Assembly (NCBI GenBank): GCA_963736875.1
Contig: CAVTQH010000003.1
Span: 129,756 to 193,755 of the forward strand
Direction: 5' to 3'
DNA length: 64,000 bases
Origin: Candidatus Amesbacteria bacterium
GTDB taxonomy: Bacteria > Patescibacteriota > Microgenomatia > CAZETR01 > Amesbacteraceae
Below, one piece after another: positions 1-64,000 of the stretch; the stretch's first letter is position 1; each line of letters begins with the position of its first letter. Made by a program: the position numbers and the translations under genes. Below the pieces are notes generated by a model, which was not told the DNA's origin, searched no databases, and saw nothing but the letters and a program-made list of their open reading frames with translations.

Positions 1-2601
1 ACAATTACAATCCCGGCAGAGGATGGATATATCTTACCGCGGGGAATTATATTTTCAGGTCAACGGGGTGCCGGACCGGGGGTTATTGGCTGGATTGGCC
101 GAATAATTCCTGCAGGGCTTACGGGCAGGTTGATGACAGGCTGCTTATTAACGGAGTCTGGCTTTGGGGAGGGAGCAGTTCATGGGTAGGTTATGGGGGT
201 GATAACGGTAATTTTTGCAGTTCAGGAATGGCGTCGCATCAGGGCAGCATTACTATTATCTCGGACGGATGGTATATTTTTCAATTTGACCAGCTGTACT
301 GGCCTGAAACCAAATTCTGGGTAGATTACAGCATAAATGGCGGGGCGACGTGGAATTATATTACAGCTGCAATGCTCAGGTCCTGTAATCCGGGGAGTTC
401 TCCCACTCCAATGCCTACAAAAACCTGCAATATTTCTGCACCGGCTACAGCTACCTGCGGTATACCGTTTACAGTGAGTTGGAACGGGCAGGGAAATCCC
501 GGTGAAACCAATCAGGTAAGAGCCTTCCTGGAAAGACAGGACGGGGGCAGACTGCCCACCCCGATTGCATACCCTTCATATCTGTTTCCGTCCCCGACAC
601 CGGCTTTTTATTCATATAACCTGGGCTTCTGCAACAGCATCAACGGAGTCAGCTGCACCGATTCGGAACCCGTAGGCGGGATAATTCCGCCGGGAAATTA
701 CTGGGTGCACTGCGATGTGCCGGGAAATGTCAACCAGTGCTCAGGCAATCCGATGTGCGTTTTCCTGGGATGGGCCTGCACCTGGCCGACCTGCGCCGGT
801 ACGGGTTATGACTCAATTACCGTTTCGGCTCCGGTCCAGCCCACACCCGGCGGAGTTACGGTTACGCATAGCTGCAATTACACTTCAGCCAGGGCGAATA
901 TAAGCTGGAGTCCCGCTCCGGGGGCGACTTCCTACAGAGTGCTGGTTGACGGTGTGGCAAATCCGACAATATATCCAAACAGTCCCGCTAGTAATCTGCC
1001 GGTAGCCTGCGGGGTGCATACTTTCCGGGTCAGGGCTCTGAATGCCTGCGGCAGTACCGGGACAAGCGCCGCAGTAAGTGCCGGAGTATGTCCCACACCG
1101 GGGACACCGGCAAACCCCACGGTAACAGTCAACTGCAGTTCGGTGGATGTGAATTGGGCGACAGTACCCCTGGCAGCATATTACCAGGTCAGAAAAGACC
1201 TGGTGGCGCAGCCGACCGTAGTGGCTCCGACACAGACCGTTGCCCAAATCTGCGGGACAGCCAGCAATTATGCAGTCAGAGCGATTTCAGCCTGCCGGGC
1301 AAACAGCCCGTATTCCGGAAATACTGCCGGGCCGGTGGCGGTATGCACACCCATCCCGCCCATCCAATATCACGGCGGATTGCCTGATTGACGATATTGT
1401 AGTCAATTGGACCGACAATGCGACTAATGAAACCGGTTACGGAATAGCCCGGACACCGGACATGCCCGGTGAATATGTATCACTTCCGGCTAATACCGTT
1501 ACCTACACTGATAACAATCCGCCTGTTCCCCCTGCGGCATTTAATTACCAGATACGATCGGAAATCGCATCGAATCCTCCTGCCTGCCGGTACGGGGAGA
1601 GGAGCGGACCGTCCCCATTTCATCCCGCCTGTCCGGTGTACACCAGATGGTTTCAGTGCCAGGGAGGGGGTGCGGCGGCGGCTACCGGGAATTTGGGTGT
1701 CCAACTGCCGCCGACCGGTGTTCCGGATAATCCCCAGGCTAAACTGATATTGCAGGGGGAACCGACTGTTGCTCCTCCTAATCCCGCCGGCCTTCCGGGA
1801 ATGGTTTTCGGGAACGGGTTTACCGGGAATTTGACCCCGAATAACGTGAGTATCAAAGGATGGCTGGTACCCATCGGATCAGGGTGGGGGGGAGGCGGCG
1901 GCAGCGGGATGACGGAGAAGGTGGAAAATCAATATACATCGATCAGGGAAAGGATACTCTCCCGGGCTTCCGCGTATCACCTGAGCGATTCCGTATTAAC
2001 CGCCGGTGATTTGAATAATGCCATTGATGCAGCGAACGGATCTTCCAGTACGAGAAGAACGTTTACATATGAATACGGGGGAGCCTTTAATGTGGCAATT
2101 ATTGAGACGACCGGGTCAATTACTTTGGGTGCTGCACCGGGTAATCCTCTGGCCAGTCTGCAAACCAGAAAGGCAGTCCTGCTGGTTCCCGGGGATGTAA
2201 CGATAGGGAGCAGCATACTGAGTGATTCAAATCCGACCGGCAACCCGGCAACCCAGGGCTTTGTGGCAATTATTGCTTCGGGTTCCGTAACTGTGGAGAC
2301 CAGTGTGGCGGTAACCCCCACGCCCGTGACTATGCCTTTTCAGGATGATATAGCGAATTCGGCATTTCCCGCGCATATTTCCGCGGTGATTTACGCCCAG
2401 GGCAATTTTACGGTGAATTCAGTACTCAACCAGCTGAAAATTGACGGAGGAGTGGTGGCCATGGGAGCGATTAACATCAGTCCCGGGCGGACGAGCAAGG
2501 GACCGTGGCCGGCCGAGTTTGTGCACTACAACCCGGGAATGATGCGGATCTTAAGAGACGTGGGATTGAGACGGAAAGTGGTGTTTGAACCGATACCGTA
2601 G
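1..2601 (+). pseudogene. 3' portion (5' end lies upstream of the window) of a PA14/FN3 cell-surface protein paralog, interrupted by a 1-nt insertion at ~1366
   Basis: The frame of ORF 228..1391 stays open back to nt 3, so the gene runs off the window edge. From nt ~418 to 2601 the sequence is near-identical at the nucleotide level to 5264..7439 of the 1085-aa gene. Copy 1 reads 'gcccatccaat' where copy 2 reads 'gccctccaat'. This gives a premature stop at 1391, and the +1 frame ORF 1240..2601 continues the homology to an identical stop context. Confidence 0.55.
418..2601 (+). repeat. Segmental duplication, copy 1 of 2 (matches 5264..7439, ~2.2 kb, high nt identity)
   Basis: Direct comparison shows long identical runs, e.g. 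'aaaacctgcaatatttctgcaccggctacagctacctgcgg' in both copies. Both copies end at the same stop codon 'ccgataccgtag'. Confidence 0.85.
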
Positions 2602-2603
2602 GT

Positions 2604-2631
2604 TTGACATGTAAAAAACCGGATTTATAAT
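2604..2631 (+). promoter_or_regulatory. Consensus sigma70-type promoter TTGACA-N16-TATAAT for the lipoprotein gene, overlapping the stop codon of the upstream copy
   Basis: TTGACA at 2604-2609 and TATAAT at 2626-2631. The GTG start codon is at 2640, only 8 nt after the -10 box, so the mRNA is leaderless or has a very short leader. Confidence 0.55.
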
Positions 2632-2639
2632 CGGTCCAG

Positions 2640-4133
2640 GTGAAAAAAGAACATTTAAGCAAAAGGGAAGCCATTATTGCAGTAGGGTTACTTACCATAG
2701 CTATGGTGGCGTGTGGAAAAGAAATAACCGGCCAAATTATATTACCAACAACCGAACCTTCCGTAACTTCAGGTGTAATATATCCCGGAGAAACCATAAC
2801 TCTGACTTCAACTTTAAAACCCTTAGATTCACCAGTGCCTTTGGAAACAATTACTCCCACACCTCAAGAATCGTGCTTGATCGACGGGACAGTATTTGCG
2901 GAGGGGAACCGCCATCCCGATGGGGGATACAGGTACCCGGCGGATATGAGTAAAATTGATAAACCCTTAAATCAGTGGAACCAGGCGGAAAGAACAACGA
3001 TTGTGGATGCAGCCGGGAACTCCATCTATGACGGGGTGGGATACATCGCGAATTCAGGCTGGGTTTCTGATAATAAATTAAATTATGCCGGTACATGGAT
3101 CGGCAGGGGCTGCGGATATGGGCTGATGTTTGAAGACCAGAACGGCCAAGATGTTTGGGCAACCAATGTTCTGGGTATGGCCATGGGCCGGCCGGACGGA
3201 AATGGTCTGGGTTTCGGTGCCCAACCAATTCCCAACCCAGGGATAGAAGGTCGGATGGAACTGATTGTCGGCAGAGAGCAGACGGCCGTCTGGGTCAGAG
3301 GTACAGACCAGATCATCGGCAAATATGATCCGGTTACCCAAGTTTGGAATTTTGAGCAGGCATACAGGCCTACTGAGGCATATGAATTGTATGAATTATC
3401 ATCCGAACAGCTGGCGGCAAAACATTTATACGGCTCCGGTTTTGAAATAAATGCTGAGTATGAAGGCGTTCCGGTTAATTTTACCGCAGTGACATCCGAA
3501 GGAAATCTTATAAGGTACAATCAAACCCGCGGATGTATGCTTAATACGGAGATGGCGAAATACGGGTATCCGGCTGAAGACAGGATAGCGAAAATGGTTT
3601 TTTTGGGGCATTATGTCGGTTACCTTCGGGATAATCGTTTAAGCGAGACTCAATTTACCTTCGAAGAATATATGGCAAACCTGAAAGCGGGAAGAGATAT
3701 GGGTTATGCAATATACGGAATCAAGACGGATCAGGATACGGGTGAATTTTTGGTCGACCCACTTAAACCGGTTGAGTATGTGGTCACAGAATCCGAAACG
3801 GATCCGAATGGCAGAGGAACAGCGCTTCTTAATGACAACGCCAGTAGACGCGGGTATATACAGTTAGAAAACGGGGGATTAAGGATAATCCAGCAATTAG
3901 CAGGCTCTGCTTCAAATATGTTTAATTTCTGCATCGTCACAGGCAACGAGCTATCCACGAGTTTATTATCATTAGGGGGTGAGTTGGGGGCTTTACAGGG
4001 CTGGGGCCAATTTACTTATCCCGGTTTTGTTTACCCTATTACAAAAGTTGAACTTGAAAATACTGTAATTAATTTACAAATTTATTATAACTCCAATAAA
4101 AAAATTAGCAGTAACGTATTTGCGGCGCCGTAA
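2640..4133 (+). CDS. Hypothetical secreted lipoprotein (497 aa)
   Basis: Long ORF whose N-terminal signal peptide ends in a lipobox-like 'LTIAMVACGKE'. It has no recognisable catalytic motifs. A GTG start is implied by the ORF track. Confidence 0.6.
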   Translation: MKKEHLSKREAIIAVGLLTIAMVACGKEITGQIILPTTEPSVTSGVIYPGETITLTSTLKPLDSPVPLETITPTPQESCLIDGTVFAEGNRHPDGGYRYPADMSKIDKPLNQWNQAERTTIVDAAGNSIYDGVGYIANSGWVSDNKLNYAGTWIGRGCGYGLMFEDQNGQDVWATNVLGMAMGRPDGNGLGFGAQPIPNPGIEGRMELIVGREQTAVWVRGTDQIIGKYDPVTQVWNFEQAYRPTEAYELYELSSEQLAAKHLYGSGFEINAEYEGVPVNFTAVTSEGNLIRYNQTRGCMLNTEMAKYGYPAEDRIAKMVFLGHYVGYLRDNRLSETQFTFEEYMANLKAGRDMGYAIYGIKTDQDTGEFLVDPLKPVEYVVTESETDPNGRGTALLNDNASRRGYIQLENGGLRIIQQLAGSASNMFNFCIVTGNELSTSLLSLGGELGALQGWGQFTYPGFVYPITKVELENTVINLQIYYNSNKKISSNVFAAP

Positions 4134-4181
4134 CACTGCAGTTTGTATAGTCATTTGTTTTTGTGATAATCTGAACGAGTA

Positions 4182-7100
4182 ATGAGAATGAAGTTGTTCT
4201 TGTCCTTCGCTGTATTTTTTGGCTTTTTTTTCTTGTATATTTTCAAAGCTGATAGAGTTTATGCTGCCCCTTGTAGCGGCGCCACGATTAACTGCGGGCA
4301 TATAAATTATTCCGGCGGTTGTACATGCAGTGATCCGGGTGGAAATCCATGTACTGATCCAGGAGCTGCATGTGGCTCCGGAGGTACATGTACTTGTTCC
4401 CTGCCGTGGTGTAATTGTGTGGGAGGTCAGCCTGGTGACGGCTGGCATAACTGCAGCACGCTGTCCTGTCCCAGCCCTTGCGGGGTAGGTAATTGTGCCT
4501 GCGAAGGAAGTTGCAGCGGCGGCGGCGGTTTTTGCGGGGATGGAATTTGTGGAAACAGTTTTGGTGAAGCTTGTGATGTTTGTGTAGCAGATTGCGGTGG
4601 TTGTAGTGCGCCTCCCCCCCAATGCGATGCGGTGGATTCTGTTCATAGAAGCTGCGCTTATTATGGTTGGAATGCAGCGACCAGGGGACTGATGGTTGAA
4701 ACATATGTGTATGACACGGTGAGTTGTTCACCCAATCATTTTCCCGGGTATACCTGCCGCATTCAGGATGCACCTGTGAGTGTTGACACAAAATTGTCAG
4801 ATACGGAAGGAATTCGAGGCCCTAAGGACATTCTTGGTAATTCCGGGTGCTGGCCGGGTATGAGGGGGGTAGCTTGGGGAGGGGAAGTTGAGGATGGCAA
4901 CGGAAATCACGGATTTATTAACATCAAAATCGCCGGGGTGTGGAGTTTTAAAGTGGAGGAACTTGAACTGGATGGTGAATGGTTTCATGTGATTGTAGAT
5001 GGTGTTGTGGTGGTAAGTAATGGTCCGGGAGGTTATGCCTGTGAAGTTGACGGCGATGAGGATGGTACTTGTTGGGAAGGGAGTGTCAACCTGAGTCAAG
5101 GCTGGCACACTTTTCAGGTGCAGGTGGGTGGTTGGGGTTGGAGTAATTCGATATTTCACACTTTCATCAGACCTCCGGGTGTGGGATGGTTTATCCATAT
5201 AAATAATTCTTACCCTGCATACTATGAAACGAGTCCATGTGTGCAGGCGATGCCTCAAAAAACCTGCAATATTTCTGCACCGGCTACAGCTACCTGCGGC
5301 ATACCGTTTACGGTCAGCTGGAACGGGCAGGGAAATCCCGGTGAAACCAATCAGGTAAGAGCCTTCCTGGAAAGACAGGACGGGGGCAGACTGCCCACAC
5401 CGATTGCATACCCTTCATATCTGTTTCCGTCCCCGACACCGGCTTTTTATTCATACAACCTGGGTTTCTGCAACAGCGTCAACGGAGTCAGCTGTACCGA
5501 TTCGGAACCCGTAGGCGGGATAATTCCGCCGGGAAATTACTGGGTGCACTGCGATGTGCCGGGAAATGTCAACCAGTGCTCAGGCAATCCGATGTGCGTT
5601 TTCCTGGGATGGGCCTGCACCTGGCCGACCTGCGCCGGTACGGGTTATGACTCAATTACGGTTTCGGCTCCGGTCCAGCCCACACCCGGCGGAGTTACGG
5701 TTACGCATAGCTGCAATTACACTTCAGCCAGGGCGAATATAAGCTGGAGTCCCGCTCCGGGGGCAACGTCATACAGAGTGCTGGTTGACGGTGTGGTAAA
5801 TCCGACAATATATCCAAATAGTCCCGCTAATAATCTGCCGGTAGCCTGCGGGGTGCATACTTTCCGGGTCAGGGCTCTAAATGCCTGCGGCAGTACCGGG
5901 ACAAGCGCCGCAGTAAGTGCCGGAGTATGTCCCACACCGGGGACACCGGCAAACCCCACAGTAACAGTCAACTGCAGTTCGGTGGATGTGAATTGGGCGA
6001 CAGTACCCCTGGCAGCATATTACCAGGTCAGAAAAGACCTGGTGGCGCAGCCGACCGTAGTGGCTCCGACACAGACCGTTGCCCAAATCTGCGGGACAGC
6101 CAGCAATTATGCAGTCAGAGCGATTTCGGCCTGCCGGGCAAACAGCCCGTATTCCGGAAATACTGCCGGGCCGGCGGCGGTATGCACACCCATCCCGCCC
6201 TCCAATATCACGGCGGATTGCCTGATTGACGATATTGTAGTCAATTGGACCGACAATGCGACTAATGAAACCGGTTACGGAATAGCCCGGACACCGGACA
6301 TGCCCGGCGAATATGTATCACTTTCGGTTGATGCCGTTACCTACACTGATAACAATCCGCCTGTTCCCCCTGCGGCATTTAATTACCAGATACGATCGGA
6401 AATCGCATCGAATCCTCCTGCCTGCCGGTACGGGGAGAGGAGCGGCCCGTCTCCATTTCATCCCGCCTGTCCGGTGTACACCAGATGGTTTCAGTGCCAG
6501 GGAGGGGGTGCGGCGGCGGCTACCGGGAATTTGGGTGTCCAACTGCCGCCGACCGGTGTTCCGGATAATCCCCAGGCTAAACTGATATTGCAGGGGGAAC
6601 CGACTGTTGCTCCTCCTAATCCCGCCGGCCTTCCGGGAATGGTTTTCGGGAACGGGTTTACCGGGAATTTGACCCCGAATAACGTGAGTATCAAAGGATG
6701 GCTGGTACCCATCGGATCAGGGTGGGGGGGAGGCGGCGGCAGCGGGATGACGGAGAAGGTGGAAAATCAATATACATCGATCAGGGAAAGGATACTCTCC
6801 CGGGCTTCCGCGTATCACCTGAGCGATTCCGTATTAACCGCCGGTGATTTGAATAATGCCATTGATGCAGCGAACGGATCTTCCAGTACGAGAAGAACGT
6901 TTACATATGAATACGGGGGAGCCTTTAATGTGGCAATTATTGAGACGACCGGGTCAATTACTTTGGGTGCTGCACCGGGTAATCCTCTGGCCAGTCTGCA
7001 AACCAGAAAGGCAGTCCTGCTGGTTCCCGGGGATGTAACGATAGGGAGCAGCATACTGAGTGATTCAAATCCGACCGGCAACCCGGCAACCCAGGGCTTT

Positions 7101-7439
7101 GTGGCAATTATTGCTTCGGGTTCCGTAACCGTGGAGACCAGTGTGGCGGTAACCCCCACGCCCGTGACTATGCCTTTTCAGGATGATATAGCGAATTCGG
7201 CATTTCCCGCGCATATTTCCGCGGTGATTTACGCCCAGGGCAATTTTACGGTGAATTCAGTACTCAACCAGCTGAAAATTGACGGAGGAGTGGTGGCCAT
7301 GGGAGCGATTAACATCAGTCCCGGGCGGACGAGCAAGGGACCGTGGCCGTCCGAGTTTGTGCATTACAACCCCGGGATGATGCGGATCTTAAGAGACGTG
7401 GGATTGAGACGGAAAGTGGTGTTTGAACCGATACCGTAG
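4182..7439 (+). CDS. Secreted Cys-rich / PA14-like / 3x fibronectin-III surface protein (1085 aa) with a conserved C-terminal domain of unknown function
   Basis: Signal peptide 'MRMKLFLSFAVFFGFFFLYIF'. A dense CxC/CxxC block spans residues 30-150. The PA14-like segment reads 'GVWSFKVEELELDGEWFHVIVDGVVVV'. There are three FN3-like units, e.g. 'TVTHSCNYTSARANISWSPAPGATSYRVLVDG...FRVRALNACGS'. Confidence 0.8.
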   Translation: MRMKLFLSFAVFFGFFFLYIFKADRVYAAPCSGATINCGHINYSGGCTCSDPGGNPCTDPGAACGSGGTCTCSLPWCNCVGGQPGDGWHNCSTLSCPSPCGVGNCACEGSCSGGGGFCGDGICGNSFGEACDVCVADCGGCSAPPPQCDAVDSVHRSCAYYGWNAATRGLMVETYVYDTVSCSPNHFPGYTCRIQDAPVSVDTKLSDTEGIRGPKDILGNSGCWPGMRGVAWGGEVEDGNGNHGFINIKIAGVWSFKVEELELDGEWFHVIVDGVVVVSNGPGGYACEVDGDEDGTCWEGSVNLSQGWHTFQVQVGGWGWSNSIFHTFIRPPGVGWFIHINNSYPAYYETSPCVQAMPQKTCNISAPATATCGIPFTVSWNGQGNPGETNQVRAFLERQDGGRLPTPIAYPSYLFPSPTPAFYSYNLGFCNSVNGVSCTDSEPVGGIIPPGNYWVHCDVPGNVNQCSGNPMCVFLGWACTWPTCAGTGYDSITVSAPVQPTPGGVTVTHSCNYTSARANISWSPAPGATSYRVLVDGVVNPTIYPNSPANNLPVACGVHTFRVRALNACGSTGTSAAVSAGVCPTPGTPANPTVTVNCSSVDVNWATVPLAAYYQVRKDLVAQPTVVAPTQTVAQICGTASNYAVRAISACRANSPYSGNTAGPAAVCTPIPPSNITADCLIDDIVVNWTDNATNETGYGIARTPDMPGEYVSLSVDAVTYTDNNPPVPPAAFNYQIRSEIASNPPACRYGERSGPSPFHPACPVYTRWFQCQGGGAAAATGNLGVQLPPTGVPDNPQAKLILQGEPTVAPPNPAGLPGMVFGNGFTGNLTPNNVSIKGWLVPIGSGWGGGGGSGMTEKVENQYTSIRERILSRASAYHLSDSVLTAGDLNNAIDAANGSSSTRRTFTYEYGGAFNVAIIETTGSITLGAAPGNPLASLQTRKAVLLVPGDVTIGSSILSDSNPTGNPATQGFVAIIASGSVTVETSVAVTPTPVTMPFQDDIANSAFPAHISAVIYAQGNFTVNSVLNQLKIDGGVVAMGAINISPGRTSKGPWPSEFVHYNPGMMRILRDVGLRRKVVFEPIP
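5264..7439 (+). repeat. Segmental duplication, copy 2 of 2 (matches 418..2601)
   Basis: Same as above. The ORF-track peptides of 228..2601 and of the C-terminal 720 aa of 4182..7439 are almost identical. Confidence 0.85.
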
Positions 7440-7443
7440 AGAG

Positions 7444-7519
7444 TGGTGGACCCAGCGGGATTCGAACCCGCCGCCTCTCGCATGCCATGCGAACGCTCTA
7501 CCAAATGAGCTATGGGCCC
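7444..7519 (-). tRNA. tRNA-Ala (anticodon GGC), 76 nt with encoded CCA
   Basis: The reverse complement folds as a cloverleaf: acceptor GGGCCCA/TGGGTCC with G3:U70 (the Ala identity pair), D-stem GCTC/GAGC, anticodon stem TTCGC/GCGAG, loop ATGGCAT (anticodon GGC), T-stem GCGGG/CCCGC and T-loop TTCGAAT. It ends in ACCA. Confidence 0.85.
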
Positions 7520-7559
7520 AAGATTAAGGATCTATTTTAGCAAATTTATTGTGGACCAT

Positions 7560-7597
7560 GGGGGAATCGCACCCCCGTATCCGCAATGCGAATGCGG
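7560..7597. terminator. Two adjacent GC-rich hairpins between the end of the 7653..9722 (-) gene and the tRNA-Ala
   Basis: GGGGG-aatcgca-CCCCC at 7560-7576 and CCGCA-atgcgaa-TGCGG at 7581-7597. There is no U-tract, so this would not be a canonical intrinsic terminator. Confidence 0.25.
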
Positions 7598-7652
7598 CGC
7601 ACTACTACTATGCTAATGGCCCACTGAGACAGATATTATTTTACCAGAGGGG

Positions 7653-9722
7653 TCAGGGTAACGGGGCGGGGGAGGCAGCCGGAGACGGAGCGGGAGTAAC
7701 TGTAGCTTCGGGGCCGAGGTTTGAAGGCAAAGTGATGGGAGGGTTGACTTTGGGAGTGGGGAGAGGCTGGGGTGCTGCCAACTGAGTACCTTCGGGAGCT
7801 GCGGGAACCTGGGCTGTGGTGCCGGCCAGCTTGGCCAGTTCTTCCAATTCACTCTGGGCTTTGGAAAAGTCGGGAGAGGTACGGTCAAGCTTACTTACCA
7901 CAAGCTGCATGGCGGCAAAAGCGTTTTGGTAGTCTTTCTTTTCCTTGTAGGCGGCGGAAATGTTATAGAAAGCATTTGCCAGGTCGGGCTTTAGGTCTGC
8001 TGACTGTTGGAAGAGGCGGATGGCTTCATCATAATTCTTCTGGGCAAAATAGATACCTCCCAGAGAAATCCGCAGCGAAGGATTGGTGGGATCCAGAGCG
8101 ATCGCCTGGCGGTAAGAGGCAATTGACCACTGATCGGCCCCCTGGGCGAAGTTTAAAAGGTTCTGATAGATGGCGGCCAGATTCTCGACATTTGTGGCTT
8201 TGAAGGGGTTTAAGGCCACGGCATTTTTTGCTTCCTGAATGGACTGCTGAATCAGCTGGGTAATCAGAGTCCGGTCTTCCGCAGTGAGGTTGGTTTTGGT
8301 AGCGGCAGAGTTGGCCAGCAAAAGATTGGTCTGGGAAGCGGTGACACGGTAGCTGTCTTTAGCGGGATTGTAATTGATGGCGGAAACCAGGTTCTGGTAA
8401 GTGTTACGGCCTTCGTTTTTACCGGCAGCAAATATGGCTTTCTGGAAATAAGTTTCAGCATAGTAGGCTTTACCCAGAGAATAAAATCCGGGGATGATCA
8501 GCCCGAGAGCTAAAAGCAGGGAAATCCAGGGAAGGATGGGAGTGCGCACTCCGGAGTCGGAAGCGGCTACAATGTCAATGTTGGCTTCGTGGACTAAAGA
8601 CGACCCCATAAGCTTGAAAGAGGAGATAGCCAGGATTAAGAGGATAAAGAGCAGAAACAAAGTGATGATGCTGGGAGGAATAAACAACAGTGAGGTCAGA
8701 ATAAGAGCGGCACTGACAAGCGCGGCAATTGCCCCGGAATGGGCCGGGGATTCGGAAGCCGATCTGATGGACCGGACCAGGAGATCAATGACTTTATAAG
8801 CTAAAAATATCATGGACGTCAGACCCAGAAGTCCCAGGGTGGTCAGGATCTGCAGGTAATAATTGCTGGCGCTGGTGAAACGGATAGCCCAGTTGGGGGT
8901 GAGATTGTAGGTGACCGGCTTGAAACGGGTGAAATCCGACAAATAGGTGCTGGGACCGGTGCCCAGAAGCGGTGAAAGCTTCAAAGATTCCATAGCGATT
9001 GCCCAGCTGACCTGCTGAGAGAGAAATACCGGGCGGTTACCCGGTTGGCGGAAGAGCCGGTAGGCAATCAGACCGGAAGAGATCACAAAAAGGAACAGAG
9101 CAATGGAAAGTGCCAGGACTTTGGATGAATTGTCTTTCAGGCGAAGGATTAAAAGCCCTACAAAAGGGACTAATATAAGAAGCGAGGTTAATACGGTCAG
9201 GGGATTGCCGGCGGGAGTCCAGAGAGGTGTTTTGGCAAAAGCCCAGGGAACGATTTTTTCGGCCAGTCCGCTTCCCCAAAGGAGGGAAATCAGAGCCAGT
9301 ACGGAGAAAGAAAGAATCAGGGTATGAGTGAGCTGGTCCAGTTCTTTCTTGGTTTTGATAAAGCTCGTGGCTGTAATAAAAATGATGGAGAGAGCAATTA
9401 TGGTGCCGGTTGAACCGGGTTCCAAAAGGGCATCAAGGCGGTTGGGGGTCTGGGAAAAAGTGGAGATAATCCAGACACCCAGTAAAGCCAGAATGGGAAG
9501 ACCGAGAGGGTTTCTGGTAATCCTGACCTGGTGGTTTAATACGAAAGACAAAGTCCAGATGAGTAAGAGGAAAGCCGAGGAGAGCAAAAGAAGAAAGTGT
9601 TTGTTATATTCGTAATACTCCGATGTTATGGGAAGAAACAGTAACGGAAAGATAAATACCAAGCCAACAATAATATAAAAACCTATTTTATGAAGGAGAG
9701 TGGGTGATTTCATATTAAACAT
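7653..9722 (-). CDS. Polytopic membrane protein with an O-antigen-ligase (Wzy_C)-like domain, C-terminal TPR repeats and a Pro/Ala-rich tail
   Basis: About 10 predicted TM helices. The 'NYYLQILTTLGLLGL' motif resembles the Wzy_C HN.YL..E.G motif. TPR-like repeats include 'AIALDPTNPSLRISLGGIYFAQKNYDEAIRLFQQS'. The C-terminal tail reads 'APQPLPTPKVNPPITLP...APSPAASPAPLP'. Confidence 0.75.
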   Translation of the reverse strand: MFNMKSPTLLHKIGFYIIVGLVFIFPLLFLPITSEYYEYNKHFLLLLSSAFLLLIWTLSFVLNHQVRITRNPLGLPILALLGVWIISTFSQTPNRLDALLEPGSTGTIIALSIIFITATSFIKTKKELDQLTHTLILSFSVLALISLLWGSGLAEKIVPWAFAKTPLWTPAGNPLTVLTSLLILVPFVGLLILRLKDNSSKVLALSIALFLFVISSGLIAYRLFRQPGNRPVFLSQQVSWAIAMESLKLSPLLGTGPSTYLSDFTRFKPVTYNLTPNWAIRFTSASNYYLQILTTLGLLGLTSMIFLAYKVIDLLVRSIRSASESPAHSGAIAALVSAALILTSLLFIPPSIITLFLLFILLILAISSFKLMGSSLVHEANIDIVAASDSGVRTPILPWISLLLALGLIIPGFYSLGKAYYAETYFQKAIFAAGKNEGRNTYQNLVSAINYNPAKDSYRVTASQTNLLLANSAATKTNLTAEDRTLITQLIQQSIQEAKNAVALNPFKATNVENLAAIYQNLLNFAQGADQWSIASYRQAIALDPTNPSLRISLGGIYFAQKNYDEAIRLFQQSADLKPDLANAFYNISAAYKEKKDYQNAFAAMQLVVSKLDRTSPDFSKAQSELEELAKLAGTTAQVPAAPEGTQLAAPQPLPTPKVNPPITLPSNLGPEATVTPAPSPAASPAPLP

Positions 9723-9767
9723 ATGTATAAAGGGAAAAAAAAGCTATGTCAAGCAGGAAAATGAAAC

Positions 9768-9799
9768 GGGTCTGACCTATTGCGCGATAGGTCTGACCC
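9768..9799. promoter_or_regulatory. 32-nt imperfect palindrome/hairpin immediately upstream of the IS200-like gene
   Basis: GGGTCTGACCTATTGCGCGATAGGTCTGACCC. Pairing is 14 bp per arm with one T:T mismatch and one T:G wobble. Confidence 0.5.
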
Positions 9800-9815
9800 A
9801 TGATAACATGAGTGC

Positions 9816-10517
9816 ATGCCGGTCAAAAACAGGGTGAAGATTTATAAAAGCGGGGGTATATACCATATATATAATAGGGGGATAGACGGAAAAGAGATAT
9901 TCCGCGGGGAGGAAGATATGGCGTATTTTATTGACGTCATCCGGCGCTACCTGGATCAATATAAGGAAGAACCTGAAAGCGGATATAAAACGGAACGGCC
10001 GTATTTAAGAAAACACAGGCAGGATATGAATTTACAGGGGAAAGTAGAATTGATGGCTTATTGTCTGATGCCGGATCATTTCCATATTATGGCCAGACAG
10101 CAGTCTGCCGAGGGAATTACCCAGCTGATGCGCCGGGTAATGACCAATTATGTGATGTACTTTAACAAAAAGTACAAAAGAAGGGGAGTACTTTTTGAAA
10201 ATGTGTACCGGGCAGTACTACTTCCTGATGACCGGGTGGTGGTCGGGCTTTCCAGGTATCTGCACTTAAATCCGGTTGCCCGGGTGGTAAAAAGGTTCGG
10301 TTTGGTGGAAACGGTAACGGTGTCATCACCTGAGTATTATATATACTCAAGTTATCAGAATTATTTGGGGTTAAGGCAGGAGGGGTGGGTTAAATCCGGT
10401 CCGGTATTGGACATGTTTGAAAGACTTTCTGAAAATCAGAAACAAAGTTACCGCCAGTACGTGGAGGGAGAGACTAAGAGAATAAAAGAAGAACTTTTTG
10501 ATTGGGTCCTGGAATAA
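9816..10517 (+). CDS. IS200/IS605-family Y1 (HUH) transposase-domain protein with a ~90-aa C-terminal extension (RAYT-like, possibly domesticated)
   Basis: HUH motif 'PDHFHIMAR', catalytic-Tyr helix 'FENVYRAVLL', and an N-terminal 'YHIYNRGIDGKEIF' typical of IS200-like TnpA. At 233 aa it is longer than canonical TnpA. Confidence 0.7.
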   Translation: MPVKNRVKIYKSGGIYHIYNRGIDGKEIFRGEEDMAYFIDVIRRYLDQYKEEPESGYKTERPYLRKHRQDMNLQGKVELMAYCLMPDHFHIMARQQSAEGITQLMRRVMTNYVMYFNKKYKRRGVLFENVYRAVLLPDDRVVVGLSRYLHLNPVARVVKRFGLVETVTVSSPEYYIYSSYQNYLGLRQEGWVKSGPVLDMFERLSENQKQSYRQYVEGETKRIKEELFDWVLE

Positions 10518-10556
10518 CGACCCGCTGTAGTCGCTTAGAACGGCAGATTTCCGACT

Positions 10557-11270
10557 TTAACGGAACAGAATAAGGGTGAGAATGAAGGTGGTAAAAAAAG
10601 ATAACAAAGCAACAATATACGGGAGAGGAGAACGGCGGGATATGTTTTCTGATACGGAGGAAGGTGTAGTCCGGGGGGCAGCGGCGGCTGAATGGATCGG
10701 GGTAACATCGGGGATAAGATTAGCCAGATCCTGAAAAGGATCCGGGATATTTTCCCGGGGAGTGGTTGCAGTCAAATCTTCCGGTATCCGGTGAGTGATG
10801 CGGGAGTACTCGGGAGGGGTGGTAACCGGTTCGGGGGTGGTGTCGGGATAGTAGACAGGAGGCGAAAAAGACGGTTCCGGGGACGGAATGACCGGCGGAG
10901 ATGACGCAAAAGTTTGAGCAGGGGGAGGTGTTTGGACCGGCGGAGGCGGAGGGGTCATATGGGGAATCGAAGGCAGAGGAAATATTTCCTGTGTGGCGCA
11001 ATAATCGATAAATTTTTTCAGTGATGATAAACGGCGTTTGGCTGTGGCCGGGGGATTGGAACTGGCCAAATATTCTTCATAACCCCGGAGAAATTCAGAA
11101 GAGATAAAAAACGGGAGAGACTGGGGGAGTAAATTCTGGCGCTGGTTTTCGGTGATAAAGGCGAAAAATAACCTAAGGTCCGAAAGATAGTTTTTAATGG
11201 TATTGACAGAGGACGTCTGAAGAGAAATATACTTTTTAAATTCCTGGATATAGTAGCGGGGGTAATCCAT
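10557..11270 (-). CDS. Membrane-anchored protein with a phage-integrase N-terminal SAM-like (core-binding) domain only, plus Pro-rich linker and C-terminal TM helix
   Basis: N-terminus 'SVNTIKNYLSDLRLFFAFI...AKRRLSSLKKFIDYC' matches the XerD/integrase N-terminal-domain pattern. There is no catalytic R-K-H-R-H-Y region. It ends in the hydrophobic stretch 'YIVALLSFFTTFILTLILF'. Confidence 0.6.
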   Translation of the reverse strand: MDYPRYYIQEFKKYISLQTSSVNTIKNYLSDLRLFFAFITENQRQNLLPQSLPFFISSEFLRGYEEYLASSNPPATAKRRLSSLKKFIDYCATQEIFPLPSIPHMTPPPPPVQTPPPAQTFASSPPVIPSPEPSFSPPVYYPDTTPEPVTTPPEYSRITHRIPEDLTATTPRENIPDPFQDLANLIPDVTPIHSAAAAPRTTPSSVSENISRRSPLPYIVALLSFFTTFILTLILFR

Positions 11271-11683
11271 ATGTAATCAGCCTTGTTACACGCTGGAATA
11301 TATACCAGTTACACCATAAATTCAAGTGGGTCTTTGGTGAAAATCTTGTACATGAAAATGTGTCCCATTGGATAATATTAGATGGTGCCAAAGCGATTTT
11401 AGAAAATCTAATTTACTCTTTAGTAAAGTTACTATCGGATATAAGTGAAAGAAAGGTGGCAGATTTACGTGTATGAGTGCCAGATTTTTTTGACAACTAA
11501 ATATCACCAAGGGACCGGATATAAGCCAAATGCTCAGATTAGCGATACTTCAGGATACCGGAAACATGTCTGACGATATAGGATTGGACCGGATAATATT
11601 AAATATATTTTCAGTGATTGGATGTTTGAAGTTCTCAAGTGTAATTGGGTATTTATGGTTTATAATTTGGATAAGGAAAAATT

Positions 11684-14083
11684 ATGCCACAAACGTATCG
11701 TCCTTCGGAAATCGAGAAGAAATGGGCAGAAGTATGGCAAAAAGAAAAAATATATCAGGCTGAAGATTTTTCCAAAAAACCCAAAAGCTATGTTTTGATA
11801 GAATTCCCATATCCGTCCGGTGACAGATTACACGTAGGCCATGCCAGAAGTTACTCCTGTCTGGACGCGGTTGCGAGGTTGAGGCGGATGAAGGGGTTTA
11901 ATGTGATGTATCCGTTCGGGTGGGACGCATTCGGGCTGCCGGCTGAAAATTATGCTGTTAAAACCGGAATTCATCCGGCAATTACCACAAGGGAGAATAT
12001 CAGGCATTCCCGGCTTCAGGCAATTTCGTGGGGAATGTCTTTTGACTGGAGCAGGGAAATAAACACCTCGGATCCTGATTATTACCGGTGGACCCAGTGG
12101 ATTTTTGTAAAGCTTTTTGAGAAGGGTTTGGCTTACAAGGAAGAGATTGCCGTGAATTGGTGCCCGGAGTGTAAAATAAACCTGGCTAATGAAGAAGTAA
12201 TTGACGGAAAGTGCGAAAGATGCGGAACCGAAACCGAGAGACGAAAACAATCCCAATGGCTTTTGAGGATAACCAAATACGCCGACCGGCTGCTGGAAGA
12301 TTTGAAAACCGTAAATTTCAGGGATGACATAGCAGCCCAGCAGATAAACTGGATCGGTAAAAAAGAAGGAGCCAGGGTGAATTTTCCGGTTGCCGGTGAC
12401 CGGTTACCGGCAAAAAATCTGGAGGTGTTTACCACCAGGCTGGATACGATATTCGGAGTAACGTTTTTAGTGGCGGCCCCGGAGGTAGTAAAAGAGTGGG
12501 AGGGACTGCCGGTTGAAGTAAATAGATATGTCGAAGAGGTTTTGAATAAAAGCGAGAGGGATAGGAAGCAAAAAGCGGAAAAAACAGGCATGGATACGGG
12601 AATAGAAGTGATTAATCCGGCAAACGGAAAAAAAGTCCCCGTGTGGGTGGCGGAGTATGTGATGATGGATATCGGAACAGGGGTGGTGATGGGCGTCCCG
12701 GGACATGACACACGGGATTGGGAATTTGCCAAGAAATATAATTTACAGATAGTCGAGGTTGTCAGCGGCGGGAAGGTAACCGACCGGGCATATGAGGGTG
12801 AAGGAGTGCTGGTCAATTCAGGAAAATATGACGGAGTACGGTCGGAAACTGCCAGGGAACGGATGATTAATGACGGAATCGGAAAAAGCAGTTTCCATTA
12901 CCATTTGCGGGACTGGGTATTTTCCAGGCAGCACTATTGGGGAGAGCCGATACCGATGATTTTGTGCTCCAAAGACGGCTGGCAGCCGGTACCGGAGCGG
13001 GAGCTGCCGGTGAAATTGCCGGAAGTGGAAAAATTCCAGCCTACCCAAACCGGAGAATCACCCCTGGCTCATGTTGACAGCTTTGTGAATACCATCTGTC
13101 CGAAGTGCGGGGGTAAAGCCAGGCGGGAAACAGATACCATGCCGAATTGGGCGGGATCGTCCTGGTATTTCCTGCGCTATTGCGATCCGCATTATGATAA
13201 GGGGTTGGCTGATCCGGCCAGGCTGAAGTATTGGCTGCCGGTGGATTGGTACAACGGAGGGATGGAACATACCACCCTCCACCTTTTGTACTCCCGGTTT
13301 TGGCATAAGTTCCTGTTTGATCTCGGGGTGGTATCTTCCGCGGAGCCGTATGCCAAAAGAACCAGCCATGGTGTGGTATTGGGCCCGGATGGGAGGAAAA
13401 TGAGCAAAAGCCGGGGGAATGTAATTAATCCTGATGATATCGTATCCAAGTTCGGGGCGGATACTTTCCGGATGTATGAAATGTTTATTGGTCCGTTTGA
13501 CCAGACGGTGGTTTGGAGTGAAGAGTCATTGGAAGGGGTATACCGGTTTTTGAAAAGAGTATGGGGATTGGTAACAAAAATCCAAAATTCAAATCACAAA
13601 TCACAAACAGTAAATAGAGAACTGGCAAAGCTGGTCAAAAAAGTCGGGGAGGATTTGGAAGAGATGAAGTTTAACACGGCGGTGGCGGCCATGATGGAGT
13701 TTGTCAATTGGTGGATGGAAAATCCAGGGGAAGTCGGCAGAAAGGAAGCGGAAACTTTTGTTAAAGTGCTGGCTCCTGCGGCTCCCTTTATGGCGGAGGA
13801 ATTGTATCAGTACTTAAATCCCGGGAAGCAGAAATTTGCTTCAATTCACTCTCAAACCTGGCCGAAATATGATCAAAATGACCTGGAGGGCGGGGAGGTA
13901 ACGGTGGTGGTGTCGGTGGACGGGAAAGTCAGGGCTCTGCTTCACCTGAAGACCCGGGAAGGGCAGGAAAAAATTGAGCAGCTGGCTTTAAAAGAAGAGA
14001 ACGTCAAAAAGCATCTGGCAGGCGGGGGGTATAAAAAAGTGGTATATGTACCGGGGAGAATCATTAACTTTATTACCAAATGA
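11684..14083 (+). CDS. leuS: Leucyl-tRNA synthetase
   Basis: HIGH motif 'HVGHARSY', KMSKS motif 'KMSKSRGN', LeuRS editing/CP1 sequences, and Zn-binding CxxC pairs. A TATAAT lies at 11663 and an AAGGA SD 6 nt upstream of the ATG. Confidence 0.9.
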   Translation: MPQTYRPSEIEKKWAEVWQKEKIYQAEDFSKKPKSYVLIEFPYPSGDRLHVGHARSYSCLDAVARLRRMKGFNVMYPFGWDAFGLPAENYAVKTGIHPAITTRENIRHSRLQAISWGMSFDWSREINTSDPDYYRWTQWIFVKLFEKGLAYKEEIAVNWCPECKINLANEEVIDGKCERCGTETERRKQSQWLLRITKYADRLLEDLKTVNFRDDIAAQQINWIGKKEGARVNFPVAGDRLPAKNLEVFTTRLDTIFGVTFLVAAPEVVKEWEGLPVEVNRYVEEVLNKSERDRKQKAEKTGMDTGIEVINPANGKKVPVWVAEYVMMDIGTGVVMGVPGHDTRDWEFAKKYNLQIVEVVSGGKVTDRAYEGEGVLVNSGKYDGVRSETARERMINDGIGKSSFHYHLRDWVFSRQHYWGEPIPMILCSKDGWQPVPERELPVKLPEVEKFQPTQTGESPLAHVDSFVNTICPKCGGKARRETDTMPNWAGSSWYFLRYCDPHYDKGLADPARLKYWLPVDWYNGGMEHTTLHLLYSRFWHKFLFDLGVVSSAEPYAKRTSHGVVLGPDGRKMSKSRGNVINPDDIVSKFGADTFRMYEMFIGPFDQTVVWSEESLEGVYRFLKRVWGLVTKIQNSNHKSQTVNRELAKLVKKVGEDLEEMKFNTAVAAMMEFVNWWMENPGEVGRKEAETFVKVLAPAAPFMAEELYQYLNPGKQKFASIHSQTWPKYDQNDLEGGEVTVVVSVDGKVRALLHLKTREGQEKIEQLALKEENVKKHLAGGGYKKVVYVPGRIINFITK

Positions 14084-14673
14084 GCGGGTTTGATGACTGG
14101 GTTGAAAAACGCAGATGGGAATTGGGGTTGATGCTTCTGGGGCTAATCCTGACCGGTCTGGGGATATTTATATGGAAATCCGAAGGGAATACACCCGGAG
14201 CGCAGGTTGTAAAAGTGGAAGGTACAGCAACAGGGGCCGGGCAATTGGTGGTGGATGTCAGCGGAGCGGTCAACCGTTCGGGTGTATATACATTACCTGC
14301 CAATACACGCGTGGAGGAAGCCATAAAAGCGGCCGGGGGATTGTCTCCCGAGGCAGATGTAAAGTGGTATGAAGCCAATGTAAACAGGGCGCGAAAAATT
14401 ACAGACGGCGAAAAGATTTACATACCCAAACTGAACACAGGCTCAAGCACAACAGATTCTGTACAAGTTTTGCAGGATACACAAATTACAAACCGGATAA
14501 GTATAAACGGGGCCGGTGTATCCGAGCTGGATACACTTCCCGGTATTGGTCCGGTGACCGCCCAAAAAATTATTGCCAACAGACCATATCAGAGTCTGGA
14601 GGAACTACTTACTAAAAAAGTGGTGGGGCAGAAAGTTTTTGATCAAATAAAAGAGCAAATAAGCCTGTGGTAA
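14080..14673 (+). CDS. comEA: ComEA-like competence protein (TM anchor + SLBB + helix-hairpin-helix)
   Basis: N-terminal TM helix. The C-terminal HhH reads 'ISINGAGVSELDTLPGIGPVTAQKIIANRP'. A 4-nt ATGA overlap with the leuS stop indicates translational coupling. Confidence 0.8.
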   Translation: MSGFDDWVEKRRWELGLMLLGLILTGLGIFIWKSEGNTPGAQVVKVEGTATGAGQLVVDVSGAVNRSGVYTLPANTRVEEAIKAAGGLSPEADVKWYEANVNRARKITDGEKIYIPKLNTGSSTTDSVQVLQDTQITNRISINGAGVSELDTLPGIGPVTAQKIIANRPYQSLEELLTKKVVGQKVFDQIKEQISLW

Positions 14674-15647
14674 ACATCAGATGGATGGCAGCGGGACTTT
14701 TGGCCTTAATATTTTTAGTCAGATACCAGGGAGTGAGGGAACAGACAATTTCTCAGACGGCTGTTAATCCGATGGGAAGCATCAGGATGATGATGCAAAA
14801 GAATCTGATCAGGTGGCTGCCGGGAGATACGGGACCGCTGGCTTCGGGAATACTTTTAGGGGGTAATGAGGGTTTGTCCAAAAAGGCCAAACAGTCTTTT
14901 ATCAGATCGGGCATCATGCATATTACGGCTGCTTCGGGATATAACGTGACGGTTGTGGCGGGCTGGATGATGGCTTTGGGAATAAGATTTGTGGGCCGGA
15001 GAAAGGCCATCTGGCTGGGGGTGGGGGGTACATTAATATATATGTGTTTAGCCGGCCTTTCGACGGCGGTGATCAGGGCCGGAGTGATGGCTATATTGAC
15101 TCTGATAGCTTCTTTTTGGGGGAGGAAAGCAGACGCCGGCTGGACGCTAATTCTTGCCTGCCTCCTGATGCTTTCCGTAAATCCCGCGTGGATTACGGAT
15201 ATCGGATTTCAACTGTCGGTGGCGGCAACTGCGGGGTTGATCTGGATAAATACGGTTCCCGGTAAAAGCCTATTGAGTGATTTTAAAACCACTGTTGTGG
15301 CTCAAATTACTACCCTACCGATAATTCTTCACCACTTCGGCAGTTTAAGTGTGATATCCCCCGCGGTAAACGGAGCGGTATTGTGGGCAGTGCCTCCGGT
15401 AATGCAGATTTCAGCGCTAGCTTCCATTGCCGGTATTATCTGGAAGCCGGCAGGCAGTATATTGGCTTTGCTGGCCTGGCCGTTTCTGACATTAATGGTC
15501 CGGGTGGTGGAATGGTCCGCTTCATGGCCGGGTGCCAGCCTGACGCTTTCCCGGCTGGGGTGGGGATGGGTGGGAGTTTACTACCTGGTGATATTTTTAA
15601 TCATCAAAATTTCAAATAAAAAGTCAGGAAATTTATGGGGAGTCTGA
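14667..15647 (+). CDS. comEC: ComEC/Rec2 'competence' membrane domain protein (N-terminal part of a split ComEC)
   Basis: Polytopic membrane ORF containing the 'ILLGGNEGLS...IMHITAASGYNV' competence-domain motif. It overlaps the comEA stop by 7 nt. Confidence 0.75.
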   Translation: MVNIRWMAAGLLALIFLVRYQGVREQTISQTAVNPMGSIRMMMQKNLIRWLPGDTGPLASGILLGGNEGLSKKAKQSFIRSGIMHITAASGYNVTVVAGWMMALGIRFVGRRKAIWLGVGGTLIYMCLAGLSTAVIRAGVMAILTLIASFWGRKADAGWTLILACLLMLSVNPAWITDIGFQLSVAATAGLIWINTVPGKSLLSDFKTTVVAQITTLPIILHHFGSLSVISPAVNGAVLWAVPPVMQISALASIAGIIWKPAGSILALLAWPFLTLMVRVVEWSASWPGASLTLSRLGWGWVGVYYLVIFLIIKISNKKSGNLWGV

Positions 15648-16369
15648 AATGGTTAATATTGGCGGGTGTAACCATCTGGATGGCAGTGCTGGCTCTGCCG
15701 GATAAGAAACTGCATGTGGTATTCTGCGATGTGGGACAGGGGGATGCCATTTTGATCAGCCGGGGAACCGATCAACTGCTGGTTGACGGCGGACCGGATG
15801 ATAAAGTGATCCGCTGCCTGTCCGATCATATGCCTTTTTATGACCGAAGAATAGAAACAGTGGTCTTGACTCATGACGATTCCGATCACAGCCGGGGAAT
15901 ATCCTATGTTAGAGATAGATATAGTGTTATATATTATGAGACGGCTCTGGTTAGGGGAGATACGGTGAAGACGGGAGGGTTTGAGTATCGGGTGGAGTGG
16001 CCGGTGGAAAGATTAATAAATAATGAGAAAGATCAGGAAGACAATACGCAGGCAACTGTCGGCCGGATTGAGTACGGTCAATTTTCCCTGCTTTTGACTT
16101 CCGACACACCCACAAAACTGTATCCGCCGGAAACAGGAATCGAGGTAGTTAAAGTCCCGCATCACGGAAGTAAAACCGATTTTGATGCGGGGTGGTGGCG
16201 CCAGGTCCGGCCGGCGCTGGCAGTGATATCGGTGGGAAAGAACAGTTACGGACATCCGGTGCCGGAAGTAATGAAAGCAATCAGTGATCTGGGGATCGGG
16301 ATTTTACGGACTGACCGGGAGGGAGATATTGAAATTGTCAGCGACGGGTTAAAATGGTGGGTGAAATGA
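15635..16369 (+). CDS. comEC: ComEC C-terminal metallo-beta-lactamase domain protein (second part of the split ComEC)
   Basis: 'VVFCDVGQGDAILI', 'THDDSDHSRG' and 'VPHHGSKTD' are MBL-fold ComEC motifs. It lies in a different frame from the upstream ORF with a 13-nt overlap. Confidence 0.75.
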   Translation: MGSLKWLILAGVTIWMAVLALPDKKLHVVFCDVGQGDAILISRGTDQLLVDGGPDDKVIRCLSDHMPFYDRRIETVVLTHDDSDHSRGISYVRDRYSVIYYETALVRGDTVKTGGFEYRVEWPVERLINNEKDQEDNTQATVGRIEYGQFSLLLTSDTPTKLYPPETGIEVVKVPHHGSKTDFDAGWWRQVRPALAVISVGKNSYGHPVPEVMKAISDLGIGILRTDREGDIEIVSDGLKWWVK

Positions 16370-17493
16370 GAATCGGAATTGACGCTAGCCGGGCATTTGT
16401 AAAAGAGCCTACAGGGACGGAGAGATATGCTTTCGAAGTGATAACCAGGATGCTTGGGTTGCCGGAGGCCGGGAAACATAAGTGGATCCTGTATGTAAAA
16501 CAATCACAAAATGTTCGCTCGATAAATGCGGAACACGTGAATGTAACAATTGTTGAAATCCCGTTAAAGTACCTGTGGACACAGGCGGGGTTGGCCGCCA
16601 GAACCTGGATTGACAGGCCGGATGTGCTTTGGGTGCCGGCACATACCCTTCCGGTACTGCGAAAACCGGGGATCAGGACTTTGGTCACAATTCACGGGAT
16701 TGAATATGAGTGGCTGCCGGCATATGAGAATAAATTACAAAGATGGTACCTGCCTTTAAGTACCCGGTACGCGGTGCACAGCGCTTCCCGGATTATTGCG
16801 GTGTCGGAATTTACCAAAAAGCAGCTTATAGCAAGGCTTAACGGAGATCAGAATAAGATAAAAGTCATTCCGGAGGGATTTGACGTCCAAATGCCAAAAT
16901 TCAAATTTCAAATGACAAATAAAATTCAGGTTTTAAACAAATACAAATTAACACCGAAGCGGTATTTGTTGTTTGTGGGGACCATACAGCCGAGAAAAAA
17001 CCTGGTGAGGTTGATAGAGGTATTTGCACAACTTGAACAAAACAACCCACGGCTTAAACTGGTGATTGCCGGTAAGCCGGGGTGGAATTACCAGGAGGTA
17101 CTGGATGCGCCGAAGAAATTCGGAGTTGAAGGCAGGGTCGTGATTACCGGTTACATAGGTGATTACACAAGGCAAATATTGTTACACCAGGCTCTGGTAT
17201 ACGTGCAGCCCAGTATTACGGAAGGATTCGGACTGCCGGTTTTGGAGGCAATGGCGGCCGGAATTCCGGTCGTATCCTCAAACGGAGGAGCCTTAAAAGA
17301 GGTGGTCGGTAAAGCAGGGGTGTTGTTTGACCCAACGGACAATCGGGACATTGGTCATAAGTTGTTGTCGGTCATAAATGATCGGGTGTTTCAAAAGAAA
17401 CTGGTAAAGCAGGGCAGGGAGAGGGCAAAATTGTTTAACTGGGAGAAAGCCGCAAGACAGACATATCAACTTATAGTTTCTGATGACTTATAA
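16354..17493 (+). CDS. Glycosyltransferase family 4 (GT-B, Glycos_transf_1)
   Basis: C-terminal 'EGFGLPVLEAMAAGIPVVSS' EX7E-type motif. Confidence 0.8.
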   Translation: MVGEMRIGIDASRAFVKEPTGTERYAFEVITRMLGLPEAGKHKWILYVKQSQNVRSINAEHVNVTIVEIPLKYLWTQAGLAARTWIDRPDVLWVPAHTLPVLRKPGIRTLVTIHGIEYEWLPAYENKLQRWYLPLSTRYAVHSASRIIAVSEFTKKQLIARLNGDQNKIKVIPEGFDVQMPKFKFQMTNKIQVLNKYKLTPKRYLLFVGTIQPRKNLVRLIEVFAQLEQNNPRLKLVIAGKPGWNYQEVLDAPKKFGVEGRVVITGYIGDYTRQILLHQALVYVQPSITEGFGLPVLEAMAAGIPVVSSNGGALKEVVGKAGVLFDPTDNRDIGHKLLSVINDRVFQKKLVKQGRERAKLFNWEKAARQTYQLIVSDDL

Positions 17494-17675
17494 ACATTAT
17501 AGGATTGGGGACAAAATGGGGATAAGTGGCTATATTAGCCTTGATATATTGCAGGTGTTTTGTGAACAACAATGCAAGTATTTTGTTTCAATATGTTGCC
17601 TTATATGTCTTGTAGTAATTTGACATTTAAAGGAAGAACGTTTTTTTAAGTTATTATTTTGTATAATTGTTAAAA

Positions 17676-18527
17676 ATGAACGATTCAAGTGAAGCTGGGA
17701 AAGAAAATATAGACGGTAATAAAGCCATAATCCTGGGGGTAGTGGTGAATAGCACTTCGGCAAGTAAAGTGCTAACAAAAATAGGCAGTTTATGCACGGA
17801 AAAGGCCTATACAAAGCCCTATTTTATAATTACGGCCTATTCAGAGAATATCCTGCAAACCAAAGAGGACAGTCAATTGGCCAAAGCTTTCGGAGTAGCC
17901 GACCTGGTGGTATCGGACGGGATAAGCGCGGTAGCCGCAAGAGATTATCTGAAAAGAAGAAAAGGCCGGATTTTGGATGATTTGGGTCTGGGGCTTATCG
18001 TCGGGTGGAATATTCTGAAGGGAAAATACTCGGGCCAGAAAATAACCGGGGTGGATCTGACCAGAAAGCTTTTAAGGCTAAGCGGAGAAAAAGGATGGAG
18101 AATATTTCTTTTGGGCGGATGGCGGGATGTGGAAGAAAAATTATCCGGAATGATGCGCCGGGATTTTCCGAAAATCAGGATTAACAGCGACCCCGGGCCG
18201 ATAAACGCCGGATTCGGGGTTGATAAAGAGCTGGTGGCCAAGATAAACAGCTTCAGGCCGGATATTCTGCTGGTGGCATTCGGCAGATTCAGGCAGGAGA
18301 AATGGATTGCGGCGAATCTGAAGCTTTTAAATGCCAAAGTGGTGATGGGGGTGGGCAGCAGCTTTGATGAACTGACAGGTATCGGACCGTGGGCGGCGGC
18401 TACACCCCGCTGGGTGGACCGGATGGGTCTGAAATGGCTGTGGCGGGTAGTTCGAAACCCCGGGCATCTGCGGCGGGCCTGGAATGCCTTCCCGGTATTT
18501 GCCTGGAAAGTGTTCAGGAGCCGGTAG
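17676..18527 (+). CDS. WecB/TagA/CpsF-family (GT26) glycosyltransferase
   Basis: Motifs 'VVSDGIS', 'IFLLGG', 'PDILLVAFGRFRQEKWI' and 'VMGVGSSFD'. The ATG at 17676 is preferred over the TTG at 17667. A TATAAT at 17662-17667 sits 8 nt upstream. Confidence 0.75.
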   Translation: MNDSSEAGKENIDGNKAIILGVVVNSTSASKVLTKIGSLCTEKAYTKPYFIITAYSENILQTKEDSQLAKAFGVADLVVSDGISAVAARDYLKRRKGRILDDLGLGLIVGWNILKGKYSGQKITGVDLTRKLLRLSGEKGWRIFLLGGWRDVEEKLSGMMRRDFPKIRINSDPGPINAGFGVDKELVAKINSFRPDILLVAFGRFRQEKWIAANLKLLNAKVVMGVGSSFDELTGIGPWAAATPRWVDRMGLKWLWRVVRNPGHLRRAWNAFPVFAWKVFRSR

Positions 18528-19680
18528 TAAGTTTGACAAATTTTCGGGAGCCGACGGAAAGGACACCTTCATGTACTTCAAGTTTATAGTCTGATACTGT
18601 CTGACCATTAATTTTTACTCCGCCCTGATCAATCAATCTCCGGGCATCGGAGTTGGACTTGGCAAGGCCGGAAGAGACAAGGACGCCTATTACGCTAATA
18701 TCGCCTGATTCTGAGACATTAATTGTGTCATGAACATTAATTGAAAGAGTATCTTTGTTCTGGATGGTCTTTTCAAAATAATTTTGGGCGGAAGTGGCAG
18801 CCTGCGCATCATGAAGTTCAGAGACTATTTGCAGGGCAAGCTGCTTTTTCCGGTCCATGGGATGGCCGTTTTGGGGAATTTTATTCTGGGGGAGGTTTGT
18901 AGCCAGCAGAAAATAGCGGTCAATCAAATCGTCTTTGAGGCTCATCACTTTACCGAACATCTCTTCCGGTTTGTCAGTTAACCAGATGGCATTGTCCCAG
19001 GTTTTACTCATTTTCCGGCCGTCGGTGCCTTCCAGAAAGACGGTAGACATAACAAATGAATCTTTGTGCCGCAGATCTTTCTGCAGGGTTCTGCCGGCCT
19101 GCATATTAAAGGTCTGATCGGTGCCGCCGATCTGCAGGTCGGTATCCATAAAATAAGAATCGTAGCCCTGCATCACCGGGTACAGGACTTCCGGCAGGGA
19201 GACGGATTTACCGTCGCCCAGGCGTTTTTTGATCAGTTCCCGGGATATAAAATCGTTGAGGCTGAAGTGGCGGATGAGCTTGACAATTTCATCAAACGTC
19301 AGGGCTTTTAACCATTCACTGTTGTGGCGGACTGAAACCCGGGAAAAATCCAGAATTTTGGAGGCTTGCTCCCGGTATGTCTGAAAGTTGGCCTCGATTT
19401 GTTCATAGGTGAGGACCGGGCGCTCGGAATCTTTGTCGGAAGTGTCGCCGATCAAAGCCGTGAAATCGCCGATTAAAAAAGTGACGTGGTGGCCAAGGTC
19501 AACCAGCTGTTTGAGCTTTCTCAAAGGAACCGCGTTCCCCAGGTGAATACGAACTGCGGTCGGATCGATACCCAGGTAGATATTCAGTTTGCGCTCGGAG
19601 CGAAGCACTTTTTCCAGCTCCTCCCGGCCGGGGATGATATTGGCAACGCCGCGGGCGAGAAATTCGGATATTGGATCCAT
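18514..19680 (-). CDS. tyrS: Tyrosyl-tRNA synthetase with C-terminal S4 domain
   Basis: HIGH-type 'HLGN', KMSKS-type 'KMSKT', and a C-terminal S4-like segment 'DARRLIDQGGVKINGQTV'. Confidence 0.9.
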   Translation of the reverse strand: MDPISEFLARGVANIIPGREELEKVLRSERKLNIYLGIDPTAVRIHLGNAVPLRKLKQLVDLGHHVTFLIGDFTALIGDTSDKDSERPVLTYEQIEANFQTYREQASKILDFSRVSVRHNSEWLKALTFDEIVKLIRHFSLNDFISRELIKKRLGDGKSVSLPEVLYPVMQGYDSYFMDTDLQIGGTDQTFNMQAGRTLQKDLRHKDSFVMSTVFLEGTDGRKMSKTWDNAIWLTDKPEEMFGKVMSLKDDLIDRYFLLATNLPQNKIPQNGHPMDRKKQLALQIVSELHDAQAATSAQNYFEKTIQNKDTLSINVHDTINVSESGDISVIGVLVSSGLAKSNSDARRLIDQGGVKINGQTVSDYKLEVHEGVLSVGSRKFVKLTTGS

Positions 19681-19728
19681 GAGATTATTTTAGCATCCAA
19701 TGAGGAATGGCGTATAATTCGGGACATA

Positions 19729-20406
19729 ATGGGCGGAAGTAAGGAGGGACTGCAATATGTTTTTGCGGAAACATTGGGATTTAGAGATGAAGTTAAGGCA
19801 GTGGGCGTGAGAATGAAGCCAGGGAAAAGAGTCGAAATTACCGGGCGTCTTCTCTACGGTGAAGAGGGAGAAGTTGTAGATACGAAGGATATTTTACAGG
19901 TTTGGCATGATAAAAAAGTACGTTTTGCTGATAAGGAATCGGGAATAGTTGATTGGGAAGGAGTTCGGGCAGACCGTAAAAGAAACTATGCTTTAAATCC
20001 CCGAAAATGGGATCGAAAGGTTCAGGAAGGTATAAAAACGATGGACATGATGATAAAGTGGGACCGGTGTTATCTTTCTGACCGGATTAATAAAAAGATT
20101 GAGGTATTAGATATGAGGCTTGGGACCGTACTGAAGAAACTGGCCATGATCGCTTTGGTTAACGAGAAGGATGTAGGAGAAATGCTGGAGTTTTTGGCAT
20201 CGGGGATTAATTTTGATAAAAACGCTGTAACTAAGAAAAATGTGGCTAAGTTATTAAAGTATTTTCAGGGAGAGGAAGGACTGATGGTCGGAAATCTGGA
20301 CTGGCAGGCGGTGGAGGCTTACGGGGTGATGGTAAAGAATATGCCGTCTTTTGAAGAATTCTGCCAAAAAGAATATCCGAAAGAGCTGCTGCGGGGTAAA
20401 GAATAA
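19729..20406 (+). CDS. Hypothetical protein (start uncertain; alternatives are 19813, or 19486 which overlaps tyrS antisense)
   Basis: Long ORF with no recognised motifs. The first 80 codons of the track ORF are antisense to tyrS and so are unlikely to be coding. A TATAAT at 19713 sits 10 nt before the ATG at 19729. Confidence 0.45.
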   Translation: MGGSKEGLQYVFAETLGFRDEVKAVGVRMKPGKRVEITGRLLYGEEGEVVDTKDILQVWHDKKVRFADKESGIVDWEGVRADRKRNYALNPRKWDRKVQEGIKTMDMMIKWDRCYLSDRINKKIEVLDMRLGTVLKKLAMIALVNEKDVGEMLEFLASGINFDKNAVTKKNVAKLLKYFQGEEGLMVGNLDWQAVEAYGVMVKNMPSFEEFCQKEYPKELLRGKE

Positions 20407-20423
20407 TATTTTCGTGATAAGAT

Positions 20424-21851
20424 TTGAATATGAACCGGGAGAAAAGGCAGCTGCCGAAAAAAAGCGAGGATTTGTCGGATTGGTACAACCGGGTGGTACT
20501 GCTGTCGGAGCTGGCTGATTACGGGCCGGCCAGGGGGACGATGATATTCCGGCCTTACGGCTATGCCATCTGGGAAAATATCCAGAAAGCGATGGACTGG
20601 GAAATCCGGTCAGCCGGGGTAGAGAATGCCTATTTTCCGATGTTAATACCGGAATCGTTTATAAAACGGGAGAAGGAACATATAGAGGGGTTTGCGCCGG
20701 AGCTGGCTGTCGTGACTATCGGTGGGGGGGAAGAGTTGAAAGAGAGACTGATTGTCCGGCCGACCTCGGAGACGATTATGTATGACGCTTATTCCAAATG
20801 GATACATTCGTGGCGGGATTTGCCTCTGGAAATTAACCAGTGGAACAATATTGTCCGCTGGGAGAAGCGGACATATCTGTTTTTACGGACTCTGGAATTT
20901 TTGTGGCAGGAAGGGCACAGTGCCCATGCCACACATGAGGAGTCTTTGGCCCGGGTGAAGTGGGCAATTGAAATGTATGCGTCCATTTACCGCGACTGGT
21001 GTGCCATGCCGGGGGTGATCGGGAGAAAATCGGAAGCGGAGAAATTTGCCGGGGCGGGGGCGACCTGGACCTATGAAATGATGATGCCCGGCGGCAAAGC
21101 TTTGCAGGCCTGCACGTCACATGATCTGGGGCAGAACTTTTCAAAGCAGTTTGACGTCAAGTTTCAGGACAAGGACGGACAAACGAAATATGTCTGGCAA
21201 AACAGCTGGGGATTTTCGACGAGATCAATAGGTGGCATGCTTCTGGCTCACGGCGACGATGCGGGGATAGTATTGCCACCTAAACTGGCTCCCATCCAGG
21301 TGATTGTCCTGCCGGTAACGTATGAGGCGGATGTTCTGGAGCACAGTTTTAAGATACTGACGGGTCTGGTCGAAGACGGATTCAGAGTTAAAGTTGATGA
21401 CCGGGAGGATGAATCGATGGGTTACCGGATCAACAAATGGGAACTTAAGGGAGTCCCCTTACGGCTTGAAATCGGCAAGAAGGAAATGGAAAGCGGAGTG
21501 TGGACGGCAGCCCGCCGGGATACCGGTGAGAAAGTAAAAGTCAAAACTTCCGGTGAAATTGAGAAGCTGTTAACCGATATCCAGGCAAATCTTCTGGCCA
21601 GGCAGGAGAAGTTTTTGGCTGAAAGTACCCGCAGAGTTGATGAATACAAGGATTTTAAGGAAATTATGGAAAGCGTGAGGGGACTTCTGGAAGCTTTCTG
21701 GTGTGAGGATCCCGGTTGTGAGGAGAAAATCAAAGAGGAAACAAAAGCGACGGTCAGGTGTCTGCCGCGGGAGGCCAGGGAGGAGAACGGGAAGTGTATC
21801 AAGTGCGGAAAGAAGGCTACCTACCGCTGGCTGTTTGGGTTGTCCTATTAA
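20424..21851 (+). CDS. proS: Prolyl-tRNA synthetase, archaeal/eukaryotic type (class II, C-terminal Zn-binding domain)
   Basis: Class II motifs 'FRPYGYAIWE' and 'LRTLEFLWQEGHSAHAT', plus a C-terminal C-x2-C...C-x2-C. It is short (475 aa) and lacks the bacterial insertion domain. Confidence 0.9.
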   Translation: MNMNREKRQLPKKSEDLSDWYNRVVLLSELADYGPARGTMIFRPYGYAIWENIQKAMDWEIRSAGVENAYFPMLIPESFIKREKEHIEGFAPELAVVTIGGGEELKERLIVRPTSETIMYDAYSKWIHSWRDLPLEINQWNNIVRWEKRTYLFLRTLEFLWQEGHSAHATHEESLARVKWAIEMYASIYRDWCAMPGVIGRKSEAEKFAGAGATWTYEMMMPGGKALQACTSHDLGQNFSKQFDVKFQDKDGQTKYVWQNSWGFSTRSIGGMLLAHGDDAGIVLPPKLAPIQVIVLPVTYEADVLEHSFKILTGLVEDGFRVKVDDREDESMGYRINKWELKGVPLRLEIGKKEMESGVWTAARRDTGEKVKVKTSGEIEKLLTDIQANLLARQEKFLAESTRRVDEYKDFKEIMESVRGLLEAFWCEDPGCEEKIKEETKATVRCLPREAREENGKCIKCGKKATYRWLFGLSY

Positions 21852-21905
21852 TTAAGAAGGACTTTTTAATCTAGATTGGCATATTTAACGAAAATACGTT
21901 GGTTA

Positions 21906-21934
21906 TTGACAACCAAGGTATATTTTAGTAGTAT
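21906..21934 (+). promoter_or_regulatory. Putative promoter TTGACA-N17-TAGTAT upstream of the ATPase gene
   Basis: Perfect -35 at 21906-21911 and a 4/6 -10 at 21929-21934. An 'AAAGG' SD-like element lies 5 nt before the ATG at 21947. Confidence 0.35.
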
Positions 21935-21946
21935 TCTCAAAGGTTT

Positions 21947-23164
21947 ATGATTCATTCATTTTCGTGCAAGAATTTCTACTCTTTTAAGGATTTTGCAACA
22001 GTCAATTTTGTGGTAAATGATAAAGCACCGGATAACTATGGGTATTTTATGGCTAAGTCGGGGAAGCGGTTATCGAAGATTGAAACAATAATTGGGGCGA
22101 ATGCATCTGGGAAAACGAATATGTTGAGAGTGTTACCGTTTATGAAGTGGTTGATTGTGGATTCCTATGCTAGAGATCCGGCCAGTAGCATTCCGGTAAA
22201 AAGTTTTGCTTTTACCGGTGAGAAAAACAAATTATCGGAAGTGGCAGCTGATTTCGAAATTGATGGCAATATTTATAGTTATGAGTTTTGTTTGAATGAT
22301 AAGAGAATTTTATCTGAGAAACTGAGTGTAACTAATAAGTCAAGTAAAAAAGTGACTAAAAAAATGGTTTTTTGCAGGACGTGGGACAAAGCAACAAGCA
22401 ACTATGTGTGGGAAGATGCGCTTTTCCAGTTACCTAAGGGTTTTATGGATTTAGATCGTGGCAATGCCAGTGTAGTTAGTTCAGCTTTTCGGCTGGGGCA
22501 TTTAGGGAGCCAGAAGATTGTTGATGGTTGGAAAAAGGTGGAATTCAATGTGAAGGAGTTTGGTTGGATTGGGGATCTATTATCACCAGATTCCGGGCGC
22601 TATGTAATTAGCGCAGTTGATTTTTATAGTAAACCGGAAAATGCTTCCCAGAAAAAACAAGCAGATGAGATACTGGCGAGTTTCGATTTGGGTTTAAAAT
22701 CCATAGATCTTAAGAAAGAAGCTGATGAGGCAGGTAATTTTAAAATTACTGTGAGGGGAGTTCATATTTTTGATAACGGGGAAGGAAATTTGCCGTTCCA
22801 ATATGAATCAGCCGGAACAAGGCAGTTGTTTGTGCTGCTGAAGACGGTTTTGTCAGTGTTGAGCCAAGGCGGAGTGGCGGTTTTGGATGAGATGGATGCG
22901 AGTTTACATCCGGAGATAGTGCTGGCTTTAGTGAATTTGTTTTTGCAACCGGAAAAGAATCGTAATAATGCTCAGCTCATTTTTGCTACCCATGGTCACT
23001 CGATCTTGAATAGCCTGGATAAATACCAGATTATGTTGGTAGAAAAGAAGGATCACGGAGGGAGTGAGGTGTGGCGGCTAGACGATGTCTCAGGGATACG
23101 CTCTGATGAGAACTATTATTCAAAGTATATGGCCGGGGCGTATGGGGCGGTACCAAGAATCTAA
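21947..23164 (+). CDS. AAA_21-family ABC-type ATPase (AbiLi / AriA / RloA-like abortive-infection ATPase)
   Basis: N-terminal 'MIHSFSCKNFYSFKD', Walker A 'GANASGKTN', ABC-signature-like 'YESAGTRQ', Walker B/D-loop 'VAVLDEMDASLHP', and H-loop 'FATHGHS'. Sampled 60-mers are ~25-43% GC versus ~55-58% in flanking proS. Confidence 0.8.
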   Translation: MIHSFSCKNFYSFKDFATVNFVVNDKAPDNYGYFMAKSGKRLSKIETIIGANASGKTNMLRVLPFMKWLIVDSYARDPASSIPVKSFAFTGEKNKLSEVAADFEIDGNIYSYEFCLNDKRILSEKLSVTNKSSKKVTKKMVFCRTWDKATSNYVWEDALFQLPKGFMDLDRGNASVVSSAFRLGHLGSQKIVDGWKKVEFNVKEFGWIGDLLSPDSGRYVISAVDFYSKPENASQKKQADEILASFDLGLKSIDLKKEADEAGNFKITVRGVHIFDNGEGNLPFQYESAGTRQLFVLLKTVLSVLSQGGVAVLDEMDASLHPEIVLALVNLFLQPEKNRNNAQLIFATHGHSILNSLDKYQIMLVEKKDHGGSEVWRLDDVSGIRSDENYYSKYMAGAYGAVPRI

Positions 23165-23663
23165 TAAAATCCGTCACTATAAGAAAACGGCTTTAGTGTT
23201 TGGCGAAGGGTTAAAAGAGGCACGTTTTTTGAGATATTTAAACCGGTTGTACACGCGTGGAAATAGAGTGACTGTTTTTGTTCGGTCTGGGAGGGGTGGT
23301 ACGGCGGATCAGGTTGTGATTGACGCGGGCAGAGGATTGGCAGGTCATGATAAGAGGATAGTTGTATTGGATAACGACAAGCCGGTTTTGGAGATGAAGA
23401 AAGCTAGATCTGAAGCTGGCCGTAGGGGAATTGAGCTGATTGAAAACACCCCTTGTTTGGAGGCGGTTTTGTTATCAATTTTGGGGGTGGAAGTAAAAAG
23501 AAAGGGTTCGGGATGGTGCAAGAAGGAATTAGAGTCAAATTATATGGTTGAAGCTACAGAGGAAATGTATTTTCGGATGTTTCCCAAGAAACTATTAAAT
23601 AAACAAAAGGAGAAGTTTCTCATGTTGAGTAGGATAATCTCGATAATGGAAGGAAAGTTTTGA
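23142..23663 (+). CDS. RloB-like / OLD-family Toprim-like protein (AbiLii-like partner of the ATPase)
   Basis: 'TALVFGEGLKEARFL' resembles the RloB 'ILIVCEGEKTEPNYF' motif. 'IVVLDNDKP' matches the DxD Toprim motif, and 'NTPCLEAVLL' matches the RloB 'SNPCFEXWLL' motif. The start is uncertain among 23085, 23106 and 23142. It overlaps the ATPase 3' end. Confidence 0.65.
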   Translation: MGRYQESNKIRHYKKTALVFGEGLKEARFLRYLNRLYTRGNRVTVFVRSGRGGTADQVVIDAGRGLAGHDKRIVVLDNDKPVLEMKKARSEAGRRGIELIENTPCLEAVLLSILGVEVKRKGSGWCKKELESNYMVEATEEMYFRMFPKKLLNKQKEKFLMLSRIISIMEGKF

Positions 23664-23713
23664 GAGATACTAATAAGATATGGGGTTGGAGAGAGATAGT
23701 AGTCTAAGATATA

Positions 23714-24955
23714 ATGGCGGATATGCCGAAAAAAGAAGCGGATATTAAGTTGCCACCCGGAACAAAGGTACCGGATCATGTAGCTTTGATTTTGGACGGA
23801 AACCGCAGGTGGGCCAGAGCCCGGGGACTGCCCGCTTTTGAGGGGCACAGAGCCGGTTTTGAAGCCGGGATGAAAGTGGCCAGAGCCGCCAGAAATTTCG
23901 GGGTCCACACTTTTACCGTCTGGGGATTTTCGACGGAAAATTGGGAAAGATCGGCCGAGGAAATTGAGTGTCTGATGAAGCTTTTCCGGAAAATGGTGGA
24001 TGTTATCAGGGAGGAAGCGGTCAAGGAAAACATCCGGTTTGTGCATCTGGGAAGGAAAGACCGGTTTCCCCGGGATTTGGTTTCATATATCAGTCAGGTG
24101 GAGAAAGAAACCAGAGGCAATACCAAGCACGTTTTAAATGTGGCTCTGGATTACGGCGGGCACGACGAAATACTGCGGGCCGTAAAAAAGGTTATCAAAG
24201 ACAAAATACCCGCGGACCGGCTGGACGAGAAGATGTTTGAAAAATATCTGGATACCGGGGACCAGCCGTACCCTTATGTTGATTTGTTTATCAGAACCAG
24301 CGGGGAGCAGCGGTCTTCAGGCCTCCTGCCGTGGCAGATGCATTACGCGGAATTTTACTGGGAGCTGGATCATTTGCCGGATATGACACCGGAGAAACTG
24401 AGAGAAGCGGTGGTCGATTATTCCCGGAGAAGAAGAAGGTTCGGTGGAAATGACGCGGAGAAGCATCTGAAATTTGATCCGAAAATTGCGGCAAAATTGG
24501 AAATTGATCTGGGCAGGGAAGTGAAAGCCGGAAACGGCAAACGGTTTCGGGATCTGGTAGTAAGCTATATACGGGAGCAATACGGATTATCCAGGACATT
24601 AGCCAAAGAAGGCGGAAAAAGTCTGGCCAAAGCCCTCGTTTACCGGAAACAGGAAGACTGGGTGCAGGCCAAAGAAGCGCTTCAGGGGCTTTATGAAATT
24701 GTCAAAAAAAACCTGGGTCTGGCTTTGGAGCCGGAACTGGCAGCCCAGCTTCAGGTGAGCCTGTGGCAAAACGGGGATAACGAGGAGGATTACCGGAAAC
24801 TGTATGCCGAGACTTACCGGTTTTCGGATTTTCAGGCTTCAAAAAGCGCGCATCTGGCGTATCTGGCAAATAACGAACTGAAAAAAAACAATTTCAGGAG
24901 AGCGAGGGATTATCTGGAAAAGTTTTACGAAGCACTGAAAGAGAGAGTGGCATAG
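23714..24955 (+). CDS. uppS: Undecaprenyl-diphosphate synthase (cis-prenyltransferase) with an atypical ~170-aa C-terminal helical extension
   Basis: 'HVALILDGNRRWA', 'FTVWGFSTENWER' and the 'IRTSGEQRSSGLLPWQ' UPPS core. The core normally ends around residue 240, whereas this ORF is 413 aa. A TATAAT at 23710-23715 overlaps the first ATG, so the second ATG at 23723 may be the real leaderless start. Confidence 0.85.
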   Translation: MADMPKKEADIKLPPGTKVPDHVALILDGNRRWARARGLPAFEGHRAGFEAGMKVARAARNFGVHTFTVWGFSTENWERSAEEIECLMKLFRKMVDVIREEAVKENIRFVHLGRKDRFPRDLVSYISQVEKETRGNTKHVLNVALDYGGHDEILRAVKKVIKDKIPADRLDEKMFEKYLDTGDQPYPYVDLFIRTSGEQRSSGLLPWQMHYAEFYWELDHLPDMTPEKLREAVVDYSRRRRRFGGNDAEKHLKFDPKIAAKLEIDLGREVKAGNGKRFRDLVVSYIREQYGLSRTLAKEGGKSLAKALVYRKQEDWVQAKEALQGLYEIVKKNLGLALEPELAAQLQVSLWQNGDNEEDYRKLYAETYRFSDFQASKSAHLAYLANNELKKNNFRRARDYLEKFYEALKERVA

Positions 24956-24977
24956 ACGTTTGTGGTAAGCTAAAGGT

Positions 24978-25709
24978 GTGAAGTGTCCCGGGTGTACCAA
25001 GGAGATGGCCAAAATGTCAGTTTTAGGGATGGATGAATCCTTCCGCTGCGGTAGCTGCGGCGGGGTATGGACGGTCGGTTGGGTGATAAATTCTCTGGCA
25101 GAAGGAAAAGGACTGCGGATTGAGGAAGCGAAAATCAAAGGCGGAGGCAAAAAGATGGCGGAGAAGTATCTTTGCCCGGATGACGGAAGCTCGCTTCTGA
25201 GTGGCGAGGGAGACGGATTACCGCAGGTGGTGGAGATGTGGAAGTGCGGGAAGTGCAAACACTGGTTCCTGCCCGGAAACAGTATTTTTGAACTGACCAA
25301 GGCATTTGAAGTGAAAGCGGAATACCGGCGGTTATGGAAGAGGGGCGGTCCGGCGACGGCATTTGTACTGCCGGTGGTTCTGACTGCCGTGCTGATATTG
25401 GGTTTGGGAATGATCGTGACAGCAATCCAAAACCGCCAGCAATTACAGTCAGTGGCAGCATCACCGGTTACGGGAAAAATTTCGGTGGTGTATCTGGGGG
25501 ACAACCGGGCGGAGATAAGATTTATGACCAGCGGAGAAATTGAAATTGCTTTATACAAGCGGGAGCGGGATGACCAGTGGCAGGAGGCGATGATGCTGTC
25601 CCAGGGACAGTGGAAAGCGATTATCGTGTCCGGAGTGAATTTGAGAGAGAAACTGTGGTTGTCGCTTGACGGAAGAGTCTTCAGACTGACAGTGGGACAG
25701 AAACAGTGA
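24978..25709 (+). CDS. Paralog 1 of 3: double zinc-ribbon (MJ0042-type CxxC...CxxCGG) / single TM / C-terminal beta-rich domain protein
   Basis: 'CPGCTKEM...RCGSCGGVW' and 'CPDDGS...KCGKCKHWF', a TM helix 'FVLPVVLTAVLILGLGMIVTAI', and a ~90-aa C-terminal domain. GTG start. Confidence 0.7.
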   Translation: MKCPGCTKEMAKMSVLGMDESFRCGSCGGVWTVGWVINSLAEGKGLRIEEAKIKGGGKKMAEKYLCPDDGSSLLSGEGDGLPQVVEMWKCGKCKHWFLPGNSIFELTKAFEVKAEYRRLWKRGGPATAFVLPVVLTAVLILGLGMIVTAIQNRQQLQSVAASPVTGKISVVYLGDNRAEIRFMTSGEIEIALYKRERDDQWQEAMMLSQGQWKAIIVSGVNLREKLWLSLDGRVFRLTVGQKQ

Positions 25710-25751
25710 CGCAATTTACATTTAAATATTTAAAAATTACAATTAAACTAT

Positions 25752-26471
25752 ATGTTTTGTCCTGATTGCGGGCAGGATTTGGCGGAAGTTTCCGTGACCG
25801 GATTTGACAAGTCACGGCGCTGCGGAAACTGCGGCGGGGTGTTCATGGAAGGCTGGGTGGCCAACCGGGTAGCGGAAGGTCAGATGAAGGAGCTGCCGGA
25901 GGTAAAAACCGATATCGAGAAGTTTACGGGGAAAACCAATAAGTGTCCTGTGGACAATTCACCGCTTTTCGGCTATTCCGGGGACGATATGCCTCCCGAA
26001 GTGGTGGCCTTAAAGTGCAGTCATTGCGGCTGGTGGTGGTTTCCGATGGGCAACCTGGCTAAGTTTAAGCGGGCATATGAAGCCAAAAACAATTATCTTA
26101 AATGGTGGCGCAAAAAAAACGACGTCAGGTTGGTTGCCCTGCCGGTTCTGATGGTTCTGATACTTGCCGTGACACTGGGAATTTCGGTAGCCAATGTCAC
26201 CAGGCGCCAGTCGGTGAGCAGTTTAGCGTCCGTGGGGGCGGAGGAATTCCGGGCTACCTATCTGGGAGGAGGAGTGGAAGAAGTGAAATTCAAAACCAAT
26301 AAAACTCTGCAGTGGGTAATGGTAAAGCGGTTACAGGATGAAGAGTGGGGACCGGCGGATATAGAAGTCTTGGGTGAAGGGTGGTACCGGGTTAGACTTT
26401 CAAATATTGATGAAACCAGCGTATATCAGATGCAGATTTCGGGAGTGAGATATTACTTCAAAGCCAAATAA
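25752..26471 (+). CDS. Paralog 2 of 3: double zinc-ribbon / TM / C-terminal domain protein
   Basis: 'CPDCGQD...RCGNCGGVF' and 'CPVDNS...KCSHCGWWWFP', with a TM helix and a homologous C-terminal domain. Confidence 0.7.
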   Translation: MFCPDCGQDLAEVSVTGFDKSRRCGNCGGVFMEGWVANRVAEGQMKELPEVKTDIEKFTGKTNKCPVDNSPLFGYSGDDMPPEVVALKCSHCGWWWFPMGNLAKFKRAYEAKNNYLKWWRKKNDVRLVALPVLMVLILAVTLGISVANVTRRQSVSSLASVGAEEFRATYLGGGVEEVKFKTNKTLQWVMVKRLQDEEWGPADIEVLGEGWYRVRLSNIDETSVYQMQISGVRYYFKAK

Positions 26472-26516
26472 TTGTGAAGTGTCCTGATTGCTCATACCCC
26501 GCTGACGGAGATATCG

Positions 26517-27191
26517 GTGGAGAGTGGATCGGTTCACCGCTGTTTTAAATGCGGAGGTTTTTGGGTGGATGCGGTGACGGTCAACCAGTTGACATCGCAG
26601 CAGCTGTCGCAGTGGCGCAGAATCAGCTCCATGAATCCGCTGATGGGTCACGGGGGGAAAGGACTTTGCCCGGCCGACCAGACAATACTAACCCGGTATG
26701 TGGGAGAGGCGATTCCGCCCAATATGGTGGTGGTCCGGTGTTCCAGATGCGGCAAGTGGTGGTTTCCCGGAGACAGCCTGTTTTCCTACAAACCGGCGAT
26801 TGAAGCCAAAATAAATTTTCTGCGCCAGTGGGGAGTGACCTCAAATGCGGTATCGCTCGTTCTGCCGGTGCTGACAATTGCAGTTCTGGCACTGGGGACT
26901 CTGACCGGGGTGGATTTGGTACGAAAAAGACAGCAGGCAAACGCGGCTGCAACAATGGGCCTTCGCGAATTGTCAGTGACTTATCAGGGGCAAGGCCGGG
27001 GGCTGGTGTTATTTAAACTTAACCAGCAGGTTGGGCAAATAGAGTACAAGAGAGCGGGTGCGTGGATGTGGAATAAAGCGGAAGTGACTGCCCGGGACGG
27101 ATATTATCTGGGGAATCTGACAGGGCTTTCGGAAGGAGCGGAATATTTTCTGAAAGTGGCGGGGAAGGAAGTCAAGTTTACGGCGAAATAA
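26517..27191 (+). CDS. Paralog 3 of 3: its first zinc ribbon is disrupted by a 1-nt insertion in a C4 run (26497-26500); the intact reading would start at GTG 26474
   Basis: From GTG 26474 frame A gives 'VKCPDCSYP...' then a stop. Frame +1 continues as 'LTEISVESGSVHRCFKCGGFW', which aligns to paralog 2 'LAEVSVTGFDKSRRCGNCGGVF'. The downstream region is colinear with the paralogs. Confidence 0.6.
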   Translation: MESGSVHRCFKCGGFWVDAVTVNQLTSQQLSQWRRISSMNPLMGHGGKGLCPADQTILTRYVGEAIPPNMVVVRCSRCGKWWFPGDSLFSYKPAIEAKINFLRQWGVTSNAVSLVLPVLTIAVLALGTLTGVDLVRKRQQANAAATMGLRELSVTYQGQGRGLVLFKLNQQVGQIEYKRAGAWMWNKAEVTARDGYYLGNLTGLSEGAEYFLKVAGKEVKFTAK

Positions 27192-27192
27192 T

Positions 27193-27396
27193 TTAAGCAG
27201 TTTTTGGAGTCATTCCCAGAAGCCAGAGGATGGCTTCTTTTTTATAGCGGCGGTCACCCCGGGAGTTGATGCGGATGGGAACCAGTTTGCCGCGCTTGCC
27301 CCAGCGTTTGATGGTGAGAGTGGAGACTCGGAGAACCTGGGCGACTTCACGGACAGTGAGAAGATCCGGCAGTGAATCGAGGTTCAGAGATGTCAT
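27193..27396 (-). CDS. Small HTH DNA-binding protein, AlpA/excisionase (MerR-superfamily HTH_17)-like
   Basis: 'LLTVREVAQVLRVSTLTIKRWGKRGKLVPIRINSRGDRRYKKEAILWL' fits the AlpA/Xis pattern of HTH followed by a beta wing. Confidence 0.7.
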   Translation of the reverse strand: MTSLNLDSLPDLLTVREVAQVLRVSTLTIKRWGKRGKLVPIRINSRGDRRYKKEAILWLLGMTPKTA

Positions 27397-27407
27397 CTGA
27401 TATAGAA

Positions 27408-27434
27408 ATTATCACTTTGATGGGGAAGTGTCAA
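27408..27434 (-). promoter_or_regulatory. Promoter for the HTH gene: TTGACA-N15-GATAAT on the minus strand
   Basis: Plus-strand 'tgtcaa' at 27429-27434 and 'attatc' at 27408-27413. The ATG (27396) lies 11 nt downstream of the -10 box with no SD. Confidence 0.45.
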
Positions 27435-27454
27435 GTATTTGCATTACTTAATGT

Positions 27455-30400
27455 TTACGGGGTTCCGGTGACCGGGGCGATGCGGACAGCTCCTTCGTTA
27501 TAGACACCGCTGACTTGCTCCTGAGTAAGAGGGTAATTCCATATCTTTACCTCGTCGATTTTGCCTGAAAAATGTTGGTCCGCGCCAAGGTTATACGACC
27601 CAATACATAAAGAAGCTACTTCATCGCTCGGGTCACTTGTTTCTGATGCAGAATAAACCTGATTTCCATTAATATAGATTCTGAAAGTATCATTTATCGT
27701 ATCGAATACACAAACCGCATGGTACCAGGTTCCGGTTATACCATTAAATGAAGTTACATCGTGGTCATGATACGTACTCCCACCGATTCCAAATCCACAG
27801 TTTAGGTCGTCGGCGTCATTTATCTCTAAAAAGTAGCCATCGGCGCTGTCGCTTTTATTGACTAGTGTATCCCAGTTTCCGCTGCCCGGCCAGGCGTTTG
27901 CGTTAAACCATGCCGCAAGAGAGAATGAGCCGGTAAATTGTTGAGGATAATCATCAAAGATTTCTACATAATCCCCGGTACCGTCAAATGTTCCGCCATT
28001 ATTTATTTTTCCGGTTGCGGTTGTCGCATCTCCGCCCCTGACACCATGCATATTGTTTCCTGAAGAGTCTTTTACCTCTTCGGATGTCCCATCCCAAGAG
28101 CTCTCATCAAGTTTCCACCAGCCTACAGGTTTTCCCCGGTTATAGTCCCAGGCGATCTGGGCCGGGGTGCGGACATAATTGTATAACCTGGCTTCGTCGA
28201 TCTTACCTTTGACGGGATAAGATGCGTCACTGAATTCAATACCTCCGCTTCTGTTTTCCATGGCAACATATGTACCGACGTTGTCATCCAGATTGTCGAC
28301 TCTGATGCCGTCAAGATATATTTTGATGCCGCCGGCAGTACCGCTGCCGTCGTAGGTGGCTTCCACATGGTGCCATTGGTTAAGGGTGAAGGTGCCGGCG
28401 TCGAATCTGCGGCCGATCCTGGCACCGGCGCTGTAATCGTATAGAAAAAATTTGAGAGTGGGGGTACTGCTGATCTGGAGAGTGTATTCATTACCTTTAT
28501 CAACCATAATTTGGGCGCTGGCGCTTTGACTGAAGTTTACCCAGACAGAGACAGAAAAGGGGGAATCAGTGGTGCCGTTGCCGAAGGTGTGAAGATCGGT
28601 GTCGGAGGCTTGGGAACGATCATCTGTACCGTTGAAGTTGCCGGCAGAGCCAAATATTCCACTGGCCCAGTGGACAGGTCCGGTACCGTAAATAGTGGTG
28701 GGATAGTTATTACCCGAGCTGTCGATGTAGGAGGTGCCGGTATTTTCATCGAACTTCCATTCTCCGACCGGGGGGTTGCAGGTGCCGGTGTCTCCGGGAG
28801 GACAATATGAGCGGGCAGCGGAGGTCATGGTGGCAGAAGAGGAGGCGGTGGAAAGAACTCCCATAGAGGCGGCAAAGCCCTGGTTATAAAGAAGTTTTAC
28901 CTGGTCGGCTGTCAGGGTGGTGTTGAAGACTTTGACTTCGTCGATCAAACCGGGAAAACCGCCGGTCAAGGGAGTGTAGCTTCTGATACCGATAGTCATG
29001 TCAGCAGTTTCACTGATGGAGCCGGTATGGGTGCCGGTGGTTTCAAGAGCACCGTTGATGTACAGATTACCCTGTGAGGAATCGGAAGTGCAAGTTACAT
29101 GGTACCACTGCCCGGTGCTGATGGTGGTGGTGGAGTTCAGATTCTGGCCGTTGTAGCCGCATCTGACGGTATCATCACTGTAGACGTTAAGAAACCAGCC
29201 GTCGGAAGCGCTGTCCTGGTTGCTGACAAGATATTCAATGGCACCACTGTCGGTATCCCTTCTGATCCAGGCAGAGACGGTGAAGTCGTTGGTTGACAGC
29301 AGGTTCCATTCACCGGTAGCAACTGCATAATCATCGGTACCGGTGGTGCTTAATTTCATGGATTTTCCGTACTTGCCGTCGTTTGACCAGGAGGGGCAGG
29401 CATCATCAGCTCCCGTGGGGCAGGTGGTGCCTGTTCCGGCCAAATTAGCACCAGGGGTAGCCGTACCGGAGTTGTTGGCCGTATCACCATAACCTTCATC
29501 AAACTTGTACCAGAAAAGGGAACTGCCTACCGGACTTCCGGGGGCCGGATGGCCGGCATTCATGTCTTCGATTATCTGGGCGGGAGTGCGGGCGTAGTTA
29601 TAGATTTTGGCATCATCCATTTGACCAACATATTCATATCCTGATCCATCCCCCCCCAAGGCAAAGGTGTAAGTGGAATCGAAGGATGTGTTTATTAAAT
29701 CAGTCTCATCGGATGATGCCAGAAGGACTCCGTCTAAGTATATTTTTCCGGTATCTGTTGTGGCTGACCGTGACAAAGTGACCGTTAAGTAATGCCATAA
29801 TCCGTTCCATGTAACTATGGAGGGAGAGTAATAATAATCTCTCTGAGTGCCGTTGCCGGTCTGAAAAGCTATTCTGGTGTTTGAATAATCCCACCACAAC
29901 CAATAACCGGGGTCCGTCGCGCCACTGGCTGCGCCTTTGTATATTATTGTCATAGGGTGCGTAGTGGATGGATTGGGTTTTACCCATAAACCCAAAGTAA
30001 AACTTCCGGTAGAAGCATCAAGTCCACCATTATTTAAAGTCCATGTTCCGCCGGGATCTGTTTTTTCACCGTGTCCTCCTGTACTTGAATAGTCCACACC
30101 TCCTCCATATTTACCAGGTTTCCATTTGTAACCGGTCAAGGTTAAGTTATTACCTTTACCGCTGGTGTCATAAGCGGTACTACCGGTGTTTTCATCAAGT
30201 TTCCATTCAGCGATCGGTCCCGGAGCCCAGTTATAGAGCTGTCGGACTTCAGAGGGGGTAAAGGCACGGTTGTACAGACGGACTTCATCCAGAGTGCCGT
30301 CGTAATAATTAGAACCAACCCGGCCGATATAAAACTGATCGGCGTTGATAGCGGTATCGGATGTGACGGTAACCAAAGACCAGGTATTGGCAGAAAGGGT

Positions 30401-33400
30401 GGTACCGGCAACACCGTTAACATAGATTTGGGGGTTGGTGAAACCGTTGGCTGAAATAACACCCGAAGAGTTGGACTGGATGTTTGCGGAGGAGGAAAGA
30501 TTAATATAATAATTTGTAAGAGCATCGGGATTGGTCCAGAAAGAAACAGATTTAATGCTGTCCATTCCCGATACAGATACATCAGTAACCCGTACTTCAG
30601 CCTGATAAGCATATACGGTTGAACCTATTATGTTTAAAGCGCCGAAACTTACGGATAAAGATTGTAATTTACTCCATGTCCATCCGCCACTTGGTTCATC
30701 AAGTGTAGTGTATCCAGTCCACTGACAAGTAGTTCCGGCGGCATTCACATATCCCAATGAATCTCCACCATCATACGCAGATGCTCTTACTGATCCTGAA
30801 GTTCCCAAAGCAGAACGGCAGCCATAAAGTCGTAATTCTACCTGAGATGTTGGGCATCCGTTTGCAGGGGCGTTTGTTCCGCCTCCAGTTAAAGCACCAG
30901 GTTCCGACCCATTATTACAACTTGCACTCGTAGACGTTAAACTATCAAAAGCATCTGCATCATTACTCCAATCAGATTCTGTATCGGTGGGACCGCTATC
31001 GCTGGCATTAAAGTAGTAATCATGAGTCGAACCATCACAAGTACTAAGATATTGCGAAGATCCGGGAACATGTTCCGAACCGTTTGCGAATTTTCCGGAC
31101 GCAATTGCAACAGTATTGTTATCTGCCAGTGAATTGCCATTTCCCGAATAGTCAGTTCTTGATAAACCCGAAGTTGTTTCATCCATCTTCCAGTAACCAA
31201 CCAAACCATTGGAAAGGTAACTGTTGTCGGGGCCAAAGCGGGCAGAGGACCCGTCGGATGAACCGCGGGAGGTATAAATAGCTTTGATTTGATCAGCGGT
31301 TAACTGAGCGGCGTTGAAGCGGACTTCGTCCATGAATCCGGTAAGATAACCGGTTGAGTAATTTCCCAAAACCATTGATGAACCGCTTACGGTTGTTCCG
31401 GTTGTGACCGCCACATGCTGCCATTGGTTTGCAGTCAGGACCGGGGAAATTGTTGCCCGGCCGTTGATGTAAAAAGCGGGCGAGGTAAAACCTGTTGCGG
31501 ACAGATTTCCGGAGCCGTCTGTTTCTATCCTTGTACTTCCGCCAAGGTCTGCAAGAGCGATACTGGCAATTGTATTCGGTCTGATCCACATGGATACCGT
31601 TTTTATATTCATGTTCGATGCCAATGTAACTTTTGCAGCGGAGCCTTCAAAATAAAGACATTTACCCGATACACACATATCTTCTGTCTGCCAAGTGGGA
31701 AGGCCGCTACCTGCGAGTGTTCCGTTGATGGCATTTGAACCTGCGTTGGCCGAATCTGCGGTGGTTGTACCGTAGCCCTCATCCATCGGCCAGTAGGCAT
31801 TGGTTGCCGCGGGAGTCGGAGTCGGGGTCGGCTCTGTTTCTTCACCGGTGGGTAAACCGGCGTAAGGAACCCGGGAGGAATCGGCCGTTGGAGAGGTTGA
31901 AGGTGCCCCGGAATCGGTATAATCAACGTGGATTCTTCCGTTGCCTCCGTCACCCCCGCCGGCAATGTTTGTACCTTCGCCTCCGTCACCCCCGCCAAGA
32001 GAGGTTACCAAACTCGTTCCCAGTGTATCGGTGATTGTTTTAATAAGGACCGAACCTCCGGCACCGCCTCCTCCGTTACCGCCGTGCGTTGTTGCCTGAG
32101 TTGTCGTTTGACCCGTTGCCTGAATATAACCGTCATTGGTAGAATCCAGGGTAACCGTATTGGCACTGATATATACAATTCCTCCGCCGGTTCCTCCGTT
32201 TGTGCCGTCGGCACCATCATCTCCTGCTCCTCCACCTCCGCCGCCGGAGCCAAAAAAGATAGTGGTCAGCGCTGCCGAGCCATATGTTCCTCCTCCTCCG
32301 CCACCGGCACCGGTTCCGTTTACGTTGGCAACTCCGCCTCCTCCGGCGCCCTGGGTAGATCCGCTTCCTACACTGCCACCACCGCCGGTTCCGTTACCAC
32401 AGCCCGAGCCGCCCGAACCGGCGCTTCCGGCATTACCACCTGCCATACCACCCGATGCGCCTCCCGATGTGTCCAGACACGCACCACCCCCCCCGCCGCC
32501 GGCAGTTCCCGCACTGCCTCCGGTGCCGCCGGTACCGCCGGTGCCGCCGGGAGGGCTGGGATCATCACTATTACTGCCTCCTCCGCCGCCGCCGCCTGCA
32601 TATCCTCCCCCTCCTCCTCCGGCACCGCCTCCGGTGGAGTTATCATCCGATCCGGCTGAACCTCCTCCTCCGCCTGCACCGGTAGCTACCCCGTCGGCAG
32701 CTCCGCCGGGATTACTTCCCGCTGCCCCGTCGCCGGCTCTTCCGCCGCCCCGGGATTCACCGCCGCTAGATCCGTTACCTCCGCGGCCTGATGCTGTTCC
32801 GTCGTAACTTTCTCCTGTATTTCCGCCTATTTCTGTCAGAGTACCGGCAGTTCCCCCCGCATATCCCAAGGAATTTGCGTTGATGGTGCAGGCTGTTGCA
32901 GTACAACCCGAGGCGTTAACGGTACCTGTTGCCCGAAACGCCATCACACCACCTCTGAAATTAGTTGTTCCGTCCCATGCCGACGGGGTGAAGTCGGTTC
33001 CGGAGTTGGAGAGAGTAACACCGGTATAATTGGGAATCCTTTGGACCATTATTTTATCAGCCGTGCCGTTGTATCCGTTTACGAGGTTTCTGTCCAAAGT
33101 CAGGGTGGCGGTGGAGATGGTGGTAATCCGTCTGGTTTCGTATTGCCCGGCATTTGTTCCGCGTAAATTAATAATTAAAATTTCGTCTCCGACAGCCAGA
33201 CAGCCGGAACTCGGGGTGGATGAAAGGACAATCTGATTTGTTCCGGATGACCGGTTTTCTGTAACGGAGTAATTGACCGCGTCGCCGCCGTCGGAACATG
33301 ATCTTCCGGAAATAGAAGTAGCGGTATTAATGTTGGTATCGGCGGTTATACTTATCGAGCCATCCCTGCCGCTTCCGATGTTTATGCCCGTGGGATTGGA

Positions 33401-33832
33401 AGAGAGGGTGGTTGTTCCGTCTGTAGCTCCGGAATTGCCGTAATACATATACATGGTTGTGGCACCGGCGGGCAGGCTTGTGTAAGTAACCCAGACCACT
33501 GTTTTTCCTGATGAAGCGCTGCTGACACAATATTCCTCGTAGTAATCAAGAACAGTGGTGCCGTCGCTTTTGGTAAAGATCAGGTCATCACAGTCTGACT
33601 GGAGTTTGGTGTCATTGATCAAGGTATAAGTATCCACGGCGACCATGATGGTATAAGTGGCTGATGAGCTGTTATTGGTAATGGAAATTGCCTGACGATA
33701 AAGCCAGCTTGAGTTATACCAGGCGGCTCTGACTTTGGAAGTACGGAAGAAGATTAGAGAAATCAGGGCAAAGACCAGAACCAGAGAAGATGTGCGGGAA
33801 AGCAGGCGGATTAGTTGTTTACGTTTTTTCAT
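27455..33832 (-). CDS. Giant secreted/anchored surface protein (2125 aa) with a DUF2341-like N-terminus, multiple LamG/Laminin_G_3 (concanavalin-like) domains and a ~300-aa Gly-rich low-complexity region
   Basis: N-terminal TM/signal followed by 'AAWYNSSWLYRQAISITN'. There are repeated 'DEVR(I/L)YN(R/Y)A.T..E(V/I)' Laminin_G_3 hallmark motifs. The shared linker 'PAQIIEDMNAGHPAPGSPVGS' is also found in the 2032- and 2904-aa proteins. The Gly-rich block spans ~32000-32800. Confidence 0.8.
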   Translation of the reverse strand: MKKRKQLIRLLSRTSSLVLVFALISLIFFRTSKVRAAWYNSSWLYRQAISITNNSSSATYTIMVAVDTYTLINDTKLQSDCDDLIFTKSDGTTVLDYYEEYCVSSASSGKTVVWVTYTSLPAGATTMYMYYGNSGATDGTTTLSSNPTGINIGSGRDGSISITADTNINTATSISGRSCSDGGDAVNYSVTENRSSGTNQIVLSSTPSSGCLAVGDEILIINLRGTNAGQYETRRITTISTATLTLDRNLVNGYNGTADKIMVQRIPNYTGVTLSNSGTDFTPSAWDGTTNFRGGVMAFRATGTVNASGCTATACTINANSLGYAGGTAGTLTEIGGNTGESYDGTASGRGGNGSSGGESRGGGRAGDGAAGSNPGGAADGVATGAGGGGGSAGSDDNSTGGGAGGGGGGYAGGGGGGGSNSDDPSPPGGTGGTGGTGGSAGTAGGGGGGACLDTSGGASGGMAGGNAGSAGSGGSGCGNGTGGGGSVGSGSTQGAGGGGVANVNGTGAGGGGGGTYGSAALTTIFFGSGGGGGGAGDDGADGTNGGTGGGIVYISANTVTLDSTNDGYIQATGQTTTQATTHGGNGGGGAGGSVLIKTITDTLGTSLVTSLGGGDGGEGTNIAGGGDGGNGRIHVDYTDSGAPSTSPTADSSRVPYAGLPTGEETEPTPTPTPAATNAYWPMDEGYGTTTADSANAGSNAINGTLAGSGLPTWQTEDMCVSGKCLYFEGSAAKVTLASNMNIKTVSMWIRPNTIASIALADLGGSTRIETDGSGNLSATGFTSPAFYINGRATISPVLTANQWQHVAVTTGTTVSGSSMVLGNYSTGYLTGFMDEVRFNAAQLTADQIKAIYTSRGSSDGSSARFGPDNSYLSNGLVGYWKMDETTSGLSRTDYSGNGNSLADNNTVAIASGKFANGSEHVPGSSQYLSTCDGSTHDYYFNASDSGPTDTESDWSNDADAFDSLTSTSASCNNGSEPGALTGGGTNAPANGCPTSQVELRLYGCRSALGTSGSVRASAYDGGDSLGYVNAAGTTCQWTGYTTLDEPSGGWTWSKLQSLSVSFGALNIIGSTVYAYQAEVRVTDVSVSGMDSIKSVSFWTNPDALTNYYINLSSSANIQSNSSGVISANGFTNPQIYVNGVAGTTLSANTWSLVTVTSDTAINADQFYIGRVGSNYYDGTLDEVRLYNRAFTPSEVRQLYNWAPGPIAEWKLDENTGSTAYDTSGKGNNLTLTGYKWKPGKYGGGVDYSSTGGHGEKTDPGGTWTLNNGGLDASTGSFTLGLWVKPNPSTTHPMTIIYKGAASGATDPGYWLWWDYSNTRIAFQTGNGTQRDYYYSPSIVTWNGLWHYLTVTLSRSATTDTGKIYLDGVLLASSDETDLINTSFDSTYTFALGGDGSGYEYVGQMDDAKIYNYARTPAQIIEDMNAGHPAPGSPVGSSLFWYKFDEGYGDTANNSGTATPGANLAGTGTTCPTGADDACPSWSNDGKYGKSMKLSTTGTDDYAVATGEWNLLSTNDFTVSAWIRRDTDSGAIEYLVSNQDSASDGWFLNVYSDDTVRCGYNGQNLNSTTTISTGQWYHVTCTSDSSQGNLYINGALETTGTHTGSISETADMTIGIRSYTPLTGGFPGLIDEVKVFNTTLTADQVKLLYNQGFAASMGVLSTASSSATMTSAARSYCPPGDTGTCNPPVGEWKFDENTGTSYIDSSGNNYPTTIYGTGPVHWASGIFGSAGNFNGTDDRSQASDTDLHTFGNGTTDSPFSVSVWVNFSQSASAQIMVDKGNEYTLQISSTPTLKFFLYDYSAGARIGRRFDAGTFTLNQWHHVEATYDGSGTAGGIKIYLDGIRVDNLDDNVGTYVAMENRSGGIEFSDASYPVKGKIDEARLYNYVRTPAQIAWDYNRGKPVGWWKLDESSWDGTSEEVKDSSGNNMHGVRGGDATTATGKINNGGTFDGTGDYVEIFDDYPQQFTGSFSLAAWFNANAWPGSGNWDTLVNKSDSADGYFLEINDADDLNCGFGIGGSTYHDHDVTSFNGITGTWYHAVCVFDTINDTFRIYINGNQVYSASETSDPSDEVASLCIGSYNLGADQHFSGKIDEVKIWNYPLTQEQVSGVYNEGAVRIAPVTGTP

Positions 33833-34554
33833 AGTATTTCATTTTCCAACTGGTTTAATACTTCGAATTTTAAAGACTTGCGGATTGTCTGATACTTGTC
33901 TGAGGGTAACAGTGTATTAAGGTCCTCATTTATAGCAGTGCCGGTAACCTTTTGTTCGATAAAGGATTTAAGAGCAACCAGAAATTCTTTTACCGGAAGA
34001 CCGGTTCTTTCTTTGATGATACCTGTATCGTATTTGTACCCGCTGATAAAAAAGTGGTGGATGTCGTAAATATCCCTGCCGGCGATTGAACCATGTTTTT
34101 CGTATCTGTCCAGAACAGCTACCAACTTGTGAGCGAACATGGTTTCTACCGTTTGACAAATCAGGTAACGGTCTATTTCGGATAAATAAGAGGGGAGATG
34201 TTTATCAGACAGAAACGGGTGATTGACGGCGTCGATCTTTATGCTATTTCTTTGATTGTTTTGGGCTTCATATCGGACTACATATTGGATCGAATTGATA
34301 CTTTGGTCTTTAATTTCCAGGTTGAGTGTTTTAAACGTTTTTTCCAGATGGTTTTTTATAGTTTTAATATTTGCTTCTTTTTGAATATCGAAATCAAGGT
34401 CGACAGAAAACCTGTCCAGCCGGCCAAGCATGGAAGCGCAGGTACCACCTTTAAAAATAAGAGAATTAGTTAAAATGTTATTGTCGGCAATTTCGATTAA
34501 CAGACGGTAGAGCTGACCCCGATGGATGGCGTCTGTGGCTTTGGGCAGTATCAT
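33829..34554 (-). CDS. abiEii: AbiEii/AbiGii-family nucleotidyltransferase toxin (DUF1814)
   Basis: 'LIFKGGTCASMLGRLDRFSVDLDFD' matches the AbiEii KGGTAL...RFSEDLDF motif. Its stop overlaps the start of the 2125-aa gene by 4 nt. A sampled 60-mer is ~38% GC. Confidence 0.8.
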   Translation of the reverse strand: MILPKATDAIHRGQLYRLLIEIADNNILTNSLIFKGGTCASMLGRLDRFSVDLDFDIQKEANIKTIKNHLEKTFKTLNLEIKDQSINSIQYVVRYEAQNNQRNSIKIDAVNHPFLSDKHLPSYLSEIDRYLICQTVETMFAHKLVAVLDRYEKHGSIAGRDIYDIHHFFISGYKYDTGIIKERTGLPVKEFLVALKSFIEQKVTGTAINEDLNTLLPSDKYQTIRKSLKFEVLNQLENEIL

Positions 34555-35084
34555 ATATATCCAATCTCCTTTCTTAATCGGGTAATCTTATCCCAGTCAA
34601 TTTTCGTGGTGTTGTCGAAGTGGTATCGGGGGTTGAAATAAAGCATATCGGCAATTGCCCTGTCGGTGGTAGCCTCAAGATATTTTCCGTTATTCACAAC
34701 TCCCGATGTTTGAAATAAGTATTTGTCTCCCAGCTGGCGGCTCAGATATGAGTAATCACCGATTTTAATCTGACGGTTTTTGGTGGAGCAAAAAGTTATA
34801 GGTTCAATTTTTTGAAAAATGACGCCATTTTTTGCCAGGACGGTTTCAGTACTGAGATAGGAGTACTGATGCAGTGCCGTTGTGCCCAATTCTACCGGGT
34901 CAAGTTTTTCAAAAGGCACGACAGAATAAAAACCCCGGTAAATCGGAATCAGAACGCCTTTTTTGACATACCGCCCCAGCGCAGAATACAGAGTTCTTTT
35001 ATTTGATATGCTCCAAAGCAGTTCCAGGTCTTTGGTATGAAATAACCTGCGATCCAGCTTGAGAAGTATATCTATCCTATTCAT
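34551..35084 (-). CDS. abiEi: AbiEi-family antitoxin / transcriptional regulator
   Basis: N-terminal wHTH-like 'RTLYSALGRYVKKGVLIPIYRGFYSV' fits the AbiEi_4 'rlvk.G.l.rv.rGvY' pattern. It overlaps abiEii by 4 nt (ATGA). Confidence 0.7.
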   Translation of the reverse strand: MNRIDILLKLDRRLFHTKDLELLWSISNKRTLYSALGRYVKKGVLIPIYRGFYSVVPFEKLDPVELGTTALHQYSYLSTETVLAKNGVIFQKIEPITFCSTKNRQIKIGDYSYLSRQLGDKYLFQTSGVVNNGKYLEATTDRAIADMLYFNPRYHFDNTTKIDWDKITRLRKEIGYI

Positions 35085-35112
35085 ATATGCCTAGTATAAT
35101 ATAACATAGTTA

Positions 35113-38100
35113 TTAGAATCTGACGGCTCCGTTACTATAATCTGTTTTGACCTGCTCCGGAGTCAGGGCGTAGTTAAATATTTTGACCTCGTCGATCTGG
35201 CCGTCATAATAATATAACCAGCTTCCGTTATCTCTGGCACCCAGTCCAAATTTAACACTATTACTATAACCCGATGAAAGGATTGTTGTGTCGGAATTTA
35301 TTAAAGATCCGTCAACATAAATCTTAGTGGTGTTAGTGCTATGATCTCTGATCCCAACAAGATGGTGCCACGTATTATTATTCACGCTACCACCGTCGGC
35401 TTGAGATGTTGTGCTATCGTTTCTGACCTGAAAATAGATATGATTGGAATCATCTGAATTCAGATATAGTCCATAACCATTACATCCCCCCGTAAGGAAA
35501 CATTTTCCGGCAATGGCCTTATAGGTTCCTCCGGAAGCGTCTGTTTTTATCCAAGCGGATATTGAAAAAGAATCCGTGAAGTCAAGAGCAGACTGATCAC
35601 CAATATCAACATAATCACCAGCCCCGTCAAAGTCCAGGGAAGCGGAGTATTTGCCGGTGGTTCCACCGTTCCACATTTCGGTCGAGACGCCGGAACTGCA
35701 ACTTCCAACCGACCTGCCGGTATTGGGAGTGATGGTACCGTTGTATCCGGAAATTCCCCGCGGGTCGGCTTTAGGAGCGGTATTATTGAGAGTTGTGCCG
35801 GAACATTCATCAAAACGGTAGTGGGCGACCGGTTCCCCCAGGTTGTAGTCCCAGGCGATTTGGGCGGGGGTGCGGGCGTAGTTGTAGATTCTGACTTCAT
35901 CGACTAAACCATTGTAGCCAAAGTTATAGTAACCCGGAAATCCGTCTTGGGCGGATGCAATACCTTTGGTGTATGTAGTTTGTCCAAAACTGACTGCTTG
36001 TGAAGTCTCCAGTTTTCCATTTATGTAAATGTATACTATGTCATTGGTATAGTCGATAACAGTGGAGAAGTTGGTCCATTGATTTAGGGGTATAGCTGAA
36101 GACGAAAGCGCAGTTTGAGCTGAGTCAGACGATTGACTTTCGGCGGATACTCTTAATTTATAAGATTCACCGTCATCAATTTCGATCTGAATTCCATTAT
36201 CAGAATTAGAATTTATAAAGCTATTAAAGATTCCATTCCCCCATTGAATCCACGATCTTGGTTTAATCCACCCATTAACTGTAACAACTGAAGCGCCATT
36301 AATCATATTGTTAAGAGTGTCTGTGCCTAGATCTACCTCACTATAGTCGGAGAACGATGTTGCCCCCAGATCTATAGAAGAACCGAATTTCCCATGTGAC
36401 CAGGTTGGCATTCGGCCACTATTGTTAACTGTCAATGTACCATTTTTTTCATTACCACTCGTATCATATGTAGACTGTCCCGTATTTTCATCAAATTTCC
36501 ATTCTGCTATGGGTGGATTGCAGGTGTCGGTATCACCGGGAGGGCAATATGAGCGGGCAGAGGAAAACATTTCAGCACTGGACGAAGCGGTGGAAACAGC
36601 TCCAAAAACAGCTGACTGGCCCTGGTTGTAAAGTTGTTTGATCTGATCAGCGGTGAGAGCGGAGGAAAAGATCTGAACTTCGTCTATCTTGCCGTCGAAA
36701 TAATCGCCGTCTACATTGTCTCCGGTACCGGGATTGGCTCCAATTAAGGGTTTGACGTTAGAGGGATTGGAAATTGTACCTGCGGCAGTAACAGTGTCTT
36801 TTAACGCGCCATTCAAATAGATTTTTGAATCAGTTCCGTCAAATGTGCCCACAATGTGATACCAGGTTCCGGCGGATATTTCGGAAAGGTTGAAACCGGC
36901 TTTTTGGTAGGCACTATTGATATAAAAATAAGTTTCAATTTTACCGCTTTCCACTTGATTGGGCAGAAGACCCCAGCCGCCGCTATTGTTGTTGCTCATG
37001 ATGGTGGTTTCAGTCAGACCAGTGGGTATAGTATCAAAGTTTACCCATGCCGAAAGGGTAATGGCGTTACTGATTTTAAGCGAGTCAACCGGGCCAATGG
37101 ACAGGTAATCGTCTGTACCGTCGAAGCTTAAAGCTTTACCGAATTTTCCGTCGTTTACCCAACCGGGGCAGGGGACTGTTCCGGAAGCAGGACAAGATTG
37201 ATTTACAGCTCCGAGATCACCGTTTATAGAAGTTCCTCCGCTGCCGGAATTATTTGCAGTATCTCCATAACCTTCATCAAAATTCCAATCTCCGACAGCC
37301 GAACCAACGGGGGATCCCGGTGCAGGATGGCCGGCATTCATGTCCTCGATGATCTGGGCGGGAGTGCGGGGGTAGTTGTAGATTTTGACTTCGTCAATGA
37401 CGGCATCCGTGCTATTATCGGGATTAATTTCAAAAGCTGATATATAAAGAGGTTGGGTGTTGGAATAAATATTTCCGCTGGGGCTGGTATTTTCGTCTAT
37501 AAATACACCATCCACATAATGATTGAGGGTCTCCCCGTCGTAGGTACAGGTGGAGTAATACCAGGTATTTAGATTGATTGTGTGGGCGGAATTATTATAT
37601 TTAGTGGATCCGTTATTGGATACTTCGCAATAAACTTCATAAGCGTCACCCGCCACATTACTTATGACCATCATGTCGTAGGTATAATTTGAAGAGCTGT
37701 TGCTTTTTTGAATGATTACTTTTGACCAGTTAGCCGGCATGGATTTTAATTTAAACCAGGCAGAATAGGTGATGGTTTTGGGATTCAATGAGGTATTATG
37801 TTCTACTGTGATGTATTCTCCACTATTGTTGTCGTATTCCAAATCTAAGGCACCTCCATATTTGCCGGTAACCCAATCATTACTTTCAATATTTTGAATC
37901 GTACCGGTAAAACCGTTACCCGATTTATCATATGCAACCGTACCGGTATTTTCATTAAGGTCCCAATATCCCACCGGTCCCGGAGCCCAGTTATATAATT
38001 GCTGGACTTCGGCAGAGGTAAGGGCGCGGTTGTAGATGCGGGTTTCATCAATCTTGCCATCGAAACCCTGAGTTCCGTTATACCCGGCACCGATACTGAT

Positions 38101-41100
38101 GTTGCCGTTGCCCGTCAGAAAACCGCTATTGGAGGTTTGACTGTCGAGGTAACCATTAACAAACAACTTAGTGGCAACCCCATCGCTAGTGACAGTTACC
38201 AGGTACCAGGAGTTGGTTGTTAGAGTGGTGTTTGATGTGCCGGTATTGGTACCACCATCCAGGCTGTATACCAGTTTACCGGAGTTGGTGGCTGATGCTC
38301 CGAGAAACCAGTCAAAAGACGGAGACGAACCCCGGGCTATAATCATACGTTGGTTTGAATCAAGAGTGTCTGCTTGTACCCAAGCAGAAACGGAGATTGG
38401 TATGGTAGTAGCGTGGGTCTGTTCAAGTCCTATAGACGATACAGGTTCGGAAGCAGCATATTTTCGTATAAACACATAATCATACTTAGATTCTGCAATT
38501 TTCGTTGAATCATCATCATGCATAATTGCAATATTTCCAGTACAGGAGAAATCGTTAAGATTTGCGTAAACCGTCTGTAATCCTGATCCGGAATAAGCCT
38601 GTTCAGGAGTGAGTCCCCAGCTTTGAGTACCAGCCATTTGATAAAAATATGATGCGCTATTATATCCGTAAATATTTCCACAAAAATAAATTCCATGAAT
38701 TTCTTTAAGAACTGATGGCTGGAAACTTGCCTGGACTTGATACGATCCACTTGTTACCGCAAATGAGCCAGTAATCTGGTATCCATGATCCATACCAAAG
38801 GCAGACGAAGTATTTTCCGTAAGAGTAATTACACTGCCTGATACAGTATATGAGCCGTCTCCTCCTCCTACTTTTGTATAACCCGGATCAGAATCGAATC
38901 CATCAAAAAATTCAAAAGTATTTGAACTATTTGATTGTGAAGATACTCCACTATTTCCGTAGTACATGATAATGGTCGATGAGCTATAAGCGGGTATTGA
39001 ATTAATTTCGACCCAAACATTAGCTGATACTGAATCCGTTTTACTCTCTAACCAATAGTCAAGATTTGCCCCAGCATTATCGGTAAAGCGTATATCGTCA
39101 AAATCAGACTGCATATCAGAGTCATATAGAATTGATAATTCTAATTGGTAATTTGTTAAGTTGGAGATGTTACTATTGTTAATAGTTATTAATCTACGTT
39201 GAGTCCAGCTTGATAGTTCTGATGCCCAGGTGTAATGAATCGGAACCCTTATTGCAGAGTTTGTGGCCACCCGGTCGTTCGTGCCATCAAGATCAATAGC
39301 ATTACCGAATTTTCCATTTCCCGAAGTTGCATTATCGTACCATTCTGCATGATTATTGTTTCGGGAAAAATCGCAGGCATCATTCGTTGCATCGCAAGTA
39401 TTGGAAGTACTTTCGTCCATCTTCCAATAAGCAGCAAGATCATTATTGAGAATGTATTCTGTTGAGGATCCGAAGATCTCACCGGCGTTGTTGAAGTCAA
39501 CTTTGACCTGATCTGCGGTTCTGGCAAAGGGATAGATTTTAATTTCATCAAGTGATCCCAACCAGGGGCTACCTGCTCCGTCTCCGTCAATTCCCATATA
39601 GAGAGAATCGGTATTAGCGAGCGTGGAGGCAGCCGAAATTGCATAATCAGTACCAACTGGTATACCGTCGATATAAAGCGTGAGACTTGAGGTACCGGTT
39701 TTTACGGCAACTACATGGTGCCATTTATTGTCATCATATGACGCGGCTGTTGAAGTTACCGAATCATCAGGTCCCCAGGTTGAATCATCGTCTACGGCAA
39801 AAGTGATGTCACCATCTACTTCCATTATAAGTTTGTAGCCTCCGTCGGTACCTGTTGTCGAGTAGTATTTTGAAAGAATCGTATCGGCTCCCGATGGGCT
39901 TTCCGGATTTTTGAACCAGGCGGAAATCGAAAAGGAATCAGACGCAGTGAAATCAATAACACTACTGTCACCAACGGCTACAAAATCATTTGTTCCGTCA
40001 AATGAAAGGCATTTATCAAATCTGCAGTCCGCCCCATCTTTCCAGGTGGGACATGCCGAATTTCCGGGACATGAATTTGACTCGGCTAAATTTCCATTTA
40101 GGCTTGATCCTCCACTTCCTGAGTTGTGTGTAGTATCTCCGTATCCTTCATCAAAATTCCAGTAGGCGACAGGGTTCGGGGATTTTTCTTCAGAATCCAG
40201 GGAAACTGTTGGTTCAGTTGAAAGTTGTTGACGGATAATCCAGTTGTCAGTGTATGAGTATTCACCAGAATCGTAATGGACAGCACCGGGTTTTAGCGGG
40301 GTTTCTGATGAGTAGTTGGAATTATAAATCGAAGTCCAGGTATTTGAATCTACTGCTTTGTAGTAATAGTAGGCGCCGGTGGCTTTAAGTACAACCTTGA
40401 TATCATACCAGGTACCCACAGTATAACTACCGCTACCTACCCGATTATTACCGTCTTCATAAATGTCAAATGTTCCGGCATCTAAAAAGATTGCATAAAC
40501 CAAGTCACTGCGGTTGGAACCTGATCCGCTATCGTGCCACCCGATTACTGATCTGGCACCGCTTGTTGCCTTGAACTTTGCCTGAAAGGCAAGATCGGCA
40601 GCCCTTGCCTGGGTGCTGGTTGCATATACATAGGAATCCCAAGCATCGGAATTATTTAGAAGCCATAGGTATTCGTCCTGCGTTGTCGTACCTCCGTCTA
40701 CGGTTATCTTGGAAGTATCAATACTTGTTCCTGCAAAATCGTGCATATAAGTAAAAAAGCTTTCAGGATTAGCCATGATACTGGAAGCATCTGAATTACC
40801 ATAGTAGACGTAAAGGATTGTACTGTCGTTAGCCAGGGAACTGAATTTGATCCAGACTGTCGGACTGTTTGGTACGGTACAGTCAACCCAAAAAGGATCA
40901 ATAATTGGATTGGAGTTGGTATCATTAACACGGATATCGCTGCAGTCACTATTAATCTGGCCGCTGGTCAGTGCACCCAGGGAGAAACCGTAGGTGTAAT
41001 TTGATTGTGTTCCTGCGGTATTTGTTATCAGTATTTTTTTGCGGTATAACCAGCTATCATTCCACCAACCGGCACTGACGTTTTGGGGAGCTTTGGTTAG

Positions 41101-41211
41101 AAGAAGGAATAGGAGGGGAACCAGAAGGATGATAATTACTGCCTCAATTCTGATAATGTTTCGACGCAGAATGTTATACTTTGATGTTTTTGTATGCATA
41201 TTGAAAATCAA
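35113..41211 (-). CDS. Giant surface protein (2032 aa), paralog of the 2125- and 2904-aa proteins, with many LamG/Laminin_G_3 domains
   Basis: N-terminal 'IEAVIIILLVPLLFLLLTKAPQNVSAGWWNDSWLYRKKILITN'. Motifs include 'DETRIYNRALTSAEVQQLYNWAPGPVGYW', 'DEVKIYNYPRTPAQIIEDMNAGHPAPGSPVGS' and 'YCPPGDTDTCNPPIAEWKFDENTG'. Its start overlaps the stop of the upstream ORF by 4 nt. Confidence 0.8.
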   Translation of the reverse strand: MIFNMHTKTSKYNILRRNIIRIEAVIIILLVPLLFLLLTKAPQNVSAGWWNDSWLYRKKILITNTAGTQSNYTYGFSLGALTSGQINSDCSDIRVNDTNSNPIIDPFWVDCTVPNSPTVWIKFSSLANDSTILYVYYGNSDASSIMANPESFFTYMHDFAGTSIDTSKITVDGGTTTQDEYLWLLNNSDAWDSYVYATSTQARAADLAFQAKFKATSGARSVIGWHDSGSGSNRSDLVYAIFLDAGTFDIYEDGNNRVGSGSYTVGTWYDIKVVLKATGAYYYYKAVDSNTWTSIYNSNYSSETPLKPGAVHYDSGEYSYTDNWIIRQQLSTEPTVSLDSEEKSPNPVAYWNFDEGYGDTTHNSGSGGSSLNGNLAESNSCPGNSACPTWKDGADCRFDKCLSFDGTNDFVAVGDSSVIDFTASDSFSISAWFKNPESPSGADTILSKYYSTTGTDGGYKLIMEVDGDITFAVDDDSTWGPDDSVTSTAASYDDNKWHHVVAVKTGTSSLTLYIDGIPVGTDYAISAASTLANTDSLYMGIDGDGAGSPWLGSLDEIKIYPFARTADQVKVDFNNAGEIFGSSTEYILNNDLAAYWKMDESTSNTCDATNDACDFSRNNNHAEWYDNATSGNGKFGNAIDLDGTNDRVATNSAIRVPIHYTWASELSSWTQRRLITINNSNISNLTNYQLELSILYDSDMQSDFDDIRFTDNAGANLDYWLESKTDSVSANVWVEINSIPAYSSSTIIMYYGNSGVSSQSNSSNTFEFFDGFDSDPGYTKVGGGDGSYTVSGSVITLTENTSSAFGMDHGYQITGSFAVTSGSYQVQASFQPSVLKEIHGIYFCGNIYGYNSASYFYQMAGTQSWGLTPEQAYSGSGLQTVYANLNDFSCTGNIAIMHDDDSTKIAESKYDYVFIRKYAASEPVSSIGLEQTHATTIPISVSAWVQADTLDSNQRMIIARGSSPSFDWFLGASATNSGKLVYSLDGGTNTGTSNTTLTTNSWYLVTVTSDGVATKLFVNGYLDSQTSNSGFLTGNGNISIGAGYNGTQGFDGKIDETRIYNRALTSAEVQQLYNWAPGPVGYWDLNENTGTVAYDKSGNGFTGTIQNIESNDWVTGKYGGALDLEYDNNSGEYITVEHNTSLNPKTITYSAWFKLKSMPANWSKVIIQKSNSSSNYTYDMMVISNVAGDAYEVYCEVSNNGSTKYNNSAHTINLNTWYYSTCTYDGETLNHYVDGVFIDENTSPSGNIYSNTQPLYISAFEINPDNSTDAVIDEVKIYNYPRTPAQIIEDMNAGHPAPGSPVGSAVGDWNFDEGYGDTANNSGSGGTSINGDLGAVNQSCPASGTVPCPGWVNDGKFGKALSFDGTDDYLSIGPVDSLKISNAITLSAWVNFDTIPTGLTETTIMSNNNSGGWGLLPNQVESGKIETYFYINSAYQKAGFNLSEISAGTWYHIVGTFDGTDSKIYLNGALKDTVTAAGTISNPSNVKPLIGANPGTGDNVDGDYFDGKIDEVQIFSSALTADQIKQLYNQGQSAVFGAVSTASSSAEMFSSARSYCPPGDTDTCNPPIAEWKFDENTGQSTYDTSGNEKNGTLTVNNSGRMPTWSHGKFGSSIDLGATSFSDYSEVDLGTDTLNNMINGASVVTVNGWIKPRSWIQWGNGIFNSFINSNSDNGIQIEIDDGESYKLRVSAESQSSDSAQTALSSSAIPLNQWTNFSTVIDYTNDIVYIYINGKLETSQAVSFGQTTYTKGIASAQDGFPGYYNFGYNGLVDEVRIYNYARTPAQIAWDYNLGEPVAHYRFDECSGTTLNNTAPKADPRGISGYNGTITPNTGRSVGSCSSGVSTEMWNGGTTGKYSASLDFDGAGDYVDIGDQSALDFTDSFSISAWIKTDASGGTYKAIAGKCFLTGGCNGYGLYLNSDDSNHIYFQVRNDSTTSQADGGSVNNNTWHHLVGIRDHSTNTTKIYVDGSLINSDTTILSSGYSNSVKFGLGARDNGSWLYYYDGQIDEVKIFNYALTPEQVKTDYSNGAVRF

Positions 41212-41963
41212 AATTTGAATGCAGAATCCTGGTTATATAACGTTTGGACTTGCGGTTGAGTCAGGGCATAGTTGAAAATTTTGAGGTCATCCATTTGTCC
41301 ATCATAAAAGTTACCCGGGTTTCCATCTTGTCGAATCCAGTAGCCTATCATTAAAGGAGCGGTAGTATTGTCTATAGTGGAAAAACTGCCACCGGCTGTT
41401 GGTGTTTTATCGGCTCGTAGCCCATCGATATATAGTTTAATACTGGAATGTTCACTAATACCACCATCATAGGCGGCAACGATATGGTGCCAGCTCCCTT
41501 CTGGGAATGCTGTATTTGTTAATCTCCCGATATATCCCCCGGAAGATTGATCATAAATAGTGAAATTTAAAAAATCAGAAGAGTTTATATATAACTGGAA
41601 TTCCATTTTAGTATCTCCGGTGGTTTCATCGTCTTTACTTACTATCCAGACATTTGTTGCGTCGTTAATTTTCACCCAGGTGGAGATAGAGAAAGGGAAA
41701 TTATTACTGCTGTTTCCAAAAGAAAAAATATCGTTATCAGGTACCGTTACGATATCATCCGTTCTATCGAAACCCAGAGAAGCACTGTATTTACCAGTTG
41801 TACCGTCATTCCACATTTCGGTTGAAACTCCGGAGCTGCAGGAACCTACAGAAGTGTTTCCTGAAGCACCGGGAGTAGATGGTACCGCTGTAGCCGGTGG
41901 TACTTCTGTCGGCTTTGGGAGCCGTATCGTGGAGGACGGTGCCGGAACATTCGTCAAAGTCAT
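41208..41963 (-). CDS. Single LamG-domain ORF that is almost certainly the frameshifted C-terminal end of the 2904-aa gene
   Basis: Its 'VGSCSSGVSTEMWNDGTTGKYSASLGFD' is homologous to the in-frame continuation of the 2032-aa paralog after '...DFDECSGT...'. The 2904-aa ORF ends in an unrelated out-of-frame tail 'SRCFRKHFCRFLQLRSFNRNVE'. Confidence 0.5.
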   Translation of the reverse strand: MTLTNVPAPSSTIRLPKPTEVPPATAVPSTPGASGNTSVGSCSSGVSTEMWNDGTTGKYSASLGFDRTDDIVTVPDNDIFSFGNSSNNFPFSISTWVKINDATNVWIVSKDDETTGDTKMEFQLYINSSDFLNFTIYDQSSGGYIGRLTNTAFPEGSWHHIVAAYDGGISEHSSIKLYIDGLRADKTPTAGGSFSTIDNTTAPLMIGYWIRQDGNPGNFYDGQMDDLKIFNYALTQPQVQTLYNQDSAFKF

Positions 41964-44900
41964 ACTGGGCTACCGGTGCTCCACGGTTATAGTCCCAGGC
42001 AATCTGGGCAGGAGTGCGGGCGTAGTCATAAAGAACGAAGTTATCAAGTTGGCCACCCAACCAATTTAGGTTAGCTGATACATTGCCACCGAAATATAAA
42101 CTTTGATCCGAGTTTTTGATATTACCGGAGACGTCTGTCGAACCGGTGATGCGGGATCCGTTAACATATAAATATAAGTTTGATCCGCTCCTGACAAATT
42201 CCAAGTGATACCAGGTGTTAACAGAGAGAGCTGGAGTATATGAAACGGTATATACTGTATCAGAGGTGTTGCAGTAGTAGCAGATAATATCGTCTGATGA
42301 TATGGATGAAATCATACATCTATAACTAACATAAGGTGAAGCATTATTCAGTTTATGGAACAGGTAATCTGCAACACCCTTTACACTTGGGAGTTGGTCA
42401 AGCTTAAACCAGATAGCGGCCGTCATATCATTACTTGGAGTGAGCAAGTCGTTATCTTCAATAGTGACATGATCGTTGATACCGTCAAAATTTAGACCGC
42501 TTCCGTTTTTTGTATTTGTCCAAGCGGGGTCATCCGTTCCGACTGAAGAGGTGTCACCCAGGACACCGCTGAGATTATTACCAGAAGAATCGTTTGTTAT
42601 TTGACCTGTATTTTCGTCAAATTTCCATTCACCTACAGGCGGGGAGCAGGGGTCGGAGGAGCCGGGGATGCAATATGCGGCGGAGGCGGAGTTGGAGGCA
42701 ATAGAGCCACCGGTTAAGCTTGAGGTGTCAGAGAGGACACCCATGACAGCAGACGAGCCCTGGTTATAAAGGAGTTTGATCTGGTCAGTTGTTAAAGCCG
42801 AGTTGTATATTCTTAATTCATCTAATACTCCATCAAAATACTCACTGTCTGAAGAATTATATAATCTACCGATCATCAAGTATTGCCCGGTTGTTTCCCA
42901 TGTTCCCGTTGACGTATCGGTTTCACTATTATCTAAAATTCCGTTGATATAAATACTGTCGGTGTCCAAACTCGTATCTCTTACAAACACGATATGATAC
43001 CAATTACCCGATGATAATGTTGATGTTGAAGAGATTGAAGATGAAGCGGTATCAGGTCCATAGTTTACTGCTACTTTATTGTCGTTAGCGACTCTAATAA
43101 GATAAAAATTTCGACTACAGTTTGTATCTCCATCTCCACTATCGCAATCGTCGTATCTGAAGATATTTTGGTAAAGTCCGGTGCTTTCCAGATTTATCCA
43201 GGCCGAAAATGTCATAGATTTGCTTTGATCCATGTGGATGGAGGAGCTATCACCCGCATTTACCCAATCCGAATCTGATCTTTCAAAATCAAGCCCTTTG
43301 TTAAATTTCCCGTGATTTGTCCAGGACGGACAAGTAGCATCACCGGGACAGGATCCGTACAGATTTCCATCCAGAGAGGTTCCGCCACTGCCGGTGTTGT
43401 GGGCGGAGTCGCCGTAGCCTTCATCGAATTCAAGATGCAGGACCGATGAGCCTATGGGAGATCCGGGTGCCGGATGCCCGGCATTCATGTCTTCGATAAT
43501 CTGTGACGGTGTACGGATGTAGTTGTAGATTTTGAGGTCGTCAATGGCTCCGTTGAAGTGGTCGGAGAATGTGTTTGTCCCAATTAAAAAATTATTTCCT
43601 GTATCATTGTCTCTTGTACCTGTCATCGATTGAGTGGTTAGGAATGGGTATAAAACACCATTTTTGTAGTATTTAACACCGCTGCATGTACCAGATCCGT
43701 CCCAAGAAAAGGATATATAATCCCATTGATTTGCCACGGGTTCTCCACCGCCAGTAACTGGTGCGTCGCAGGTTAGAGATGTCCCATCTGAATTGACATC
43801 AAACTGATATTTGTTTGAGTTTAGTAACACAGACCAACCTGTACTATCACCCCCGGTTTTATCAAGGATGTTATAGGTAATAATTTCTTCAGGTTTTATC
43901 CATGCCGATATAGTATAGGCCGGTAAATAATCTATACTGGCATCACTTGGTACAGTAATATAATCCTGGGTTCCTGCATATTTCGTGGCTGATCCGAACT
44001 TACCTTGAGTCCATGAAACGTTGTTGGTAAAAGATGTGGAATTATTACCGTTTCCGGAGGAGTCATAAGCCGAAGTTCCTGTGCCTTCATCCATCTTCCA
44101 ATATCCAACCGGTCCCGGAGCCCAGTTGTAAAGCTGACTGACTTCGGCGGGGGAGAGGGCGCGGTTATAGATACGGACCTCGTCGATCTTGCCGTCCCAG
44201 CCTTGGGTACCGTTGTAGGCGGAGCCGATACTGATATCACCGCTACCGGGTAGGACACCGGAATTATTGGTTTCCGAGTCATACTGGCCATTGATATACA
44301 ATTTGTTTTTAACACCATCGGATACCAAAGTTACCAGATTCCAGCTACCGGTGGAGAGTGTAGCATTGGATGTGCCGGTATTGGTAAGACCGTCAAGGGT
44401 ATACCAGAGTTTTCCGGAACTGGTGGCTGAAGCACCTATTCCCCAATCAAAGGAAGGAGAAGAACCACGGGCAAGGATCATTCTTTGAGAGCTATCTAAA
44501 GTTGTGGCGTTCACCCAAGCCGAGAAGGATATTGATTCACGTAAAGCGCCGGTTTGTTCCTGACTGAACGATGCAGTCGGTTCAACGGACGCAGTTTTAA
44601 CCGGACCTTGCCATTTATTGATGTAATCATCATTACGGTCTGACTGATAGATATATTTATCTTTCCAGGTCAATCCGGCAACTTCGGTGAGGGTGTGACC
44701 ACTTGAATCAAACCAATCTGTAACGATTGGTGAACTCCAGTTAGAAATGTCGATCAAATATACACGATTGCCATTGGCACCATATGATCCTGATGTACCG
44801 GCGAAAAGGTAGCCATAGGCGTACGTAAGTCCTTGTCCTCCCCAGTCAAATCCGGAGAGGGTATCCATATTTATCGAAGAACTGGAATTGTTGGAAATGA

Positions 44901-47900
44901 GATTTCTCTTGATCAACCCGTTTCTATGATTAGTATAAACGTACGTAGAATCAGTAGCGCAATCAATAGGCTCGTCACCTACGCTTTGATCCATAGGTGA
45001 AGTTTCGGTGAAGCTGGTGGAAAACGTGGACCATTGTTTGTTGGTCCAATCAATACCATAGAACCGGTCTTCACGATCGTCATAACAAAGTCCAGTATAT
45101 ATATCGAGGCTTCCGTACTGTTGTTGATAAGACCAGCTTGTGTTAAAGCGGTTTACATAACCCGTCTGTGAAATATAGAAATTGTTCTGCCGATCCGATG
45201 AAAGACCGTGATTGTCGGCAATATTCGCATTAGAAAATTGGGAAATGTAAGTGCCCGCCAGTGTCGGATCAAAAACGTCATTTCTACTGGAAGTTGTTGT
45301 GACAATCCCGTTTCCGTAATACATATGAATGGTCGTTCCGGAAGATGCAATTGAAGGAATTTTTACCCACACACTTGCGGAAATGCCGGGTTTATACCGT
45401 TCATCCAGCCAATAGTTTATTTGAGTGCCGGTGGAGTCTGTAAACCGCAAATCGTCAAAATCAATCTGCATATCAGAATCGTATGTAACGCTCAGCATAA
45501 CCTGAAAATCAGTTAACGCTGAACCAGTGCTGTTTGAGATATCAATTAGTTTGCGTTTTGACCAGGCTGAAAAAGCAGGAGGCCATGCCGGATAAATCGG
45601 TATACCATAAGCTGATGCACTGGCTTGATCGTAGGTACCGTCAAAGTTTAAAGAATTACCGAATTTACCTACAGCGGATCCAGTGTTTCCCATCCAGGTG
45701 GCGTTGTTGCCATGACCAGACGAGTCCAGTGATGGGGTAGAGTTTTCATCCACCTTCCAGTAACCAACCAAACCGTTTTCCAGCGGTGATTCATTCTTGA
45801 TTCCCAATACAGATGCTCCTCCTACGTAGTCGTTTTTAAGTTCGCTGGCGGTACGGGCATAGGGATAGAATTTGATTTCATCAATGATACCCTTAAAGGC
45901 ATTGGATGAACCATCACCGTCGATACCAAAATACAGGGGATCGGTGTTGGCCAGGGTGTTGGTGGCGGTAATAATGTTATCACTACCAATAATCTGCCCA
46001 TCAATGTAAAGCAAGAGATTTGTCTGACCGTTTTTTACCATAGCTACCTGGTGCCAAACATTGTCATCGTATGCTTCTATTGAGGTTACCGAGTCATCCG
46101 GTCCCCATGTATTGTCATCATCCATTCCGGCGATTACGTGACCGCCAGAATCAAGGTAGATTTTATAACCTCCATCAGTCCCGGTGGTACTCTGGTATTT
46201 GGCCAGAATGGTATCAGTAGTAGCTGTAACAGGGATTTTAAACCAGGCAGTGATGGTGTATGAGTCGGTGTCTACGTCTATACCAGGCGAATCGGAAACA
46301 ATGACGTAGTTATTACTTCCATCATATTCAAGACAATTTCCCCATCTGCAGGTTGATCCGCTTAGCCAAGTTGGCCCATATATTACACCACTGTAGCAGG
46401 CATTTATGCTGTTATGGACATTTGCGTTAGCAATTATATTTACCTGTAATACAAGCCAAGAAGATGAGGCAGTGGTGGTATTTCCCGATGATGCAGAATT
46501 CTTCAGTCGTGATTCCATATTGGTAGCGGATCCGGGCAAAACCGACTTGATATCCCCGCTTCTTCTTCTGGTGAAGGTAGCAGAAGTAGTCGAGACTTCT
46601 GAGGATCCAATTTCACTGCTTCCCTTGAATATGGCATACCCGGTTCCGGCAGAAGTTTTAAGCGTAGCCTCAAAATATGCAGCATTAACACTATTGAAAT
46701 TGCCGACATTATAGGAATTTAAGTATCCCTGGTCGGTGTAGGTAGAATCGGTATCCGTCCTTTGTGTGCCAATCGATTGTTGAATAGTTTCTGTTGCCGT
46801 AATTCCATTGCATGAATTTGACTGGTCGAGAATTAACTTGGCGTTGGAGAGATAGATAGATGAGTTATTGGTGCCGGATCTTAACCTGACTACGTACTCT
46901 TTGCCTGAAGTCAGGGTGATTGCCGAAGATATTTGCCTGCTCCAGGTAATTGAGGTGGTGGAGACTTCGGAACCGGATACCTGGGTGCCGTCGGTTAAAT
47001 TGTAAAGATCGGCGTAGGCGGTCCAGGTGCCGGTGGTGGAGAGATTTGATACCTGGACAACAAGCCAGGAATTGGAGACAGAGGTGGTGTTGGTGGCGCT
47101 GTTTTTGATCTGGGTATCCATTTCTTTGGCTGTAAATGTCGGGTACTGGGGCAGATTGCCGGTAATATCCGAGCTTCTCTGGCGGGCAAGGGTGGCAGAG
47201 GTGGTACTAACTTCTGAACCGGAAATTGCCGAGCCGTCTGTGGCGTTATACAGCTGGGCATACCCTGTTCCTGCCGATGTTTTAAGAGTGGCTTCGTAGT
47301 ACAGATTCAGGTTACCGCCGGCAAAGGAATTCTGAGTGCCGTGGTATTCCAGGTTGAGGCGGTTATAGAGTCCCTGACTGGTGTAGGTACTGTCGGCATC
47401 GGTTTTCAGGGTGTTAACTTGCTGCTGCATGGTTTCTAGAGCGGTGATGCCGCCGCCGGCAGTTTGGTCGAGGACGATCTTGGCGTTGATAAGATAGATG
47501 GGCAGGGTATTAGTGCCGGATCTAAGCCTGACAACGTACTCTTTGCCTGAAGTCAGGGTGATTGCCGAAGATATTTGCCTGCTCCAGGTGATTGAGGTTG
47601 AGGAGACTTCGGAACCGGATACCTGGGTGCCGTCGGTTAAATTGTAAAGATCGGCGTAAGCGGTCCAGGTGCCGGTGGTGGAGAGATTTGATACCTGGAC
47701 AACAAGCCAGGAATTGGAGACAGAGGTGGTGTTGGTAGCGTTGTTTTTGATCTGGGTATCCATTTCTTTGGCTGTAAATGTCGGGTACTGGGGCAGATTG
47801 CCGGTGATATCCGAGCTTCTCTGGCGGGCAAAAGTAGCCGATGTGGTTGAGACTTCCGAGCTGGTGATGGCATTGCCGTTTGTGGCGTTATACAGCTGGG

Positions 47901-50520
47901 CATACCCTGTTCCTGCCGATGTCTTGAGGGTGGCTTCGTAATACAGATTCAGGTTACCGCCGGCAAAGGAATTCTGAGTGCCGTGGTATTCCAGGTTGAG
48001 GCGGTTATAGAGTCCCTGACTGGTGTAGGTACTGTCGGCATCGGTTATTAAAGAGTTGACTTCCTGCTGCATGGTTTCCAGGGCGGTAATGCCGCTGCCG
48101 CCATGCTGGGTGAGAATAATTTTGGCATTGCTGATGCTGCCGGAGCAGCCGTCGACACCCCCGTCGGAACAATAGACCCTAACAACATAGTCATCATCGT
48201 TGGTGGTATCCCAATCAGCATCACCGTCGATGTTGGTGGTAGTTTTATAGTTCCAGCTGGTATTCCCGGTATGGGATACGGTAGCCACGACAGTGCTGTT
48301 TGTATTGTTGTACAGCTCGGCATAGACAGTGTCACCGCTGCTGGCAATTTTTAAGGTGGCGGAAAAAGTGGCGTCGCCGCTGGATTCCACAGTAGGACTG
48401 AAAGCACCGGCATTGTATTGATAAATTTTTGAATTGGTTAGTTCGGCGGCAGAGGTGTTGGTAAAAGCGGTTTGATAATTTCCCATTTCAATACTGGTCT
48501 CAGTGTTGGTGATTTTGGTGGTACTAGTCTGCTGGATAACCAGACGAGCGGCATAAATGTTGGCAGTACCATCGCATCTGACGCGAATGGTATAGTCGGT
48601 GTTGTCGGTTAGGGTAAGGGCGGCACTTCTGACTCTGTCGTATGAACCACTGGATGTATGAAGTTCGCTGCCGGAAACAGCGCTGCCTCCGGAAGTATAT
48701 AATGTGGCGTACTGGTGCCAATTTACTCCGTTGCTTTTCATATCCGCTTCGAAATAGACGGTGGCTCCTGAATATTTACTTGCATCCCAATGGATTAAAC
48801 CTAAAGAATTATCGGTGGGAATATTTGATCCGGAGGAATAGTTATATGTCTGATCCATGATGTTAATCTGCTGTTCAATTGTCGGCTGGTTGGTTTTCAG
48901 GTTGGCTTCAAAGTAGGCCGTAGGAGCGGGGGAAAACTTACTGGAGTCATAACTGTAGATTTTCTTGTTGGTAAGCTGGGTGGCGGTATCACTGGATTGG
49001 GATTCTGCATTACCGAGTTCGATCTGGGTTTCGGTATCGGTGATTTTGGTTGTGCTTGTCTGCTGGATAATCAGACGGGCGGCATATACGTAAGAGGCAC
49101 CGTCGCCTACGGTACGGATGGTGTAATCGGTTTCGTCGGTAAGTGTCAGGGCGGCACTTCTGACCCGGTCATATGAACCACTGCTTGAGTGAAGTTCACC
49201 TCCGGAAACAGCGCTGCCTGCGGAAGTATACAAAGCGACATACTGATGCCAATTTACTCCGGCACTTTTCATATCCGCTTCGAAATAGACGGTGGCTCCA
49301 GAGTATTTGTCCGCGTCCCAGTGAACCAATCCCAGGGAATTATCGGTGGGAACATATGAACCGGAGTAATAGTAGTATGTTTGGTCGATGATATTAATCT
49401 GCTGTTCAATTGTCGGCTGGTTGGTTTTCAGGCTGGCTTCAAAGTAGGCTGTAGGAGCAGGAGAGAACTTGCTGGAGTCATAACTGTAGATTTTCTTGTT
49501 GGTAAGCTGGGTAGCGGTATCACTGGATTGGGATTCTGCGTTTCCGAGTTCAATCTGGGTTTCGGTGTCGGTGATTTTAACGGTATTTGTTTGGATGATT
49601 ATCAGTCTGGCCGCATACAGGTAAGCGGTACTACCATCTGTTCTGAGACGGACGGAATAACTGGTGTTATCGGTAAGGGTAAGAGCGGCACTTCTGACCC
49701 GGTCATATGAACCACTGGATGTATGGAGTTCGCCTCCTGAGACAGCACTGCCTGCGGAAGTATATAAAGTTGCATATTCATGATAATTTGTTCCCCAACT
49801 TTTCATATCCGCTTCGAAATAGACAGTGGCTCCCGGATATTTATCCGCGTCCCAGTAGATTAAACCCAGGGAGTTATCCGAAGGAATATCAGAACCGGAG
49901 TTGGTGTAGAACGTCTGGCTCATGATATTTATCTGTTGTTCGAGCTTAGAAGTGATGGGAGTAGTATTGTAACCCTCATCAAATTTCCAGTGGGCGACGG
50001 GACCCGGGGTTTTTTCTTCGGAGCCGGAGGTCGGACCGGAGGTAGGTGTAAAAGTTGACTGCGAAAATTGAGATGACTCAGTACCGTTTATGGCTTGGGG
50101 ATTGCCATAGTAGTGATAGATGACGTTTGTGCCGCTGGTGATGGCGGGGAACAGCACGTAATAGTCGGTTGAGGTGGTATTGCAGGCTCCGCCGGATGAG
50201 TCCAGGTAGTAACGGAGGATCTGACCGTTTTCGGTGACAAACCGAGAATCTCCGCAGTCAGATTGCATTTTACCGGCAGTGATAAGAGTTGCCGTATCGA
50301 TGTCAAACTTGACTTTTTTGTCGGTATCAGCAGAGCCGGAATTACCGAAGATAATTTTTGTTTTGTAGTTCCAGTTGTCATCCCACCAGCCGGCGCTGAC
50401 GGTTTGGGGAGCTTTGGTTAAAAGGAGAAATAACAGGGGAGCCAGGAGAATAATAATAACTGCCTCAATTTTGACTATATATTGACGCAGAATGTTATGC
50501 TTTGATAGCTTTTTAAACAT
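41806..50520 (-). CDS. Giant surface protein (2904 aa; ~3100 aa if joined to 41208..41963), with a DUF2341-like N-terminus, internal tandem repeats, a possible beta-propeller segment and C-terminal LamG domains
   Basis: N-terminal 'IEAVIIILLAPLLFLLLTKAPQTVSAGWWDDNWNYKTKIIF'. Three ~180-aa repeats begin 'IEQQINIM.QT(F/Y)Y..SGS.(I/V)P(S/T)DNSLGL(I/V)(Y/H)WDADKY'. Two ~214-aa repeats read 'GGITALETMQQ(E/Q)VN(S/T)L(I/K)TDADSTYTSQGLYNRLNLEYHG'. The C-terminal part has 'DEVRIYNRALSPAEVSQLYNWAPGPVGYW' and 'PSQIIEDMNAGHPAPGSPIGS'. Confidence 0.8.
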   Translation of the reverse strand: MFKKLSKHNILRQYIVKIEAVIIILLAPLLFLLLTKAPQTVSAGWWDDNWNYKTKIIFGNSGSADTDKKVKFDIDTATLITAGKMQSDCGDSRFVTENGQILRYYLDSSGGACNTTSTDYYVLFPAITSGTNVIYHYYGNPQAINGTESSQFSQSTFTPTSGPTSGSEEKTPGPVAHWKFDEGYNTTPITSKLEQQINIMSQTFYTNSGSDIPSDNSLGLIYWDADKYPGATVYFEADMKSWGTNYHEYATLYTSAGSAVSGGELHTSSGSYDRVRSAALTLTDNTSYSVRLRTDGSTAYLYAARLIIIQTNTVKITDTETQIELGNAESQSSDTATQLTNKKIYSYDSSKFSPAPTAYFEASLKTNQPTIEQQINIIDQTYYYYSGSYVPTDNSLGLVHWDADKYSGATVYFEADMKSAGVNWHQYVALYTSAGSAVSGGELHSSSGSYDRVRSAALTLTDETDYTIRTVGDGASYVYAARLIIQQTSTTKITDTETQIELGNAESQSSDTATQLTNKKIYSYDSSKFSPAPTAYFEANLKTNQPTIEQQINIMDQTYNYSSGSNIPTDNSLGLIHWDASKYSGATVYFEADMKSNGVNWHQYATLYTSGGSAVSGSELHTSSGSYDRVRSAALTLTDNTDYTIRVRCDGTANIYAARLVIQQTSTTKITNTETSIEMGNYQTAFTNTSAAELTNSKIYQYNAGAFSPTVESSGDATFSATLKIASSGDTVYAELYNNTNSTVVATVSHTGNTSWNYKTTTNIDGDADWDTTNDDDYVVRVYCSDGGVDGCSGSISNAKIILTQHGGSGITALETMQQEVNSLITDADSTYTSQGLYNRLNLEYHGTQNSFAGGNLNLYYEATLKTSAGTGYAQLYNATNGNAITSSEVSTTSATFARQRSSDITGNLPQYPTFTAKEMDTQIKNNATNTTSVSNSWLVVQVSNLSTTGTWTAYADLYNLTDGTQVSGSEVSSTSITWSRQISSAITLTSGKEYVVRLRSGTNTLPIYLINAKIVLDQTAGGGITALETMQQQVNTLKTDADSTYTSQGLYNRLNLEYHGTQNSFAGGNLNLYYEATLKTSAGTGYAQLYNATDGSAISGSEVSTTSATLARQRSSDITGNLPQYPTFTAKEMDTQIKNSATNTTSVSNSWLVVQVSNLSTTGTWTAYADLYNLTDGTQVSGSEVSTTSITWSRQISSAITLTSGKEYVVRLRSGTNNSSIYLSNAKLILDQSNSCNGITATETIQQSIGTQRTDTDSTYTDQGYLNSYNVGNFNSVNAAYFEATLKTSAGTGYAIFKGSSEIGSSEVSTTSATFTRRRSGDIKSVLPGSATNMESRLKNSASSGNTTTASSSWLVLQVNIIANANVHNSINACYSGVIYGPTWLSGSTCRWGNCLEYDGSNNYVIVSDSPGIDVDTDSYTITAWFKIPVTATTDTILAKYQSTTGTDGGYKIYLDSGGHVIAGMDDDNTWGPDDSVTSIEAYDDNVWHQVAMVKNGQTNLLLYIDGQIIGSDNIITATNTLANTDPLYFGIDGDGSSNAFKGIIDEIKFYPYARTASELKNDYVGGASVLGIKNESPLENGLVGYWKVDENSTPSLDSSGHGNNATWMGNTGSAVGKFGNSLNFDGTYDQASASAYGIPIYPAWPPAFSAWSKRKLIDISNSTGSALTDFQVMLSVTYDSDMQIDFDDLRFTDSTGTQINYWLDERYKPGISASVWVKIPSIASSGTTIHMYYGNGIVTTTSSRNDVFDPTLAGTYISQFSNANIADNHGLSSDRQNNFYISQTGYVNRFNTSWSYQQQYGSLDIYTGLCYDDREDRFYGIDWTNKQWSTFSTSFTETSPMDQSVGDEPIDCATDSTYVYTNHRNGLIKRNLISNNSSSSINMDTLSGFDWGGQGLTYAYGYLFAGTSGSYGANGNRVYLIDISNWSSPIVTDWFDSSGHTLTEVAGLTWKDKYIYQSDRNDDYINKWQGPVKTASVEPTASFSQEQTGALRESISFSAWVNATTLDSSQRMILARGSSPSFDWGIGASATSSGKLWYTLDGLTNTGTSNATLSTGSWNLVTLVSDGVKNKLYINGQYDSETNNSGVLPGSGDISIGSAYNGTQGWDGKIDEVRIYNRALSPAEVSQLYNWAPGPVGYWKMDEGTGTSAYDSSGNGNNSTSFTNNVSWTQGKFGSATKYAGTQDYITVPSDASIDYLPAYTISAWIKPEEIITYNILDKTGGDSTGWSVLLNSNKYQFDVNSDGTSLTCDAPVTGGGEPVANQWDYISFSWDGSGTCSGVKYYKNGVLYPFLTTQSMTGTRDNDTGNNFLIGTNTFSDHFNGAIDDLKIYNYIRTPSQIIEDMNAGHPAPGSPIGSSVLHLEFDEGYGDSAHNTGSGGTSLDGNLYGSCPGDATCPSWTNHGKFNKGLDFERSDSDWVNAGDSSSIHMDQSKSMTFSAWINLESTGLYQNIFRYDDCDSGDGDTNCSRNFYLIRVANDNKVAVNYGPDTASSSISSTSTLSSGNWYHIVFVRDTSLDTDSIYINGILDNSETDTSTGTWETTGQYLMIGRLYNSSDSEYFDGVLDELRIYNSALTTDQIKLLYNQGSSAVMGVLSDTSSLTGGSIASNSASAAYCIPGSSDPCSPPVGEWKFDENTGQITNDSSGNNLSGVLGDTSSVGTDDPAWTNTKNGSGLNFDGINDHVTIEDNDLLTPSNDMTAAIWFKLDQLPSVKGVADYLFHKLNNASPYVSYRCMISSISSDDIICYYCNTSDTVYTVSYTPALSVNTWYHLEFVRSGSNLYLYVNGSRITGSTDVSGNIKNSDQSLYFGGNVSANLNWLGGQLDNFVLYDYARTPAQIAWDYNRGAPVAQYDFDECSGTVLHDTAPKADRSTTGYSGTIYSRCFRKHFCRFLQLRSFNRNVE
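46350..48100. repeat. Intragenic tandem repeat, ~642-nt unit, 2-3 copies
   Basis: Antisense ORFs recur at 46995/47637 and 47027/47669 (offset 642 nt) with near-identical peptides. Nucleotide runs such as 'ccggtggtggagagatttgatacctggacaacaagccaggaattggagacagaggtggtgttgg' are duplicated. Confidence 0.8.
48560..50000. repeat. Intragenic tandem repeat, ~531-534-nt unit, 3 copies
   Basis: Antisense ORFs at 48642, 49173 and 49707 (spacing 531/534 nt) share 'MNHW(M/L)(Y/S)EV(R/H)...QRCLRKY'. The protein repeats 'IEQQINI..QT.Y' three times. Confidence 0.8.
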
Positions 50521-50531
50521 AGACGACGGGG

Positions 50532-51227
50532 TTAATTAATCACCCACCAATTAATATTGATATCCTGCCTGGCGACCTTATCCATAGAGATAATGAAGCG
50601 ACCGGAATCGGTGGCGGTAGCAGCCAGGGCTACAGGGAAATCGGGCGTGACGAAAATGGCAGAACCGGTGGATACGGCATCGGTTTGGATTGTCAGCTGC
50701 TGGGTGCCGGTGGGCAGGACAGCTCTGCCGATGGAAGCTGAAGAAGTTGCCACGCCGGAATCCGTACCCAGGACTTTGACTTTTTCAGTTTTAACTTCTT
50801 TGGCAATCAGGGTTCCGGTAATGGTCAGGTCTCCGGAATCAGTAAGGATGGCGGCGCCGTTTTGCAGCGACAGGTAGCCGATGAGGGATGACAAGTCTCC
50901 GAGAATGTCATCAAACTTAAGAAGCCCCACCCGGAGAATTCCGGCAATGGTGGTATCGGAAAGAACTGACGGAGCGGTGACGGTCAGGCGACCGGAGATG
51001 GTGGCGTCTCCCAAAAGGTCCAGACTTGAAGCGGAGACGGGAGAAAGAGCAGCTGAAACCGAAGCCATATTCATACTTGCCAACTGGGCGGAAATGGAGG
51101 CAATTTGAGAATCGAGAAGCTGACAAGGAAATATTGCAGGCCGCGGTGCCGATGTCAGAGGCGATGATCTGACCTTGGACAGCCAGATTGCCGGTGGTGT
51201 CGAAAGCCAGGGCATTGACCGGATCAA
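50532..51227 (-). CDS. C-terminal fragment ORF of the mega-gene (frameshifted relative to 50917..53337)
   Basis: The first ~45 aa look out of frame. Protein-like sequence starts at 'LLDSQIASISAQLASMNMASV'. It overlaps the preceding ORF by ~310 nt. Confidence 0.4.
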   Translation of the reverse strand: MIRSMPWLSTPPAIWLSKVRSSPLTSAPRPAIFPCQLLDSQIASISAQLASMNMASVSAALSPVSASSLDLLGDATISGRLTVTAPSVLSDTTIAGILRVGLLKFDDILGDLSSLIGYLSLQNGAAILTDSGDLTITGTLIAKEVKTEKVKVLGTDSGVATSSASIGRAVLPTGTQQLTIQTDAVSTGSAIFVTPDFPVALAATATDSGRFIISMDKVARQDININWWVIN

Positions 51228-53337
51228 CCCAAGAAGCGGAAGCGGATATGGATATGGTATCGGCAGGATTGGCCGGGTCCCAGGCAGTCAGAGCCTTGCC
51301 GATGGTAAAGCCGGGTTTGACGGATTTCGAAGCGGTGCCGGGCAGGGTAGAGGCGGTAAGGTAATCACCAATGGCGATAGCCGGGGATGCGGGATCAATT
51401 TTGACCGGGATCTGGCCGGAAATGGCTATCAGAACTTTGTCGGGACCATCCTGACCGCCGGAAAATCCGGATTCGGATGAAACCACACCTAAAAGCCTGG
51501 AGTCGTATGGCGTATCTGCCCTGGTGACACCATCAGGACCGAGTGCCGCCACCTCACCCGGAGTGAATTGACTGCCGTCTTTGACAAAATATTCGGCATA
51601 ATTGGTATTGTCGGTGGTGTATGTAATACTGCCGGTTTCGGTACTGGCGATGGCTCCCCGGATGATACCGCTGTCATCTTTGAAAACAAGATGATTTTCA
51701 CCCGGGACGGAGGTGGTGGTGAGGGTGCCGGTCATACTAACATCTGCGGGAAGAGTGAGATTGCCGGAGTCGTCAAAAGCCAGAGAGAAATTAGGATCAG
51801 CCCAGATCGGATTAACATAGGCCAAGATTTTGTCTTTACCGGAGGACGGGGTCCAGGATTCCAGGGCTTTGGCGATGGTAAACCCGGGTGTGCTGGCTTT
51901 TATTGCCCGACCGGCATCGGAGCTGGAAGTGAGCAAGTCTCCGGGTTGGATAGGTTGAGAGGTGGAAGAGATTTTAATAGCGATTTGACCAACAATACCG
52001 ACCATGACAGTGTTTGGACCCTCCTTACCTCCCAAGAATGCCGGATTTTCAGAGACGATTCCGATCATTTTTGAATCATTTGCAGAGGAACTTTTGGTTG
52101 CTCCCGAGGGTGACTGGGTTACGATTTCTCCGACTTCGAAAGAAGTGTCGGCAGAAGCAAAATACTCAGCAAAGTCGGCTGAACCTGATTGATATGTCGT
52201 ATCTAACGCACCGTTAGACCGGATATTACCGACCATGATTCCGCTACCATTCAGGAAACTGATGAAGCGGTTGGTGACAGCCCCATTTCCGGTATAACCA
52301 AGTTTGACTGCCAGACCGGCGGAATTGGGACCGTTGAACATATTTTCGATCATGGCGGATGCAGTGGATGACTGGGAATCGGAGACGGTGAATTTTAGAG
52401 TAGCCGAGCCGGTACCGATGAGAACCTTGCCGTCGGTGGCGGTATCAAAGACGATGTTGCCGGAGTTGTAGGTTTTAAGAGTCAGGTTATTGCATTCAAA
52501 AGATTCTCCGGCACGGATTGACAGCGGGCCGTAGGATTCAAATACGGAAGCGGTTTGGTTGGTCATAACCAGGTCATAGGCCATGGAGACATCACCGGCG
52601 GCGGTAAACTCGTGAGGTATGGAGGACGTGACCTTGGTTTCGGAGACGGAGAAGAGACCGGAACCGGCGGAAGTGATGTTGAAAAGATTGCCGGTAGTAT
52701 CCCCAGTTGCACCGATATTAATCCGGAAGAGGTCACCGGAGGCGGTGGCGGGTGAAGACGGGGACCAGTCCAGAGAAGCCAGTCTGCCGGAGGTCAGGGA
52801 AGTGGCGGTGGATGTCAGATTCAGGAGATTGCCGGTAGTCCAGGTGTTGCCGGAGGTAGTCAGGTTTAGGAGTGAACCGCTGGTAAGAGCGGAAGCGGTA
52901 ATACCCATGACATTTCCGGTGGTGGTGACGGTGGAGTTGATGGCAGCAACCCCGCCGGCTGCAGCCTCCACACCGTAGGCTGCAAACTTGGCGGAAGCGG
53001 TGGATGTGGCTCCCACCAGCAGGTCAAAAGTGGAATTGACAGGGGAAACCTGCTGATCAGTCAGTTGCCAGTAGTTGGTACCGGCACCTCCGGAACAGGC
53101 AGACCAGGAAAGAGTGCCGGAGCCGTTACTGGACAGACACTGGGTACCGGTGGAATCAACATTGGGAAGAGTCCAGATCCTGGAGGTGGTGATGGCATCG
53201 GGACCTTTGAAACCGACGTATTCGGAACCGCCGGCAGCCAGTTCCCGGAATCTGAAGTTCGGCAGTGTTTCCGGCTCCCGTATTGTACGGATACATATTG
53301 ATGTCACCGTTGTTACCCAGGACAAAGCGGGTGGCAC
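50917..53337 (-). CDS. Mega-gene segment (806 aa): repeated ~100-aa modules 'GIVSENPAFLGGKEGPN...GQI.(I/V)K(I/V)...PGFTI(A/G)KAL' preceded by a 'FRFRELAAGGSEYVGFKGPDAITTS' module
   Basis: Its N-terminal 'NFRFRELAAGGSEYVGFKGPDAITTSRIWTLPNVDSTGTQCLSSNG' is the continuation expected after 'GDINMYPYNTGAGNTAEL' at the end of ORF 53156..62137. That motif recurs in-frame three times inside that ORF. The last ~70 aa look out of frame. Confidence 0.55.
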   Translation of the reverse strand: MPPALSWVTTVTSICIRTIREPETLPNFRFRELAAGGSEYVGFKGPDAITTSRIWTLPNVDSTGTQCLSSNGSGTLSWSACSGGAGTNYWQLTDQQVSPVNSTFDLLVGATSTASAKFAAYGVEAAAGGVAAINSTVTTTGNVMGITASALTSGSLLNLTTSGNTWTTGNLLNLTSTATSLTSGRLASLDWSPSSPATASGDLFRINIGATGDTTGNLFNITSAGSGLFSVSETKVTSSIPHEFTAAGDVSMAYDLVMTNQTASVFESYGPLSIRAGESFECNNLTLKTYNSGNIVFDTATDGKVLIGTGSATLKFTVSDSQSSTASAMIENMFNGPNSAGLAVKLGYTGNGAVTNRFISFLNGSGIMVGNIRSNGALDTTYQSGSADFAEYFASADTSFEVGEIVTQSPSGATKSSSANDSKMIGIVSENPAFLGGKEGPNTVMVGIVGQIAIKISSTSQPIQPGDLLTSSSDAGRAIKASTPGFTIAKALESWTPSSGKDKILAYVNPIWADPNFSLAFDDSGNLTLPADVSMTGTLTTTSVPGENHLVFKDDSGIIRGAIASTETGSITYTTDNTNYAEYFVKDGSQFTPGEVAALGPDGVTRADTPYDSRLLGVVSSESGFSGGQDGPDKVLIAISGQIPVKIDPASPAIAIGDYLTASTLPGTASKSVKPGFTIGKALTAWDPANPADTISISASASWVDPVNALAFDTTGNLAVQGQIIASDIGTAACNISLSASRFSNCLHFRPVGKYEYGFGFSCSFSRLRFKSGPFGRRHHLRSPDRHRSVSSFRYHHCRNSPGGAS

Positions 53338-56300
53338 CCGAGGCGGATGCGGCGAAGAGATTTTGAGCGCCGGTACCGTTTAATATCAAAGCTGCTTTGC
53401 CAGGGTTATTGGCAGCCAGATCAAATGATCCGGAGTTATTGTATTCAACTATGTTGCCATTTCCGGTGTTATTTTCGATAGTTCCGGCAGTGTTTCCAAG
53501 AAGATTGTTTCCGGATACGTACATGTTGGAATTTGTGGAACCGCCAAGATCGATAGCGTAACCTGCACAACCGGTGATGGTGTTACCGGTGATGGTGCCG
53601 TGGGTGTTACTGTTATCGTTAATGTAAATTCCATCATCGTCACCTACGGAACTGATAGTGTTACCGGTAATGGAAAAGTTATCCGAGTCGTAAATATCTA
53701 TAGCACCGGAAGTGGTATCGATATCGTAGATGGAATTTCCGGAGATGACGGTATTGTTTCCTGTGACTGTGATGGCTGTTCCTCCGGTGCCATAACCATC
53801 GAAAACGTTACCGGTTATAGTATCCCTTCCACCGGTTCCGGTAGTTGATACTGCTTTCACCCCGGCGGTTGGGTATATGAAATAGTTATTACTTACAACT
53901 GATAAAAATCCCAGGATTATGATTTGCTCGGATCCGACTCCGTTTCCAATATTTTCAAAAGTGTTTCCGGAAATAATATTACCCGTCGAAGCCGTACTGG
54001 TCCAAATCGAATGGTCGGACTGACCGGAGAATAACGAATTAATGATTTTAGAGTCAAAGATTTCATACAAATTCATCCCGGTTAGTCCGTTGGTAATTTT
54101 AAGGTTTTCAAAAACCAGATGAACATGTTCACCGGACGAGTAGAGAGAGTCGATGATATTTTGAGTAATACCGGCATTAGTGATGGTCATGTCATGAAAT
54201 TCGATATCGTCAATACCATCTGAGAGGCTGACTGTGGCCGATCCGCTTCCGCCGCTAATTGATGTCCGGTCACTACCGGCTCCATAGAATTTAAGAGCTT
54301 TTGTGACAGTGATGTTTTCTGAATACGTGCCGGGGGAGATAAAGATGGAGCCACCGGTGGGGGCGTTGGTGATGGCAGCAGCGACAGTGGTATCAGTACC
54401 CCCGCCGTTGGCATCTACAACCCGGTCATATTTAGCCCGCTCGAAAGCGGCGGATTCAGAAGCGATGTTGGTCCAGTTACCGGCGCTGTTTCTCAGCTGC
54501 ATAACTCCTGAGTTGTCCCTGATACCGTAACCGCTGGCTCCGGCGGTGGTACCGAAGTTGAGATATGAAGAAGCATTGAGGACCAGTTCACCGGCGTAAG
54601 TTAATCTGAAGCGGGTGGTACCGGCAGCGGAAGCAGTCAGCAGATCCATATTATCAGTGGAGAGCTGGTTTATTATCACAGCGGCTTTGCCACGAGTTAA
54701 GGATCCGGGAAGAACCACCCGGGCGGAGGAGGTGGCAGTAGCACCCAGAAGAACATCTTCCATAATGTTTCTTTGGGTAAGAGCACCGGTGCCGGTTTCC
54801 TGCCAGTTGCTGGAACCTGATCCACTGGAACAGGCAGACCAGGAAAGAACACCGGAGCCGTTACTGGAAAGACACTGGGTGCCGGTGGAGTCAACATTGG
54901 GCAGGGTCCAGATTCTGGAAGTGGTGATGGCATCGGGACCTTTAAATCCGACGTATTCCGAACCGCCGGCTGCCAGTTCCCGGAATCTTAATTCAGCAGT
55001 ATCTCCGGAGTCGGTATGGTACGGATACATATTAATATCGCCGTTACTGTCGACGGTGAACAAGGTGTTGTTGGCTTTGTTGAATTTCAGGAAGTTACCT
55101 GAAAAGCCATTGCCGCCGGCACCGGTGTTATCAATATCGGCAAAGAGGACATTGCCCGAGAAAGCGGAATTTCCGCCCTGGCCCAACTGAACGATGTTGC
55201 CGGTGGTGATGGCGGAGGCGGTAGCGGTCAGGATATTGCCGGTAAGAGTACCTGAGCTCAAAAGGGCAGCGCTGCCGGTGTGGGCGCCGGAAGCATTGAG
55301 GTAGAATGCCCCGTTGGTAAAGGCTGCGGTACTGCCTGTCGTGAGAGAAAGCAAGCTGCCGGTCAATCCTGTACCAGAAGAACCAACAGCCAGGAGATTA
55401 CCGCCGGTTGCGGAATTGGCAGCCAAATTGAGCAGCCCCGTACCAGTGTATATGCCGGAGGTGGTGATGGTTGCACCGTTGCCGGCGGTAGCTGCTCCCA
55501 TGTTTAAGTCAAGCAGTTCGCCGTTGGTGGTCATGGAAGTGCCGCCGATGATTTCCATGCCGGTGCCCGAAGTAAGGCCGGTAAAGGAAAGCTTTGAGCC
55601 GTCGCCGGTGGTCAGGGAATTGGCAACGACGTTAATCAGGCCGTCGGCAGCTCCGGTTCCGGTGTACACGCCGGTGGAAGTGACGGTGACGCCGGCACCC
55701 ACGGTATTGGCTCCCAGGACCAGGTCAACCAGTTCACCGCCGGTGGCCATGGTGGCGGCTGATCCGGTGATCCTCAGACCCGAGCCGGTGGTCAGAGAGC
55801 TGGCAATAATGGAAACAGCATTGTTGGTAGTAGCGGGAGTCCCGATGGCGGTGAAGTAGGCAGAAGCGGTAGCGGTATCACCGACAAATAAATCCTGGGT
55901 GGTGTTTAAGGAAGCCAGACCGGTATTGGTGTTAACCAGCTGCCACTTACTGGTACCGGTGCCTCCTCCGCACGAAGACCAGGAGAAAACTCCGGCACCA
56001 TTACTGGACAGACACTGGGTTCCGGAGGAATCAACATTGGGCAGGGTCCAGATTACGGATGTGGTGATGGCATCGGGACCTTTGAACCCGACGTATTCGG
56101 AACCACCGGCTGCCAGTTCCCGGAATCTTAATTCAGAGGTGTTGCCGGTGGCGGTACCGTAAGGATACATATTAATATCGCCGTTACTGTCGACGGTGAA
56201 CAAGGTGTTGTTGGCTTTGTTGAATTTCAGGAAGTTACCTGAAAAACCATTGCCGCCGGCACCGGTGTTATCAATATCGGCAAAGACGACATTGCCCGAG

Positions 56301-59300
56301 AAAGCGGAATTTCCGCCCTGGCCCAACTGAACGATGTTGCCGGTGGTGATGGCGGAGGCGGTAGCGGTGAAGACGTTACCGGTGGCGGTACCCGAAGTCA
56401 GGTTAAGAAGACCTCCGGTTCCGGTGTAGGCGCCGGCGGCGGAGATCTGGACCAGGCCGTTGGTTAAAGCTGTGGCTCCCGAAGGACCGGTGACTTTGAT
56501 TCCGTAGCCGGTGCCGTTCAGGCCGGTCGTTGAGATATTCAAAGCGCCGCCGGTGCCGGTGGTCAGGGAGTTGGCGGTCAGGGCTTCAAGGACACCGTTA
56601 TTGGTGGTCATGGTAGAGGAGACATCGAGAAGGTTACCGGTCAGGGTAGTGCCGGTGTTGGTGATTTTGAGGCCGGTGCCGGAGGTTACAGAGTTGGCAA
56701 TAATGGCGACGGCATTGTTGGTAGTAGCGGGAGTCCCGATGGCGGTGAAGTAGGCAGAAGCGGTAGCGGTATCACCGACAAACAAATCCTGGGTGGTATT
56801 TAAAGAGGCCAGACCGGTATTGGTGTTAACCAGCTGCCACTTACTGGTACCGGTGCCTCCCCCGCACGAAGACCAGGAGAAAACTCCGGCACCGTTACTG
56901 GACAGACACTGGGTTCCGGAGGAATCAACATTGGGCAGGGTCCAGATTACGGATGTGGTGATGGCATCGGGACCTTTGAACCCGACGTATTCCGAACCGC
57001 CGGCAGCCAGTTCCCGGAATCTTAATTCAGAGGTGTTGCCGGCTCCGGTATTGTACGGGTATAAATTGAGGTCGCCGTTGTTACCCAGAACGAAACGGGT
57101 GGAACCGGAGACGGAAGCTGTAAGAATATTCTGGTCAGTGTTGGTAATATTGAATATAGCCATTGCTTTACCTGAGACGGATCCGTAAACATTTAATATT
57201 CCTTCGGCCGGTGCACTACCATAGAGCACCTTGCCACTATCAGTAATGGTCATGGCAGCTGTCTTGGCACCGTTCTGGTTGGTGTACATGATCAGACTTC
57301 CCTGATCCTGATAGATTGATCCGTCACTCATAATCAGTGACCCGCCGGCGTATACCGCACCCGAGAGGTACAAATCCTTGAAACGGGAAGAGGAGGTGGC
57401 ACCGATATCGACTGCGGAATCGGTGGCAGGAAGCACGGCACCCGTACCCAAGTCAAAAACAATGTTGCCGGAGTTATATGTTTTAAGAGTCAGGTTATTG
57501 GATTCGTAATTATCGCCAACCTCGATGGTAAAGGGAGCTTTGGTTTTAATATTGGATGATGTTTGGTTAGAAAAGTTTAGATCGTAGGCCATGGTGACGT
57601 CGCCGGCGTTATTGAAGGCTGTAGGCAAGTTGGATATAACCTGTGAAGTGGAAACGGAGAAGAGTGATGAACCGTTGTCGGTGATGTTTAGGAGATTACC
57701 GGTGGTATCACCGTTGGCGCCGATGTTTATCCGGAACAAGTCTCCGGAAGCGGTGGCGGCGGATGAGGGAGACCAGTCAAGGGAAAGGAGACGGCCGGAG
57801 GTAAGGGCAGTGCCGGTGCCGGAGATGCTGAAAGCGTTGCCTGTCGTCAGGGAATTGACATTCAGAGTCATGGCGTTTCCGGTCGAGGCTGCCAGACCGG
57901 CAACGTTTAAGAAAGCCGAAGCGGTAGCGGTAGCACCGATATTTAAGTCATCGGTGACGTATGAAGGAGCCAGTGAGCCGTCGGTTCTCTGCCAGAAGTC
58001 ATTGGCTGAAAGACCCAGAGTGCCTCCGGCATCCGGCAGAGTCCAGATGCGGGCAGCTGTCAGGTCAGCGGTGGTTAAAGTACCGGTGTAGGCGGTTCCG
58101 GCTGTGGCGGAGGGAGAAATCTTGAAAGTGTCAGCTGTGGCTGTACCGGAATAGAGGAAGGTATTACCGGTTAAGCCCTCCACCTGGAATCTGGCAGAGC
58201 CGGTAGCAGTACCGCCGATGAAGAGATCCTGAATATCGGCATTTAACGGAGCAAGACCGGTATCGCTGTTGACTAACTGCCAGAAGTTAGTGCCGGAAGG
58301 AGTACCCCAGCTCAAAGTTCCGGAGCCGTTATTCATCAGATACTGGGAACCGGATGACTGGCCGGTAGGCAATGTCATAGAGTAAGTGGTGCCGGTAACA
58401 CCTGAAACCAAAGTAACGGTATTGGCGTTGGAAGCGTTTTGAAGTACCAGACTACCTGCATTGGCGGAGGCAGTACCTAAAGTCAAGCTGCCCGTCCTAT
58501 CAAGTTTCATCACGGTGGCACCTGAAGCTGAAGCTGTCAGGATATTTTGGTCACCGGTTTCGTTTAGCTGGACTAAAGCCTGGCCAACTTTAGCTCCGGA
58601 AATAGTGAGCAGACCGGCTGGGGTAACGGCAGTACCGATGCCGACTCCGCCGGTACCTACGTCCAACAGGATATTGCCGGCGTTGTAGGTTCTCAAGGTC
58701 AGGTTGTTGCTTTCGTGGCTTTCACCAACGTTAATAGTAAACGGACCCAGGGATTCGATCTGGGAAGATGTTTGATTAGTCATGTTGATGTCGTAGCTGA
58801 AGGAGACATCACCGGCGGCGGTAAAGACGGCGGGGATGTTGGAGGTCATCTGGGAAGTGGAGACGGAGAAGAGTGAGGAACCGTTGTCGGTGATGTTTAG
58901 GAGATTGCCCGTGGTATCACCGTTGACCCCGATGTTAATCCTGAACAAGTCTCCGGAAGCGGTAGCGGGGGATGAAGGGGACCAGTCAAGGGAAAAGAGC
59001 CGGCCGGAGGTAAGAGCAGTGCCGGTGCCGGAGATGCTGAAAGCGTTGCCTGTCGTCAGGGAATTGACATTCAGAGTCATGGCGTTGCCGGTTGTGGCTG
59101 CCAGACCGGCAACATTCAGGAAAGCGGAGGCGGTAGCGGTGGCTCCGACATTCAAGTCATCAGTGACAAATGAAGGAGCCAGTGAGCCGTCGGTTCTCTG
59201 CCAGAAGTCATTGGCTGAAAGTCCCAGAGTGCCTCCGGCATCCGGCAGAGTCCAGATGCGGGCAGCTGTCAGGTCAGCGGTGGTTAAAGTACCGGTGTAG

Positions 59301-62137
59301 GCGGTTCCGGCTGTGGCGGAGGGAGAAATCTTGAAAGTGTCAGCTGTGGCAGTCCCTGATATCAAGCTGACATCACCGGTACTGCTTACAGTAAAGCGGG
59401 TGGAGCCGGAAAGAGATGCGGTAAGGATATCCTGGGCTTCGGTCTGGTTAATGATGGCTGCTGCCATTCCCCGGTCAAGTGAACCAGCCAGAGAAATCTT
59501 AGCGGAGGCGGTAGCGGTGGCTCCGAGGTTAACGTCGGCAGTCAGGGAGAAAGGAGACAGCGAGCCTGTGGCAGATAGTTGCCAATAATTTGCTCCCCCG
59601 CTTTGCACTGTTAAATCAACCCAGGTATCCGTAGCTTCACAGTAGTAGATATTAGTGCCACTGCTATACATTTCTCCGACCGTACAGTTGGCAGGAGTTG
59701 TTCCCGGGTCCAGGTAGAGGATGCCTCCATCGGCTGCCGCATTTACTCCGAAGTAGCCAAGATTTATGGAACCATTACCAAAACCTATTCTTCCGTCTGT
59801 CTGATTACTGATAGTCTCGGCATTTTCCAAAACAATTTCTGTCGTTAAATCAGCGGCGTCAAATGTAATCCCTGTTCCGATTGTACCGGCAGAGAAGTTA
59901 ATACCATTGGTCAGCGTCCCCGCATTTTGAGCAATGTTTATGGCATTGGTGGTTGTTCCGCCGGTTCCGTTTCTGTATATATATAATCCGTTGGTCTGTG
60001 TACCTCCTGTATTTGTCATGAAGAAGTCTGCAGCATTTCCGGTACCTGCATTTGTCAGTTCGATCACACTTCCGGTGCAGTCGGCATTTGCTCCGCAGTT
60101 TTGAGCGAGAGATACTAAGTTGGAGGAATCCGAGATGCTGCCTGCGGTTTCGGTTAGGCTGGATGCAATTTTTAGTACATCACCATCTACTACAGTAGAA
60201 CCACTGGCATGAGTATTAGTTATTGATCGGTTTAGTTCTGCAAGATTTACTGAATCGGTAAATGCGGTACCAGACATACTGTTTGAGGTGAGATCGTTTA
60301 AGATTAATAAGTCCATAGAGTTTGTCTGGCCTGACGCTCCGGTATCGTATGAACCGATGTTTATACCTCTGCCACTGCCAATGCCATCCATATTTATTAA
60401 TATTCCTGTGCCCGGTCCTGCTGCTTGGGTAATTTCCAGGACAGCGGCTGATGATAATACGTCAGATTGGCTAAGTTTTAATAAATTCCCGGTCGAATTA
60501 TTTGAACCGTCATTTGCCTGTGTTATTTCCATAACATTCGAAGTTCTGCCACCACTTGCCAAGTTTGAAGTGATAGTAAAAGTGCCTGCGTTTGCAGGAT
60601 TGTAAGCCATATCGTAATCAGAAAGAGCTTCAACGCTGAATATTGCAGATGAAGTGGCCGTTCCCCCTATCGCCAGATCAGCCGTGGTCGAGAATGGCGC
60701 CAGGACCCCGGCGTTTAACTGCCAGAAACCGAACTGGCCGGATGAAGGACCGTAACAGACGGAGCCTGACAGACAGACGGTGCCTGTCGCATCCGGGAAA
60801 GTGATGATGTGGGAGGAAGTCTGGGCGGAAGTCAGAGTCAGAGTGTTGGTGGTACCCAGGACCAGCTGGTTGCTTGCCGCTGCAAAAGTGCCGGAGAGAA
60901 GAGAAGCCGCGCCGGTGTTGGCGATGTTGTATGTGGTGGCTCCGCCGAAACTGACACCCTGGCTGAACTGGGTGTAGTTGGCGACGCCGGTCAAAGTATT
61001 GGTGTTGGGCAGAGTGACGGTGCCGGCCGTCGTCACATTACCCGTCCCGGGAGCGACGGAGAAGTTACTGCCGCCGACGGTTAAATTGGCCGTGGTCACA
61101 TCCAGGCCGTTGGTGGCATCGACGTTGCCGGCAAAAGTAGCCAGGCCGGTTTCGGATATCGTCAACCCCGTGGTCCAGGCATCCTGGCCGCTTTTATACT
61201 GCAGAGTCAAAGGACCCATGTCGGGCCTGATGACGTTGCCGGCGGTGAAGATCCCGGCCACGGAAGCGGTGCCGGATGTCAGCAGATTGCCGGTGTCGGC
61301 ATATACATGGAAGAGAGCGGAAGCGGTGGCCGTTCCCCCTATCGCCAGATCAGCCGTGGTCGAGAATGGCGCCAGGACCCCGGCGTTTAACTGCCAGAAA
61401 CCGAACTGGCCGGATGAAGGACCGTAACAGACGGAGCCTGACAGACAGACGGTGCCTGTCGCATCCGGGAAAGTGATGATGTGGGAGGAAGTCTGGGCGG
61501 AAGTCAGAGTCAGAGTGTTGGTGGTACCCAGGACCAGCTGGTTGCTTGCCGCTGCAAAAGTGCCGGAGAGAAGAGAAGCCGCGCCGGTGTTGGCGATGTT
61601 GTATGTGGTGGCTCCGCCGAAACTGACACCCTGGCTGAACTGGGTGTAGTTGGCGACGCCGGTCAAAGTATTGGTGTTGGGCAGAGTGACGGTGCCGGCC
61701 GTCGTCACATTACCCGTCCCGGGAGCGACGGAGAAGTTACTGCCGCCGACGGTTAAATTGGCCGTGGTCACATCCAGGCCGTTGGTGGCATCGACGTTGC
61801 CGGCAAAAGTAGCCAGGCCGGTTTCGGATATCGTCAACCCCGTGGTCCAGGCATCCTGGCCGCTTTTATACTGCAGAGTCAAAGGACCCATGTCGGGCCT
61901 GATGACGTTGCCGGCGGTGAAGATCCCGGCCACGGAAGCGGTGCCGGATGTCAGCAGATTGCCGGTGTCGGCATATACATGGAAGAGAGCGGAGGCGGTG
62001 GCCGTTCCCCCTATGGCCAGATCAGCCGTGGTCGAGAAAGGCGCCAGGACGCCGGCGTTTAACTGCCAGAAACCGAACTGGCCGGATGAAGGACCGTAAC
62101 AGACGGAGCCTGACAGACAGACGGTGCCGGTCGGCAT
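53156..62137 (-). CDS. Mega-gene main segment (2993 aa; the real gene continues upstream past 64000 and downstream to ~50532). It is a GC-rich beta-helix/tail-fibre-like surface protein
   Basis: The N-terminus is the 224-aa tandem repeat, present ~2.5 times here. The middle has 'GSEYVGFKGPDAITTSVIWTLPNVDSSGTQCLSSNGAGVFSWSSCGGG' modules and 'GVGIGTAVTPAGLLTISG' tail-fibre-like motifs. The C-terminal ~330 aa are parallel beta-helix (PbH1) repeats such as 'ITGNVFDGYGTGGTAITVTGNNTVISGNSIYDIDTTSGAIDIYDSDNFSITGNTIS'. A sampled 60-mer is ~63% GC. Confidence 0.75.
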   Translation of the reverse strand: MPTGTVCLSGSVCYGPSSGQFGFWQLNAGVLAPFSTTADLAIGGTATASALFHVYADTGNLLTSGTASVAGIFTAGNVIRPDMGPLTLQYKSGQDAWTTGLTISETGLATFAGNVDATNGLDVTTANLTVGGSNFSVAPGTGNVTTAGTVTLPNTNTLTGVANYTQFSQGVSFGGATTYNIANTGAASLLSGTFAAASNQLVLGTTNTLTLTSAQTSSHIITFPDATGTVCLSGSVCYGPSSGQFGFWQLNAGVLAPFSTTADLAIGGTATASALFHVYADTGNLLTSGTASVAGIFTAGNVIRPDMGPLTLQYKSGQDAWTTGLTISETGLATFAGNVDATNGLDVTTANLTVGGSNFSVAPGTGNVTTAGTVTLPNTNTLTGVANYTQFSQGVSFGGATTYNIANTGAASLLSGTFAAASNQLVLGTTNTLTLTSAQTSSHIITFPDATGTVCLSGSVCYGPSSGQFGFWQLNAGVLAPFSTTADLAIGGTATSSAIFSVEALSDYDMAYNPANAGTFTITSNLASGGRTSNVMEITQANDGSNNSTGNLLKLSQSDVLSSAAVLEITQAAGPGTGILINMDGIGSGRGINIGSYDTGASGQTNSMDLLILNDLTSNSMSGTAFTDSVNLAELNRSITNTHASGSTVVDGDVLKIASSLTETAGSISDSSNLVSLAQNCGANADCTGSVIELTNAGTGNAADFFMTNTGGTQTNGLYIYRNGTGGTTTNAINIAQNAGTLTNGINFSAGTIGTGITFDAADLTTEIVLENAETISNQTDGRIGFGNGSINLGYFGVNAAADGGILYLDPGTTPANCTVGEMYSSGTNIYYCEATDTWVDLTVQSGGANYWQLSATGSLSPFSLTADVNLGATATASAKISLAGSLDRGMAAAIINQTEAQDILTASLSGSTRFTVSSTGDVSLISGTATADTFKISPSATAGTAYTGTLTTADLTAARIWTLPDAGGTLGLSANDFWQRTDGSLAPSFVTDDLNVGATATASAFLNVAGLAATTGNAMTLNVNSLTTGNAFSISGTGTALTSGRLFSLDWSPSSPATASGDLFRINIGVNGDTTGNLLNITDNGSSLFSVSTSQMTSNIPAVFTAAGDVSFSYDINMTNQTSSQIESLGPFTINVGESHESNNLTLRTYNAGNILLDVGTGGVGIGTAVTPAGLLTISGAKVGQALVQLNETGDQNILTASASGATVMKLDRTGSLTLGTASANAGSLVLQNASNANTVTLVSGVTGTTYSMTLPTGQSSGSQYLMNNGSGTLSWGTPSGTNFWQLVNSDTGLAPLNADIQDLFIGGTATGSARFQVEGLTGNTFLYSGTATADTFKISPSATAGTAYTGTLTTADLTAARIWTLPDAGGTLGLSANDFWQRTDGSLAPSYVTDDLNIGATATASAFLNVAGLAASTGNAMTLNVNSLTTGNAFSISGTGTALTSGRLLSLDWSPSSAATASGDLFRINIGANGDTTGNLLNITDNGSSLFSVSTSQVISNLPTAFNNAGDVTMAYDLNFSNQTSSNIKTKAPFTIEVGDNYESNNLTLKTYNSGNIVFDLGTGAVLPATDSAVDIGATSSSRFKDLYLSGAVYAGGSLIMSDGSIYQDQGSLIMYTNQNGAKTAAMTITDSGKVLYGSAPAEGILNVYGSVSGKAMAIFNITNTDQNILTASVSGSTRFVLGNNGDLNLYPYNTGAGNTSELRFRELAAGGSEYVGFKGPDAITTSVIWTLPNVDSSGTQCLSSNGAGVFSWSSCGGGTGTSKWQLVNTNTGLASLNTTQDLFVGDTATASAYFTAIGTPATTNNAVAIIANSVTSGTGLKITNTGTTLTGNLLDVSSTMTTNNGVLEALTANSLTTGTGGALNISTTGLNGTGYGIKVTGPSGATALTNGLVQISAAGAYTGTGGLLNLTSGTATGNVFTATASAITTGNIVQLGQGGNSAFSGNVVFADIDNTGAGGNGFSGNFLKFNKANNTLFTVDSNGDINMYPYGTATGNTSELRFRELAAGGSEYVGFKGPDAITTSVIWTLPNVDSSGTQCLSSNGAGVFSWSSCGGGTGTSKWQLVNTNTGLASLNTTQDLFVGDTATASAYFTAIGTPATTNNAVSIIASSLTTGSGLRITGSAATMATGGELVDLVLGANTVGAGVTVTSTGVYTGTGAADGLINVVANSLTTGDGSKLSFTGLTSGTGMEIIGGTSMTTNGELLDLNMGAATAGNGATITTSGIYTGTGLLNLAANSATGGNLLAVGSSGTGLTGSLLSLTTGSTAAFTNGAFYLNASGAHTGSAALLSSGTLTGNILTATASAITTGNIVQLGQGGNSAFSGNVLFADIDNTGAGGNGFSGNFLKFNKANNTLFTVDSNGDINMYPYHTDSGDTAELRFRELAAGGSEYVGFKGPDAITTSRIWTLPNVDSTGTQCLSSNGSGVLSWSACSSGSGSSNWQETGTGALTQRNIMEDVLLGATATSSARVVLPGSLTRGKAAVIINQLSTDNMDLLTASAAGTTRFRLTYAGELVLNASSYLNFGTTAGASGYGIRDNSGVMQLRNSAGNWTNIASESAAFERAKYDRVVDANGGGTDTTVAAAITNAPTGGSIFISPGTYSENITVTKALKFYGAGSDRTSISGGSGSATVSLSDGIDDIEFHDMTITNAGITQNIIDSLYSSGEHVHLVFENLKITNGLTGMNLYEIFDSKIINSLFSGQSDHSIWTSTASTGNIISGNTFENIGNGVGSEQIIILGFLSVVSNNYFIYPTAGVKAVSTTGTGGRDTITGNVFDGYGTGGTAITVTGNNTVISGNSIYDIDTTSGAIDIYDSDNFSITGNTISSVGDDDGIYINDNSNTHGTITGNTITGCAGYAIDLGGSTNSNMYVSGNNLLGNTAGTIENNTGNGNIVEYNNSGSFDLAANNPGKAALILNGTGAQNLFAASASGATRFVLGNNGDINMYPYNTGAGNTAELQIPGTGCRRFRIRRFQRSRCHHHLQDLDSSQC
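55800..57650. repeat. Intragenic tandem duplication of a ~894-nt unit, 2 copies
   Basis: Antisense ORFs 55899.. and 56793.. begin with identical 60-aa peptides ('MVFKEARPVLVLTSCHLLVPVPPPHEDQEKTPAPLLDRHWVPEESTLGRVQITDVVMASGPLNPTYSEPPAASSRNLNSEVLP'). Long identical nucleotide runs include 'atattaatatcgccgttactgtcgacggtgaacaaggtgttgttggctttgttgaatttcaggaagttacctgaaaa'. Confidence 0.8.
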
Positions 62138-64000
62138 CCGGGAAAGTGATGATGTGGGAGGAAGTCTGGGCGGAAGTCAGAGTCAGAGTGTTGGTGGTAC
62201 CCAGGACCAGCTGGTTGGTGGCCGGCTGAAAAGTGCCGGAGAGAAGGTTGGCCGCGCCGGTGTTGGCGATGTTGTATGTGGTGGCTCCGCCGAAACTGAC
62301 ACCCTGGCTGAACTGGGTGTAGTTGGCGACGCCGGTCAAAGTATTGGTGTTGGGCAGAGTGACGGTGCCGGCCGTCGTCACATTACCCGTCCCGGGAGCG
62401 ACGGAGAAGTTACTGCCGCCGACGGTTAAATTGGCCGTGGTCACATCCAGGCCGTTGGTGGCATCGACGTTGCCGGCAAAAGTGGCCAGGCCGGTTTCGC
62501 ATATCGTCAACCCCGTGGTCCAGGCATCCTGGCCGCTTTTATACTGCAGAGTCAAAGGACCCATGTCGGGCCTGATGACATTGCCGGCGGTGAAGATTCC
62601 GGCCACGGAAGCGGTGCCGGATGTCAGGAGATTGCCGGTGTCGGCATATACATGGAAGAGAGCGGAGGCGGTGGCCGTTCCCCCTATCGCCAGATCAGCC
62701 GTGGTCGAGAAAGGCGCCAGGACGCCGGCGTTTAACTGCCAGAAACCGAACTGGCCGGATGAAGGACCGTAACAGACGGAGCCTGACAGACAGACGGTGC
62801 CGGTCGCATCCGGGAAAGTGATGATGTGGGAGGAAGTCTGGGCGGAAGTCAGAGTCAGAGTGTTGGTGGTACCCAGGACCAGCTGGTTGGTGGCCGGTGA
62901 AAAGTGCCGGAGAGAAGGTTGGCCGCGCCGGTGTTGGCGATGTTGTAGGTGGTGGCTCCGCCGAAACTGACACCCTGGCTGAACTGGGTGTAGTTGGCGA
63001 CGCCGGTCAAAGTCTTGGTGTTGGGCAGAGTAACGGTGCCGGCCGTCGTCACATTACCCGTCCCGGGAGCGACGGAGAAGTTACTGCCGCCGACGGTTAA
63101 ATTGGCCGTGGTCACATCCAGGCCGTTGGTGGCATCGACGTTGCCGGCAAAAGTGGCCAGGCCGGTTTCGCCTATGGTCAACCCCGTGGTCCAGGCATCC
63201 TGGCCGCTTTTATACTGCAGAGTCAAAGGACCCATGTCGGGCCTGATGACATTGCCGGCGGTGAAGATTCCGGCCACGGAAGCGGTGCCGGATGTCAGGA
63301 GGTTGCCGGTGTCGGCATATACATGGAAGAGAGCGGAGGCGGTGGCCGTTCCCCCTATGGCCAGATCCAGAGTGGTCGAGAAAGGCGCCAGGATGCCGTC
63401 GTTTAACTGCCAGAAACCGAACTGGCCGGATGAAGGACCGTAACAGACGGAGCCCGACAGACAGACGGTGCCGGTGGCATCCGGGAAAGTGATGATGTGG
63501 GAGGAAGTCTGGGCGGAAGTCAGAGTCAGAGTGTTGGTGGTACCCAGGACCAGCTGGTTGGTGGCCGGGTGAAAAGTGCCGGAGAGAAGGTTGGCCGCTC
63601 CGGTATTGGCGATGTTGTAGGTGGTGGCTCCGCCGAAACCGACGCCGTTACTGAACTGGGTGTAGCCGGCGACGCCGGTCAAAGTCTGGGTGTTGGGCAG
63701 AGTAATGGTGCCGGCCGTCGTCACATTACCGGTCCCGGGAGCGACACTGAAGTTACTGCCGCCGACGGTTAAATTGGCCGTGGTCACATCCAGGCCGTTG
63801 GTGGCGTCGACGTTGCCGGCGAAAGTGGCCAGGCCGGTTTCACTGATGGTTAACCCCGTGGTCCAGGCATCAAGGCCGCTTTTATACTGCAGAGTCAAAG
63901 GACCCATGTCGGGCCGGATGACATTGCCGGCGGTGAAGATTCCGGCCACGGAAGCGGTGCCGGATGTCAGGAGGTTGCCGGTGTCGGCATATACATGGAA
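60640..64000. repeat. Tandem array of >=5 copies of a 672-nt (224-codon) repeat, continuing beyond the window edge
   Basis: Antisense ORFs recur at 60978, 61650, 62323 and 62994 (spacing 672/673/671) and at 60780/61452. The encoded peptides are near-identical. Confidence 0.9.
62022..64000 (-). pseudogene. Upstream continuation of the mega-gene through the 672-nt repeat array, split into ORFs 62022..62606 and 62855..63949 by a +1 indel at ~62140 and a -1 indel at ~62896. It runs off the window
   Basis: All fragments encode the same 224-aa unit 'AGIFTAGNVIRPDMGPLTLQYKSG(Q/L)DAWTTGLTI.ETGLATFAGNVDATNGLDVTTANLTVGGSNFSVAPGTGNVTTAGT'. 'gtcggcatccggg' contrasts with 'gtcgcatccggg' in the other copies, and 'ggccggtgaaaag' contrasts with 'ggccggctgaaaag'. 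Confidence 0.5.

Follow-up and report, generated by a model that had tools for sequence, protein, structure and literature searches.

The DNA analysed here, a stretch of 64,000 nucleotides from a Candidatus Amesbacteria bacterium (hereafter the window), contains an abiEi-abiEii gene pair that is intact but ordinary, of a known kind, and which is situated between two giant genes. It is likely that this pair constitutes a functional and self-contained AbiE module from a Patescibacteria-specific clade, and that its tight junctions with the adjoining genes are a result of genome compaction and not of a recent, precise insertion.

Organization of the abiE locus

The organism is a Patescibacteria-like member of the candidate phyla with a very compact genome, and the giants are surface-protein genes that form part of a co-directional array. 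The features of the locus are summarized in Table 1. The positions and junctions given in a preliminary description of this DNA all proved to be real, including the 28-nt gap between the 2032-aa gene and abiEi and the two 4-nt ATGA overlaps, and the whole set of genes is encoded by the minus strand. The AbiE pair, placed between two LamG/DUF2341-containing giants, is thus physically fused to both of its neighbours. The stop codon of the 2032-aa gene is a TAA (35113–35115), and the N-terminus of the 2125-aa protein, MKKRKQLIRLL..., encoded directly after the giant's ATG, is a typical signal/TM start. An independent Logan contig (L001, 2272 bp, run ERR12040022) covers both junctions with 99.8% identity, and hence the arrangement is not an assembly chimera of a single contig.

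Table 1. Genes, junctions and sequence elements of the abiE locus (positions within the window).
Feature	Position	Strand	Description
abiEi	34551-35084	minus	ORF of 177 aa; AbiE antitoxin gene
abiEii	33829-34554	minus	ORF of 241 aa; DUF1814 nucleotidyltransferase toxin gene
Upstream giant (2032 aa)	35113-41211	minus	6 LamG domains and DUF2341; terminal LamG domain, protein end ...KIFNYALTPEQVKTDYSNGAVRF followed by the stop
Downstream giant (2125 aa)	27455-33832	minus	Signal/TM N-terminus, DUF2341, Gly-rich region, 6 LamG domains
Spacer (28 nt)	35085-35112	minus	From stop of 2032-aa gene to abiEi ATG; holds the conserved upstream element of the cassette
-10-like box TATACT	35093-35098	minus	8 nt 5' of abiEi ATG; probable promoter
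Imperfect 26-bp palindrome, centre CATATATG	35073-35098		Found by repeat search; spans -10-like box and abiEi start codon; candidate AbiEi operator
GGAG Shine-Dalgarno core (within AAAGGAGA)	34566-34569	minus	In 3' end of abiEi, 11 nt 5' of abiEii ATG
ATGA overlap, abiEi stop/abiEii start	34551-34554	minus	4 nt shared
ATGA overlap, abiEii TGA/2125-aa gene ATG	33829-33832	minus	4 nt shared

Identification of the AbiEi and AbiEii proteins

Of the two Pfam families named in the preliminary description, PF08843 (DUF1814) is matched by AbiEii well above its curated threshold (78.9 bits versus a gathering score of 22.5; E = 7e-22), and the best of 26 PADLOC AbiEii models covers residues 11–237 of this protein (E = 4.8e-25). 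The nucleotidyltransferase motif that had been noted by inspection is present as K35-G-G-T38 and R48-F-S-V-D-L-D-F-D56. The toxicity of the Streptococcus agalactiae AbiEii requires four motifs, viz. hG[G/S] (motif I), (R)..DhD (motif II), KLxAxxxR (motif III) and +DxxD (motif IV) (PMC3985639), and all of them are intact in the protein described here, where they read F34-K-G36-G37; R48 and D52-L-D54; K143-L-V-A-V-L-D-R150; and R160-D-I-Y-D164. In the known toxins the phospho-acceptor is a Ser or Thr located two positions N-terminal to the first Asp of motif II (T65 in S. agalactiae, S78 in MenT3); its predicted equivalent here is S50 in R48-F-S50-V-D52, which was mapped by the R63/T65/D67/D69 spacing (PMC3985639; bioRxiv 10.64898/2026.01.19.700257). 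The residues of motifs I–IV as well as S50 are invariant across 13 homologues (alignment A1), and the C-terminus lies inside the natural length range of these proteins. The structure model of AbiEii (pLDDT 93.8, pTM 0.89), which was matched by Foldseek with a probability of 1.00 to JHP933 (4o8s/4ok0), MenT3 (6y5u, 6j7s) and MenT4 (6y56), has the predicted fold of a DUF1814/pol-beta-like nucleotidyltransferase.

The second Pfam family, PF13338 (AbiEi_4), gave only a sub-threshold match with AbiEi (19 bits versus a gathering score of 25; E = 0.0015), and the NCBIfam model TAA_AbiEi (NF047376) also scored below its cut-off (43.2 versus 150 bits). However, the PADLOC model PDLC02255 matches this protein over nearly its full length (residues 4–170 of 177; E = 2.1e-30), and matches were also obtained with 14 further PADLOC AbiEi models. 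The two best PDB matches of its AlphaFold model (pLDDT 93.1) are chains of 6y8q, the AbiEi of S. agalactiae (probability 1.00, TM 0.52 over 184 columns), with Rv2827c (1zel; TM 0.57) next. Because the Pfam and NCBIfam cut-offs are missed, the identity of AbiEi is based upon the PADLOC model and the fold, whereas that of AbiEii is based upon PF08843, the motifs and the fold; on these grounds the original assignment of the pair holds. A precomputed PF13338 match was present in 5 of 120 AbiEi homologues (among the matches listed), which indicates that the curated models under-cover, and hence under-call, this clade of Patescibacteria.

Relatives of the cassette and its upstream element

In all, 4159 homologues were detected, with named examples among the Patescibacteria, and no homologue was found in the phage and plasmid collections. 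The closest relative of the cassette (L160/L158; 84% identity in AbiEi and 77% in AbiEii, with dS >1 between the cassette and L160) has a LamG-terminated gene some 33 nt in front of it, and another relative (77%) follows an unrelated gene. Relatives were found in eight other contexts, most of them unrelated, which supports the proposed mobility of this cassette family over evolutionary time. The more distant ones reside in defence/TA islands together with HicA, AAA_14-DUF4143 ATPases, type I R-M genes and second AbiE pairs.

A conserved element precedes the cassette. In nine cassettes of differing context (alignment A3), the box TATA[CAG]T shows little or no variation, and its distance to the first ATG is constant; the pattern TATANTANNCATATATG has one site in the window, where both strands match, as compared to 0.01 matches expected by chance. 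The palindrome which encloses this box has similar inverted arms, visible by eye, in L075, L153, L155, and L156, and a 17-nt run of the spacer, TATGTTATATTATACTA, is identical in L160 despite the saturation of synonymous sites. In L159, where the cassette stands behind an unrelated gene, the DNA is homologous from about 20 nt upstream of the abiEi ATG onwards, and this sets the left edge of the cassette. For the window copy of the box no -35 element was recognisable, and around the junctions terminator-like and promoter-like matches on the minus strand were no commoner than in shuffled sequence. Due to the presence of a conserved -10-like box inside a palindrome within the spacer, the cassette probably carries its own promoter and a putative operator. 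As this box is just 8 nt from the ATG and no ribosome-binding site is present, the abiEi mRNA probably has no leader, or almost none. An element of this kind (TATAnT, 8 nt, ATG, in a palindrome) could also serve to locate cassette edges.

Based upon these features, abiEi and abiEii would be expressed as a bicistron from the promoter in the 28-nt spacer, with translation of abiEii relying upon the ATGA overlap and on a GGAG site of its own. By analogy with characterized systems, AbiEi, a two-domain winged-helix protein, would repress its own promoter by binding to the palindrome over the -10-like box and the abiEi start codon. The homology of AbiEii to the S. agalactiae AbiEii and the MenT toxins suggests that it adds nucleotides to tRNA 3' ends and thereby arrests translation, and AbiEi would neutralise this activity, probably by inducing the auto-phosphorylation of S50.

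Recent insertion versus genome compaction

The preliminary description proposed that a horizontally acquired cassette had been inserted into the operon with preserved coupling. According to this proposal, a mobile AbiE cassette recently entered precisely between adjacent, co-transcribed giants, with the junctions kept or trimmed such that coupling survived. The many unrelated contexts in which relatives of the cassette occur are in keeping with this proposal, and so is the base composition at first sight: the GC contents of abiEii (0.394) and abiEi (0.416) are below the window mean of 0.492, and at position 33832, the downstream junction, there is a sharp step from 0.49–0.50 down to 0.39–0.41, which is compatible with different histories of the cassette and the downstream giant. 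However, there is no such step at the upstream junction, where the adjoining 3' part of the 2032-aa gene has a GC content of 0.395–0.41, and the GC3 values of this gene (0.40) and of the 251-aa LamG ORF beyond it (0.37) do not exceed those of the cassette (0.43–0.455). The cassette is therefore AT-rich relative to the window, as had been observed, but the GC dip is not specific to it, and horizontal acquisition does not follow on GC grounds.

The comparison with other loci likewise contains points on both sides. The genome, metagenome and protein collections yielded no close orthologue of the locus. Of the distant relatives, the best one (L002, with roughly 50% identity) has two giants that meet across a 51-nt spacer with no cassette between them, and of the 141 loci that encode relatives of the N-terminal region of the 2125-aa protein, none has a close AbiE pair adjoining. 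Although these observations are what a recent insertion would lead one to expect, identity among the compared loci does not exceed 55% and is mostly confined to one common domain, and the 2032-aa gene has no homology to the giant that lies upstream in L002. No integrase, transposase or flanking repeats were detected around the cassette; a 6-nt direct repeat, ACTATG, is present at both of its edges, but at a level expected by chance (about 0.05). Furthermore, conservation of the cassette at this position, which would speak against an insertion, was observed in part, as the cassette of L160/L158 is also directly behind a LamG-terminated gene; in view of the dS >1, this adjacency, if inherited, is old. 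In light of these results a recent horizontal insertion appears unlikely.

As regards the coupling, the 4-nt abiEi/abiEii overlap is a trait of the family, being shared by L069, L076, L153, L156, L158/L160, and L159, and ATGA or other short overlaps are common in the window, in line with a compact genome. Preserved coupling is not supported by these overlaps, and only the one with the 2125-aa gene is peculiar to this locus: in the relatives abiEii is followed by a gap of 22–268 nt and does not overlap the next gene, so that among nine contexts the stop/start overlap with a downstream gene occurs only here. Genome compaction in a variable region of surface-protein and defence genes is the explanation that we favour for such zero-spacer junctions.

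Relationship to the giant surface-protein genes

In front of the 2125-aa gene there is no terminator, clear promoter or Shine-Dalgarno sequence, and hence its transcription probably depends on read-through, either from the upstream giant, from the abiE promoter or from both; its translation may occur by reinitiation after abiEii. A weak -10-like sequence, GAAAAT, is present inside abiEii 8 nt before the ATG of the 2125-aa gene, and the giant may thus have a start signal of its own.

These features, together with the overlap of the giant's ATG with the toxin stop that is unique among the nine contexts, raise the question of whether a clade-specific AbiE module has been co-opted by the giant genes. 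If so, either the output of the 2125-aa gene would follow the TA switch, being gated by the AbiEi-repressed leaderless promoter and by reinitiation at the toxin stop, or the TA pair would guard the hypervariable giant-gene array from deletion. Recurrence of the module behind adhesin-like genes agrees with such a role, since several relatives are downstream of large co-oriented genes of surface type, encoding LamG (L160), Peptidase_S74/G2 (L076, L156) or an ORF of at least 645 aa (L069); moreover, plasmid stabilisation by AbiE is known (PMC3985639), and regulatory roles outside its own pair have been described for an AbiEi homologue (PMC8436566). However, surface-protein and defence genes both crowd the variable regions of small genomes, so that their co-location is expected; the Shine-Dalgarno motif is absent from most other genes in the window anyway, and the operator-like motif occurs nowhere else in it. 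We therefore regard co-option as improbable, and the earlier suggestions of addiction, or of surface-protein expression tied to defence, as speculation. If functional coupling to the 2125-aa gene were true, it would be a case of an episymbiont in which a giant surface protein is linked to a TA switch, and would bear on how reduced genomes control host-attachment proteins and maintain hypervariable islands.

Selection and intactness of the gene pair

Both ORFs are of full length compared with their homologues. In comparisons with the relatives L160 and L159, dN/dS was 0.07–0.08 for abiEi and 0.10–0.11 for abiEii, and these values of about 0.1 indicate that both genes are under purifying selection. 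Although AbiEi falls under the curated Pfam and NCBIfam thresholds and the closest full-length homologue of AbiEii is just 62% identical, it is extremely improbable that the pair is a decaying or inactive remnant, AbiE by annotation but no longer working, in view of this dN/dS, the full-length ORFs with every catalytic motif intact, the high confidence of both structure models and the conservation of the upstream element.

Comparison with known AbiE systems

AbiEi-AbiEii pairs are already known from Patescibacteria, where they are part of the small defence repertoire of episymbionts (bioRxiv 10.1101/2024.03.08.584096). That work is a gene list, without a giant-gene location, a stop/start overlap with a giant or the -10/palindrome element. 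The value of the present results lies mainly in annotation, as they confirm that a bacterium of the candidate phyla carries an intact AbiE module.

The S. agalactiae AbiEi/AbiEii system (Dy et al. 2014, PMC3985639; Arrowsmith et al. 2026, bioRxiv 10.64898/2026.01.19.700257) shares with this pair the antitoxin-then-toxin order with a 4-nt overlap, a two-domain winged helix-turn-helix antitoxin (6y8q being the best fold match of AbiEi), a DUF1814 toxin with motifs I–IV and a Ser/Thr two residues before DxD (T65 there, S50 here), and inverted-repeat DNA at the promoter, which is putative in the present case. However, the two antitoxins are only 15% identical in the structural alignment, and no S. 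agalactiae toxin chain was among the phmmer matches from the PDB. In S. agalactiae, transcription begins 26 nt upstream of the ATG, a ribosome-binding site is present and the two repeats of 11–23 bp are separated by 27/3 bp, whereas here the box lies at 8 nt from the ATG, one 26-bp palindrome extends over the start codon, there is no ribosome-binding site and the toxin stop overlaps the next gene. No phage protection by the S. agalactiae AbiE was observed in E. coli, and a defence function is therefore not assured for any member of this family.

The Mycobacterium tuberculosis pairs MenA3/MenT3 (Rv1044/Rv1045, TakA/TglT) and MenA4/MenT4 (Rv2827c/Rv2826c) also combine a COG5340-type antitoxin with a COG2253/DUF1814 toxin (PMC7450476, PMC11375011, PMC7205606). 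The toxin model matches the MenT3 and MenT4 structures and the antitoxin model that of Rv2827c; the RFSxDLDF active-site string of AbiEii aligns with MenT4, and S78 of MenT3 is the counterpart of the predicted serine phospho-acceptor. The mycobacterial proteins differ in being larger (toxins of about 290 aa, Rv2827c of 293 aa), with an identity of 14–17%. The closest solved relative of AbiEii by both sequence and fold is the putative nucleotidyltransferase JHP933 of Helicobacter pylori, which differs in being located in the plasticity zone of a pathogen genome, without a characterised cognate AbiEi; the similarity was detected by sequence (E = 2e-8) and by profile (E = 6e-11), and the structures align with a TM of 0.58–0.63 at 18–19% identity.

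Identity of the AbiE pair

The 177-aa and 241-aa ORFs, which lie between two genes encoding giant LamG proteins, are confirmed as an AbiEi/AbiEii (antitoxin/toxin) pair. An AbiE pair placed between giant genes and joined by 4-nt overlaps had been claimed in the preliminary description, and all of the coordinates (see table) hold; both ATGA overlaps were verified by direct reading of the sequence, the first at 34551-34554 (abiEi/abiEii) and the second at 33829-33832 (abiEii stop and start of the 2125-aa gene). Because both cassette junctions are also spanned by a separate 2272-bp Logan contig (99.8% identity; run ERR12040022), this arrangement is not an artefact of a single assembly. No further AbiE copy was found in the 64-kb window, and there are no Rfam matches in or near the cassette. 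The sole Rfam matches in the window are two tandem tRNA genes on the minus strand (7447-7519 and 7552-7622).

Features of the AbiE cassette and its junctions (window positions)
Feature	Position	Strand	Remark
Upstream giant, 2032-aa ORF	35113-41211	minus	TAA stop at 35113-35115, read in sequence
Spacer between upstream giant and abiEi		minus	28 nt; from ORF calls and sequence reading
Imperfect palindrome, 26 bp	35073-35098		covers -10-like box and abiEi start codon
abiEi, 177-aa ORF	34551-35084	minus	
abiEii, 241-aa ORF	33829-34554	minus	
Downstream giant, 2125-aa ORF	27455-33832	minus	

The 241-aa protein scored 78.9 bits against PF08843 (gathering score 22.5) and also matched 26 PADLOC AbiEii models (best 5e-25); the KGGT...RFSVDLDFD string ascribed to it earlier is present. 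The match of the 177-aa protein to PF13338, which had been expected to identify it, was sub-threshold (19 vs. 25 bits), and the cut-off of NCBIfam NF047376 was likewise not reached (43 vs. 150 bits). Curated AbiEi HMMs miss this clade; the protein was recognized over nearly its full length by the PADLOC AbiEi model PDLC02255 (2e-30). An AlphaFold model of AbiEi (27 homologues as input; pLDDT 93) has as its best PDB matches 6y8q (S. agalactiae AbiEi) and 1zel (M. tuberculosis Rv2827c), and the model of the toxin (pLDDT 94) matches H. pylori JHP933, MenT3/TglT, and MenT4.

The motif residues of S. agalactiae AbiEii defined by mutagenesis are G49/G50, R63, D67, D69, K173, R180, and D192 (PMC3985639). 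Their counterparts in the window protein are G36/G37, R48, D52, D54, K143, R150, and the R160-D-I-Y-D164 pentad, and in an alignment these residues are unchanged across 13 homologues. AbiE has been reclassified as a type VII system on the basis of the T65 phospho-acceptor of S. agalactiae AbiEii (bioRxiv 10.64898/2026.01.19.700257), and the window protein has S50 at the same position. In comparison with the two closest cassettes found (loci L160 and L159), dN/dS is 0.07-0.11 for both abiEi and abiEii, with dS >1, and hence both genes are maintained by selection.

Relatives of the cassette and the question of its insertion

Earlier work on Patescibacteria MAGs has recorded AbiE pairs, and the named AbiEii homologues are likewise from Patescibacteria; the window pair adds another member to a family reported from this group. 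It is only mildly unusual, in its zero-spacer embedding between giants and in the -10/palindrome element over its start codon.

Searches with AbiEi retrieved closer cassette relatives than those with AbiEii. The closest, L160 (ENA ERZ27247859) and L158 (JGI 3300027897), show 84% identity to the window in AbiEi, 77% in AbiEii, and 76% at the DNA level, and their cassette follows, after 33 nt, a gene with a Laminin_G_3 domain at its end. This gene and the 2032-aa gene share the terminus KIFNYALT..EQVK...GAV.F; overall, identity between this terminal LamG domain and the corresponding end of the 2032-aa gene product is only 32%, and the domain resembles a paralogue at least as closely. Orthology of the L160 flank, as based upon about 100 nt of DNA homology extending into the upstream LamG gene, was also rejected, because this stretch matches the last part of a paralogous LamG ORF of the window to a similar degree (67/111 against 63/108), and the homology is thus that of a conserved terminal LamG motif. 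L158 (1066-1254) and L160 (1165-1632) are 98.5% identical until L158 position 1182, and beyond residue 38 the L158 abiEii switches to another AbiEii-like sequence (GGTCLKKCFFETYRFSEDLDF). As the L160 gene continues colinearly with the window past this point, the L158 end is probably a contig-end chimera, the alternative being a recombinant toxin.

In the next relative, L159 (77%; JGI 3300037137), the cassette lies behind an unrelated gene. Cassettes at 53-62% identity are found in islands with HicA, AAA_14-DUF4143 ATPases, type I restriction-modification genes, and second AbiE pairs, while some adjoin dnaA/dnaN instead and several are located downstream of large Peptidase_S74/G2 proteins. In the Patescibacteria loci L069-L074, L076-L078, and L153-L157, AbiE cassettes occur repeatedly beside AAA_14/DUF4143 ATPase genes, which are often present in multiple copies, in an island-like pattern with HicA, type I restriction-modification genes, and second AbiE pairs nearby. 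Large Peptidase_S74 and/or Peptidase_G2 ORFs precede the AbiE cassettes of L076 (2-1960) and L156 (3-2375); these are intramolecular chaperone, tail-fibre-like domains.

An allele lacking the cassette would read ...GGAGCCGTCAGATTCTAA joined directly to ATGAAAAAACGTAAACAAC. When the N-terminal 330 aa of the 2125-aa protein were searched against genome contigs, metagenome contigs, and a protein database, no close orthologue of the locus was found in any of these collections, the closest relatives (49-55% identity) being from Woesebacteria, Microgenomates, and other Patescibacteria MAGs; the protein-database negative is weak, as the window's own giant is also missing from its results. Across 141 distant loci (about 1.9 Mb), most of which share one domain only, no close AbiE pair was present near a giant homologue. 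Locus L002, in which two giants are separated by 51 nt, was considered as an empty site and rejected, since the giant on its upstream side does not resemble the 2032-aa gene and lacks any Pfam domain, and the junction is therefore not orthologous.

The cassette had also been described as AT-rich and hence acquired. Its GC content (0.39-0.42) is indeed below the window mean of 0.49, but the upstream giant is equally AT-rich over its final 500 nt (0.395-0.41), GC3 is as low or lower upstream (0.40 in the 2032-aa gene and 0.37 in the next LamG ORF), and a GC step is seen at the downstream junction only; GC content was therefore rejected as non-specific evidence of acquisition. ACTATG, a 6-nt direct repeat found at the two edges of the cassette, was rejected as a target-site duplication, being at chance level and having its left copy within cassette-conserved sequence. 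A phage or plasmid origin was likewise rejected, relatives being absent from IMG/VR, the INPHARED phages, and the PLSDB plasmids. The AbiE cassette family is clearly mobile on an evolutionary time scale; at the window locus, a precise insertion of recent date may or may not have occurred, and the one relative that is informative gives a hint that the cassette has long been associated with LamG-terminated genes.

A conserved element at the start of abiEi

The spacer ahead of the abiEi ATG reads TAACTATGTTATATTATACTAGGCATAT. In an alignment of nine cassettes from differing genomic settings, covering 60 nt around the first ATG, a TATA.TA core, corresponding to a -10-like TATA[CAG]T box, is invariant, its distance to the ATG is fixed at 8 nt (6 nt in one of the nine), and conservation stops upstream at about -22. 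Despite saturated synonymous sites, 17 nt of the non-coding spacer are identical between the window and L160. In L159, DNA homology to the window starts about 20 nt before the ATG, directly past the stop of the unrelated gene, which marks the left edge of the cassette. The 64-kb window contains a single site for the motif TATANTANNCATATATG (expected number 0.01), at which it matches on both strands; the motif is therefore part of the imperfect palindrome, a plausible candidate for an AbiEi operator. The S. agalactiae abiE region differs in detail: its leader is 26 nt long, a ribosome-binding site is present, and its two repeats stand apart.

No Shine-Dalgarno sequence precedes the abiEi ATG; that of abiEii is preceded at 11 nt by a clear AAAGGAGA. 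From the closeness of the -10 box to the abiEi ATG and the lack of a Shine-Dalgarno sequence we infer, as the simplest reading, that the abiEi mRNA may be leaderless or near-leaderless. In the start regions of other window genes (e.g., 4182, 7653-9722, 9816, 20424, and 23714), the Shine-Dalgarno motif is also mostly absent, and -10-like boxes (GATAAT, TATACAT, GATAAC, GATAAGAT) lie about 0-12 nt from the start codon in several genes, so that this genome may commonly use leaderless expression.

By homology to AbiE of S. agalactiae and MenAT of M. tuberculosis (PMC3985639, PMC7450476, PMC11375011, bioRxiv 10.64898/2026.01.19.700257), AbiEii would block translation as a nucleotidyltransferase directed at tRNA, and AbiEi would bind AbiEii and trigger auto-phosphorylation of S50, and would also repress the putative abiE promoter via the palindrome. 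Should AbiEi control be lost, through infection by a phage or because the locus itself is lost, the toxin would be freed and growth arrest would follow.

Coupling with the 2125-aa gene

The interpretation of the cassette as an insertion with functional coupling is only partly supported. An ATGA overlap between abiEi and abiEii is characteristic of the family, as seen in S. agalactiae and relatives, and same-strand neighbours in the window often overlap by 4-16 nt. Only at this locus does the toxin stop overlap the ATG of a giant gene; in the relatives, abiEii is followed by 22-268 nt. The AbiEii C-terminus falls within the normal length range of its homologues, and the overlapping ATG is the only start that keeps the MKKRK signal-like N-terminus of the giant. 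In scans for sigma-70 promoters and terminators around the cassette, hits were no more numerous than in shuffled sequence; at the junctions there was no minus-strand hit, and neither junction carries a promoter- or terminator-like signal above background. In view of the overlap, the single suitable start, and the absence of such signals from the junctions, it is reasonable to suggest that the 2125-aa gene is co-transcribed with abiE and/or the upstream giant and translated by a reinitiation-type mechanism. A weak GAAAAT box 8 nt ahead of its ATG leaves room for a start of its own.

The giant genes and other features of the window

Both flanking giants contain six Laminin_G_3 domains each and DUF2341, and the 2125-aa protein also has a signal/TM-like N-terminus and a Gly-rich region. 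Further upstream on the same strand are giants of 2904 aa (LamG), 2993 aa (beta-helix), and 806 aa (Peptidase_G2); the Peptidase_G2 protein (50917-53337) also belongs to the giant-gene array. On the minus strand, the 2904-aa LamG ORF (41806-50520) and a 251-aa LamG ORF (41208-41963) overlap by 158 nt in different frames, and the LamG domain of the latter starts just beyond the stop of the former; this may indicate that a giant gene is split or frameshifted, that a sequencing error is present, or simply that the small ORF starts later. A 364-aa ORF (62855-63949, minus) without a Pfam match has a GC content of 0.61 (GC3 0.745), far exceeding that of every other window gene, and it may be foreign or may not be a real gene in that frame. 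The Gly-rich region of the 2125-aa protein is a low-complexity stretch of about 300 aa (GGGAGG..., residues ~330-640; ~31900-32850, minus), the DNA of which reaches 0.70 GC vs. 0.49 for the window.
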